A DNA stretch of 64,000 nt from Antedon mediterranea. Its lineage: Eukaryota; Animalia; Echinodermata. The stretch covers positions 10,602,001-10,666,000 of the forward strand of contig NC_092680.1 in assembly GCF_964355755.1 (NCBI RefSeq), written 5' to 3'. The notes below the pieces were generated by a model. That model made no database searches. It was not told the DNA's origin and saw only the letters and a program-made list of their open reading frames with translations. Each line of letters opens with the position of its first letter. Position 1 is the first letter of the stretch. Position numbers and translations under genes: made by a program. Below are positions 1-64,000 of the stretch, piece by piece.

Positions 1-3000
1 TCTCGCTGACCTATCTCTCTCTCGCTGATCTATCTCTCTCTCGCTGATCTATCGCTCTCTCGCTGATCTATCTCTCTCTCTCGCTGATCTATCTCTCTCT
101 CGCGGATCTATCTCTCTCTCTCTCTGATCTATCTCTCTCTCGCTGATCTATCCCTCTCTCGCTGATCTATCTCTCTCTCGCTGATCTATCCCTCTCTTGC
201 TGATCTATCTCTCTCTCGCTGATCTATCCCTCTCTCGCTGATCTATCTCTCTCTCTCGCTGATCTATCTGTGTCTTGCTGATCTATCTCTCTCTCGCTGA
301 TCTATCTGTGTCTCGCTGATCTATCTCTCTCTCGCTGATCTAACTCTCTCTCGCTGATCTATCTCTCTCTCGCTGATCTATCTGTGTCTCTCTAATCTTT
401 ATCTCTCTCGCTGATATCCATCTCTCTGTCGCTTATCTATCTCTCTCTCGCTTATCTATCTCTATCTCGCTGATCTATCTCTCTCTCTCGCTGATCTATC
501 TCTCTTTCGCTGATCTATCTCTCTGTCGCTGATCTATCTCTCTCTCGCTGATCTATTTCTCTGTCGTTGATCTATCTCTCTCTCGCTGATCTGTCTCTCT
601 GTCGCTGATCTATCTCTCTCTCCCTAATCTATCTCTCTGTCGCTGATCTATCTCTCTCTCGCTTATCTATCTCTTTCTCGCTGATCTATCTCTCTCTTGC
701 TGATCTATCTCTCTCTTGCTGATCTATCTCTCTCTCTCGCTGATCTATCTCTCTCTCGCTGATCTATCTCTCTTTCTCGCTGATCTATCTCTCTCTCGCT
801 GATCTATCTCTCTCTCGCTTATCTATCTCTCTCTCACTGATATATCTCTCTCTCACTGATCTATCTCTCTCTCGCTGATCTATCTCTCTCTCGCTGATCT
901 ATCTCTCTCTCTCTCGCTGATCTATCTGTGTCTCGCTGATCTATCTCTCTCTCTCGCTGATCTAACTCTCTTTCGCTGATCTATCTCTCTCTCGTTGATC
1001 TATCTGTGTCTCGCTGATCTATCTCTCTCTCGCTGATCTATCTGTGTCTCGCTGATCTATCTCCCTCTCGCTGATCTATCTCTCTCTCGCTGATCTATCT
1101 CTCTCTCGCTGATCTATCTGTGTCTCGCTGATATATCTCTCTCTCTCTCGCTGATCTATCTCTCTCTCGCTGATCTATCTCTCTCGCTGATCTATCTCTC
1201 TCTCGCTGATCTATCTCTATCTCGCTGATCTATCTCTCTCTCGCTGATCTATCTCTATCTCGCTGATCTATCTCTCTCTCGTTGATCTATCTCTCTCTCG
1301 CTGATCTATCTCTCTCTCGCTGATCTACCTCTCTCTCTCGCTGATCTATCTCTCTCGCTGATCTATCTCTCTCTCTCTCACTGATCTATCTCTTTCTCGC
1401 TGATCTATCTCTCTCTCGCTGATCTATCTCTCTCTCGCTGATATATCTCTCTCTCGCTGATCTATCTCTCTCTCGCTGATCTATCTCTCTCGCTGATCTA
1501 TCGCTCTCTCGCTGATCTATCTCTCTCTCTCGCTGATCTATCTCTCTCTCGCGGATCTATCTCTCTCTCTCTCTGATCTATCTCTCTCTCGCTGATCTAT
1601 CCCTCTCTCGCTGATCTATCTCTCTCTCGCTGATCTATCCCTCTCTCCTCGATCTATCTCTCTCTCGCTGATCTATCTCTCTCGCTCTCGCTGATCTATC
1701 TCTCTCTCGCTGATCTATCTGTGTCTCGCTGATCTATCTCTCTCTCTCTCGCTGATCTAACTCTCTTTCGCTGATCTATCTCTCTCTCTGATCTATCTGT
1801 GTCTCGCTGATCTATCTCTCTCTCGCTGATCTATCTGTGTCTCGCTGATCTATCTCCCTCTCGCTGATCTATCTCTCTCTCGCTGATCTATCTCTTTCTC
1901 GCTGATCTATCTGTGTCTCGCTGATATATCCCTCTCTCTCTCTCTCTCGCTGATCTATCTCTCTCGCTGATCTATCTCTCTGTCGCTGATCTATCTCTCT
2001 CTCGCTGATCTATCTCTCTCTCGCTGATCTATCTCTCTCTCGCTGATCTATATCTCTCTCGCTGATCTCTCTCTCTCTCGCTGATCTATCTCTCTCTCGC
2101 TGATCTATCTTTCTCTCGCTGATCTATCTCTCTCTCGCTGATCTATCTCTCTCTCGCTGATCTATCTCTCTCTCTCTCTCTCTCTCGCTGATCTATCTCT
2201 CTCTCGCTGATCTATCTCTCTCTCTCGCTGATCTATCTTTCTCTCGCTGATCTATCTCTCTCTCGCTGATCTATCTCTCTCTCGCTTATATATATCTCTC
2301 TCTCGCTGATCTATCTCTCTCTCGCTGATCTATCTCTCTCTCGCTGATCTATCTCTCTCTCTCGCTGATCTATCTCTCTCTCTCGCTGATCTATCTCTCT
2401 CTCGCGGATCTATCACTCTCTCTCTCTCTCTGATCTATCTCTCTCTCACTGATCTATCCCTCTCTCGCTGATCTATCTCTCTCTCGCTGATCTATCCCTC
2501 TCTCCTCGATCTATTTCTCTCTCGCTGATCTATCCCTCTCTCGCTGATCTATCTCTCTCTCGCTGATCTATCTGTGTCTTGCTGATCTATCTCTCTCTTG
2601 CTGATCTATCTGTGTCTCGCTGATCTATCTCTCTCTCGCTGATCTAACTCTCTCTCGCTGATCTATCTCTCTCGCTGATCTATCTCTATCTCGCTGATCT
2701 ATCTCTATCTCGCTGATCTATCTCTTTCTCGCTGATCTATCTCTCTCTCGCTGATCTATTTCTCTGTCGTTGATCTATCTCTCTCTCGCTGATCTGTCTC
2801 TCTGTCGCTGATCTATCTCTCTCTCCCTAATCTATCTCTCTGTCGCTGATCTATCTCTCTCTCGCTTATCTATCTCTTTCTCGCTGATCTATCTCTCTCT
2901 TGCTGATCTATCTCTCTCTTGCTGATCTATCTCTCTCTCTCGCTGATCTATCTCTCTCTCGCTGATCTATCTCTCTTTCTCGCTGATCTATCTCTCTCTC

Positions 3001-6000
3001 GCTGATCTATCTCTCTCTCGCTTATCTATCTCTCTCTCACTGATATATCTCTCTCTCACTGATCTATCTCTCTCTCGCTGATCTATCTCTCTCTCGCTGA
3101 TCTATCTCTCTCTCTCTCGCTGATCTATCTGTGTCTCGCTGATCTATCTCTCTCTCTCGCTGATCTAACTCTCTTTCGCTGATCTATCTCTCTCTCGTTG
3201 ATCTATCTGTGTCTCGCTGATCTATCTCTCTCTCGCTGATCTATCTGTGTCTCGCTGATCTATCTCCCTCTCGCTGATCTATCTCTCTCTCGCTGATCTA
3301 TCTCTCTCTCGCTGATCTATCTGTGTCTCGCTGATATATCTCTCTCTCTCTCGCTGATCTATCTCTCTCTCGCTGATCTATCTCTCTCGCTGATCTATCT
3401 CTCTCTCGCTGATCTATCTCTATCTCGCTGATCTATCTCTCTCTCGCTGATCTATCTCTATCTCGCTGATCTATCTCTCTCTCGTTGATCTATCTCTCTC
3501 TCGCTGATCTATCTCTCTCTCGCTGATCTACCTCTCTCTCTCGCTGATCTATCTCTCTCGCTGATCTATCTCTCTCTCTCTCACTGATCTATCTCTTTCT
3601 CGCTGATCTATCTCTCTCTCGCTGATCTATCTCTCTCTCGCTGATATATCTCTCTCTCGCTGATCTATCTCTCTCTCGCTGATCTATCTCTCTCGCTGAT
3701 CTATCGCTCTCTCGCTGATCTATCTCTCTCTCTCTCTGATCTATCTCTCTCTCGCTGATCTATCCCTCTCTCGCTGATCTATCTCTCTCTCGCTGATCTA
3801 TCCCTCTCTCCTCGATCTATCTCTCTCTCGCTGATCTATCTCTCTCGCTCTCGCTGATCTATCTCTCTCTCGCTGATCTATCTGTGTCTCGCTGATCTAT
3901 CTCTCTCTCTCTCGCTGATCTAACTCTCTTTCGCTGATCTATCTCTCTCTCTGATCTATCTGTGTCTCGCTGATCTATCTCTCTCTCGCTGATCTATCTG
4001 TGTCTCGCTGATCTATCTCCCTCTCGCTGATCTATCTCTCTCTCGCTGATCTATCTCTTTCTCGCTGATCTATCTGTGTCTCGCTGATATATCCCTCTCT
4101 CTCTCTCTCTCGCTGATCTATCTCTCTCGCTGATCTATCTCTCTGTCGCTGATCTATCTCTCTCTCGCTGATCTATCTCTCTCTCGCTGATCTATCTCTC
4201 TCTCGCTGATCTATATCTCTCTCGCTGATCTCTCTCTCTCTCGCTGATCTATCTCTCTCTCGCTGATCTATCTTTCTCTCGCTGATCTATCTCTCTCTCG
4301 CTGATCTATCTCTCTCTCGCTGATCTATCTCTCTCTCTCTCTCTCTCGCTGATCTATCTCTCTCTCGCTGATCTATCTCTCTCTCTCGCTGATCTATCTC
4401 TCTCTCGCTGATCTATCTCTCTCTCGCTGATCTATCTCTCTCTCGCTTATATATATCTCTCTCTCGCTGATCTATCTCTCTCTCGCTGATCTATCTCTCT
4501 CTCGCTGATCTATCTCTCTCTCTCGCTGATCTATCTCTCTCTCTCGCTGATCTATCTCTCTCTCGCGGATCTATCACTCTCTCTCTCTCTCTGATCTATC
4601 TCTCTCTCGCTGATCTATCCCTCTCTCGCTGATCTATCTCTCTCTCGCTGATCTATCCCTCTCTCCTCGATCTATTTCTCTCTCGCTGATCTATCCCTCT
4701 CTCGCTGATCTATCTCTCTCTCGCTGATCTATCTGTGTCTTGCTGATCTATCTCTCTCTTGCTGATCTATCTGTGTCTCGCTGATCTATCTCTCTCTCGC
4801 TGATCTAACTCTCTCTCGCTGATCTATCTCTCTCGCTGATCTATCTCTATCTCGCTGATCTATCTCTATCTCGCTGATCTATCTCTTTCTCGCTGATCTA
4901 TCTCTCTCTCGCTGATCTATCTCTCTCTCGCTGATCTATCTGTGTCTCGCTGATCTTTCTCTCTCTCTCGCTGATCTAACTCTCTTTTGCTGATCTATCT
5001 CTCTCTCACTGATCTATCTGTGTCTCGCTGATCTATCTCTCTCTCAATGATCTATCTGTGTCTCGCTGATCTATCTCCCTCTCGCTGATCTATCTCTCTC
5101 TCGCTGATCTATCTCTCTCTCGCTGATCTATCTGTGTCTCGCTGATATATCTCTCTCTCTCTCGCTGATCTATCTCTCTCTCGCTGATCCATCTCTCTCG
5201 CTGATCTATCTCTCTCTCACTCATCTATCTCTCTCTCTCTCTGTCGCTGATCTATCTCTCTGTCGCTGATCTATCTCTCTCTCTCGCTGATCTATATCTC
5301 TCTCGCTGATCTATCTCTCTCTCTCGCTGATCTATCTCTCTCTCGCTGATCTATCTATCTCTCTGTCGCTGATCTATCTCTCTCTCTCTGATCTATCTCT
5401 CTGTCGTTGATCTATCTCTCTCTCGCTCATCTATCTCTCTCTCGCTGATCTATCTCTCTCTCGCTGATCTATCCCTCTCTCCTCGATCTATCTCTCTCTC
5501 GCTGATCTATCTCTCTCTCGCTGATCTATCTGTGTCTCGCTGATCTATCTCTCTCTCTCTCGCTGATCTAACTCTCTTTCGCTGATCTATCTCTCTCTCT
5601 CTGATCTATCTGTGTCTCGCTGATCTATCTCTCTCTCGCTGATCTATCTGTGTCTCGCTGATCTATCTCCCTCTCGCTGATCTATCTCTCTCTCGCTGAT
5701 CTATCTCTCTCTCGCTGATCTATCTGTGTCTCGCTGATATATCCCTCTCTCTCTCTCTCGCTGATCTATCTCTCTCGCTGATCTATCTCTCTCGCTGATC
5801 TATCTCTCTGTCGCTGTTCTATCTCTCTCTCGCTGATCTATCTCTCTGTCGCTGATCTATCTCTCTCTCGCTGATCTATATCTCTCTCGCTGATCTCTCT
5901 CTCTCTCGCTGATCTATCTCTCTCTCGCTGATCTATCTCTCTCTCGCTGATCTATCTCTCTCTCGCTGATCTATCTCTCTCTCGCTGATCTATCTCTCTC

Positions 6001-9000
6001 TCTCTCTCGCTGATCTATCTCTCTCTCGCTGATCTATCTCTCTCTCTCGCTGATCTATCTCTCTCTCGCTGATCTATCTCTCTCTCGCTGATCTATCTCT
6101 CTCTCGCTGATATATCTCTCTCTCGCTGATCTATCTCTCTCTCGCTGATCTATCTCTCTAACGCTGATCTATCGCTCTCTCGCTGATCTATCTCTCTCTC
6201 TCGCTGATCTATCTCTCTCTCGCGGATCTATCACTCTCTCTCTCTCTGATCTATCTCTCTCTCGCTGATCTATCCCTCTCTCGCTGATCTATCTCTCTCT
6301 CGCTGATCTATCCCTCTCTCCTCGATCTATCTCTCTCTCGCTGATCTATCCCTCTCTCGCTGATCTATCTCTCTCTCGCTGATCTATCTGTGTCTTGCTG
6401 ATCTATCTCTCTCTCGCTGATCTATCTGTGTCTTGCTGATCTATCTCTCTCTCTCTGATCTATCTCTCTGTCGTTGATCTATCTCTCTCTCGCTCATCTA
6501 TCTCTCTCTCGCTGATCTATCTCTCTCTCGCTGATCTATCCCTCTCTCCTCGATCTATCTCTCTCTCGCTGATCTATCTCTCTCTCGCTGATCTATCTGT
6601 GTCTCGCTGATCTATCTCTCTCTCTCTCGCTGATCTAACTCTCTTTCGCTGATCTATCTCTCTCTCTCTGATCTATCTGTGTCTCGCTGATCTATCTCTC
6701 TCTCGCTGATCTATCTGTGTCTCGCTGATCTATCTCCCTCTCGCTGATCTATCTCTCTCTCGCTGATCTATCTCTCTCTCGCTGATCTATCTGTGTCTCG
6801 CTGATATATCCCTCTCTCTCTCTCTCGCTGATCTATCTCTCTCGCTGATCTATCTCTCTCGCTGATCTATCTCTCTGTCGCTGTTCTATCTCTCTCTCGC
6901 TGATCTATCTCTCTGTCGCTGATCTATCTCTCTCTCGCTGATCTATATCTCTCTCGCTGATCTCTCTCTCTCTCGCTGATCTATCTCTCTCTCGCTGATC
7001 TATCTCTCTCTCGCTGATCTATCTCTCTCTCGCTGATCTATCTCTCTCTCGCTGATCTATCTCTCTCTCTCTCTCGCTGATCTATCTCTCTCTCGCTGAT
7101 CTATCTCTCTCTCTCGCTGATCTATCTCTCTCTCGCTGATCTATCTCTCTCTCGCTGATCTATCTCTCTCTCGCTGATATATCTCTCTCTCGCTGATCTA
7201 TCTCTCTCTCGCTGATCTATCTCTCTAACGCTGATCTATCGCTCTCTCGCTGATCTATCTCTCTCTCTCGCTGATCTATCTCTCTCTCGCGGATCTATCA
7301 CTCTCTCTCTCTCTGATCTATCTCTCTCTCGCTGATCTATCCCTCTCTCGCTGATCTATCTCTCTCTCGCTGATCTATCCCTCTCTCCTCGATCTATCTC
7401 TCTCTCGCTGATCTATCCCTCTCTCGCTGATCTATCTCTCTCTCGCTGATCTATCTGTGTCTTGCTGATCTATCTCTCTCTTGCTGATCTATCTGTGTCT
7501 CGCTGATCTATCTCTCTCTCGCTGATCTAACTCTCTCTCGCTGATCTATCTTTCTCGCTGATCTATCTCTATCTCGCTGATCTATCTCTATCTCGCTGAT
7601 CTATCTCTTTCTCGCTGATCTATCTCTCTCTCGCTGATCTATCTCTCTCTCGCTGATCTATCTGTGTCTCGCTGATCTTTCTCTCTCTCTCTCGCTGATC
7701 TAACTCTCTTTCGCTGATCTATCTCTCTCTCGCTGATCTATCTGTGTCTCGCTGATCTATCTCTCTCTCACTGATCTATCTGTGTCTCGCTGATCTATCT
7801 CCCTCTCGCTGATCTATCTCTCTCTCGCTGATCTATCTCTCTCTCGCTGATCTATCTGTGTCTCGCTGATATATCTCTTTCTCTCTCGCTCATCTATCTC
7901 TCTCTCGCTGATCCATCTCTCTCGCTGATCTATCTCTCTCTCGCTCATCTATCTCTCTCTCGCTGATCTATCTCTCTGTCGCTGATCTATCTCTCTCTCT
8001 CGCTGATCTATATCTCTCTCGCTGATCTATCTCTCTCTCTCGCTGATCTATCTCTCTCTCGCTGATCTATCTATCTCTCTGTCGCTGATCTATCTCTCTC
8101 TCGCTGATCTATCTCTCTGTCGTTGATCTATCTCTCTCTCGCTCATCTAAATCTCTCTCACTGATCTATCTCTCTCTCGCTGATCTATCCCTCTCTCCTC
8201 GATCTATCTCTCTCTCGCTGATCTATCTCTCTCTCGCTTATCTATCTCTCTCTCGCTGATCTATCTGTGTCTCGCTGATCTATCTCTCTCTCTCTCGCTG
8301 ATCTAACTCTCTTTCGCTGATCTATCTCTCTCTCTCTGATCTATCTGTGTCTCGCTGATCTATCTCTCTCTCGCTGATCTATCTGTGTCTCGCTGATCTA
8401 TCTCCCTCTCTCTGATCTATCTCTCTCTCGCTGATCTATCTCTCTCTCTCGCTGATCTATCTGTGTCTCGCTGATATATCCCTCTCTCTCTCTCTCGCTG
8501 ATCTATCTCTCTCGCTGATCTATCTCTCTCGCTGATCTATCTCTCTGTCGCTGATCTATCTCTCTGTCGCTGATCTATCTCTCTGTCGCTGATCTATCTC
8601 TCTCTCGCTGATCTATATCTCTCTCGCTGATCTATCTGTGTCTCGCTGATATATCCCTCTCTCTCTCTCTCTCGCTGATCTATCTCTCTCGCTGATCTAT
8701 CTCTCTGTCGCTGATCTATCTCTCTCTCGCTGATCTATCTCTCTGTCGCTGATCTATCTCTCTCTCGCTGATCTATATCTCTCTCGCTGATCTCTCTCTC
8801 TCTCGCTGATCTATCTCTCTCTCGCTGATCTATCTCTCTCTCGCTGATCTATCTCTCTCTCGCTGATCTATCTCTCTCTCGCTGATCTATCTCTCTCTCT
8901 CTCTCTCGCTGATCTATCTCTCTCTCGCTGATCTATCTCTCTCTCTCGCTGATCTATCTCTCTCTCGCTGATCTATCTCTCTCTCGCTGATCTATCTCTC

Positions 9001-12000
9001 TCTCGCTTATATATATCTCTCTCTCGCTGATCTATCTCTCTCTCGCTGATCTATCTCTCTCTCGCTGATCTATCGCTCTCTCGCTGATCTATCTCTCTCT
9101 CTCGCTGATCTATCTCTCTCTCGCGGATCTAACACTCTCTCTCTCTCTGATCTATATCTCTCTCGCTGATCTATCCCTCTCTCGCTGATCTATCTCTCTC
9201 TCGCTGATCTATCCCTCTCTCCTCGATCTATCTCTCTCTCGCTGATCTATCCCTCTCTCGCTGATCTATCTCTCTCTCGCTGATCTATCTGTGTCTTGCT
9301 GATCTATCTCTCTCTTGCTGATCTATCTGTGTCTCGCTGATCTATCTCTCTCTCGCTGATCTAACTCTCTCTCGCTGATCTATCTCTCTCGCTAATCTAT
9401 CTCTATCTCGCTGATCTATCTCTATCTCGCTGATCTATCTCTTTCTCGCTGATCTATCTCTCTCTCGCTGATCTATCTCTCTCTCGCTGATCTATCTGTG
9501 TCTCGCTGATCTTTCTCTCTCTCTCGCTGATCTAACTCTCTTTTGCTGATCTATCTCTCTCTCACTGATCTATCTGTGTCTCGCTGATCTATCTCTCTCT
9601 CACTGATCTATCTGTGTCTCGCTGATCTATCTCCCTCTCGCTGATCTATCTCTCTCTCGCTGATCTATCTCTCTCTCGCTGATCTATCTGTGTCTCGCTG
9701 ATATATCTCTCTTTCTCTCGCTGATCTATCTCTCTCTCGCTGATCCATCTCTCTCGCTGATCTATCTCTCTCTCACTCATCTATCTCTCTCTCTCTCGCT
9801 GATCTATCTCTCTGTCGCTGATCTATCTCTCTCTCTCGCTGATCTATATCTCTCTCGCTGATCTATCTCTCTCTCTCGCTGATCTATCTCTCTCTCGCTG
9901 ATCTATCTATCTCTCTGTCGCTGATCTATCTCTCTCTCTCTGATCTATCTCTCTGTCGTTGATCTATCTCTCTCTCGCTCATCTATCTCTCTCTCGCTGA
10001 TCTATCTCTCTCTCGCTGATCTATCCCTCTCTCCTCGATCTATCTCTCTCTCGCTGATCTATCTTTCTCTCGCTGATCTATCTGTGTCTCGCTGATCTAT
10101 CTCTCTCTCTCTCGCTGATCTAACTCTCTTTCGCTGATCTATCTCTCTCTCTCTGATCTATCTGTGTCTCGCTGATCTATCTCTCTCTCGCTGATCTATC
10201 TGTGTCTCGCTGATCTATCTCCCTCTCGCTGATCTATCTCTCTCTCGCTGATCTATCTCTCTCTCACTGATCTATCTGTGTCTCGCTGATATATCCCTCT
10301 CTCTCTCTCTCGCTGATCTATCTCTCTCGCTGATCTATCTCTCTCGCTGATCTATCTCTCTGTCGCTGATCTATCTCTCTCTCGCTGATCTATCTCTCTG
10401 TCGCTGATCTATCTCTCTCTCGCTGATCTATATCTCTCTCGCTGATCTCTCTCTCTCTCTCGCTGATCTATCTCTCTCTCGCTGATCTCTCTCTCTCTCG
10501 CTGATCTATCTCTCTCTCGCTGATCTATCTCTCTCTCGCTGATCTATCTCTCTCTCTCTCGCTGATCTATCTCTCTCTCGCTGATCTATCTCTCTCTCTC
10601 GCTGATCTATCTCTCTCTCGCTGATCTATCTCTCTCTCGCTGATCTATCTCTCTCTCGCTGATATATCTCTCTCTCGCTGATCTATCTCTCTCTCGCTGA
10701 TCTATCTCTCTAACGCTGATCTATCGTTCTCTCGCTGATCTATCTCTCTCTCTCGCTGATCTATCTCTCTCTCGCGGATCTATCACTCTCTCTCTCTGAT
10801 CTATCTCTCTCTCGCTGATCTATCCCTCTCTCGCTGATCTATCTCTCTCTCGCTGATCTATCCCTCTCTCCTCGATCTATCTCTCTCTCGCTGATCTATC
10901 CCTCTCTCGCTGATCTATCTCTCTCTCGCTGATCTATCTGTGTCTTGCTGATCTATCTCTCTCTTGCTGATCTATCTGTGTCTCGCTGATCTATCTCTCT
11001 CTCGCTGATCTAACTCTCTCTCGCTGATCTATCTTTCTCGCTGATCTATCTCTATCTCGCTGATCTATCTCTATCTCGCTGATCTATCTCTTTCTCGCTG
11101 ATCTATCTCTCTCTCGCTGATCTATCTCTCTCTCGCTGATCTATCTGTGTCTCGCTGATCTTTCTCTCTCTCTCTCGCTGATCTAACTCTCCTTCGCTGA
11201 TCTATCTCTCTCTCGCTGATCTATCTGTGTCTCGCTGATCTATCTCTCTCTCACTGATCTATCTGTGTCTCGCTGATCTATCTCCCTCTCGCTGATCTAT
11301 CTCTCTCTCGCTGATCTATCTCTCTCTCGCTGATCTATCTGTGTCTCGCTGATATATCTCTCTCTCTCTCGCTCATCTATCTCTCTCTCGCTGATCCATC
11401 TCTCTCGCTGATCTATCTCTCTCTCGCTCATCTATCTCTCTCTCGCTGATCTATCTCTCTGTCGCTGATCTATCTCTCTCTCTCGCTGATCTATATCTCT
11501 CTCGCTGATCTATCTCTCTCTCTCGCTGATCTATCTCTCTCTCGCTGTCCATCTATCTCTCTGTCGCTGATCTATCTCTCTCTCGCTGATCTATCTCTCT
11601 GTCGTTGATCTATCTCTCTCTCGCTCATCTAAATCTCTCTCGCTGATCTATCTCTCTCTCGCTGATCTATCCCTCTCTCCTCGATCTATCTCTCTCTCGC
11701 TGATCTATCTCTCTCTCGCTGATCTATCTCTCTCCCGCTGATCTATCTGTGTCTCGCTGATCTATCTCTCTCTCTCTCGCTGATCTAACTCTCTTTCGCT
11801 GATCTATCTCTCTCTCTCTGATCTATCTGTGTCTCGCTGATCTATCTCTCTCTCGCTGATCTATCTGTGTCTCGCTGATCTTTCTCCCTCTCGCTGATCT
11901 ATCTCTCTCTCGCTGATCTATCTCTCTCTCGCTGATCTATCTGTGTCTCGCTGATATATCCCTCTCTCTCTCTCTCGCTGATCTATCTCTCTCGCTGATC

Positions 12001-13721
12001 TATCTCTCTCGCTGATCTATCTCTCTGTCGCTGATCTATCTCTCTGTCGCTGATCTATCTCTCTGTCGCTGATCTATCTCTCTCTCGCTGATCTATATCT
12101 CTCTCGCTGATCTCTCTCTCTCTCTCGCTGAGCTATCTCTCTCTCGCTGATCTATCTCTCTCTCGCTGATCTATCTCTCTCTCGCTGATCTATCTCTCTC
12201 TCGCTGATCTATCTCTCTCTCTCTCTCGCTGATCTATCTCTCTCTCTCGCTGATCTATCTCTCTCTCGCTGATCTATCTCTCTCTCGCTGATCTATCTCT
12301 CTCTCGCTGATATATCTCTCTCTCACTGATCTATCTCTCTCTCGCTGATCTATCTCTCTCTCGCTGATCTATCGCTCTCTCGCTGATCTATCTCTCTCTC
12401 TCGCTGATCTATCTCTCTCTCGCGGATCTATCACTCTCTCTCTCTGATCTATCTCTCTCTCGCTGATCTATCCCTCTCTCGCTGATCTATCTCTCTCTCG
12501 CTGATCTATCCCTCTCTCCTCGATCTATCTCTCTCTCGCTGATCTATCCCTCTCTCGCTGATCTATCTCTCTCTCGCTGATCTATCTGTGTCTTGCTGAT
12601 CTATCTCTCTCTTGCTGATCTATCTGTGTCTCGCTGATCTATCTCTCTCTCGCTGATCTAACTCTCTCTCGCTGATCTATCTTTCTCGCTGATCTATCTC
12701 TATCTCGTTGATCTATCTCTATCTCGCTGATCTATCTCTTTCTCGCTGATCTATCTCTCTCTCGCTGATCTATCTCTCTCTCGCTGATCTATCTGTGTCT
12801 CGCTGATCTTTTTCTCTCTCTCTCGCTGATCTAACTCTCTTTCGCTGATCTATCTCTCTCTCGCTGATCTATCTGTGTCTCGCTGATCTATCTCTCTCTC
12901 ACTGATCTATCTGTGTCTCGCTGATCTATCTCCCTCTCGCTGATCTATCTCTCTCTCGCTGATCTATCTCTCTCTCGCTGATCTATCTGTGTCTCGCTGA
13001 TATATCTCTCTCTCTCGCTGATCTATCTCTCTCTCGCTGATCCATCTCTCTCGCTGATCTATCTCTCTCTCGCTCATCTATCTCTCTCTCGCTGATCTAT
13101 CTCTCTGTCACTGATCTATCTCTCTCTCTCGCTGATCTATATCTCTCTCGCTGATCTATCTCTCTCTCTCCCTGATCTATCTCTCTCTCGCTGATCTATC
13201 TATCTCTCTGTCGCTGATCTATCTCTCTCTCGCTGATCTATCTCTCTGTCGTTGATCTATCTCTCTCTCGCTCATCTATCTCTCTCTCGCTGATCTATCT
13301 CACTGTCGCTGATCTATATCTCCCTCGCTGATCTATCTCTCTCTCTCGCTGATCTATCTCTCTCTCGCTGATCTATCTATCTTTCTGTCGCTGATCTATC
13401 TCTCTCTCGCTGATCTATCTCTCTGTCGTTGATCTATCTCTCTATCGCTGATCTGTCTCTCTGTCGCTGATCTATCTCTCTCTCGCTGATCTATCTCTCT
13501 CTCGCTGATCTATCTCTATCTCGCTGATCTATCTCTCTCTCGCTGATCTATCTCTCTCTCTCTCTGATCTATCTCTCTCTTGCTGATCTATCTCTCTCTC
13601 TCGCTGATCTATCTCTCTCTCGCTGATCTATCTCTCTCTCGCTGATCTATCTCTCTCTAGCTGATTTATCTCCCTTTCGCTGATCTATCTCTCTCTCGCT
13701 GATCTATCTCTCTCTTGCTGA

Positions 13722-13778
<57 letters not shown>

Positions 13779-16700
13779 TCTATCTCTCTCTCTCGCTGAT
13801 CTATCTCTTTCTCGTTGATCTATCTCTCTCTCTCGCTGATCTATCTCTTTCTCGCTGATCTCTCTCTCTCTCGCTGATCTATCTCTCTCTCGCTGATCTA
13901 TCTCTCTCACGCTGATCTATCTCTCTCTCCTCTCGCTGATCTATCTCTCTCTCTCTCTCTCGCTGATCTATCTCTCTCTCGCTGATCTATCTCTCTTTCT
14001 CGCTGATCTATCTCTCTCTCGCTGATCTATCTCTCTCTCGCTGATATATCTCTCTCTCGCTGATATATCTCTCTCTCGCTGATCTATCTCTCTCTCCCTG
14101 ATCTATCGCTCTCTCGCTGATCTATCGCTCTCTCCCTGATCTATCTCTCTCTCTCTGATCTATCTCTCTCGCTGATCTATCCCTCTCTCGCTGATCTATC
14201 TCTCTCTCGCTGCTCTATCTCTCTCTCGCTGATCTATCCCTCTCTCGCTGATCTATCTCTCTCTCGCTGATCTATCCCTCTCTCGCTGATCTGTCTCTCT
14301 CTCGCTGATCTATCTGTGTCTTGCTGATCTATCTCTCTCTCGCTGATCTATCTGTGTCTCGCTGATCTATCTTTCTCTCGCTGATCTAACTCTCTCTCTC
14401 GCTGATCTATCTTTCCCCCGCTGATCTATCTGTGTTTCTCTGATCTATCTCTCTCTCGCTGATCTATCTCTCTCTCGCTGATATATCTATCTCTTGCTGA
14501 TCTATCTCTCTCTCGCTGATCTATCTCTCTCGCTAATCTATCTCTATCTCACTGATCTATCTCTCTCTCGCTGATCTATCTCTATCTCGCTGATCTATCT
14601 CTCTCTCGCTGATCTATCTCTCTCTCTCTGATCTATCTCTCTCTCGCTGATCTATCTCTCTCTCGCTAATCTATCTCTCTGTCGCTGATCTATCTCTCTC
14701 TCGCTTATCTATCTCTCTCTCGCTGATCTATCTCTCTCTCGCTGATCTATCTCTCTCTCGCTGATATATCTCTCTCTTGCTGATCTATCTCTCTCTCGCT
14801 GATCTATCTCTCTCTCGCTGATCTATCTCTATCTCGCTGATCTATCTCTCTCTCGCTGATCTATCTCTATCTCGCTGATCTATCTCTCTCTCGTTGATCT
14901 ATCTCTCTCTCGCTGATCTATCTCTCTCTCTCGCTGATCTACCTCTCTCTCTCGCTGATCTATCTCTCTCGCTGATCTATCTCTTTCTCGCTGATCTATC
15001 TCTCTCTCGCTGATCTATCTCTCTCTCGCTGATATATCTCTCTCTCGCTGATCTATCTCTCTCTCGCTGATCTATCTCTCTCGCTGATCTATCGCTCTCT
15101 CGCTGATCTATCTCTCTCTCTCGCTGATCTATCTCTCTCTCGCGGATCTATCTCTCTCTCTCTCTGATCTATCTCTCTCTCGCTGATCTATCCCTCTCTC
15201 GCTGATCTATCTCTCTCTCGCTGATCTATCCCTCTCTCCTCGATCTATCTCTCTCTCGCTGATCTATCTCTTTCTCGCTGATCTATCTCTCTCTCGCTGA
15301 TCTATCTGTGTCTCGCTGATCTATCTCTCTCTCTCTCTCGCTGATCTAACTCTCTTTCGCTGATCTATCTCTCTCTCGCTGATCTATCTGTGTCTCGCTG
15401 ATCTATCTCTCTCTCGCTGATCTATCTGTGTCTCGCTGATCTATCTCCTTCTCGCTGATCTATCTCTCTCTCGCTGATCTATCTCTCTCTCACTGATCTA
15501 TCTGTGTCTCGCTGATATATCCCTCTCTCTCTCTCTCGGTGATCTATCTCTCTCGCTGATCTATCTCTCTCGCTGATCTATCTCTCTGTCGCTGATCTAT
15601 CTCTCTCTCGCTGATCTATCTCTCTGTCGCTGATCTATCTCTCTCTCGCTGATCTATATCTCTCTCGCTGATCTCTCTCTCTCTCGCTGATCTATCTCTC
15701 TCTCGCTGATCTATCTCTCTCTCGCTGATCTATCTCTCTCTCGCTGATCTATCTCTCTCTCTCTCTCGCTGATCTGTCTCTCTCTCGCTGATCTATCTCT
15801 CTCTCTCGCTGATCTATCTCTCTCTCGCTGATCTATCTCTCTCTCGCTGATCTATCTCTCTCTCGCTGATATATCTCTCTCTCGCTGATCTATCTCTCTC
15901 TCGCTGATCTATCTCTCTCTCGCTGATCTATCGCTCTCTCGCTGATCTATCTCTCTCTCTCGCTGATCTATCTCTCTCTCGCGGATCTATCACTCTCTCT
16001 CTGATCTATCTCTCTCTCGCTGATCTATCCCTCTCTTGCTGATCTATCTCTCTCTCGCTGATCTATCCCTCTCTCTTCGATCTATCTCTCTCTCGCTGAT
16101 CTATCCCTCTCTCGCTGATCTATCTCTCTCTCGCTGATCTATCTGTGTCTTGCTGATCTATCTCTCTCTTGCTGATCTATCTGTGTCTTGCTGATCTATC
16201 TCTCTCTCGCTGATCTAACTCTCTCTCGCTGATCTATCTCTCTCGCTGATCTATCTCTATCTCGCTGATCTATCTCTATCTCGCTGATCTATCTCTTTCT
16301 CGCTGATCTATCTCTCTCTCGCTGATCTATCTCTCTCTCGCTGATCTATCTGTGTCTCGCTGATCTTTCTCTCTCTCTCTCGCTGATCTAACTCTCTTTC
16401 GCTGATCTATCTCTCTCTCGCTGATCTATCTGTGTCTCGCTGATCTATCTCTCTCTCACTGATCTATCTGTGTCTCGCTGATCTATCTCCCTCTCGCTGA
16501 TCTATCTCTCTCTCGCTGATCTATCTCTCTCTCGCTGATCTATCTGTGTCTCGCTGATATATCTCTCTCTCTCTCGCTGATCTATCTCTCTCTCGCTGAT
16601 CCATCTCTCTCGCTGATCTATCTCTCTCTCGCTCATCTATCTCTCTCTCGCTGATCTATCTCTCTGTCGCTGATCTATCTCTCTCTCTCGCTGATATATA

Positions 16701-18337
16701 TCTCTCTCGCTGATCTATCTCTCTCTCTCTCGCTGATCTATCTCTCTCTCGCTGATCTATCTATCTCTCTGTCGCTGATCTATCTCTCTCTCGCTGATCT
16801 ATCTCTCTGTCGTTGATCTATCTCTCTCTCGCTCTTCTATCTCTCTCTCGCTGATCTATCTTTCTGTCGCTGATCTATATCTCTCTCGCTGATCTATCTC
16901 TCTCTCTCGCTAATCTATCTCTTTCTCGCTGATCTATCTATCTTTCTGTCGCTGATCTATCTCTCTCTCGCTGATCTATCTCTCTGTCGTTGATCTATCT
17001 CTCTCTCGCTGATCTGTCTCTCTGTCGCTGATCTATCTCTCTCTCGCTGATCTATCTCTCTCTCGCTGATCTATCTCTATCTCGCTGATCTATCTCTCTC
17101 TCGCTGATCTATCTCTCTCTCTCTCTCTGATATATCTCTCTCTCGCTGATCTATCTCTCTCTCTCGCTGATCTATCTCTCTCTCGCTGATCTATCTCTCT
17201 CTCGCTGATCTATCTCTCTCTAGCTGATTTATCTCCCTTTCGCTGATCTATCTCTCTCTCGCTGATCTATCTCTCTCTTGCTGATCTATCTCTCTCTCTC
17301 TCTCTCTCGCTGATCTATCTCTCTCTCGTTGATCTATCTCTCTCTCGCTGATCTATCTCTCTCTCGCTGATCTCTCTCTCTCTCGCTGATCTATCTCTCT
17401 CTCGCTGATCTATCTCTCTCACGCTGATCTATCTCTCTCTCCTCTCGCTGATCTATTTCTTTCTCTCTCTCTCGCTGATCTATCTCTCTCTCGCTGATCT
17501 ATCTCTCTTTCTCGCTGATCTATCTTTCTCTCGCTGATCTATCTCTCTCTCGCTGATATATCTCTCTCTCGCTGATATATCTCTCTCTCGCTGATCTATC
17601 TCTCTCTCCCTGATCTATCGCTCTCTCGCTGATCTATCGCTCTCTCCCTGATCTATCTCTCTCTCTCTCGCTGATCTATCTCTCTCTCTCTGATCTATCT
17701 CTCTCGCTGATCTATCCCTCTCTCGCTGATCTATCTCTCTCTCGCTGATCTATCTCTCTCTCGCTGATCTATCCCTCTCTCGCTGATCTATCTCTCTCTC
17801 GCTGATCTATCCCTCTCTCGCTGATCTGTCTCTCTCTCGCTGATCTATCTGTGTCTTGCTGATCTATCTCTCTCTCGCTGATCTATCTGTGTCTCGCTGA
17901 TCTATCTCTCTCTCGCTGATCTAACTCTCTCTCTCGCTGATCTATCTCTCCCCCGCTGATCTATCTGTGTTTCTCTGATCTATCTCTCTCTCGCTGATCT
18001 ATCTCTCTCTCGCTGATATATCTATCTCTTGCTGATCTATCTCTCTCTCGCTGATCTATCTCTCTCGCTAATCTATCTCTATCTCACTGATCTATCTCTC
18101 TCTCGCTGATCTATCTCTATCTCGCTGATCTATCTCTCTCTCGCTGATCTATCTCTCTCTCTCTGATCTATCTCTCTCTCGCTGATCTATCTCTCTCTCG
18201 CTGATCTATCTCTCTCACGCTGATCTATCTCTCTCTCCTCTCGCTGATCTATCTCTCTGTCGTTGATCTATCTCTCTCTCGCTGATCTGTCTCTCTGTCG
18301 CTGATCTATCTCTCTCTCGCTAATCTATCTCTCTCTC
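1..18337. repeat. Satellite A: ~19-bp pyrimidine-rich tandem repeat, consensus GCTGATCTA(TC)5, variable TC number
   Basis: Continuous repetition of gctgatcta followed by (tc)4-8. Recurrent variants include ctgtgtctc, gcggatc, ctaactc and cctcgatc. Confidence 0.98.
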
Positions 18338-18418
18338 TAATGAAAACATTTCTTCTGGTTTCGATTCGTATAATAATATAAGTAGTTCTTTGATAGTAAA
18401 CCAATAAAACTTACGTTG

Positions 18419-18462
18419 GCAAGACAGTTTCGTCTAGCTGTCAGCTTGACTTCTTCAGTTGC
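18419..18462 (-). ncRNA. Minimal type I hammerhead ribozyme in inverted pLTR
   Basis: Reverse complement of 19210-19253. Confidence 0.83.
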
Positions 18463-19209
18463 TATGATGCGTTATGGCGCCGATTGGTCTCCTTTCCAGC
18501 CACTAGATGATTTTGTTGTGTAGCCTAGGGGACCAGTCGTCGTCAGAAGCTGATCGTAAATGTGAGATAGTTGGTGCGCGCCTTCGTCTCTATTCATCTT
18601 TGTATTTTTATTTTGCTTTCTTATGCTGATGCTTTCTTTAATTTTACGTTTAAGCCAAACTTGTTCTTTGTGTAGTACCTCTATCTTATCCCAGTTAGGT
18701 ATGTGGTTGTGTGTGGTCATATGGTCCGTGATTGCTGATTTATGTAAAATGGAGGACGAAACTTTCCGTGATGCACGCGTCTGCATGTTCTGTGTGTTTT
18801 CCTCAACATCTTTCTTGTGCTCTTTAATTCTGGTTTTGAGTGCCCTACCCGTTTCCCCAATGTACACCATCTCACAGTTGGTGCACCCCACTTTGTAGAC
18901 GACACCACAGGAATCCTCTTTGCATGCTTTATCTTTCGGTCGGACGATTAAGTTTTTAATTTTGTTAGATGGTTTAAAGTATGTTCGTATGTTATATTTT
19001 TTTTTTTTTTTTTTTTTTTTAAACGTAAAATTAAAGAAAGCATCAGCATAAGAAAGCAAAATAAAAATACAAAGATGAATAGAGACGAAGGCGCGCACCA
19101 ACTATCTCACATTTACGATCAGCTTCTGACGACGACTGGTCCCCTAGGCTACACAACAAAATCATCTAGTGGCTGGAAAGGAGACCAATCGGCGCCATAA
19201 CGCATCATA

Positions 19210-19253
19210 GCAACTGAAGAAGTCAAGCTGACAGCTAGACGAAACTGTCTTGC
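19210..19253 (+). ncRNA. Minimal type I hammerhead ribozyme in 5' pLTR
   Basis: Stem I GCAA/TTGC, core CTGAAGA, stem II GTC-A-AGCT-gac-AGCT-A-GAC, then GAAA, very short stem III AC-T-GT and GTC cleavage triplet. Confidence 0.85.
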
Positions 19254-19322
19254 CAACGTAAGTTTTATTGGTTTACTATCAAAGAACTACTTATATTATT
19301 ATACGAATCGAAACCAGAAGAA

Positions 19323-21851
19323 ATGTTTTCATTATTGAGAGAGAAATATGGACAAGATTTGGTCCGATTACTCAGAAAGGGAGAAATTGTTGGAAAAAAG
19401 ATCGCGCGTTTTTGTAACCATAGAACATTCACATTAAGGTGTAAACAAGAAGATATCACTCCGCGAAGTCTACGACTGAACTTCCCGCTAAAAACGAAGA
19501 AAGGATATGACATAATTAAGAAAGCACAAAAAGGATTAGTAGGGGAAAGGATTAGAAATACGACCAACAAGATTAAAAACTTAAATGAAGAATTCAAACG
19601 TATTGAAGAAAAGATTTGCAACATTGTTGACCTAGATGATAACGCAACTATAACAAATAAATACCATTTTGTAAACATACGCGAATCGGAATTTAAGAAA
19701 ACTAAAGACATTCACATCAATAAGTTAGATATACAATTGAACATAAGGGACAAAAAGAATACAGATGGTTTGCAATCTACAGGATCACAACGAAAAAAGT
19801 GGGTTATTAACTTATCCAACAGACGGCTAACACATACTGAGAACTATGTACTTACTAAAGGTTTAAACTACGCGATTACGAAACCTAACCACCCTACTGA
19901 AGAACTGATCGTTGCCACGGAATCAGCATGCAATCTTTTACCGGAAATAGAAAAAGATCAACTTCGAGGGAAGATGGTAAGCCTAATTAAATCTACTAAA
20001 CCTCCGACTCCGAATGTAACCAAGGAAGAGATGCAGGCTTTGAACAACATCGCGAAAGATAAAACCATTATGGTATTACCGGCCGATAAAGGTAGGGCCA
20101 CAGTAATTCTGAACACTAAAGAATATGATGAGAAAGTGAGAAACATGCTTTCAGATACTGATACATACACGCTATTAAAGAAAAATCCTACCTCATCCTA
20201 CAAGAAAAAACTTATCACTGTAATCACGAGACTCCTCAAAGAAAAGAAAATCACTGTCAAACAAAAACACTACTTGTACCCCACGTCGGACATCACACCA
20301 AGAATTTACTGCACACCAAAAATCCATAAAATGAATAATCCGTTACGTCCCATAGTCGATTATACGGGATCCATTATGTACAATTTGTCACGAAGCTTAG
20401 CCGACATTCTCGTACCACTAGTTGGAAACAGCATCCATCATGTTACCAATTCGCTTGAATTTGTCAATGACATAAAGGACATTAAGTTACAGACAAATGA
20501 AACATTGGTCTCTTATGATGTAGTGTCATTATTTACCAAAACACCAGTCAACAAGTCCCTCAAAATAATTGAAGAACGCTTAAACTGTGATAAACAACTA
20601 TCAGAGAGAACGTGGTTACATATCAACGACATTATGGAATTGCTTCAATTGGTCCTCACCACCACATATTTCAGCTTCAGAGGGGATATCTACCAGCAAA
20701 ATTCAGGTATGGCCATGGGTAGTCCATGTTCTCCGATTGTTGCGAATTTATTTATGGAATGGCTGGAAAATGAGGCAATAACTACAGCTCACACCGACAT
20801 AAAACCGAGGATGTGGAAAAGGTATGTAGATGACATTATAACAATAATTCCCAAGGATGCGACACAACCATTATTACAACACTTAAACAAAATCGATGAT
20901 GACATTAATTTCACTTGCGAAGAAATGTCCTTAACAGACAACTCTATCCCATTCTTGGATACGCTAATTTTAATTGATGGGGAAGGCAACATCAACACTA
21001 AAGTTTTTAGAAAAGCCACCCACACAAATCAATACTTGGACTTTAACTCACATCATCCTCTACAACACAAGTTATCCGTTATCCGCACACTTCTACACAG
21101 ATGTAACACGATAATCACAAATAATGCAGACAAACAGAACGAAACTGAGATGATACATACTTCACTTAAACAATGCAACTACCCTACATGGACGATTAGA
21201 AAGGTACAACGTAACCTAGATAAACAAAAAACCGACAAACAACCCGAAACAAAAGATATAAGAGGGTCGATATCCATCCCATATATTCAAGGCCTGTCAG
21301 AGAAAATCAAGAGAACATTTAAAAAATATAACATACGAACATACTTTAAACCATCTAACAAAATTAAAAACTTAATCGTCCGACCGAAAGATAAAGCATG
21401 CAAAGAGGATTCCTGTGGTGTCGTCTACAAAGTGGGGTGCACCAACTGTGAGATGGTGTACATTGGGGAAACGGGTAGGGCACTCAAAACCAGAATTAAA
21501 GAGCACAAGAAAGATGTTGAGGAAAACACACAGAACATGCAGACGCGTGCATCACGGAAAGTTTCGTCCTCCATTTTACATAAATCAGCAATCACGGACC
21601 ATATGACCACACACAACCACATACCTAACTGGGATAAGATAGAGGTACTACACAAAGAACAAGTTTGGCTTAAACGTAAAATTAAAGAAAGCATCAGCAT
21701 AAGAAAGCAAAATAAAAATACAAAGATGAATAGAGACGAAGGCGCGCACCAACTATCTCACATTTACGATCAGCTTCTGACGACGACTGGTCCCCTAGGC
21801 TACACAACAAAATCATCTAGTGGCTGGAAAGGAGACCAATCGGCGCCATAA
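19323..21851 (+). CDS. Penelope/Poseidon-type reverse transcriptase plus GIY-YIG endonuclease, 842 aa, uninterrupted
   Basis: RT motifs ADKG, PKIHK..PLRPIV, SYDVVSLFT, GMAMGSPCSP and RYVDD. C-terminal GVVYKVGC..C...YIGETGR...RIKEH is a GIY-YIG signature. Confidence 0.96.
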   Translation: MFSLLREKYGQDLVRLLRKGEIVGKKIARFCNHRTFTLRCKQEDITPRSLRLNFPLKTKKGYDIIKKAQKGLVGERIRNTTNKIKNLNEEFKRIEEKICNIVDLDDNATITNKYHFVNIRESEFKKTKDIHINKLDIQLNIRDKKNTDGLQSTGSQRKKWVINLSNRRLTHTENYVLTKGLNYAITKPNHPTEELIVATESACNLLPEIEKDQLRGKMVSLIKSTKPPTPNVTKEEMQALNNIAKDKTIMVLPADKGRATVILNTKEYDEKVRNMLSDTDTYTLLKKNPTSSYKKKLITVITRLLKEKKITVKQKHYLYPTSDITPRIYCTPKIHKMNNPLRPIVDYTGSIMYNLSRSLADILVPLVGNSIHHVTNSLEFVNDIKDIKLQTNETLVSYDVVSLFTKTPVNKSLKIIEERLNCDKQLSERTWLHINDIMELLQLVLTTTYFSFRGDIYQQNSGMAMGSPCSPIVANLFMEWLENEAITTAHTDIKPRMWKRYVDDIITIIPKDATQPLLQHLNKIDDDINFTCEEMSLTDNSIPFLDTLILIDGEGNINTKVFRKATHTNQYLDFNSHHPLQHKLSVIRTLLHRCNTIITNNADKQNETEMIHTSLKQCNYPTWTIRKVQRNLDKQKTDKQPETKDIRGSISIPYIQGLSEKIKRTFKKYNIRTYFKPSNKIKNLIVRPKDKACKEDSCGVVYKVGCTNCEMVYIGETGRALKTRIKEHKKDVEENTQNMQTRASRKVSSSILHKSAITDHMTTHNHIPNWDKIEVLHKEQVWLKRKIKESISIRKQNKNTKMNRDEGAHQLSHIYDQLLTTTGPLGYTTKSSSGWKGDQSAP

Positions 21852-21860
21852 CGCATCATA

Positions 21861-21904
21861 GCAACTGAAGAAGTCAAGCTGACAGCTAGACGAAACTGTC
21901 TTGC
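21861..21904 (+). ncRNA. Minimal type I hammerhead ribozyme in 3' pLTR
   Basis: Identical copy of 19210-19253. Confidence 0.85.
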
Positions 21905-21977
21905 CAACGTAAGTTTTATTGGTTTACTATCAAAGAACTACTTATATTATTATCTCTCTCTCGCTGATCTATCTCTC

Positions 21978-22035
21978 CACAGCTGTTTCAACCTATGATA
22001 ATATTTTAGAAAAAGTCAAGCGCCCTCAATGTTAG
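21978..22035 (+). repeat. Left bipartite TIR: 14-bp terminal block, 21-bp spacer, 23-bp inner block
   Basis: CACAGCTGTTTCAA (21978-21991) and AAGTCAAGCGCCCTCAATGTTAG (22013-22035). Confidence 0.85.
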
Positions 22036-22813
22036 CAGACGACTTTTTCTGAACCGCGGAAGATTGAAAATTCGTTCGCGAGAGGTTATGAAACTTTCGC
22101 GAACGTCAAAAATATACAAGTATCATTTGTAGTCAATTCAACGTGTTTTTAATCAAGTTATCAGTTAAGGTTAGTATTTGCTGGTTTGAAACCAGATTTT
22201 TTATGATTTATTTACAGCATAATGATAAAAAAACAATTACTAAGACGACTTATCGAATATAAAAGTCGGTTAATTTACCCGGAAATAGCAGCGAACAGCG
22301 TAGTCTATATTGTAAACAAACAAAAGTTAAAAATACACCGTCAAACTTCACCGATTGTGTTTACATCGTTATTTTTTAAAACATAATACTTATTTTCTAT
22401 AAACCATTAATACTAATTGGAAATATTTAACATAGTTTTGTTAAAAGGTGACGGTTCAATATCTTATAAATTATCGTAATACAACAGCCTTTTTTTAAAC
22501 ATTAGCCGATCACCGGGTATGCAGGCGCAGACGAGGCCCGCGACGAGCGTGGCCTTTCTGGCGGCCTAGCTTTAATCTAGGCCCAAGCCTGTGTGATTTT
22601 TTCGCAATGAATTAAAACTCTTTAAGTAACATGATTATTAAGAATTTTTAATAATGCTAGCTAATACGATTGTTCCATTTATTAAGTTTAATATTCACTG
22701 AATATGCATATTTTCCTAGGCCTAGAACTAGGCTAGGCTTATTAGATATTAACTTAAAATTTACAACAAATGAAATTGCACTGTATCAAATTTAAAATAC
22801 TATCTTCCCACAG

Positions 22814-25800
22814 ATGGAGTTTCATGAGATGGCACTGTCCTCTATTTGTTTTGATTGTGGAAAAAAAATGAAAGAAAAGGATGAGAGGTACTCTTTGGTC
22901 AACATGAAAAAATTATCCCCTTTTTTGGAAATTCAAAATGCTGTTGATCCAGATAGACTTTGCTCCACTTGTCATTCAAGATTTTATAAAGGGCATTCTC
23001 TTTCGCCGTTTCACTATCAGCCACATGAGGAAGAAAGATGTTTAACATGTTTTTTATACAGAAACCAACTAGTATCAGGGCGAAGACAGAAACAAAATTT
23101 TCAAAGAGGTACAAGCGGTAATTTTACTTCAGTTCCTCTGCCGCTAGCCCCAATCAGTCGGCAGTTTAAAATCTTAAACGATTGTGATAAAATTTATGAA
23201 TGCCTAATTTGCAAAAAAATGTTATCTCTTGATAGCGTCCAGACACCATGTGGCCATTTTTTTTGCACACACTGTACAAACAAATTGTTTTCTGCTTTTT
23301 CCAAATTATCTATTCCCTGTTTTAGTTGTAATTCTAATTTTAAGAAGGACGAACTTGTGCAAATTCCGACAATCATTGAGCACTCATTAACATCAGTTGT
23401 CCTTCAATGTTCTATTTGTCTGTCAAAATTATATCTAAGTGAAACAGACAATCATGTATGTAAAACGGAAAAGGAACAAGCATTTATGAAAATTAGAAAT
23501 GCTGTTAAAGATATCCAAACTGCAACTGCCAACACAAATGTCTACCCAACAGAGCTATCAAATCTGGCACATAAGCTAGTTCATCAAGATGTGACGGAAG
23601 GGAAAATAACTTTGAAAACTCAAGGACGGGTAAGATTCCAAATCCGATTATTAATATTATATAATAATAAAATAATTTTCCTTTAAAATCATCTGATTAG
23701 TCATTATTTTGTGAGGCTTAAATATTATTTTCTGCTTGTAATTAATTTAAACATTTTCAATTTTGAAGCCACTAAACATGGTTACCGCTTCGCAAGCCAC
23801 CAAAGTGAATGTTGCTGCTGCACCAGATACTAATGGTCAAAAAATGGATGCAACAAGGTGCCTTGGTATCATGAACGCCTGCAAAATAAATTGGAGTCAG
23901 CAGCGGGCATTACGAAGGTAATTGAAGTTTTAATTAGTGAATTCTCATAATCCATAACGAATAAATTGATTGATTTATAAACCACTGCAGAACTAATAAA
24001 ACATACTGATCACTATGAAAATTATTATGCAGTTGAATTATTTATTTGCATTTTAGGTTTTGTCCAGGCTTACTAGCATCAGAACGCCAGATGAGAATAT
24101 GCCAAGACAAAATTGTTGATGGCTATTTGGTTAAATCAACCGAGTATATGTTTGTAAAGAGGGAGGGAGCTACGTCAATTGGTGGGCTGTCATTGGAAGA
24201 AGTTGCAGTCGTCAGACTCGCCCAAATTAAGAAACTGATTTATGAATATTTAAATCAATATGAAATGTATGTACACAATTTTTTATTCATTCCTGGTTAT
24301 CCTTACGACACATTGCTGATTGGCTTTCACTAATAGTACTGTATCATGTGATCTGCATTTTTATTATACATACAGTACAGTACCACTAAAATTTGTACTT
24401 TTAAAATATCGTAAAATGTAATAAACATTTAATAATAATTGTTGTAACGAAGCTTAAGATTATGCTTAAATTCTTTTTTTAGAAAAAACAAACACAAACT
24501 GTATGTTAATAACAATTTTATTTAACAACCAAACTACCGTAAATAAAAGTTATCAATTAGTAATAAGAAATATCAATGGTTACATTTATTAACAATTGTA
24601 TGTACAGCTATAAATAACATAAGGAATTATAAATATAAAACAAATTATTTCCTGCATTTCAGGTCAGATGAGCTAACTTTTTTCAACAATGGAGAAATAT
24701 TTATTAAATTTGGCGGCGATAAGGGTGGTGATACCACAAAATTTGAGATACAAATTTGTGCGTTACCCAAACCAAATGCTCTCCACAACATTATAGTAGT
24801 CTTGATATTCCAGGCCCCAGATTTTACTGTCAACATCAACAAAGGACTCAATTTAATAATGGATGAAGTAATGGAATTGAATGGCAGTCAGTGGATATCT
24901 CCTAAAACCAAAATGTAAGTTCACAATTTCATTAAAATTTGTAAATTATAATTTTGTACATTTAGAGGAGGGAGTTGTATATATTATATAAAGAGATTAT
25001 TTATTTAGTACATTTAAAAAAATCTAATTTCAGACCTCACAACATCAGACTTTTTTTCTTCGGAGACTATGACTTTCTTTGCAGAATATATGGACTAATT
25101 AGTCCCAACGGTTAGTTAAATTCACCTATTTTTTTATTTAAGTTTTTAAACTTAATAAACTATTGTTTTGATAGAAAATAATATACTGTATCTGGTATTT
25201 TTTTAAAGGAAAATATAGCTGTATATACTGCCTGTGTAGTCAAGATGACATTAGGTCCAACAACAAACCATCAGAAAACAGATGCCTAAAGACATACAAC
25301 AGAGATTACAAAAGTTTTCTTGACCATGGCAGTGACCCAAAGAAGAGCAAACTGATATCACACAGTGTCATCCGGCCTTACATGGTTGATATTGAATTAA
25401 ATCGGGTAGGTTATTTAAATTATAATTCAAACAAATAAGTCCATAACAATATTAGTTCTAAACAAACTTAAAACAACTAATATTTTCATACCTCTTTAAT
25501 TAATGTATATTTCCAGGTATCAATTCCAGCACTGCATATTTCTCTCGGGCTTTTTAAAAAAATGTACGATTTGCTTGAGATTGAAATACACAATCTTGAT
25601 GTAATTATCTTTAACATGAGACAGGAATCGACAATTCCAACAGGTATGTCAGTAAATGTTAATTTCCTTTTTATTTAAAACTTTTTCCTCCACATTTTCA
25701 AAGATAATTTCAATAATTAATTATTTTTTCAAGGTGAACATCTAGCAGATTTTGATCGTAAGGTAGCAGAATGTGCAGCACACAGAATTACTTGTGCAGA

Positions 25801-26970
25801 AAAAATGCAAAAAGCAAATCAAAAGCTTGAGGATTTACGAAATAGCCTCTCCTATGCACTTGTTGGACAAAAAGCAAAACCTCAAGAAATAGCTGAACTT
25901 GGTGCAAAAATAAATCTGAAAAAACAAGAAGTCATGGATTTGGTATGTTTCATTTTTATTTAATTACCGTACACACTAAAATAATAATAGAATTTACAAA
26001 GAAAATTATTCTGTCTAAATTTAAAGGAAACATCATTAAACCAAGACCTGAAATTTGGTTGCGGCCCATTGGCAACGAAAATGGATGAGGTCCTCAGACA
26101 AAACAAAATCCCTAGGCAACAGTACCACGGCAAAAGTTTTGTTGGCAACCATGTTCATAGAGCATGTAAAGTGAGTATATTGAATAGTGCAATCCAACAC
26201 AATGTACCCAGCTGCATTTATTAAAAAAAAAGGATGCAGAATAACTAAAAAGTTGTATATACCTTTATATATTTGTTTTTTTTTCCAGTCAAATATAATT
26301 GACAAGCTATTTGATGGTGTTGATGTAACACTCAAACAACAAATGTACCAGTGCCCAGAAAATTGCAAACGCCTCCTTGAAGTAAAATTCAAGAAAATCC
26401 AAGATTCGTTTACGCCAGTGTTTTCAACATTTAGTAAAGTGCACACTGCTATCAATCATACACGATCTATAACTGACGAAGAGATAGACACATATGGTAA
26501 ATTTCAGTTGTAAATGATAAAATAATTATTTAAGATTAGTATCAATATTCACAATAACAATACAAGGATATTGATAATGCAATCAAAATTAAATAATTAT
26601 GAATACATTGTTACCATGCAGGTATGTTATTACCATATATGTTACAATATGCTTTTTTTCCACAGAAAGTGCTATAAAACTCTTTTCAAAAGAGTACAGG
26701 AGAGTTGCTCCTAGAGTAGTCCAGCCAAAGCTACACATGTTAGAACATCATTGTATCCAGTTTATGAGGGAATGGAAAGTTGGTATCGGCTTACTAGCCG
26801 AGCAGGGAGGTGAATTAATTCACGCTGAGTTTAACAGAAGGAAACGGTCAGTGTATGGGATGAAGAGCCCCCTAGATCAATTAGTATCAATTATGAAAGC
26901 TCATTTAACATTTATAGATCCAACAATCCAAGACACAATCCAGAGGAAACGGAGAAAAGATGAAGAATAA
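22814..26970 (+). CDS. Spliced RAG1-like (Chapaev-type) DDE transposase, 897 aa, 11 coding exons: 22814-23629, 23769-23917, 24057-24266, 24663-24914, 25034-25110, 25209-25405, 25517-25643, 25734-25942, 26027-26170, 26289-26496, 26666-26970
   Basis: All 10 introns are GT-AG with compatible phases and there is no internal stop (2694 nt). Exon 1 has H..ALSSICFDCG, PDRLCSTC, QPHEEERCLTC, a C3HC4 RING (CLIC..PCGHFFCTHC..CFSC) and a following Zn finger, in RAG1 order. Core motifs are GGDKGG, GDYDFLCRIYGL..GKYSCIYC, PALHISLG, FVGNHVH, PKLHMLEHH and GLLAEQGGE. ATG is directly preceded by an acceptor (ttcccacag), implying a 5' exon. Confidence 0.9.
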
Positions 26971-28356
26971 TTAAATGTACAAGTATGCATTGTGCCAACA
27001 TTTTAATGCAGGTTACATTTAATGTTGTTTTGTTGTAAATAGGAAGAATGAGTTAACTGCCTGCTGAGGTTAATTTTGAAAGGTATTATAAGATAAGAAA
27101 GTTTAAATTTGTGTAATGTTAATAATAGTAGTTTTGCCAGACATAAGCATTTTAATGCAGGTTAAATTGTATGTTGTTGAAATTTATGTAATGTTAATTA
27201 ATGAAATAACTGCCTGTTAAGGTTTATTTTTAAAGGAATAAGAAAGTTAATTTATGTAATGTTGTTGAAAACAATATTCATAAATACTGTAATAAAAAAT
27301 TTTAATTCTTTATGTTACTTATCTGTGCAAAGCTAGCTATATTCATCTTAAACGCTATATCATCATTAGACATTGCGCGTATCAGTTGTATTTTTGCCAC
27401 TCTGTATGCATGAGCATGTATAGGTCCGCATGTGAAAAATTCTGTTTACTTTTTGATGTTTGCCATCCATTTTTTTTTCGTTCTTCCTTTTGGTAGCAAT
27501 ATTACCTGTAGTATAGACTTAAGATAGGTCTAAATAAAAAAATAACATATATATATTATTAGGTTTATATAACAGAACGGGTTTTAATGCAGGTTACATT
27601 TTATTTTGTGTTGTTGTAAATAGGAAGAATGAGCTAACTGCCTGTTGAGGTTAATTTTGAAAGGTATTATAAGATAAGAAAGTTTAATTTTATGTAATGT
27701 TAATATAATATAAAGATGAAAAATAATTAAATGTACAAGTATGCATTGTGCCCAATGCGTGCATTAAAATTTTAATGCAGGTTACATTTAATGTTTTGTT
27801 GTTGTAAATAGGAAGAATGAGCTAACTGCCTGTTGAGGTTAATTTTGAAAGGTATTATAAGATAAGAAAGTTTAAATTTGTGTAATGTTAATAATAGTAG
27901 TTTTGCCAGACATAAGCATTTAAATGCAGGTTAAATTGTATGTTGTTGAAATTTATGTAATGTTAATTAATTAAATTACTGCCTGTTAAGGTTTATTTTT
28001 AAAGGAATAAGAAAGTTAATTTATGTAATGTTGTTGAAAACAATATTCATAAATACTGTAATAAAAAATTATAATTCTTTATGTTACTTATCTGTGCAAA
28101 GCTAGCTATATTCATCTTAAAAAATCATCATTAGACATTGCGCGTATCAGTTGTATTTTTGCCACTCTGTATGCATGTATGCATGAGCATGTATAGGTCC
28201 GCATGTGAAAAATTCTGTTTACTTTTTGATGTTTGCCATCCATTTTTTTTTCGTTCTTCCTTTTGGTAGCAATATTACCTGTAGTATAGACTTAAGATAG
28301 GTCTAAATAAAAAAGAACATATATATATTATTAGGTTTATATAACAGAACGGGTTT
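26956..28356 (+). repeat. Internal tandem duplication of the transposase 3' end/3' UTR (~630 bp) with a partial third copy
   Basis: 26956-27584 is nearly identical to 27712-28356. 27583-27706 repeats the start of the unit. AATAAA occurs at 27291 and 28040. Confidence 0.9.
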
Positions 28357-29301
28357 GCCTAGACCTAATGATACTTTACTTACTGTAAACAGGCATCTTT
28401 AGCCTACTGTAGTACCGGTAGATCGCCTGGCCTAGGATAGTTCTTGTAATTTCTGTTTGAATTATGCTTATTATTTATCAGACCCACATATGATATTGAT
28501 ATGAATGATGTAGGCCTAGTAGTATGCCACATATATAATAATAGAAATAGCTAGCCTAGCTAGGTCTACCCCTTCTTGACTAGCCAGGAGGGTTTTAGGC
28601 CATACCACAACTACTTCTCCCTAGCTAGCCTACCCTCTTAACTTGGGCGGTCCAGACCAGGCCTAACTAATTAATAAATAATAGTCTAGGCCTAGGCGGC
28701 GGCTTAGCAGTAGAATTAGAATTCGAGGTAGCAGTTAAAACAGGGCAGGTCTAGCCTAGTAAGTACTGTGTGTGTAGTAGACCTAGAACTGTGTAGTGTA
28801 TTACACGTGCGCGTGGAGACTGGAGAAGGCAAAAATTTTCCTCTAGGCTTATAAATAGCATAAATTGAACCGGCCATAATTTAAATTTCAGCCGGCACCT
28901 TTTGAAAAAGTCAATGTTTCAACAATCACAAGGATCTAAATTACCAAACCCTACAGCAGGTTTATCGTGAAAAATACATTTAACCAAGATATATAAAAAC
29001 AAATGTATACCTACTTTCGACTGTGCCTACGTAAGACGCATTTTATGAAAATAATTGGAATTGACCTCAATTTCTACACTCAAAATCAGCATGTCATCAA
29101 TCGAATAGGTTCAACAACAACATGGTTTCTGTCCCGGCTGTTGTATTAATGAATATTCATAAGTTTATTTCAGCTCTCGGTCTATATTTATTTCTTATTG
29201 GTTGGTTTTATAACGGTCAAATTATGAGTAATCAGCTTCCGGTATACACACATGGATTCGCGTTTAAATGTTTGCGAGTGGTAGCTCCACAATGCACCGC
29301 T

Positions 29302-29349
29302 CTACCGTTGGCGGCGCGTGACTTAATTCATATCTTTGAAACAGCCGTG
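29302..29349 (-). repeat. Right bipartite TIR: 14-bp terminal block, 11-bp spacer, 23-bp inner block
   Basis: Minus strand reads CACGGCTGTTTCAA-agatatgaatt-AAGTCACGCGCCGCCAACGGTAG. The inner block is 18/23 identical to the left one. Confidence 0.85.
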
Positions 29350-30769
29350 TCTCTCTCGCTGATCTATCTGTGTCTCGCTGATATATCTCTCTCTCTCGCT
29401 GATCTATCTCTCTCTTTCTCGCTGATCTATCTCTCTCTCGCTGATCTATCTCTCTCTCGCTGATCAATCTATCTCTCTCTCTCGCTGATCTATCTCTCTC
29501 TCTCTCTCTCTCTCGCTGATCTATCTCTCTCTCTCGCTGGTCAATCTCTCTCTCTTTCTCGCTGATCTATCTCTCTCTCCCGCTGATCTATCTCTCTCTC
29601 TCTCTCGCTGATCTATCTCCCTCTCACTGATCTATCTCTCTCTCGCTGATCTATCTCTCTCTTGCCGATCTATCTCTCTCTCGCTGATCTATCTCTCTCT
29701 AGCTGATCTATCTCTCTCTCTCTCGCTGATCTATCTCTCTCTCTCGCTGATCTATCTCTCTCTCGCTGATCTATCTCTCTCTCGCTGATCTATCTCTATC
29801 TCACTGATCTATCTCTCTCTCGCTGATCTATCTCTATCTCGCTGATCTATCTCTCTCTCGCTGATCTATCTCTCTCTCGCTGATCTATATCTCTCTCGCT
29901 GATCTCTCTCTCTCTCTCTCGCTGATCTATCTCTCTCTCGCTGATCTATCTCTCTCTCGCTGATCTATCTCTCTCTCGCTGATCTATCTCTCTCTCGCTG
30001 ATCTATCTCTCTCTTGCTGATCTATCTCTCTCTCTCGCTGATCTATCTCTCTCTCGCTGATCTATCTCTCTCTCGCTGATCTATCTCTCTCTCGCTGATA
30101 TATCTCTCTCTCGCTGATCTATCTCTCTCTCGCTGATCTATCTCTCTCTCGCTGATCTATCGCTCTCTCGCTGATCTATCTCTCTCTCGCTGATCTATCT
30201 CTCTCTCGCGGATCTATCACTCTCTCTCTCTGATCTATCTCTCTCTCGCTGATCTATCCCTCTCTCGCTGATCTATCTCTCTCTCACTGATCTATCCCTC
30301 TCTCCTCGATCTATCTCTCTCTCGCTGATCTATCCCTCTCTCGCTGATCTATCTCTCTCTCGCTGATCTATCTGTGTCTTGCTGATCTATCTCTCTCTTG
30401 CTGATCTATCTTTGTCTCGCTGATCTATCTCTCTCTCGCTGATCTAACTCTCTCTCGCTGATCTATCTCTCTCGCTGATCTATCTCTATCTCGCTGATCT
30501 ATCTCTATCTCGCTGATCTATCTCTTTCTCGCTGATCTATCTCTCTCTCGCTGATCTATCTCTCTCTCGCTGATCTATCTGTGTCTCGCTGATCTTTCTC
30601 TCTCTCTCGCTGATCTAACTCTCTTTCGCTGATCTATCTCTCTCTCGCTGATCTATCTGTGTCTCGCTGATCTATCTCTCTCTCACTGATCTATCTGTGT
30701 CTCGCTGATTTATCTCCCTTTCGCTGATCTATCTCTCTCTCGCTGATCTATCTCTCTCTTGCTGATCTA

Positions 30770-30800
<31 letters not shown>

Positions 30801-30965
30801 TCTATCTCTCTCTCGCTGATCTATATCTCTCTCGTTGATCTATCTCTCTCTCTCGCTGATCTATCTCTCTCTCGCTGATCTCTCTCTCTCTCTTTCTCGC
30901 TGATCTATCTCTCTCTCGCTGATCTATCTCTCTCACGCTGATCTATCTCTCTCTCCTCTCGCTGA

Positions 30966-31002
<37 letters not shown>

Positions 31003-34000
31003 TCTATCTCTCTCTCTCGCTGATCTATCTCTCTCTCGCTGATCTATCTCTCTCTCGCTGATCTATCTCTCCCTCTCACTGATCTATCTCCCTCTCGCTG
31101 ATCTATCTCTCTCTCGCTGATCTATCTATCTCTTGCTGATCTATCTCTCTCTTGCTGATCTATCTCTCTCTCTCTCTCTCACTGATCTATCTCTCTCGCT
31201 GATCTATCTCTCTCTCTCTTGCTGATCTATCTCTCTCTTTCTCGCTGATCTATCTCTCTCTCTCGCTGATCTATCTCTCTCTCTCGCTGATCTATCTCTC
31301 TCTCTCGCTGATCTATATCTCTCTCGCTGATCTATCACTCTCTCTCTCTCTGATCTATCTCTCTCTCGCTGATCTATCCCTCTCTCGCTGATCTATCTCT
31401 CTCTCCTCGATCTATCTCTCTCTCGCTGATCTATCCCTCTCTCGCTGATCTATCTCTCTCTCGCTGATCTATCTGTGTCTTGCTGATCTATCTCTCTCTC
31501 GCTGATCTATCTGTGTCTTGCTGATCTATCTCTCTCTTGCTGATCTATCTGTGTCTCGCTGATCTATCTCTCTCTCGCTGATCTAACTCTCTCTCGCTGA
31601 TCTATCTCTCTCTCTCGCTGATCTATCTGTGTCTCTCTGATCTATCTCTCTCTCGCTGATATCCATCTCTCTGTCACTTATCTATCTCTCTCTCGCTTAT
31701 CTATCTCTCTCTCGCTGATCTATCTCTCTCTCGCTGATCTATCTCTCTCTCGCTGATATATCTCTTTCTTGCTGATCTATCTCTCTCTCGCTGATCTATC
31801 TCTCTCGCTGATCTATCTCTATCTCGCTGATCTATCTCTATCTCGCTGATCTATCTCTTTCTCGCTGATCTATCTCTCTCTCACTGATCTATCTCTCTCT
31901 CTCGCTGATCTATCTGTGTCTCGCTGATCTATCTCTCTCTCTCGCTGATCTAACTCTCTTTCGCTGATCTATCTCTCTCTCGCTGATCTATCTGTGTCTC
32001 GCTGATCTATCTCTCTCTCGCTGATCTATCTGTGTCTCGCTGATCTATCTCCCTCTCGCTGATCTATCTCTCTCTCGCTGATCTATCTCTCTCTCGCTGA
32101 TCTATCTGTGTCTCGCTGATATATCTCTCTCTCTCTCTCGCTGATCTATCTCTCTCTCGCTGATCTATCTCTCTCGCTGATCTATCTCTCTCTCTCGCTG
32201 ATCTATCTCTCTCTCGCTGATCTATCTCTCTCTCGCTGATCTATCTCTCCCTCTCACTGATCTATCTCCCTCTCGCTGATCTATCTCTCTCTCGCTGATC
32301 TATCTATCTCTTGCTGATCTATCTCTCTCTTGCTGATCTATCTCTCTCTCTCTCTCTCGCTGATCTATCTCTCTCGCTGATCTATCTCTCTCTCTCTTGC
32401 TGATCTATCTCTCTCTTTCTCGCTGATCTATCTCTCTCTCTCGCTGATCTATCTCTCTCTCTCGCTGATCTATATCTCTCTCGCTGATCTATCACTCTCT
32501 CTCTCTCTGATCTATCTCTCTCTCGCTGATCTATCCCTCTCTCGCTGATCTATCTCTCTCTCGCTGATCTATCCCTCTCTCCTCGATCTATCTCTCTCTC
32601 GCTGATCTATCGCTCTCTCGCTGATCTATCTCTCTCTCGCTGATCTATCTGTGTCTTGCTGATCTATCTCTCTCTCGCTGATCTATCTGTGTCTTGCTGA
32701 TCTATCTCTCTCTTGCTGATCTATCTGTGTCTCGCTGATCTATCTCTCTCTCGCTGATCTAACTCTCTCTCGCTGATCTATCTCTCTCTCTCGCTGATCT
32801 ATCTGTGTCTCTCTGATCTATCTCTCTCTCGCTGATATCCATCTCTCTGTCGCTTATCTATCTCTCTCTCGCTTATCTATCTCTCTCTCGCTGATCTATC
32901 TCTCTCTCGCTGATCTATCTCTCTCTCGCTGATATATCTCTTTCTTGCTGATCTATCTCTCTCTCGCTGATCTATCTCTCTCGCTGATCTATCTCTATCT
33001 CGCTGATCTATCTCTATCTCGCTGATCTATCTCTTTCTCGCTGATCTTTCTCTCTCTCACTGATCTATCTCTCTCTCTCGCTGATCTATCTGTGTCTCGC
33101 TGATCTATCTCTCTCTCTCGCTGATCTAACTCTCTTTCGCTGATCTATCTCTCTCTCGCTGATCTATCTGTGTCTCGCTGATCTATCTCTCTCTCGCTGA
33201 TCTATCTGTGTCTCGCTGATCTATCTCCCTCTCGCTGATCTATCTCTCTCTCGCTGATCTATCTCTCTCTCGCTGATCTATCTGTGTCTCGCTGATATAT
33301 CTCTCTCTCTCTCTCGCTGATCTATCTCTCTCTCGCTGATCTATCTCTCTCGCTGATCTATCTCTCTCTCGCTCATCTATCTCTCTCTCGCTGATCTATC
33401 TCTCTGTCGCTGATCTATCTCTCTCTCGCTGATCTATATCTTTCTCGCTGATCTATCTCTCTCTCGCTGATCTATCTCTCTGTCGCTGATCTATCTCTCT
33501 CTCGCTGATCTATCTCTCTGTCGTTGATCTATCTCTCTCTCGCTGATCTGTCTCTCTGTCGCTGATCTATCTCTCTCTCGCTAATCTGTCTCTCTGTCGC
33601 TGATCTATCTCTCTCTCGCTTATCTATCTCTTTCTCGCTGATCTATCTCTCTCTCGCTGATCTATCTCTCTCTCGCTGATCTATCTCTCTCGCTGATATA
33701 TCTCTCTCTTGCTGATCTATCTCTCTCTCGCTGATCTATCTCTCTCTCGCTGATCTATCTCTATCTCGCTGATCTATCTCTCTCTCGCTGATATATCTCT
33801 CTCTCGCTGATCTATCTCTCTCTCGCTGATCTATCTCTCTCTCTCTGATCTATCTCTCTCTCGCTGATCTATCTCTCTCTCTCGCTGATCTATCTCTCTC
33901 TCGCTGATCTATCTCTCTCTCGCTGATCTATCTCTCTCTCGCTGATCTATCTCTCTCTAGCTGATTTATCTCCCTCTCGCTGATCTATCTCTCTCTCGCT

Positions 34001-34023
34001 GATCTATCTCTCTCTTGCTGAGA

Positions 34024-34107
<84 letters not shown>

Positions 34108-36796
34108 GCTGATCTATCTTTCTCTCGCTGATCTATCTCTCTCTCGCTGATCTATCTCTCTCTCTCGCTGATCTATGTCTCTCTCGCTGATCTATATGTG
34201 TCTCGCTGATATATCTCTCTCTCGCTGATCTATCTCTCTCTCGCTGATCTATCTCTCTCTCGCTGATCTATCTCTCTCTCGCTGATCTATCTCTCTCTTG
34301 CTGATCTATCTCTCTCGCTGATCTATCTCTCTCTCGCTGATCTATCTCTCTCTCGCTGATCTATCTCTCTCTCGCTGATCTATCTCTCTCTCGCTGATCT
34401 ATCTGTCTCTCGCTTATCTATCTGTCTCTCGCTGATCTATCTGTCTCTCGCTGATCTATCTGTCTTTCGCTGATCTATCTGTCTCTCGCTGATATATCTG
34501 TCTCTCGGTGATCTATCTCTCTCTCGCTGATCTATCTCTCTCTCGCTGATCTATCTCTCTCTTGATGATCTATCTGTCTCTCGCTGATCAATCTGTCTCT
34601 CGCTGATCTATCTGTCTCTCGCTGATCTATCTGTCTCTCGCTGATCTATCTGTCTCTCGCTGATCTATCTGTCTCTCGCTGATGTATCTCTCTCTCTCGC
34701 TGATCTATCTCTCTCGCTGATCTATCTCTCTCTCGCTGATCTATCTCTCTCTCGCTGATCTATCTCTCTCTCGCTGATCTATCTCTCTCTTGCTGATCTA
34801 TCTCTCTCTTGCTGATCTATCTCGCTCTGGCTGATCTATCTCTCTCTCGCTGATCTATCTCTCTCTCGCTGATCTATCTTTCTCTCGCTGATCTATCTCT
34901 CTCTCGCTGATCTATCTCTCTCTCTCGCTGATCTATGTCTCTCTCGCTGATCTATCTCTCTCTCTCTCGCTGATCTATCTCTCTCTCGCTGATCTATCTA
35001 TCTCTCTCTCGCTTATCTATATCTCTCTCTCTCTCTCGCTGATCTATGTCTCTCTCGCTGATCTATCTCTCTCTCTCGCTGATCTATCTTTCTCTCGCTG
35101 ATTTATCTCTCTCTCTCGCTGATCCATGTCTCTCTCGCTGATCCATCTCTCTCTCTCGCTGATCTATCTCTCTCTCTCTCGCTGATCTATCTCTCTCTCG
35201 CTGATCTATCTCTCTCTCGCTGATCTATCTCTCTGTCGCTGATCTATTTCTCTCTCGCTGATCTATCTCTCTCTTTCGCTGATCTATCTCTCTCTTTCTC
35301 GCTGATCTATCTCTCTTTCTCGCTGATCTATGTCTCTCTCGCTGATCTATCTCTCTCTTTCTCGCTGATCTATCTCTCTCTCGCTGATCAATCTATCTCT
35401 CTCTCTCGCTGATCTATCTCTCTCTCGCTGATCTATCTCTCTCTTGCTGATCTTTCTGTCTCTCGCTGATCTATCTGTCTCTCGCTGATCTATCTGGCTC
35501 TCGCTGATCTATCTGTCTTTCGCTGATCTATCTGTCTCTCGCTGATATATCTGTCTCTCGCTGATCTATCTCTCTCTCGCTGATCTATCTCTCTCTCGCT
35601 GATCTATCTCTCTCTTGATGATCTATCTGTCTCTCGCTGATCAATCTGTCTCTCGCTGATCTATCTGTCTCTCGCTGATCTATCTGTCTCTCGCTGATCT
35701 ATCTGTCTCTCGCTGATCTATCTGTCTCTCGCTGATGTATCTCTCTCTCTCGCTGATCTATCTCTCTCGCTGATCTATCTTTCTCTCGCTGATCTATCTC
35801 TCTCTCGCTGATCTATCTCTCTCTCGCTGATCTATCTCTCTCTTGCTGATCTATCTCTCTCTCGCTGATCTATCTCTCTCTCGCTGATCTATCTCTCTCT
35901 CGCTGATCTATCTTTCTCTCGCTGATCTATCTCTCTCTCGCTGATCTATTTCTCTCTCTCGCTGATCTATGTCTCTCTCGCTGATCTATCTATCTTTCTC
36001 TCGCTGATCTATCTCTCTCTCGCTGATCAATCTATCTCTCTCTCGCTGATCTATATCTCTCTCTCTCTCGCTGATCTATGTCTCTCTCGCTGATCTATCT
36101 CTCTCTCTCGCTGATCTATCTCTCTCTCGCTGATTTATCTCTCTCTCTCTCGCTGATCCATGTCTCTCTCACTGATCCATCTCTTTCTCGCTGATCTATC
36201 TCTCTCTCTCTCGCTGATCTATCTCTCTCTCGCTGATCTATCTCTCTCTCGCTGATCTATCTCTCTGTCGCTGATCTATCTCTCTCTCGCTGATCTATCT
36301 CTCTCTCTCTCGCTGATCTATCTCTCTCTTTCTCGCTGATCTATCTCTCTTTCTCGCTGATCTATGTCTCTCTCGCTGATCTATCTCTCTCTTTCTCGCT
36401 GATCTATCTCTCTCTCGCTGATCAATCTATCTCTCTCTCTCGCTGATCTATCTCTTTCTCTCTCTCTCTCTCGCTGATCTATATCTCTCTCTCTCGCTGA
36501 TCTATCTATCTCTCTCTCTCGCTGATCTATCTCTCTCTCTCTCTCGCTGATCTATCTCTCTCTCTCTCGCTGATCTATCTCTCTCTCTCTCTCGCTGATC
36601 TATCCTCTCTCTCTCTCGCTGATCTATCTCTCTCTCTCTCTCTCTCTCTCGCTGATCTATCTCTTTCTCTCTCGCTGATCTATATCTCTCTCTCTCGCTG
36701 ATCTATCTCTCTCTCTCTCTCGCTGAGCTATCTCTCTCTCTCTCTCGCTGATCTATCTCTCTCTCTCGCTGATCTATCTCTCTCTCTCGCTGATCT
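29350..36796. repeat. Satellite A, continued
   Basis: Same unit, with distinct variants (tatctgtctc, tatgtctc, gatcaatcta) enriched toward the right edge. Confidence 0.98.
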
Positions 36797-37101
36797 TTGG
36801 CTATTTTTCCAAAAAAATTCTTTGGTCCCCCGCAGTGAAATGGTCGACTAAATGGTTTTTAAACGATGTTTATGAAAAACTTAACAGTCATTGAGTTGTT
36901 ATATTGGCCAGATATTGAAGAATGAAATATCTATTTTTATATTATGAAAATCATCTTTATTTACAACTGTATACAAATTACATTATTTTCTTCGTGCAAG
37001 TCCGACTTGAACTACGTCATGCCATAGCGACAATGGCAGATGTGGAAATTCACCAAGCGATGGAATGTTTAGGGGGCCTAGCGCTTTCTTGTCACGCTAT
37101 G

Positions 37102-38667
37102 AAGTTGTATCCACCTAGAGGACTTATGTTAGTACTATGTAATTAAAGTACATTATTACAGAGATTTTTTTTTTCAGAAATCAAAGTTATGTGTATAGAA
37201 AGCAGTACTCGTTATAAAAACTAAGCAGGTTGTACTCTTGAACGCAAAATAAAAAACCTGAATAAATGTTTATACATACATTATAAATGAAATAAAATAA
37301 CTACTATTTTAGTAATGCATACACAAGTACAGAATATCAGAAATCAATGAATTATGTGTCTAAATATGGCATTATTAGGCTAATTTGGTTTGAGAAAAAC
37401 ATTAATGCCATTGGCCTATACAAAAAATCAATGCAATTAGAGAAAATAGTTACATAAACAATTAATACTAATATTGGTAGGCATAAAATAATAGTGTATA
37501 TAAACTTTCCTTAAATATAAACAATACCTTACCAATTTATTCAATACATAATAATTATATGAACTATATTACACAAAAGAAATATAAATGAATTTATAAG
37601 GACATGATGATTATCAATATAATTTAATATTATGTTCATATTATTATATTATATCACAGAGATTTTCAAAAACATAGTTTGGTAACATTTAGTTTCTGTT
37701 TCAGACCTTTAATATTTGGAAATAACCTATAATAATTATAAAACATTCTTGTTTTCAATGCCATTATGCGGTTAAAAACAAGTACAGCAGCATGCATATG
37801 TAGATACAGTACACCTATATATTGTGAGAACATAATTTCAATAATTTCTTTGTTAGTTATCAACCTAGGGGTTAAATTATTAGGAAAACATTGGTTTATT
37901 TTTTATATGTGTACAGAAATTCGTTCTTCTAGCCTCAGATCATTCCTGAAGTTAGACATAAATCACATAAATTAGTATTAAGTAATGGATATTAGATGAA
38001 GTACAGTACAAATACATGTTTCAGGAGGATACTTTATGTTAAAGGTGATAATTAGTTTAAATGTTACCCCAATGAAATTTATTCAATTACCAGGTTGAAG
38101 TAGTCTGGTGGAAACACTACTATATGTACTCATGTAGAAAACAGTCAGTTTTACCAAGGTTAGAGGTGGGTGCCAACATTTGAGATAAGTGGAAACATGA
38201 CCTTTTCAATAGTAAATTCATTACCAGCATTATAAATAAAATGTTAAAAAGATGAGAATGCAAGTAAATATTAGATTCATAGTCCTCATTATGCAAAATG
38301 GCTTTCTACTATCACATTATTAAAATATAAAACAATCATATAGCCTTTAATAAATTTACATGGAGGTCTATCCAAATAAATCTAAATAAAAGGGTCGTAA
38401 TATGTCTTTGTCTCCAGTTCGTAGAAAATGAACAAAAAATATTCAAAATATCCTGCCAGTTTGCGTTCAGTACAACCTGCTTAGTTTTTAATACGAGTAT
38501 TGCTTTCTATACACATAACTTTGATTTCTGCAAAAAAAAAAAAAATCTCTGTAATAATGTACTTTTTAATTACTGTAATAATCTAGGCATAGATTATGTT
38601 GACCAGGCCAGTGAGAGGACGATCGACTGTACAGTACTACCATAAGTCCTCTAGGTAGATACAACTT
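37102..38667. repeat. Pair of ~145-bp imperfect inverted repeats around 1.2 kb of AT-rich DNA (foldback/MITE-like or inversion)
   Basis: 37102-37248 (aagttgtatccacctagaggacttatg...ggttgtact..tgaacgcaaa) is inverted at 38460-38667, which has a ~60-bp insertion. No clear TSD. Confidence 0.7.
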
Positions 38668-41659
38668 ATTTATTGTCTACAAAGTGTACAGTAGTATGCT
38701 AATAGTACTATTATTAGATTAGGTAGTTGGAGTAGTTTGGAGAGATACATCTATTTATAAGAGAGTACTTTATATTTATAGATATAATACCAATAGGTAC
38801 CATGTATTGGGATGCAATTCAACAGTTATGAATAAAAAAACTCTGTATGCTTTTTTCTGGCTGTGAAATATAAAATTGTTAAATGAAAAAGAAAATTTAG
38901 GGTGATCATCCCAGTATTTACAGTCTAAATTTGATCTTTATGCAACAATAGGCATAAACGATTTTTTAATTAACAGGTATAAAAGCAAATTAAAAGCCCT
39001 ACGTACTCTGTATGTTGGAGGAAATAAGCATAAGTGCAAATAAATCCTTGACCACAGGATGTAATTCACTATTTGGAATCAGTAGTACACGACTGTGTTG
39101 GACCATAATGTGGTCCAGGTTGACGGGCCAGGAATGACGGTAGCGCCCAGTATACAATGTAGTTTAGCCTCAAGGCAATACCATGTAGCTGGATTAGCTT
39201 GGAGAAATACACTAGAGATTTCATGAGATTTGGTGTGTGATGATTCAGTTTGATAATTAGCTGTGAAAAAAAATTTTTGAATTATGAAGAAAATATTGTA
39301 AAATATAACAAGGAAGTTAAACTATAGTATAATTAAGGGGTAACCGTAAAATATATTATAATAATAAATTAAAATGCAATGGGAATTACTATTACTACTA
39401 ATATTATGTATACAATACAATATTACAGTTAAATTCATAGGTCGATATTATTTTATTATTATAAGGAAATCTGTTTTAGAATGAGAAAAAACCGTCCCAA
39501 CCTAGATTTGAACCCAGCTATCAATAAAGCTATAAAGCTATTGGTACGAGTTGACCAATTATTTGGGTACGAGTTAGCCAAGTTTGGTAAGAGTTGACAT
39601 GGGTACGTTACGGAATACGGATAAAGATCAATCCGTACCCCCATGCCGACTCGTTCCCATCCCATGGTAGAATACTACTTACATGTTAGTTTAGCCTAGC
39701 TGGGCTAACCTACCTCACCTCTCACATGCCCTCCTGAAAAAACGCGACCGAAATTACTGGAACCCTACCCTAGCCTACTAGACCTAGATAGTAGTGATCC
39801 GTAGTACCATGGAACTATAATAAATGGTAGACGTACTAGTACTGTGTAGTATATGTTAACATGTCTGGCTCTACGAGGCCTTTTTATGCTCATAGGATGG
39901 CTTTTTTGGGCGTCCCAATGTAGGCCTATGCCTATAGCTAGGACAGATTTCCCATTCCTGCAGGCCTGTAGCCTATGCTCTAGTAGGGCGGCCGGGTGTA
40001 CTCTGGTCGATTCACCCCTGGTTGACTCGTACCCATGCCAACTCGTACTTAACTTCCTACCCTAAACTCGTATCCAACCAAATAATTGTTGATTTCCCGC
40101 TAGACAAGTAGGCTTAGCCTAGCTACAATATTCATTATGCCCTGCTAAAAAGGTAGATGAGCTACTAGACTAATTACGTAATTCGTATAATAATAACAAT
40201 AATTGACTAGAAAGCCTAAAAGCGGCGGAAAACACCTATCCTTTCTTGCATGGCAGTACGAAAACCTGCCTATGGTTGTACATCATTGTAAATTGTCAAC
40301 ACACACAGTGCTACAGACAGTGTACCGTGTGTTAAAAGTACAGCATTTATAGCAGACAGCAACGTGTATAACTTGCTATAGTTTTACAGATAGCACCTGT
40401 GGACAGTAGCAGAATCGGGTGGTATTTCGATAAAACTTTTCACACAAAAACATCAAAGTGCACAAAATAGCTTAATATGGTATTTTAAAACGTTTTAGAC
40501 CATTTTGAGCATTTCGACAAAACTTTTTCACACAAAACATCAAAGTGTACAGAATAGCTTCATATCGCATTTGGAGACGTTTAGACCATTTTGTGATTTT
40601 CGAAAAAAACTTGTTAACATAAAAACACCAAAGTGCTAATAATAGCTTCAAATCGCATTTGTAGACGTTTTAGACCATTTTGTGATTTTCGAATAAACTT
40701 TTCACACAAAAACATCAAAGATCACAAAAAAGCTTAAAAAAAGTTTTAGACCATTTTGTGATTTTCTATTAATCTTGTTAACATAAAAACACCAAAGTGC
40801 TCAGAATAACTTCAGATCGCACTTGGAGACGTTTTAGACCATTTTGTAATTTTCGAAAAAACTTGTTAACATAAAAACACAAAAGTGCTTAGAATAGCTT
40901 CAAATCGCATTTGGAGACGTTTTAGACCATTTTGTGCATTTCGATGAAACTTGGTTACACAAAAACATCAAAGAGCTTAAAATCACAATAGAAACCGTTT
41001 TAGACCATTTTGATCATTTCGATTAAACTTTTCACAAAAAAACATCAAAGTGCACAAATATGGTATCTAAAAACGTTTTAGACCATTTTGAGCTTTTCGA
41101 CAAAACTTAACATCAAAGTGTACAGAATAGCTTCAAATCACATTTGGAGACGTTTTGGACCATTTTGTGCATTTCGATGAAACTTGGTTACACAAAAACA
41201 TCAAAGAGCTTAAAATCACAATAGAAACCGTTTTAGACCATTTTTAGCATTTCGATAAAACTTAAAAACATTAAAGTGCACAAATATGGTATCTAAAAAC
41301 GTTTAAGACCATTTTGAGCATTTCGACAAAACTTAACATTAAAGTGTACAGAATAGCTTCAAATCCCATTTGGAGACGTTTTAGACCATTTTGTGCATTT
41401 CGATGAAACTTGGTTACACAAAAACATCAAAGTGCTTAAAATCACATTATAAACCGTTTTAAACCATTTTTGAGCATTTCAATAAATCTTTTCACACAAA
41501 AACATCAAAGAGCACAAAATAGCTTAATATTGTATTTAAAAACGTTTTAGACCATTTTGAGCATTTCGACAAAATTTTTTTAAATAAAACAACAAAGTGT
41601 ACAGAATAGCTTCAAATCGCATTTGTTATGGAACGCCATCGCTGCCTCCGGAAGCAAAC

Positions 41660-42530
41660 TTTAATTCTATTCGGCTCTTTTACCATTACATTCGGCTCTT
41701 TTAGCATTCGGCGCATTTCTATTCGGCCCATTTACCATTACGTTCGGCTTTTTCAGCATTCGGCGCATTTCTATTTGGCCCATTTACCATTACATTCGGC
41801 TCTTTCAGCATTCGGCTCTTTTTTATTCGGCCCATTTACCATTACGTTCGGCTTTATCAGCATTCGGCTCTTTTTTATTCGGCCAATTTACCATTACTTT
41901 CGGCTCTTTTTGATTTTGCCCTCTCTGCATTACGTTGGGCTCTTTTTAAATCGGCATTTTTTACATGGCGCAATTAAAATCTAACCTTTGACATGGGGTC
42001 AAATTGAAGGAAATCAACGACTGGAAATGAGTCTTATGAAAAGTTTACAAACATTTGATCATCATGGTGCCAACCATGAGTAGCCAACCGATTAAAGATG
42101 TGTTGAATAACCTAAATTAATTCATCTTTTAACAAATTTTGAGAGAGAAAGGGTAAATTATTATTATTAAATGTAAGGCTGACACTAGCCTAGGCCTTGC
42201 TAGCCTAGGCCATAAATCAAACCTTTTCTCTCTCAAAATGGTCAATAAGGTGGGACAATTGCAAGTTCTCTAACACATTAATCATGTCAATAAAATGATT
42301 AGTCATATTGAAATAGCCTTCAAATTCATTTAATTCAACCAACCAAACACTCTACATGCTGCATCTATATGTTTTGTAAACTTTTCATAGACTCATTTCC
42401 AGCCGTTGATTTTCTTCCATTTGACCCCATGTAAAAGGTTAGAATTTAATTGCGCCGTATAAAAAAGGGCCAAATCAAAAAGAGCCGAACGTAATGCAGA
42501 AAGAGCCGAATAAAAAAGGGCCGAATTAAA
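41660..42530. mobile_element. Foldback/MITE-like element with long TIRs and subterminal attcggc(t/c) repeats, in satellite B
   Basis: ~41925-42053 is inverted at ~42370-42500. Short attcggct/agccgaat repeats lie at both ends. No ORF. Confidence 0.75.
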
Positions 42531-42989
42531 ACTTTTCACACAAGTGCTAAGAATGGCTTCAAATCGCATTTGGAGACGTTTTAGACCATTTTGTGATTTT
42601 CGAAAAAACTTGTTAACATAAAAACACCAAAGTGCTAAGAATAGCTTCAAATCGCATTTGGAGACGTTTTAGAACATTTTGTGCATTTCGATAATACTTT
42701 CTCACACAAAACATCAAAGTGTACAGAATAGCTTCAAATTGTATTTGGAGACGTTTTAGATCATTTTGTGATTTCCGAAAAAACTTGTTAACATAAAAGT
42801 ACCAAAGTGCTAAGAATAGCTTCAAATCGCATTTGGAGACGTTTTTGACCATTTTATGATTTTCGAAAAAACTTGGTAACACAAAAACATCAAAGTGTAC
42901 AGAATAGCTTCAAATCGCATTTGGAGACGTTTTAGACCATTTTGTGCATTTAGAAAAAACTTGTTAACATAAAAACACCAAAGTGTTAA

Positions 42990-44039
42990 CACTTTGACTG
43001 CCAGAGGTTTTTCCAGTTAGAAACTGCCACCGCCAGCGTTTTTAGCCCAATTCGATGTTTTTATTAAAGCTGATTGAAACCATGTATGTGATCTGATTTA
43101 TATGTAATTTAGACTAAAATAATCATAAAGATTTTAGCTTTACAATGGTACCAAGAACGATTTTTTAATCGCAATATGTGAATCGTAATAGTAAAATGAA
43201 AGTAACCCACTTTTTGAATTTTTCGTAGTTTCGCGCAAGAAAGTCGAGATAATCGCGATTTTGTGTAAGACATCACAATATGAAAATATCGCCCGGTGAG
43301 ATCAACAAACAACGAAAAAGTTACTTACACGGCACCGATAGGCCTATATAAACAAGTTATCACTATCGAAAAATGTATTACATTTTATAAATCATAAATC
43401 TTACATCAATGTTTCGCCAAAATCCACATAGTAAAGACACCAGGCCTAGTTAACCAGGCCTAAAGTTGGTCCGGAACCGTTTTACGACTAGGGCTAGGCT
43501 AGCCTAGTACTACTAGCCTAGGCCTAGGAGATAGTAAACTGATGATAATAACCATACCATTTCAAAACAAGTTTGTTGCGTGAAACTCGGTCACTTTCAG
43601 TAAAACACCAAAACAATTAGGGTATACATACAATAATAAAATTAAAGACTTCATATTGAAAATGACTCCATTATTTTTTATTCAGATAACAAACAAACAT
43701 GTCAATCCACAAAAACCTTTGTAATGCTTCGGCGGCATAGCTAGCGCGCGACCGATACACAATGCGCCAAGCCATCGCTCTACGCGCTACTGTGATGCGC
43801 GGTGTTTGTTATTTCGACAGGTACCATTTTGACAGTCGTTCGTAACCAGATTAGTTACTTTCAAATTGTAAAATATTGACGGTCCAGACCGAATATAGTG
43901 TTCATATTTATAGTATATACCAATAATTAACCTATCTACCGGCTTTCGTAAAAAAACGCGAAAAACGAAGATCTTCGTTTTTGGCAGTCAAGCGTTGTGT
44001 TTCCAAAAACGAAGATCTTCGTGTTTGGCAGTCAAAGTG
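42990..44039. mobile_element. Non-autonomous piggyBac-like element, 1050 bp, TTAA TSD
   Basis: TTAA|CACTTTGACTGCCA ... TGGCAGTCAAAGTG|TTAA. The empty site caaagtgTTAAgaatag is at 45021-45024 in the paralogous copy. Confidence 0.88.
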
Positions 44040-46426
44040 TTAAGAATAGCTTCAAATGGCATTTGGAGACGTTTTAGACCATTTTGTGCATTTCGATGAA
44101 ACTTGGTTACACAAAAACATCAAAGAGCTTAAAATCACAATAGAAACCGTTTTAGGCCATTTTGAGCATTTCGATGAAACTTGGTTACACAAAAACATCA
44201 AAGAGCTTAAAATCACAATAGAAACCGTTTTAGACCATTTTGAGCATTTCGATGAAACTTGGTAAACACAAAAAAATCAAAGAGCTTAAAATCACAATAG
44301 AAACCGTTTTAGACCATTTTGAGCATTTCGATAAAACTTTTCACACAAAAACATCAAAGAGCACAAAATAGCTTAATATCGTATTTAAAAACGTTTTATA
44401 CCATTTTGAGCATTTGGACAAAACTTTTTCACACAAAACATCAAAGTGTACAGAATAGCTTCAAATCGCATTTGGAGACGTTTTAGACCATTTTGTGATT
44501 TTCGAAAAAACTTGCCGAGCCGAACGTAATGCAGAAAGAGCCGAATGAAAAAGGGCCGAATTAAAACTTTTCACACAAGTGCTAAGAATGGCTTCAAATC
44601 GCATTTGGAGACGTTTTAGACCATTTTGTGATTTTCGAAAAAACATGTTAACATAAAAACACCAAAGTGCTAAGAATAGCTTCAAATCGCATTTGGAGAC
44701 GTTTTAGAACATTTTGTGCATTTCGATGATACTTTCTCACACAAAACATCAAAGTGTACAGAATAGCTTCAAATTGTATTTGGAGACGTTTTAGATCATT
44801 TTGTGATTTCCGAAAAAACTTGTTAGCATAAAAGTACCAAAGTGCTAAGAATAGCTTCAAATCGCATTTGGAGACGTTTTTGACTATTTTATGATTTTCG
44901 AAAAAACTTGGTAACACAAAAACATCAAAGTGTACAGAATAGCTTCAAATCGCATTTGGAGACGTTTTAGACCATTTTGTGCATTTAGAAAAAACTTGTT
45001 AACATAAAAACACCAAAGTGTTAAGAATAGCTTCAAATGGCATTTGGAGACGTTTTAGACCATTTTGTGCATTTCGATGAAACTTGCTTACACAAAAACA
45101 TCAAAGAGCTTAAAATCACAATAGAAACCGTTTTAGGCCATTTTGAGCATTTCGATGAAACTTGGTTACACAAAAACATCAAAGAGCTTAAAATCACAAT
45201 AGAAACCGTTTTAGACCATTTTGAGCATTTCGATGAAACTTGGTTACACAAAAACATCAAAGAGCTTAAAATCACAATAGAAACCGTTTTAGACCAATTT
45301 GAGCATTTCGATAAAACTTTTCACACAAAAACATCAAAGAGCACAAAATAGCTTAATATCGTATTTAAAAACGTTTTATACCATTTTGAGCATTTGGACA
45401 AAACTTTTTCACACAAAACATCAAAGTGTACAGAATAGCTTCAAATCGCATTTGGAGACGTTTTAGACCATTTTGTGATTTTCGAAAAAACTTGTTAACA
45501 TAAAAACACCAAAGTGCTTAGAATAGCTTCAAATCGCATTTGGAGACGTTTTAGACCATTTTGTTCATTTCGATGAAACTTGGTTTCTTAGCTCTTTGGT
45601 GTTTTTATGTTAACAAGTTTTTTTTGAAAATCACAAAATGCTCTAAAAACGTCTCCAAATGCGATTTGAAGCTATTCTTAGCCCTTTGGTGTTTTTATGT
45701 TAACAACTTTTTTTGAAAATCACAAAATGGTCTAAAACGTCTCCAAATGCAATTTGAAGCTATTCTGTACATTTTGATGTTTTGTGTGAAAAAGTTTTGT
45801 CGAAATGCTCAAAATGGTCTAAAATGTTTTTAAATACGATATTAAGCTATTTTGTGCTCTTTGTTGTTTTTGTGTGAAAAGTTTTATCGAAATGCTCAAA
45901 ATGGTCTAAGACGGTTTCTAATGTGATTTTAAGCACTTTCATGTTTTTGTGTAACCAAGTTTTTTCGAAAATCACAAAATGGTCTAAAACGTCTCCAAAT
46001 GCGATTTGAAGCTATTCTGTACACTTTGATGTTTTGTGTGAAAAAGTTTTGTCAAAATGCTCAAAATGGTCTAAAACGTTTTCAAATACGATATTAAGCT
46101 ATTTTGTGCTGTTTGATGTTTTTGTGTGAAAAGTTTTATCGAAATGCTCAAAATGGTCTAAAACGGTTTCTAATTTGATTTTAAGCACTTTGATGTTTTT
46201 GTGTAACCAAGTTTCATCGAAATGCACAAAATGGTCTAAAACGTCTCCAAATGCGATTTGAAGATATTCTAAGCACTTTTGTGTTTTTGTGTTAACAAGT
46301 TTTTTCGAAAATCACAAAATGGTCTAAAACGTCTCCAAATGCGATTTGAAGCTTTTTTGTACACTTTGATGTTTTGTGTGAAAAAGTTTTGTCGAAATAC
46401 TCAAAATGGTCTTAAACGTTTTTAAA

Positions 46427-47450
46427 TCTCTCATCCTCGTATAAGGAAATTATTGATAGGAATGCTGTATTAGAGGAACAAGTCAAGACGTTACAGGTTC
46501 TAGTAAGTGAACAGGATTTCAAACAACCAAGATGTTCAGCAAAGAGATCAGTTGTAAAATCAAATACTCAAACATCTATTAATTTGAATAACCCTTGCCT
46601 CAGTATCACTAGGAGGGAAGAAGGCAAAGTCTGTGAAGAAAATTTGCAAAATATTACTTATAATAATGTATCACCTAAGCCTACAAAGAAAGCCGAACAA
46701 ATTACAGCAAAACAACTTCCAGCTAAACAAATTCCAGCTAAACAAATTCCAGTTAAACAGATTCCAGCCAAACAAATTCCAGCTAATCAACAAAGAAATC
46801 TAATAATAGGTGACTCTATGCTAAAGCATATTAAGACAAATGGTCTATGTGAAACATCTGTGAGAACATTAAGAGGAGCAACTGTGGAACAAGTTAACTA
46901 TACATTATGTGAGATCGATCTGACCAATGTAGAAAATTTTGTCATTCATGCTGGAACAAATGACTGTTGCGATATCAACTTTGACTTGGATAGGCTAAAG
47001 AACGACTACACTGATATGATATCAAGGCTTAAAATGAAGATAACAGGCGAGGTTTTCATCTCAGCGATTTGCCCGAGACTTGATGATCTTTCATTAAACA
47101 GACGCGTATTTGACGTAAATGAAATGCTCAAATATTCTTTCGGTAACATTGTTATGGATCACAGCCGAGCTTTCACTACACGATATGGAGTGGATTCATC
47201 AAAGTTTACAAGTCATGGTTTACATCTTAACTTGAGGGGTACATCAGCCTTGGTTAAGAGTATTAATAATGTACTGTCAATAATATCACCAAAGAAAAAT
47301 AGAAGAACTGGAAGCACGCACACTAGAGATCATCAAAGCATGCCTGTAGCAAATTGTCATTTCTGTTTTTTGCAGACATGGAAAAGCAGTTGTGTGTTGG
47401 GTTTGTAAACAAGTAGGACATAAAGCGAAATTTTGCCAAGTTGAACACTG
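46427..47450 (+). pseudogene. CR1/L2-type LINE ORF1: coiled coil, (KQIPA)n repeat, SGNH esterase, CCHC knuckle; 5'-truncated and frameshifted
   Basis: Motifs IIGDSML, IHAGTND and HGLHLN. CWVCKQVGHKAKFC at 47395-47436 is in a shifted frame. Confidence 0.85.
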
Positions 47451-47738
47451 AAAAAATGGCAAAGTAGATGAAGCCGTAATAAATGTAGCTAAGATGAAGA
47501 GTGCTGATGATAATGACATAACATTAAATGAAATTTATATAAACAATGATTCTAGTAATAATAGCAGTAATATAGTAAATTCAGGTAACACAAAATCAAG
47601 TAAAATGTTAAGTTTATTCTATTGTAATATAAGAAGTATGAAAAACAAATTATTAGATTTCAATGTTAGATTTTCTTCTTCGTCTCATGACGTCATTGCT
47701 ATATCAGAGACATGGCCCGATAGCACAGTATATGATAG

Positions 47739-50700
47739 TAGTAGGGCGGCCAATGTGAGTTTTTTCATCATGGGGGGCATTTTCTGTTAATAGCAGGCAA
47801 CCATGTGGAATATATCCCTTATGGGATGACAAAAAAGATAGGGGTGGATGCCACTCTCAAATTTCAGGTCAAAGGTCATTTTCAAGGTTATAAGGTCAAA
47901 TATGGTAAAATAGAGGTTTAAGCTGTTTTCTACAACATATAAGCTAATTAAAAGAAATGTAACCATTATTGGATCATTATTGACATATTGCTGTAGATGG
48001 TGAAGTTCATCAATTTTTCAAATTACAAGTTTAAAGGTCATTTTAAAGGTCATAAGGTCAAATAGAGCACAGACCTGTTAATGATCGGTATTAATAATTG
48101 AAATAAATATAATTTTCATGATAGCCTGGGGCTTATGGTTATAGTGTGGTGTCAAAAAGACCAGAATTGTACTGGGAAGATTTTAAACTTTTTGAATCAC
48201 TCCTGGAAGGTGTTCAAGGAATGGAAAGGATGAGTCCTAGAGTATCAAAATAACCGAAATTGGAGGTCTACTGGAATGTCTTAAATTTCATTTAAAAACG
48301 GTCACAGAGGGTTTGTGGGTTGGGAGTAATGGGCGGCATGGGCACATGCCAATATTCGAAATTTTTCTGGGATGGAAGGAGGTAATGCTCTGAGGTGGGT
48401 ATTTCTTCAAGCAATGATATATAATGCCTATTGGCCATCTGGGTAACGGCAAACGATTGAATCACAACCACACATACATGCTTCATCTGGCTCTTTAGTT
48501 TACATACACATGTAACAAGTTCCAAACTGACAACTGGGTTAGGGGCTTCCAAACGACCCGATTCATTTAGGCCACATACTGATCTCTGCCTGATAGTTGG
48601 CTCGTATGTTTAGGTTCTATGATGTCTGTATTCACCATTAATTTTAAGTGTTTCCCGAAGTAGAAATACAGGTACTTAAAAATATTTATTGAGTGAAGTG
48701 AAATACTTAATATTTAAGGGAAATATATATCACTAGTGTCAATGGTATATGGTCACTGAGTCTAGATGGAGGTAGCACCAAAGAGTAGTCTGTTATTATA
48801 CAGTTATCTGCTCAAGAGTACCATATATTTGGCAATATTAAACTTTAGTGTACACTGTACGTGGAAAGTCTTAATCTTAATCAATTATCCACCCCTTTTC
48901 AATGTAATGATCAAATTCAACAAAATGACGAAATATCTAGGTAACTTGCATAAATACTTGCATAGTCACCAAATGTTTGCAGCCATGTTTACTGCATCCT
49001 ATAGTGCATGACCATCATGTTTTTACTGTAAGTTTTCTTCTGGAACATCTGTGGGTGTTTCAACGCCATCCATCAAGATATGTGAAGTCATATTTGGTTA
49101 AAGATATTAAAATTGGGCTATGATCATACTCCAATGGTTGATCAGCAGATTTTCTGTCAGTTTTTATATACTTTATCGAAACAGTTGCCTTATAGAAATC
49201 CGCAAAGGTTTAGAGCGATGCTTTCTCAGTGGCTCATGAAGTTCTAAGTTCTACTGTTTTTTTTCTTTCAATAAGTTGTTACTTTAAATATAAGATCTTC
49301 CTTATCATCTGTCAGTTCGAAAGAATATTGTGTATGTGTAATTCATGATCAGTCTGACCAAGTCATGCAGAACCTATCAATGAATTGCAGCGTTTCTTGT
49401 TATACCAATGATTCTATTTTGAATTGATCAATCATCCACTCAGTGTTTAGAATATTTGGTTCTGATAGTTTAGATAGGTAAATTTGTTTACCCTTTTAAC
49501 CTCATGGTTAGTGGATCTCCTATCAGTCCTTTGTGAAATTTAGGTTTAAAAAGTCTAAGCTGATGTCCTCATGTATTTCTGCTTAGATTGCATCTCATTT
49601 GAAGGAAGTCTTCCTTGGCTACACCCTCGAAATCTTTTGAAAATGTTCAATCAAGTCACCATGAATTCGTCTGTCATACAGGGTTGTTAGGCCAAGAAAC
49701 TTCATATGAATAAGAATGGATAGCTGGAATTTGATTTGTCGCATGACGTTGTCCTCTTCAAGTGCGTTTCTTTTTGGAGAAATGGATTTCATACCTGGAC
49801 ACAGTACGTAACGTAATGTTTGTAAATAACGTTAAAACCGTCTTTAAGGACGTGTAAAGGACTTCTTAATTACTTAAGGAGTTTTATATTTGTTATCACC
49901 GTAAGCCATGATAGCATAGATGGGAAGGCCTCAAGAAGAAGTCTCCTTCTAACCTTGATAAAGTCCAATAGTTAGGGTTTTTTAAAACAAAGACTCGATA
50001 CCCAGGTTTCTCTTTCGAGATTTCTTGAAACAACAAACTTCAATAAAAACTTGTATCATTGAAATAATGAAAAAAATGTTTAAATAATTACATTATAGGG
50101 GGTCTCTGACCCAAACAAAAACATCTCGACATTAGGTCTCTGTTTTCGAAATTTTTCTAAAACAAATTTCTAAATATTATTACATTATTATAGGTAATAT
50201 TAATAATTTTTCTAAAAACAAATGTCTAAATATTACTGTATTACATTATTATAGGTAATATTAATATTATAGTAAAAGACCAATCTTTTGGCACATATGG
50301 CGTTTCATACATATAACACTTGACCTATTTTTTCCGACAAAAATCAAAACGATGACTGGTGGACAACATGAAAAAGACAAATTTACAACAGACTGGGAAA
50401 AGCCTATTAAAAAACTGTGTGTACTTTACAGAAATATGTGAAAACAACATTTTGAGAAAATGACACTTTTATATTTAATTTCCTATGTTTTTATGTGTAA
50501 AATTAAATGTTTATCTCATAATTACTATAACATGAAGCATCAGTTGATCTTCAGATATACCTTTTTGGATAGATCTGATGATGTAGATGATTTTCCGTGA
50601 TTAAAAAAAAATCCTATATTTTGACCTTGTTTGACCTCTTGACCACATAAACTGACCTTAAAACCCAAAACTGAAGATGGCATCCACCCCTATCGTTTTT

Positions 50701-50802
50701 GTCACCCCACAAAGGATACATTCAACATGGTTGCCTGCTATTAACAAAAAATGCCCCCCAAACTTTTTATAGAGGACTTTTGTGTATTTGGCCTCTCTAC
50801 TA
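47739..50802 (-). mobile_element. Decayed Academ-type DNA transposon, ~3.06 kb, TAG termini, 3-bp TSD (TAG)
   Basis: TAGTAGGGCGGCCAA ... TTGGCCTCTCTACTA with ~150-bp imperfect TIRs (ggggcatttt.tgttaatagcaggcaaccatg..gataggggtggatgcca). Minus-strand relics HDGHAL..QTFGDYA (~48960-49020), IRANYQAEI (~48580-48610) and LELVTCVCK fit, as I recall the motifs, the Academ XPG-like/Cys-rich region. Confidence 0.75.
49580..49930 (-). pseudogene. Decayed CR1-like RT C-terminal fragment inside the Academ element
   Basis: Minus strand gives LGLTTLYDRRIHGDLIE and a broken VQV*NPFLQK...QRHAT, typical of CR1-group ORF2 ends. Confidence 0.6.
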
Positions 50803-51582
50803 TAGTCAGCTTTTAAACAATGATTATACCATTTTTAGAAAGGATAGAAATTCTCATGGAGGGGGGGGGGGGGTTTAATTGCTTGTAAAACATGTTTAAA
50901 TCCATCTTTATGCACAGATCTCAATGTTGATACACTTGAACTGATTTGGATAGAATGTCATTGTAATATAGGTAAAATTTTATTAGGAGTGTTTTATAGG
51001 CCGCCTTCTTCAAATGTTCAATATTTAAATTCCTTTATTGATAATATAGATAAAGTTCAAGCAAAAGTTGTTGATTACAAACAGGTATTACTCATAGGCG
51101 ACTTTAATATTCATGTTGATTGGAATTGTTTGAATGTGAACAATGGTTTATCCGCCCAAGCAGGAAGCTTGGTAGAAGGAACAATGGCAACTGGACTAGT
51201 GCAAATAATAGACCAGCCTTCTTATGTAACACGAAATGGGGATGGGCACTTTTTGGACTTGACTTTTGTTAGTAATCCACTTTTAATTGATAAATGTCAA
51301 ATTATTAACAATTTTGACTCATGTGATCATGAGGCAATTGAGATATGTCTAAGGATATCAAAACAACGTGACAAAGTTATAACAAAAACTGTATATGTAC
51401 TAAAAAATGCAGATTAGCAGAAAAGCATATTAATTAATTTTAATTGGGAAAATTGTTTTATGTTTGAAAATATGAATCTGTGCCTATTAAGAAAAGAAAT
51501 AAAACTAAATTATTTCCATGGATTACTACAGAAATTAAGAAACTTTGTACAAAGAAAAGAAAATTATATAGGAAGGCTAAGA

Positions 51583-54500
51583 TTTCTTTTTTTTTTTTTT
51601 TGAAAATAAATATTGTTTTTGAAAGTGAAATATTGTTATAGTTGTAAATGTCAGGCCTAAACAAGTGGACCTTTTTTAAAATCAGAAACAAAGTTGCATG
51701 ACATTATTTTTCATTGATTGATCATTCATTTCATATAAATAGACTATTATCAGCTCTTCACTCATCTAGTGGGTTGTGGCGTAACCGGTAATGCTCAGGT
51801 TTGAGTTCTCTCAGTAGTGGGTTCGAATCTCTAGGAATATATATATATTTTTTTTTAATTGAAAATAAATATTGTTTTTGATAGTGAGATATTTTATTTT
51901 TATGGTTGTAAATGACATGCCTAACCAAGTCGACCTTTTTAAAAATCAGAAATGAAGTTGCATAGCATTATTTTTCATTGATTGATTTATCCATTCATAT
52001 AAATAGACTATTATCAGCTCTTCAGTCATCTACTGGTTTGTGGCGTAACGGGTAATGCTCAGGTTTGAGTGCTCTCAGCAGTGGGTTCGAACCTATACGG
52101 GTATTTTTTTTTTTTTTTTTAATTGAAAATAAATATTGTTTTTGAAAGTGAGATATTTTTATGGTTGTAAATGTCATGCCTAACCAAGTGGACCTTTTTT
52201 AAAATCAGAAACAAAGTGGCATAACATCATTTTACATTGATTGATCATTCATTTCATATAAATAGACTATTATGATCTCTTCAGGCATCTACTGGTTTGT
52301 GGCGTAACCGGTAATGCTCATGTTTGAGTTCTCTCAGTAGTGGGTTTGAACCTCTTGGGATATTTTTTTTCGTTTTTTTTTAATTGAAAATAAATATTGT
52401 TTTTGAAAGTGAGATATTTTGAGGGTTGTAAATGCATGGCCTAAAGAAAAGGACCTTTTTTAAAATCAGAAACAAAGTTGCATAACATCATTTTACATTG
52501 ATTAATTATTTATTTCATATAAATAGAGTATTATTAGCTCTTCAGTCATCTACTGGTTTGTGGCGTAGCGGGTAATGCTCAAGTTTGAGTGCTCGCAGTA
52601 GTGGGTTCGCACCTCTAAGGAAATTTTTATTTATTTTTTTTTTAAATTGAAAAAAAATATTGTTTTTGAAAGTGAGATATTTTGAGGGTTGTAAATGTCA
52701 GGCCTAAAGAAGTGGACCTTTTTTAAAATCAGAAACAAAGTTGCATGGCATTATTTTTCATTGATTGATCATTAATTTCATATTATCAGCTCTTCAGTCA
52801 TCTACTGGTTTGTGGCGTAACGGGTAATACTCAGGTCTGAGTGCTCTCAGTAGTTAGTTCTAACCTCTAGGGATATTTCTTTTTTCTTTTTTTTTAATTG
52901 AAAATAAATATTGTTTTTGATAGTGAGATATTTTTATGGTTGTAAATGTCATGCCTAATCAAGTCGACCTTTTTAAAAATCAGAAATAAAGTTGCATAGC
53001 ATTATTTTTCATTGATTGATCATCCATTCATATCAATAGACTATTATCAGCTCCTCAGTCATCTACTGGTTTGTGGCGTAACGGGTAATGCTCAGGTTTG
53101 AGTGCTCCCAGTAGTGCGTCGAACCTCTAGGGATATTTTTTTTCTTTTTTTTTAAATTTAAAATAAATATGGTTTTTGAAAGTGTGATATTTTGAGGGTT
53201 GTAAATGTCAGGCCTAAACAAGTGGACATTTTTTCAATCAGAAACAAAGTTGCATGGCATTATTTTTCATTGATTGATCATTCATTTCATATAAATAGAC
53301 TATTATGAGCTCGGCCGTTCCAAGGCAAAACAACGTAACTACAAAATGTTGCTTTTCGAGAAAAATTGAATTGAAGTTTGAGTGTTTGCATTTCAACAAC
53401 AAATTATCGTAATGATGTGAAATTTTGCATGAGTATATATAAATAATAATTATTATTAAATACAAAATGTTAAATAATTTAAACAATTTGATCAAAAGTT
53501 ATTAGCACTTTTAACAGATACGTTGTTTTGCCTTAGAAATGACGTGCATAGAATGAAAGTCATTTCTGAGGCAAAACAACGTAACTGCGATATTCTGTGG
53601 CAAAACAACGTAACTGTGGTCATTCCATGGCAAAACAACGTAACTGTGATGATTTTAAAAACAATGGATTGAAACTCTTTTTGAACAAAAGGGAAGGCTG
53701 CGATCATCTATGATGGCTAGGAACTAGGTTGGCTTAACAAAGAGTGCATTTGAAGCTAGGCTTAGCCATTTGCATCTACTATTTATGATATAGACTTATT
53801 ACATTATTATGTTATAGCCTACCTACTAGCCTGCTACTACAAGGCCTACGTACAACAATGCAAAGACGCCCGTCCAACTAGGCTAGGGATAGCCTAGTTT
53901 CAATGACAATACTGGTGTACTTGGCTAGATTAGGTAGGTCTGTAAAAATAATAGCCTAGCCTAGTTTCAAGCTTGCCTGAACTTTTTCGTAAATATAGTT
54001 AATTCTTAGAATAAATTTTAATACATTAAATTAGTTGTCTAGCGTAATAAGCCTAATATTGTTTAATATATCTTTTACTTTTAGTTAAGATCGTTGCTAT
54101 GCCTATCGTCATGCATCAGTGGTTTCTGTCTCAAAATTACGTAACTTAGCTGATTGTGAGAATTTGAAGCGAAAATCGTAGACATTTCCGTGGCAGATCT
54201 GGTAGATACGTTGTTTTGCCTTGGAAAATACCAGAATTATTTGTTTTTTGCTTAAAGATACGTGGTACTATCTGTAAAATTAATGATCTCTGAAACCTGA
54301 AATTTTTACAGGTTGTTCTTAAATTTGTAATAATTCCCCAAATGTAAAAATCTCAAAATTGACAAAAATGCGAGTTACGTGGTAGGCCTTGGAACGGCCG
54401 AGCTCTTCGGTCATCTATTGGTTTGTGGCGTAACGGGTAATGCTCAGGTTTGAGTGCTCTCAGCAGTGGGTTCGAACCTATACGGGTATTTTTTTTCTTT

Positions 54501-57500
54501 TTTTTTTATTGAAAATAAATATTGTTTTTGAAAGTGAGATATTTTGAGGGTTGCAACTGTCTAGCCTAAACAAGTGAACCTTTTTTAAAGTCAGAAAGAA
54601 AGTTGCATGGCATTATTTTTCATTGATTGATCATCTATTTCATATAAATAGACTATTACCAGCTCTTCAGTCATCTACTGGTTTGCGGCGTAACGGGTAA
54701 TCCTCAGGTTTGAGTGATTTCAATAGTGGGTTTGAACTTCCAGGGATATTTTTTTTCTTTTTTTTTTATTCGAAAATAAATATTGTTTTTGAAAGTGAAA
54801 TATTGTTATAGTTGTAAATGTCAGGCCTGAACAAGTGGACCTTTTTTAAAATCAGAAACAAAGTTGCATAACATTATTTGTCATTGATTGATCATTCCTT
54901 TCATATAAATAGACTATTATCAGCTCTTCACTCATCTACTGGGTTGTGGCGTAACCGGTAATGCTCAGGTTTGAGTTCTCGCAGTAGTGGGTTCGAATCT
55001 CTAGGAATATTTTTTCTTTTTTTTTTTATTGAAAATAAATATTGTTTTTGATAGTGAGATATTTTTATGGTTGTAAATGTCATGCCTAACCAAGTCGACC
55101 TTTTTAAAAATCAGAAATGAAGTTGCATAGCATTATTTTTCATTGATTGATCATCCATTCATATAAATAGACTATTATCAGCTCTTCAGTCATCTACTGG
55201 TTTGTGGCGTAACGGGTAATGCTCAGGTTTGAGTGCTCGCAGTAGTGGGTTCGAACCTCTACGGGAATTTTTTTCTTTTTTTTTATTGAAAATAAATATT
55301 GTTTTTGAAAGTGAGATATTTTATGGTTGTAAATGTCAGGCCTAACCAAGTGGACCTTTTTTAAAATCATAAACAAAGTTGCATAAGATTATTTTTCATT
55401 GATTGATCATCCATTCATATAAATAGACTATTATCAGCTCTTCAGTCATCTACTGGTTTGTGGCGTAGCGGGTAATGCTCAAGTTTGAGTGCTCGCAGTA
55501 GTGTGTTCGCACCTCTAAGGATATTTTTATTTATTTTTTTTTTAAATTGAAAATAAATATTGTTTTTGAAAGTGAGATATTTTGAGGGTTGTAAATGTCA
55601 GGCCTAAACAAGTGGACCTTTTTTAAAATCAGAAAGAAAGTTGCATGGCATTATTTTTTCATTGATTGATCATTCATTTCATATAAATAGACTATTATCA
55701 GCTCCTCCGTCAACTACTGGTTTGTGCCGTAACGGGTAATACTCAGGTCTGAGTGCTCTCGGTAGTGGGTTCTAACCTCTAGGGATATTTCTTTTTTCTT
55801 TTTTTTTTAATTGAAAATAAATATTTTTTTTGAAAATGAGATATTTTGAGAGTTGTAAATGTCAGGCCTAAAGAAGTGGACCTTTTTTAAAATCAGAAAC
55901 AAAGTTGCATGGCATTATTTTTCATTGATTGATCATTAATTTCATATTATCAGCTCTTCAGTCATCTACTGGTTTGAGGCATAACGGGTAATACCCAGGT
56001 TCGAGTGCTCTCAGTAGCGGGTTCCAACCTCTAGGGATATTGCTTTTTTTAGTGAGATATTTTTATGGTTGTAAATGTCATGCCTAACCAAGTTGAAAAT
56101 AAATATTGTTTTTGAAAGTGAAATATTGTTATAGTTGTAAATGTCAGGCCTAAACAAGTGGACCTTTTTTAAAATCAGAAACAAAGTAGACTATTATCAG
56201 CTCTTCACTCATCTACTGGGTTGTGGCGTAACCGGTAATGCTCAGGGGTGAGTTCTCTCAGTAGTGGGTTCGAATCTCTAGGAATATTTTTTCTTTTTTT
56301 TTAATTGAAAATATATATTGTTTTTGATAGTGAGATATTTTTATGGTTGTAAATGTCATGCCTAACCAAGTCGACCTTTTTAAAAATCAGAAATGAAGTT
56401 GCATCGCATTATTTTTCATTGATTGATCATCCATTCATATAAATAGACTATTATCAGCTGTTCAGTCATCTACTGGTTTGTGGCGTAACGGGTAATGCTC
56501 AGGTTTGAGTGCTCTCAGCAGTGGCTTCGAACCTATATGGGTTTTTTTTTTTTCTTTTTTTTTTCATTGAAAATAAATATTGTTTTTGAAAGTGAGATAT
56601 TGTTATGGTTGTAAATGTCAGGCCTAAACAAGTGGACCTTTTTTAAAATCAGAAACAAGGTTGCATAATATTATTTTTCATTGATTGATCATTCATTTCA
56701 TATAAATAGACTATTATCAGCTCTTCAGTCATCTACTGGTTTGTGGCGTAACGGGTAATGCTCAGGTTTGATTGCTCTCAGCAGTGGGTTCGAACCTATA
56801 TGGGTATTTTTTTTCTTTTTTTTTTAATTGAAAATAAATATTGTTTTTGAAAGTGAGATATTTTTATGGTTGTAAATGTCATGCCTAACCAAGTGGACCT
56901 TTTTTAAAATCAGAAACAAAGTTGCATAACATCATTTTACATTGATTGATCATTCATTTCATATAAATAGACTATTATGATCTCTTCAGTCATCTACTGG
57001 TTTGTGGCGTAACGGGTAATGCTCAGTTTTGATTGCTCTCAGCAGTGGGTTCGAACCTATATGGGTATTTTTTTTCTTTTTTTTTTTAATTGAAAATAAA
57101 TATTGTTTTTGAAAGTGAGATATTTTTATGGTTGTAAATGTCATGCCTAACCAAGTGGACCTTTTTTAAAATCAGAAACAAAGTTGCATAACATCATTTT
57201 ACATTGATTTATCATTCATTTCATATAAATAGACTATTATGATCTCTTCAGGCATCTACTGGTTTGTGGCGTAACGGGTAATACTCAGGTCTGAGTGCTC
57301 TCAGTAGTTGGTTCGAACCTCTAGGGATATTTCTTTTTTCTTTTTTTTTAATTGAAAATAAATATTTTTTTAAACCATTTTTATGGTTGTAAATGTCAGG
57401 CCTAAAGAAGTTGACTTTTTAAAAATCAGAAACAAAGTTGCATGGCATTATTTTTCATTGATTGATCATTAAATTCATATTATCAGCACTTCAGTAATCT

Positions 57501-57886
57501 ACTGGTTTGTGGCGTAACGGGTAATACCCAGGTTTGATTGCTCTCAGTAGCGGGTTCCAACCTCTAGGGATATTGCTTTTTTTTTTCTTATTGAAAATAA
57601 ATATTTTTTTGGAAAATGAGATATTTTGGGGGTTGTAAATGTCAGGCCTAAAGAAATGGATCTTTTTTAAAATCAGAAACAAAGTTGCATGGCATTATTT
57701 TTCATTGATTGATCATTCATTTCATATAAATAGAATATTATCAGCTCTTCAGTCATCTACTGGTTTGTGGCGTAACGGGTAATGCTCAAGTTTGTGTGCT
57801 CTCAGCATTGGGTTCGAACCTCTACGGATATTTTTATTTTTTTATAATTATTTTTTTTTAATTGAAAATAAATATTGTTTTTGAAA
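51583..57886 (+). repeat. Satellite C: ~20 copies of a ~260-bp unit with a tRNA-derived segment (A box, B box, oligo-T)
   Basis: Each unit reads TGGCGTAACGGGTAATGC ... GGGTTCGAACC ... T-run. Confidence 0.9.
53312..54400. mobile_element. Non-autonomous TIR element (~1.09 kb) inserted in satellite C, superfamily unresolved
   Basis: agct|CGGCCGTTCCAAGGC ... GCCTTGGAACGGCCG|agct. Internal ggcaaaacaacgtaact repeats occur in both orientations. Neighbouring units show the empty site tattatcagctcttc. Confidence 0.85.
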
Positions 57887-58905
57887 TCAAATACATGTAA
57901 AAAGACTGCCATAAAGCCTCCAAAAGAAGTCAATGTGCTCCTTCGTATTCAGTACTCATGGGTGAGCTTCTTTTCCACCTGGAGTTCTTTTCGAGAGCTG
58001 CTGGGTTCCCGCCCGGAAAATGTTTTATTTACATGATTTGAACAATATTCTAATGTAAATATTAACAGCATCAAAATTTAACAGTGTGGCGTGTTGACCG
58101 CGAATGATTAACATATTATCTTCCCCATAATACACGTGCACAAGCTCATTTGCATAACAACCACGAGGCATACCAAACTGTTTAAAATAAAGAAAATAGA
58201 GTTGCACAGACTCCCGCCTGAGAATGGTACTTTACATGATTTGAAATTATATGAAACAAAATATATAAGACTAACAAGGACAATAGAGCTTGTCCCCGGA
58301 AAGTGCACCTATTCATTGAATTATGAAATTAAATACTACTAGCCCACCATGTTTGGGGCAGAGCTAATAATGAAAATAGAGCCCAGAATTGCACTTATAC
58401 TTATACTTATTACCATACATAATCACCTATGATATTTATGATTATTTGTTAAAAATTCAACTATCCAGATGCGAATTCAAAAAGTTTAGGTAGAGTTTTC
58501 TACTTTAAAAACTCGACTTCGTATATGCCTAAGGCCTAGCCCGGCGGCGGAATTAGTCTAAGTTTCGAAATCGGTCTGGAAATCGGCATCTTTGCAAATG
58601 TTCTATATTTGATCTATTTCACTCTCCATTAACCCGATACAAAAATCATCGGAGACAAACTATCTGTTTAAAACATGTTTATTCTGGGACGGTGCGGCCA
58701 TACACACCAACTACCATCCATAAATGTTTATTCATAACATATTACAATACAATATCTTGCATGAATCGGACATTTCGATACCAATGTAGCAACATTGATT
58801 AACAAAATCAAAATTCAACAGTGTGGCGTGTTGACCGCGAATTACTAACAATACCATCTTTCACACTACACCTACAAAAACTCATTTGCATAATAACAAA
58901 CGGCA

Positions 58906-61900
58906 TATGATGTTAGCACAATATATGTGCATAAATGGCAATATTATATAGCATAATTTTTGAATTTCAAAAAGTGGAAATTTTGGCAATTTTTCGAAAA
59001 AATTTCAATGGTCCCCCGCAGCGAAATTTTCGAAAAATTGCCAAATTTCGACCCTTTTATTTTTTGACATAACTAGTTACGATGGCTCTATAAGATGATT
59101 CTATCACAATATATTTGTATAAATGCCAATATAATAGCATAATTATTGAATTTTAAAAAGTGGAAATTTTGGCCATTTTTCATAAAAATTCCTATGAAAT
59201 TTTCGCAAAAATGGCCAAATTTCAAACCTTTTATTTGTTGACATAACTAGTTACTATGGCTCTATAAGATGATGATAGCACAATATATTTGCATAAATGG
59301 CAATATTATATAGCATACTTTTTTAATTTTAAAAAGTAGACATTTTTGGCATTTTTCGAAAAAATTCCTATGGTCCCCCGCAGGATAATTTTCGCAAAAA
59401 TGGTAAAATTTCAAACCTTTTATTTTTTTGACATAACTAGTTACTCTTGCTGTATAAGATGAGTTTAGCACAATATATTTGCATTAATGGCAATATTATA
59501 GCATAATTTTCGAATTTCAAAAAGTGTAAATTTTCGCCATTTTTCGAATAAAAACCTTATGGTCCCCCAAAGGGAAATTTTCGAAAAATGGCCAAATTTA
59601 GACCCTTTTATTTTTTGACATAACTAGTTACTATGGCTCTATAAGATGATGTTAGCACAATATATGTGCATAAATGGCAATATTATAGCATAATTTTTGA
59701 ATTTCAAAAAGTTGAAATTTTGGCAATTTTTCGAAAAAAATCCTATGGTCCCCCGCAGGCGAAATTTTCTTTACACGTCAGATAAGGCAGAAATCATGAA
59801 TAATTCATTCAAGTGTAAATTTTCGCCATTTTTCGAATAAAAACCTTATGGTCCCCCAAAGGGAAATTTTCGAAAAATGGCCAAATTTAGACCCTTTTAT
59901 TTTTTGACATAACTAGTTACTATGGCTCTATAAGATGATTCTAACACAATATATTTGCATAAATGCCAATATAATAGCATAATTATTGAATTTTAAAAAG
60001 TGGAAATTTTGGCCATTTTTGGAAAAAAATTCCTATGGTCCCCCGCAGGGAAATTTTCACGAAAATAGCCAAATTTCAAATTTTTTATTTTTGGACATAA
60101 CTAGTTACTATGGCTCTATAAGATGATGTTAGCACAATATATGTGCATAAATGGCAATATTATAGCATAATTTTTGAATTTCAAAAAGTGGAAATTTTGG
60201 CAATTTTTCGAAAAAATTTCAGTGGTCCCCCGCAGCAAAATTTTCAAAAAAATTGCCAAAGTTTGACCCTTTTATTTTTTGACATAACTAGTTACGATGG
60301 CTCTTTAAGATGATTCTAACACAATATATTTGCATAAATGCCAATATAATAGCATAATTATTGAATTTTAAAAATTGGAAATTTTTGCCATTTTTCGAAA
60401 AAAAGAATGGAGTAAAAGAATTAAACGAAGGAGACTAAAATGGTATGGACACATAATTAGATTACCGGATGATACCCCAATCAAACAAACAATGAAGGAA
60501 ACTAACAGGAAAGTAAAACGACCCGTAGGAAGACCAAGAAATAACTGGATGAATCAAATAAAGAAAGACTTACAAGGACTAGTAGACACTAACACAATAA
60601 CAAACCATCCTGCCATAAACAGAAAAAAATGGAAACAAATTGTGGAAAGCGTAATGTCGGAAGACGGAAAACGTTAACAACAAACAGTTTCGAAAAAATT
60701 CCTATGAAATTTTCGCAAAATTGGCAAAATTTCAAACCTTTTATTTTTTGACATAACTAGTTACTATGGCTCTATAAGATGATGTTAGCACAACATATTT
60801 GCATAAATGGCAATATTATATAGCATACTTTTTTAATTTTAAAAAGTAGAAATTTTTGCCATTTTTCGAAAAAATCCTATGGTCCCCCGCAGGGAAATTT
60901 TCGAAAAAATGGCAAAATTTCAAACCTTTTATTTTTTGACAAAACAACTAGTTACTCTGGCTGTATAAGATGATGTTAGCACAATATATTTGCATAAATG
61001 GCAATATTATAGCATAATTTTCGAATTTAAAAAAGTGTAAATTTTCGCCATTTTTCGAATAAAAATCTTATGGTCCCCCGAAGGGAAATTTTCGAAAAAT
61101 GGCCAAATTTAGACCCTTTTATTTTTTGACATAACTAGTTACTATGGCTCTATAAGATGATGTTAGCACAATATATGTGCATAAATGGCAATATTATAGC
61201 ATAATTTTTGAATTTCAAAAAGTGGAAATTTTGGCAATTTTACGAAAAAATTCCTATGGTCCCCCGCAACGGAATTTTCGAAAAATTGCCAAATTTCGAC
61301 CCTTTTGTTTTTTGACATAACTAGTTACGATGGCTATATAAGATGATTCTAACACAATATATTTGCATAAATGCCAATATAATAGCATAATTATTGATTT
61401 TTAAAAAGTGGAAATTTTTGTCATTTTTCGAAAAGAATTCCTAACGCAGGGAAATTTTCGCAAAAATGGCCAAATTTCAAACCTTTTATTTTTTGACATA
61501 ATTAGTTACTATGGATCTATAAGATGATGTTAGCACAATATATTTGCATAAATGGCAATATTATAGCATACTTTTTGAATTTTAAAAAGTAGAAATTTTT
61601 GCAATTTTTCGAAAAAATTCCTATGGCAGGGACATTTTCGCAAAAATGGCAAAATTTCAAACCTTTTATTTTTTGACATAACTAGTTACTCTGGCTGTAT
61701 AAGATGTATATATTTGCATAAATGGCAATATTATAGCATAATTTTCAAATTAAAAAATGTGTAAATTTTCGCAATTTTTCGAATAAAAATCTTATGGTCC
61801 CCCGAAGGGAAATTTTCGAAAAATTACCAAATTTAGACCCTTTTATTTTTTGACATAACTAGTTACATAAGATGATGTTAGCACAATATATTCGCATAAA

Positions 61901-62650
61901 TGGCAATATTATATAGCATACTTTTTTAATTTCAAAAAGTGGAAATTTTGGCCATTTTTCGAAAAAATTCCAATGGTCCCCCGCAGCGAAATTTTCGAAA
62001 AATTGCCAAATTTCGACCCTTTTATTTTTTTACATAACTAGTTACGATGGCTCTATAAGTTGATTCTAACACAATATATTTGCATAAATGCCAATATAAT
62101 AGCATAATTATTGAATTTTAAAAAGTGGAAATTTTGGTCATTTTTCGAAAAGAATTCCTATGGTCCCCCGCAGGGAAATTTTCACAAAAATGGCAAAATT
62201 TCAAACCTTTTATTTTTTGACATAACTAGTTACTATGGCTCTATAAAATAATGTTAGCACAATATATGTGCATAAATGGCAATATTATAGCATAATTTTT
62301 TAATTTCAAAAAGTGGAAATTTTGGCAATTTTTCGAAAAAATTCCAATGGTCCCCCGCAGCGAAATTTTCGAAAGATTGCCAAATTTCGACCCTTTTATT
62401 TTTTTACATAACTAGTTACAATGGCTCTATAAGATGATTCTAACACAATATATTTGCATAAATGCCAATATAATAGCATAATTATTGAATTTTAAAAAGT
62501 GGAAATTTTTTCCATTTTTCGAAAAAATTCCTATGGTCCCCCGCAGGGAAATTTTCGCAAAAATGGCCAAATTTCAAACCTTTTATTTTTTGACATAACT
62601 AGTTATTCTGGCTCTATAAGATGATTCTAACACAATATATTTGCATAAAT
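58906..62650. repeat. Satellite D: ~187-bp unit (ggtcccccgcag...gacataactagttac...atttgcataaatg)
   Basis: About 18 copies. gacataactag recurs at ~187-bp spacing. Confidence 0.95.
60404..60687 (+). mobile_element. 5'-truncated RTE-type LINE 3' end with 11-bp TSD
   Basis: RRRLKWYGHIIR..KRPVGRPRNNW..IKKDL..AINRKKW, then stop and a short caa tail. TTTCGAAAAAA at 60393-60403 and 60688-60698. Confidence 0.85.
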
Positions 62651-64000
62651 AAAGTTTCATCGAAATGCACAAATTGGTATAAGACGTTTCCAAATGCGAT
62701 TTGAAGCTATTCTAAGCACTTTTGGGTTTTTATGTTAACAAGTTTATTAAAAAATGAACAAAATGGTTTAAAACGTCTCCAAATGCGATTTGAAGCTATT
62801 CTAAGCACGTTGGTGTTTTTATGTTAACAAGTTTTTCCCATTTTGTGATTTTTGAAAAAAACTTGTTAACATAAAAACACCAAAGTGCTAAGAATAGCTT
62901 CAAATCGCATTTGAGGACGTTTTAGATCATTTTGTGCATTTCAATGAAACTTGGTTACACAAAACATCAAAGTGCTTAAAATCACATTAGAAATCGTTTT
63001 AGACCATTTTGAGCATTTCAATAAAACTTTTCACACAAAAACATCAAAGAGCACAAAATAGCCTAATATGGTATTTAAAAACGTTTTAGACCATTTTGAG
63101 TATTTCGACAATACTTTTTCACACAAAACATCAAAGTGTACAGAATAGCTTCAAATCGCATTTGGAGACGTTTTAGACCATTTTGTGATTTTCGAAAAAA
63201 CTTGTTAACATAAAAACACCAAAGTGCTAAGAATAGCTGCTTCAAATCGCATTTGGAAACGTTTTAGATCATTTTGTGCATTTCAATTTAACTTGTTTAC
63301 ACAAAAACATCAAAGTGCTTAAAATCACATTAGAAACCGTTTTAGAACATTTTGAGCATTTCGAAAAAAACATCAAAGACCATAAAATAGCTTAATATCG
63401 TATTTAAAAACGTTTTAGACCATTTTGAGCATTTCGACAAAACTTTTTCACAAAAAACATGAAAGTGTACAGAATAGCTTTAAATCGCATTTGGAGACGT
63501 TTTAGACCATTTTGTGCATTTCGATGAAACAAAAACATGAAAGTGCTTAAAATCACATTAGAAACCGTTTTAGACCATTTTGAGCATTTCAATAAAACTT
63601 TTCACACAAAAACATCAAAGAGCACAAAATAGTTTAATATCGTATTTAAAAACGTTTTAGACCATTTTGAGTATTTCGAAAATACTTTTTCACACAAAAC
63701 ACCAAAGTGTACAGAATAGCTTCAAATCGCATTTGGAGACGATTTAGACCATTTTGTGATTTTCGAAAAAAACTTGTTAACATAAAAACACCAAAGTGCT
63801 AAGAATAGCTGCTTCAAATCGCATTTGGAAACGTTTTAGATCATTTTGTGCATTTCAATGAAACTTGGTTACACAAAAACATCAAATTGCTTAAAATCAC
63901 ATTAGAAACCGTTTTAGACCATTTTGAGCATTTCGAAAAAACTTTTCATACAAAAATATCAAAGAGCATAAAATAGCTTAATATCGTATTTGAAAAACGT
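62651..64000. repeat. Satellite B, second array (reverse orientation to ~62836, then forward)
   Basis: Same monomers as 40425-46426. Confidence 0.95.

Follow-up and report, generated by a model that had tools for sequence, protein, structure and literature searches.

An intact Chapaev transposon of Antedon mediterranea with ends that differ by one helical turn, and a candidate end-pairing rule for its family

The origin of the 12/23 rule and its need for RAG2 are at stake in comparisons of RAG1 with its transposon relatives: RAG1 without RAG2 no longer needs asymmetric substrates and the rule is lost (PMC4840297). So far, asymmetric ends have been described in a handful of elements of the Transib and RAGL types. 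Specifically, 12/23-like TIRs are present in the Transib families Transib5, Transib2_AG and TransibN1-3_AG, and Transib resembles the element described here in having one transposase, no RAG2, and 5' and 3' ends about one turn apart (PMC1131882). Among RAGL elements, PflRAGL-A has bipartite ends with TIRs asymmetric by 10 bp, the same difference as we report below, and the ends of amphioxus ProtoRAG are bipartite and asymmetric (27/31). ProtoRAG favours its asymmetric end pair (PMC8289069), and a proposal for invertebrate RAGL is that asymmetry matters fairly little to it (PMC7204232). The single transposase of Hermes (hAT) also distinguishes left and right ends via sub-terminal sites (PMC10368747) but does so by how many BED sites one end carries and not by a one-turn spacing of one shared site.

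Chapaev elements (CMC/CMCT clade) are characterised by a Chapa finger, a RING in two subgroups and a DDE core with C(2)C, LH and H(4)H motifs (PMC4079192, PMC4411706), and by 5'-CAC...GTG-3' termini, with a 3-bp TWA target site duplication (TSD) in the Chapaev3 subgroup (PMC4079192). We found no description of a bipartite or asymmetric end layout for Chapaev in a literature that covers the key Chapaev papers incompletely. The window analysed here, by which we mean the whole stretch of 64 kb from Antedon mediterranea, contains an element that a sequence-only reading had taken for a Chapaev-type relative of RAG1 with RSS-like, asymmetric ends. The novelty claimed for this layout stands for Chapaev within that literature, and not for one-protein elements in general, given the published Transib ends and the 10-bp asymmetry of PflRAGL-A.

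The element and its transposase

The segment 21978..29349 (+) is an intact, complete Chapaev DNA transposon of 7372 bp, related to RAG1. Its features outside the ends are as follows (positions are those of the window).

21974..21977 (+): left TSD, TCTC, most likely 4 bp (2 or 6 fit too), from the TC-run comparison
22814..26970 (+): predicted transposase gene, 11 GT-AG exons, 897 aa, no internal stop, exon borders assigned manually on the DNA
22814-23629, 23769-23917, 24057-24266, 24663-24914, 25034-25110, 25209-25405 (+): transposase exons 1-6
25517-25643, 25734-25942, 26027-26170, 26289-26496, 26666-26970 (+): transposase exons 7-11
22814..23629 (+): exon 1, encoding the Chapa (RAG1 N-terminal-like) zinc finger, RING and a zinc finger, and ending at G-R of the GRP motif
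23769..23917 (+): exon 2, encoding a shortened NBD-equivalent segment of 43 aa (82-93 aa in 71/75 long proteins)
26956..28356 (+): internal duplication within the 3' non-coding part, ~640 bp long at 94% identity
29350..29353 (+): right TSD, TCTC, from the TC-run comparison
29350..36796 (no strand): 19-bp satellite array, the insertion target, continuing at 21951-21977 and 1-18337

The termini read CAC...GTG and carry inverted repeats, and the border at 21978 is backed by insertions elsewhere, whose loose ends fall there too (five contigs of X1 and four of X2), all from a single sample that is possibly the source of the window itself. The element interrupts a TC run in which duplications of 2, 4 and 6 bp agree and those of 3 and 5 bp disagree. 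Since the interrupted run comprises 6+8=14 letters and the mode in the satellite is 10 letters (357/491 pure runs), a 4-bp duplication is favoured and the TSD is probably TCTC, which lies within the 3 to 4 bp of Chapaev; neither the 3-bp TWA of Chapaev3 nor the 5-bp TSD of Transib is present at the flanks.

The catalytic triad is predicted to be D411, D487 and E846, the DDE-core motifs (C506-x2-C509, LH573-574, H820/H824-825) are conserved in relatives, and the transposase exceeds the Pfam cut-off for PF06918. The Cys and His residues of its Chapa finger align with those of relatives that match PF12560, its RING scores slightly below the Pfam cut-off (25.9 vs 27), and the family profile matches the RAG1 NZD 21wb (E 8e-13); exon 1 used as protein query gave no matches. 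The nearest proteins are from crinoids (P0185, 72% over 412 aa), followed by Asterias; P0001 and P0002 are crinoid elements as well. Termini, TSD and domains thus bear out the Chapaev assignment and are those of the subgroup with both Chapa and RING. Transib differs in its 5-bp TSDs, its A-rich nonamer and a transposase consisting of the core alone, without Chapa and RING, of which the Chapaev core is no more than a distant relative. RAGL elements differ in encoding RAG2L and in having 5-bp TSDs and a CCGHC tail (CX2CX3GHX4C), and this C-terminal tail is missing from the element and from 82/82 long Chapaev proteins.

That the element has no RAG2 was also borne out, in that a RAG2-like second, convergent gene was not found within it, although one divided among many tiny exons could have escaped notice. 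The longest minus-strand open frame is 139 aa, those past the transposase stop reach 95 aa (+) and 59 aa (-), and a Pfam scan of three of the extra open frames gave no match.

Two ends with a one-turn offset

21978..21991 (+): 5' terminal block, 14 bp, fitting the Chapaev terminus CAC(R)G..GTTT
21992..22012 (+): 5' (long) spacer, 21 bp
22013..22035 (+): 5' inner block, end positions 36-58
29302..29324 (-): 3' inner block, end positions 26-48
29325..29335 (-): 3' (short) spacer, 11 bp
29336..29349 (-): 3' terminal block, 14 bp

The left end begins CACAGCTGTTTCAA at 21978 and the right end, read inward from 29349, begins CACGGCTGTTTCAA; the shared terminal block starting with CAC was noticed from the sequence and is identical at 13/14 positions. 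Each 14-mer is unique in the 64 kb at zero mismatches, and with up to two mismatches there are three matches vs 0.33 expected. Compared without gaps, the inner parts of the two ends match best over 23 bp (18/23 identical), starting at 36 on the left and 26 on the right; this match was equalled in 0/2000 shuffles of positions 15-60 and 1/2000 of positions 15-100. The length, identity and positions of this match, the 10-bp offset with the long end 5', and the left/right spacers of 21/11 after the 14-mer or 28/18 after the heptamer all agree with what had been read from the sequence. The two spacers have no useful mutual similarity and the blocks on either side are similar; the 11-bp 3' spacer is known from one copy only.

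Of the likeness to RSSs, bipartite signals with spacers about one helical turn apart are retained, but the inner block is GC-rich and not an A-rich nonamer, and its distance from the heptamer is neither 12 nor 23 bp. RAG1/RAG2 share with the element the order of domains from the N-terminal zinc finger to the catalytic core and a heptamer starting with CAC; the element differs in lacking RAG2 and an A-rich inner motif, in its gaps of 28/18 and in the deletion of its NBD helices.

In the host sample, other contigs match the left end only as far as ~22041. A deep left-end variant has the spacer length of the element with a changed sequence, as predicted if spacing and not spacer sequence is conserved; its depth is roughly half that of X1, and a 1-bp insertion makes up for a 1-bp deletion. 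In X4 a different 15-letter stretch leaves the length unchanged. Among contigs of low depth, one spacer is 1 bp shorter and one broken copy has a spacer ~5 bp longer.

Ends of distant Chapaev families

In 11 distant Chapaev families with both ends, the heptamer is followed by an inner GGCACTTAG-type 9-mer, after a gap of 10-12 bp on the 5' side of the element and of 21-22 bp on the 3' side (cf. 12/23 plus or minus 1 in RSSs). The anchors are at 20-22 (5') and 31-32 (3'), with offsets of 10, 11, 12, 10, 10, 11, 10, 10, 10, 10 and 11 (mean 10.45). Leave-one-family-out matrices recovered both anchors in 10/11, the 3' anchor of L072 ranking second. Identity between families is 0.85 for the termini and 0.77 for the 9-mer, and near random (0.27-0.35) for the spacers. 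Inner block and offset are thus kept while spacers vary, and the offset of 10-12 in 11/11 families is not what a private 10-bp indel of the window predicts.

These numbers derive from 18/81 loci, 62/81 having been dropped for lack of paired ends around the matched gene; L038, added later, belongs to an existing family. Because 10/11 paired families form one clade, in a quick tree whose rows are gene pieces, and nine share one assembly prefix, they are not independent and a uniform-position null overstates the significance. The sole locus from the genome contig set (L081) had unconvincing ends. The viral contig set contained no relative, and the end pattern seen in the window did not occur there; three isolated pattern matches in that set were off both modes and are taken as chance. 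Phages gave no match.

Inward-facing pairs flanked by TSDs were short-5'/long-3' in 17/17 cases (893,694 bases), with no short/short or long/long pair; they represent 15 distinct sites if equal TSDs are taken as one insertion. That search looked for 4-bp TSDs only, and one allowing 3 and 5 gave 4 in 15/15. Distinct ends with a strong motif were bimodal, with 20/41 at 20-21, 12/41 at 31-32 and 9/41 off both.

Compared with these relatives the window element is a variant: its inner block is different, its NBD-like domain is mostly deleted and its long end is 5'. Its ends score at most 1.1 forward against the family 9-mer matrix, with a best reverse score of 6.0 at one end only; the matrix therefore gave no backing to the impressions, gained by eye, that the block is the tail of the relatives' long ends or an inverted 9-mer. 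Block sequence, position and polarity unlike those of relatives, and the single 3' end seen for this family, would suit a neutral indel in a decayed inverted repeat of 48-58 bp that agrees with relatives by chance. We consider this very unlikely, given that the spacers are dissimilar between blocks that are similar, that the deep variant holds the left spacer length despite its altered sequence, and that a random offset lands in 9-12 only ~8.5% of the time (one polarity).

The NBD-like domain and a candidate pairing rule

On mouse RAG1, the alignment of the family profile covers 97-490 and includes GGRP and the basic helix (E 4.9e-19), and a model of P0007 superimposes on RAG1 390-1007 (Z 27.4, rmsd 6.3, 526 aligned). 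A full NBD-like segment is present in 9/11 paired families; in L035 it is split over two frames and in L051 there was no match. Alignment and predicted fold thus show that typical Chapaev transposases have a predicted RAG1-like core after an NBD-like three-helix domain. A two-copy prediction of the P0007 segment, which scored 0.10 vs a mark of 0.32, plays no part in this. P0007 and P0004 are Asterias proteins, 55-56% identical, of which the former is NBD-full and the latter NBD-short. The RAG-type nonamer-binding domain (GRP hook plus three helices) is present in typical Chapaev and incomplete in the window protein, which is without ~45 aa retained by 71/75 long proteins; judged from the alignment and a proxy structure model, it has kept the GRP hook and lost the helices. 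With polarity reversed, the inner 9-mer unmatched and these helices gone, a RAG-type mechanism cannot apply directly to the window element. The sequence-only interpretation is supported in part; a 12/23-like rule enforced by a single protein is a candidate, and the window transposase has lost most of the domain that would explain such a rule.

On the end sequences, we lean towards a layout that lets a single Chapaev transposase favour pairing of a short with a long end, and cleavage of asymmetric pairs only is a candidate rule. In typical members the NBD-like domain would read the GGCACTTAG-type 9-mer, the inner site would have to lie on a constant helix face, and, as with RAG, a short end and a long end would fit together in the paired complex. 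In the window element, which retained the one-turn offset despite the deletion, the different inner block may be read by another part of the protein, such as the GRP hook that is left or the zinc fingers at the N terminus. To our knowledge, no mechanism has been established for the RAG1 counterpart of the Chapa finger.

The same offset could reflect helical phasing alone: if the inner site needs only the right helix face, a spacer longer by one turn is tolerated, the short or long state is inherited, and symmetric pairs are equally good. The relaxed symmetry of RAG1 alone (PMC4840297), the proposed insensitivity of invertebrate RAGL (PMC7204232) and the shared ancestry of the paired families speak for this. 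We nevertheless hold it to be rather unlikely, as symmetric pairs number 0/17, the asymmetry persists in the distant lineage of the window element, where polarity, inner sequence and protein domain have all changed, and the 3' end of L018, which belongs to another clade, is of the short type (its 5' end lies outside the contig).

Spacing might also be set by host factors, or by a promoter or insulator layout, the inner blocks then not being transposase sites. The relatives' 5' ends carry TT(C/A)CGG at 51-55 and AT(G/T)AATA at 66-68, and such other sub-terminal motifs of the main clade are also fixed in position (within ~2 bp), so that the constant spacing may owe something to rare indels or to promoter geometry; moreover, the window transposase has no obvious inner-site reader. 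That this accounts for the layout is improbable in our judgement, since the two ends carry the same block in opposite orientations, L035 retains the 21/31 anchors without those other motifs, and the change of 9-mer coincides with the loss of the NBD helices, albeit in one lineage only.

Beyond short-with-long pairing, we tentatively raise, as possible but the less probable part of our proposal, that a 12/23-type rule predates RAG2 and the split of Chapaev from Transib/RAG, that Chapaev enforces it via an NBD homologue, and that an echinoderm-like lineage lost the NBD helices and acquired a new signal and reader (e.g. the Chapa finger) while the rule was kept. If one-turn asymmetry is a Chapaev rule, the layout may already have existed in the ancestor that Chapaev, Transib and RAG share. 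As an intact, single-gene element with defined ends, the window transposon offers a direct substrate test, and its natural NBD deletion uncouples the geometry of the ends from their presumed reader domain.

The element and its ends

The Chapaev DNA transposon (the element) extends from 21978 to 29349 and is inserted in a 19-bp satellite.

Features of the window around the element
1-18337, 19-bp satellite array, about 950 copies
18338-21950, Penelope-like retroelement with an RT-bearing (PF00078) frame of 870 codons
29350-36796, 19-bp satellite array, about 380 copies
46416-47408 and 50848-51417, other retroelement fragments with a weak SGNH-type match and an endonuclease (PF14529)

The Penelope-like retroelement, the frame of which has a C-terminal part that we take by motif to be GIY-YIG-like, lies behind a partial copy of itself, an inverted and identical repeat of its 3' 633 bp, and stops 27 bp short of the Chapaev element; the same array carries two insertions that arose independently and lie one unit apart. 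The remaining window consists mostly of other satellites (87-88, 186 and 261 bp). The flanks of the Chapaev element are identical at 2, 4 or 6 bp and mismatch at 3 and 5 bp, and since 357 of 491 satellite runs have the length implied by a target-site duplication (TSD) of 4 bp, 4 bp is favoured.

The left and right termini share 13 of their 14 outermost bases, and an inner block of 23 bp (18 identities) has its first base at position 36 of the left end and position 26 of the right. At this offset the left-right comparison scores 13 and at other offsets 5-9, the top score being reached in 0/2000 and 1/2000 shuffles in two tests, and the block core occurs twice within the 64 kb, both times at the element ends. 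Remeasurement of both ends gave the same spacer lengths as the sequence-only reading, and the asymmetry is a real feature of the element. The long spacer marks the 5' end; the short end also carries a palindrome, ATGAATATTCAT, at position 190.

Host contigs from four sequencing runs of one sample, possibly the source of the window itself, were examined at the left end and, among the matches listed, revealed additional insertion sites at the left boundary. The depth of the first 64 bp (21978-22041) greatly exceeds that of the interior (in one run, X1, approximately 1640 vs 19-168) and several contigs part from the element after 22041-22042, which together suggest that non-autonomous families keeping only these 64 bp are likely present in the host. 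Among the matches listed, the left spacer is of equal length and altered sequence in a deep variant, 1 bp shorter in low-depth contigs and approximately 5 bp longer in a broken low-depth copy.

Conserved end layout in Chapaev relatives

Relatives were taken from a metagenome contig scan (80 of the 168 loci confirmed there), and genome contigs added one. Paired CAC(R/T)G..G(T/C)TT ends were present at 15 loci with a 4-bp TSD and at three without TSD but with identical 11-bp termini, giving 18 loci in 11 families. The inner motif, with the consensus GGGCACTTAG, is present in every family, and its CACTTAG part lies at 20-22 in 5' ends, at 31-32 in 3' ends. With anchors set at the best match (by eye for locus L028), the 5'/3' offset is 10-12 (mean 10.45), and the gaps between the outer heptamer and the inner 9-mer are 10-12 and 21-22. 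Between families the termini are 85% and the 9-mers 77% identical. The sequence-only reading had called for related families to be compared, and in 11/11 an inner motif and an offset of about one helical turn are kept while the spacers have diverged (27-35% identity), although these families are not independent, ten forming one clade and nine sharing one assembly prefix, and further motifs on the ends of that clade hold their place as well. That the offset of the window element is a neutral indel is very improbable. By matrix scoring, the family 9-mer is absent from both ends of the window element.

Locus L035, from a separate assembly and branch, keeps the 21/31 layout and lacks the extra sub-terminal motifs (see list). 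Lone 3' ends in further assemblies have the motif at 31-32 (L046, L047, L058, L075 and L078) or at 23 (L065), and in L018, of a different clade, the motif is matched weakly at 21.

Other motifs that keep a fixed position on the ends of ten loci (L015, L019, L028, L040, L051, L055, L057, L062, L072 and L077)
51-55 on 5' ends, TT(C/A)CGG
66-68 on 5' ends, AT(G/T)AATA
76-78 and 88-90 on 3' ends, T(A/G)GCAAC

With motifs of this kind in view, the inner blocks could be sites for host factors, which we consider unlikely. All TSD-flanked pairs (17/17; 84 loci scanned) combine a short and a long end, and 32 of 41 distinct strong ends fall on the two spacing modes, background CAC sites being flat. Phasing without exclusion of like ends would also account for the two modes, and we regard it as a possible but less probable reading than a preference for unlike ends.

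Two contigs gave separate observations: an unrelated repeat in L031 (1921-13488) has inverted copies with a 10-bp offset between 16-bp and 44-bp blocks, and L081, from the genome contigs, is an animal-type Chapaev fragment in the MAG record of a bacterium, where it is likely a host contaminant.

The transposase and its NBD-like segment

The element encodes a stop-free transposase of 897 aa in eleven GT-AG exons (placed by hand). A Cys/His finger stands at the N-terminus of the protein, which also has a RING, PF06918 and a DDE core carrying the motifs C(2)C, LH and H(4)H; the element shows the protein motifs and CAC...GTG ends listed as Chapaev hallmarks in PMC4079192 and PMC4411706. Open frames and a Pfam check gave no evident second gene inside the element. 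The closest proteins are from crinoids (72% over 412 aa; last exon 77% and 70%), followed in the tree by Asterias proteins (support 98). An insertion in the core (residues ~590-690), a long helical hairpin, is present in all aligned Chapaev proteins and is a candidate end-binding or pairing surface.

A Chapaev profile (103 sequences) aligned with residues 97-490 of mouse RAG1 (E 4.9e-19), spanning the GGRP hook and basic helix of the nonamer-binding domain (NBD). The predicted model of the Chapaev protein P0007 (pLDDT 85.5) has RAG1 as its top structural match (E 1e-15) and is alignable from RAG1 residue 390 onward, HzTransib only beyond the NBD. Among the paired families the NBD-like segment is complete in 9/11, split in one and without match in one. 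In the window protein it measures 43 aa; among 75 long proteins (a truncated row left out), 71 have 82-93 aa and the other short ones 45, 58 and 69 aa, and the window protein covers only positions 55-100 of the 100 in the segment profile. Judged by its sequence, the window element is an NBD-deleted variant. The model of P0004, a similarly short proxy for the window protein, has a low-confidence linker in place of the three helices of P0007, to which it is 55-56% identical (both Asterias amurensis by source name). Since P0004 clusters with P0007, apart from the window protein, the helices may have been lost on two occasions. The new inner block of the window element would be read by some other domain, or by none.

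A proposed preference for pairing short with long ends

The anatomy of the element and the conservation of the layout are observed, and an inner-site reader and a short/long preference are proposed by analogy with RAG. Chapaev transposases would read an inner site constrained to one face of the helix, and the paired complex would prefer one short and one long end; this is our preferred reading, with moderate confidence. Five single-gene Transib families have published 12/23-like ends (PMC1131882, PMC8355894); PflRAGL-A has a 10-bp end asymmetry (bioRxiv 2023.08.20.553239), ProtoRAG has 27/31 ends with a measured preference (PMC8289069), and with RAG1 alone the rule is lost (PMC4840297). The passages searched contain no description of bipartite ends in Chapaev, and a preprint of 2026 about the N-terminal finger of RAG1, which covers the Chapa domain, does not use 'TIR' in its main text; prior notice is possible. 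To the extent of these passages, the conserved one-turn end layout in Chapaev is apparently an undescribed property of a known superfamily.
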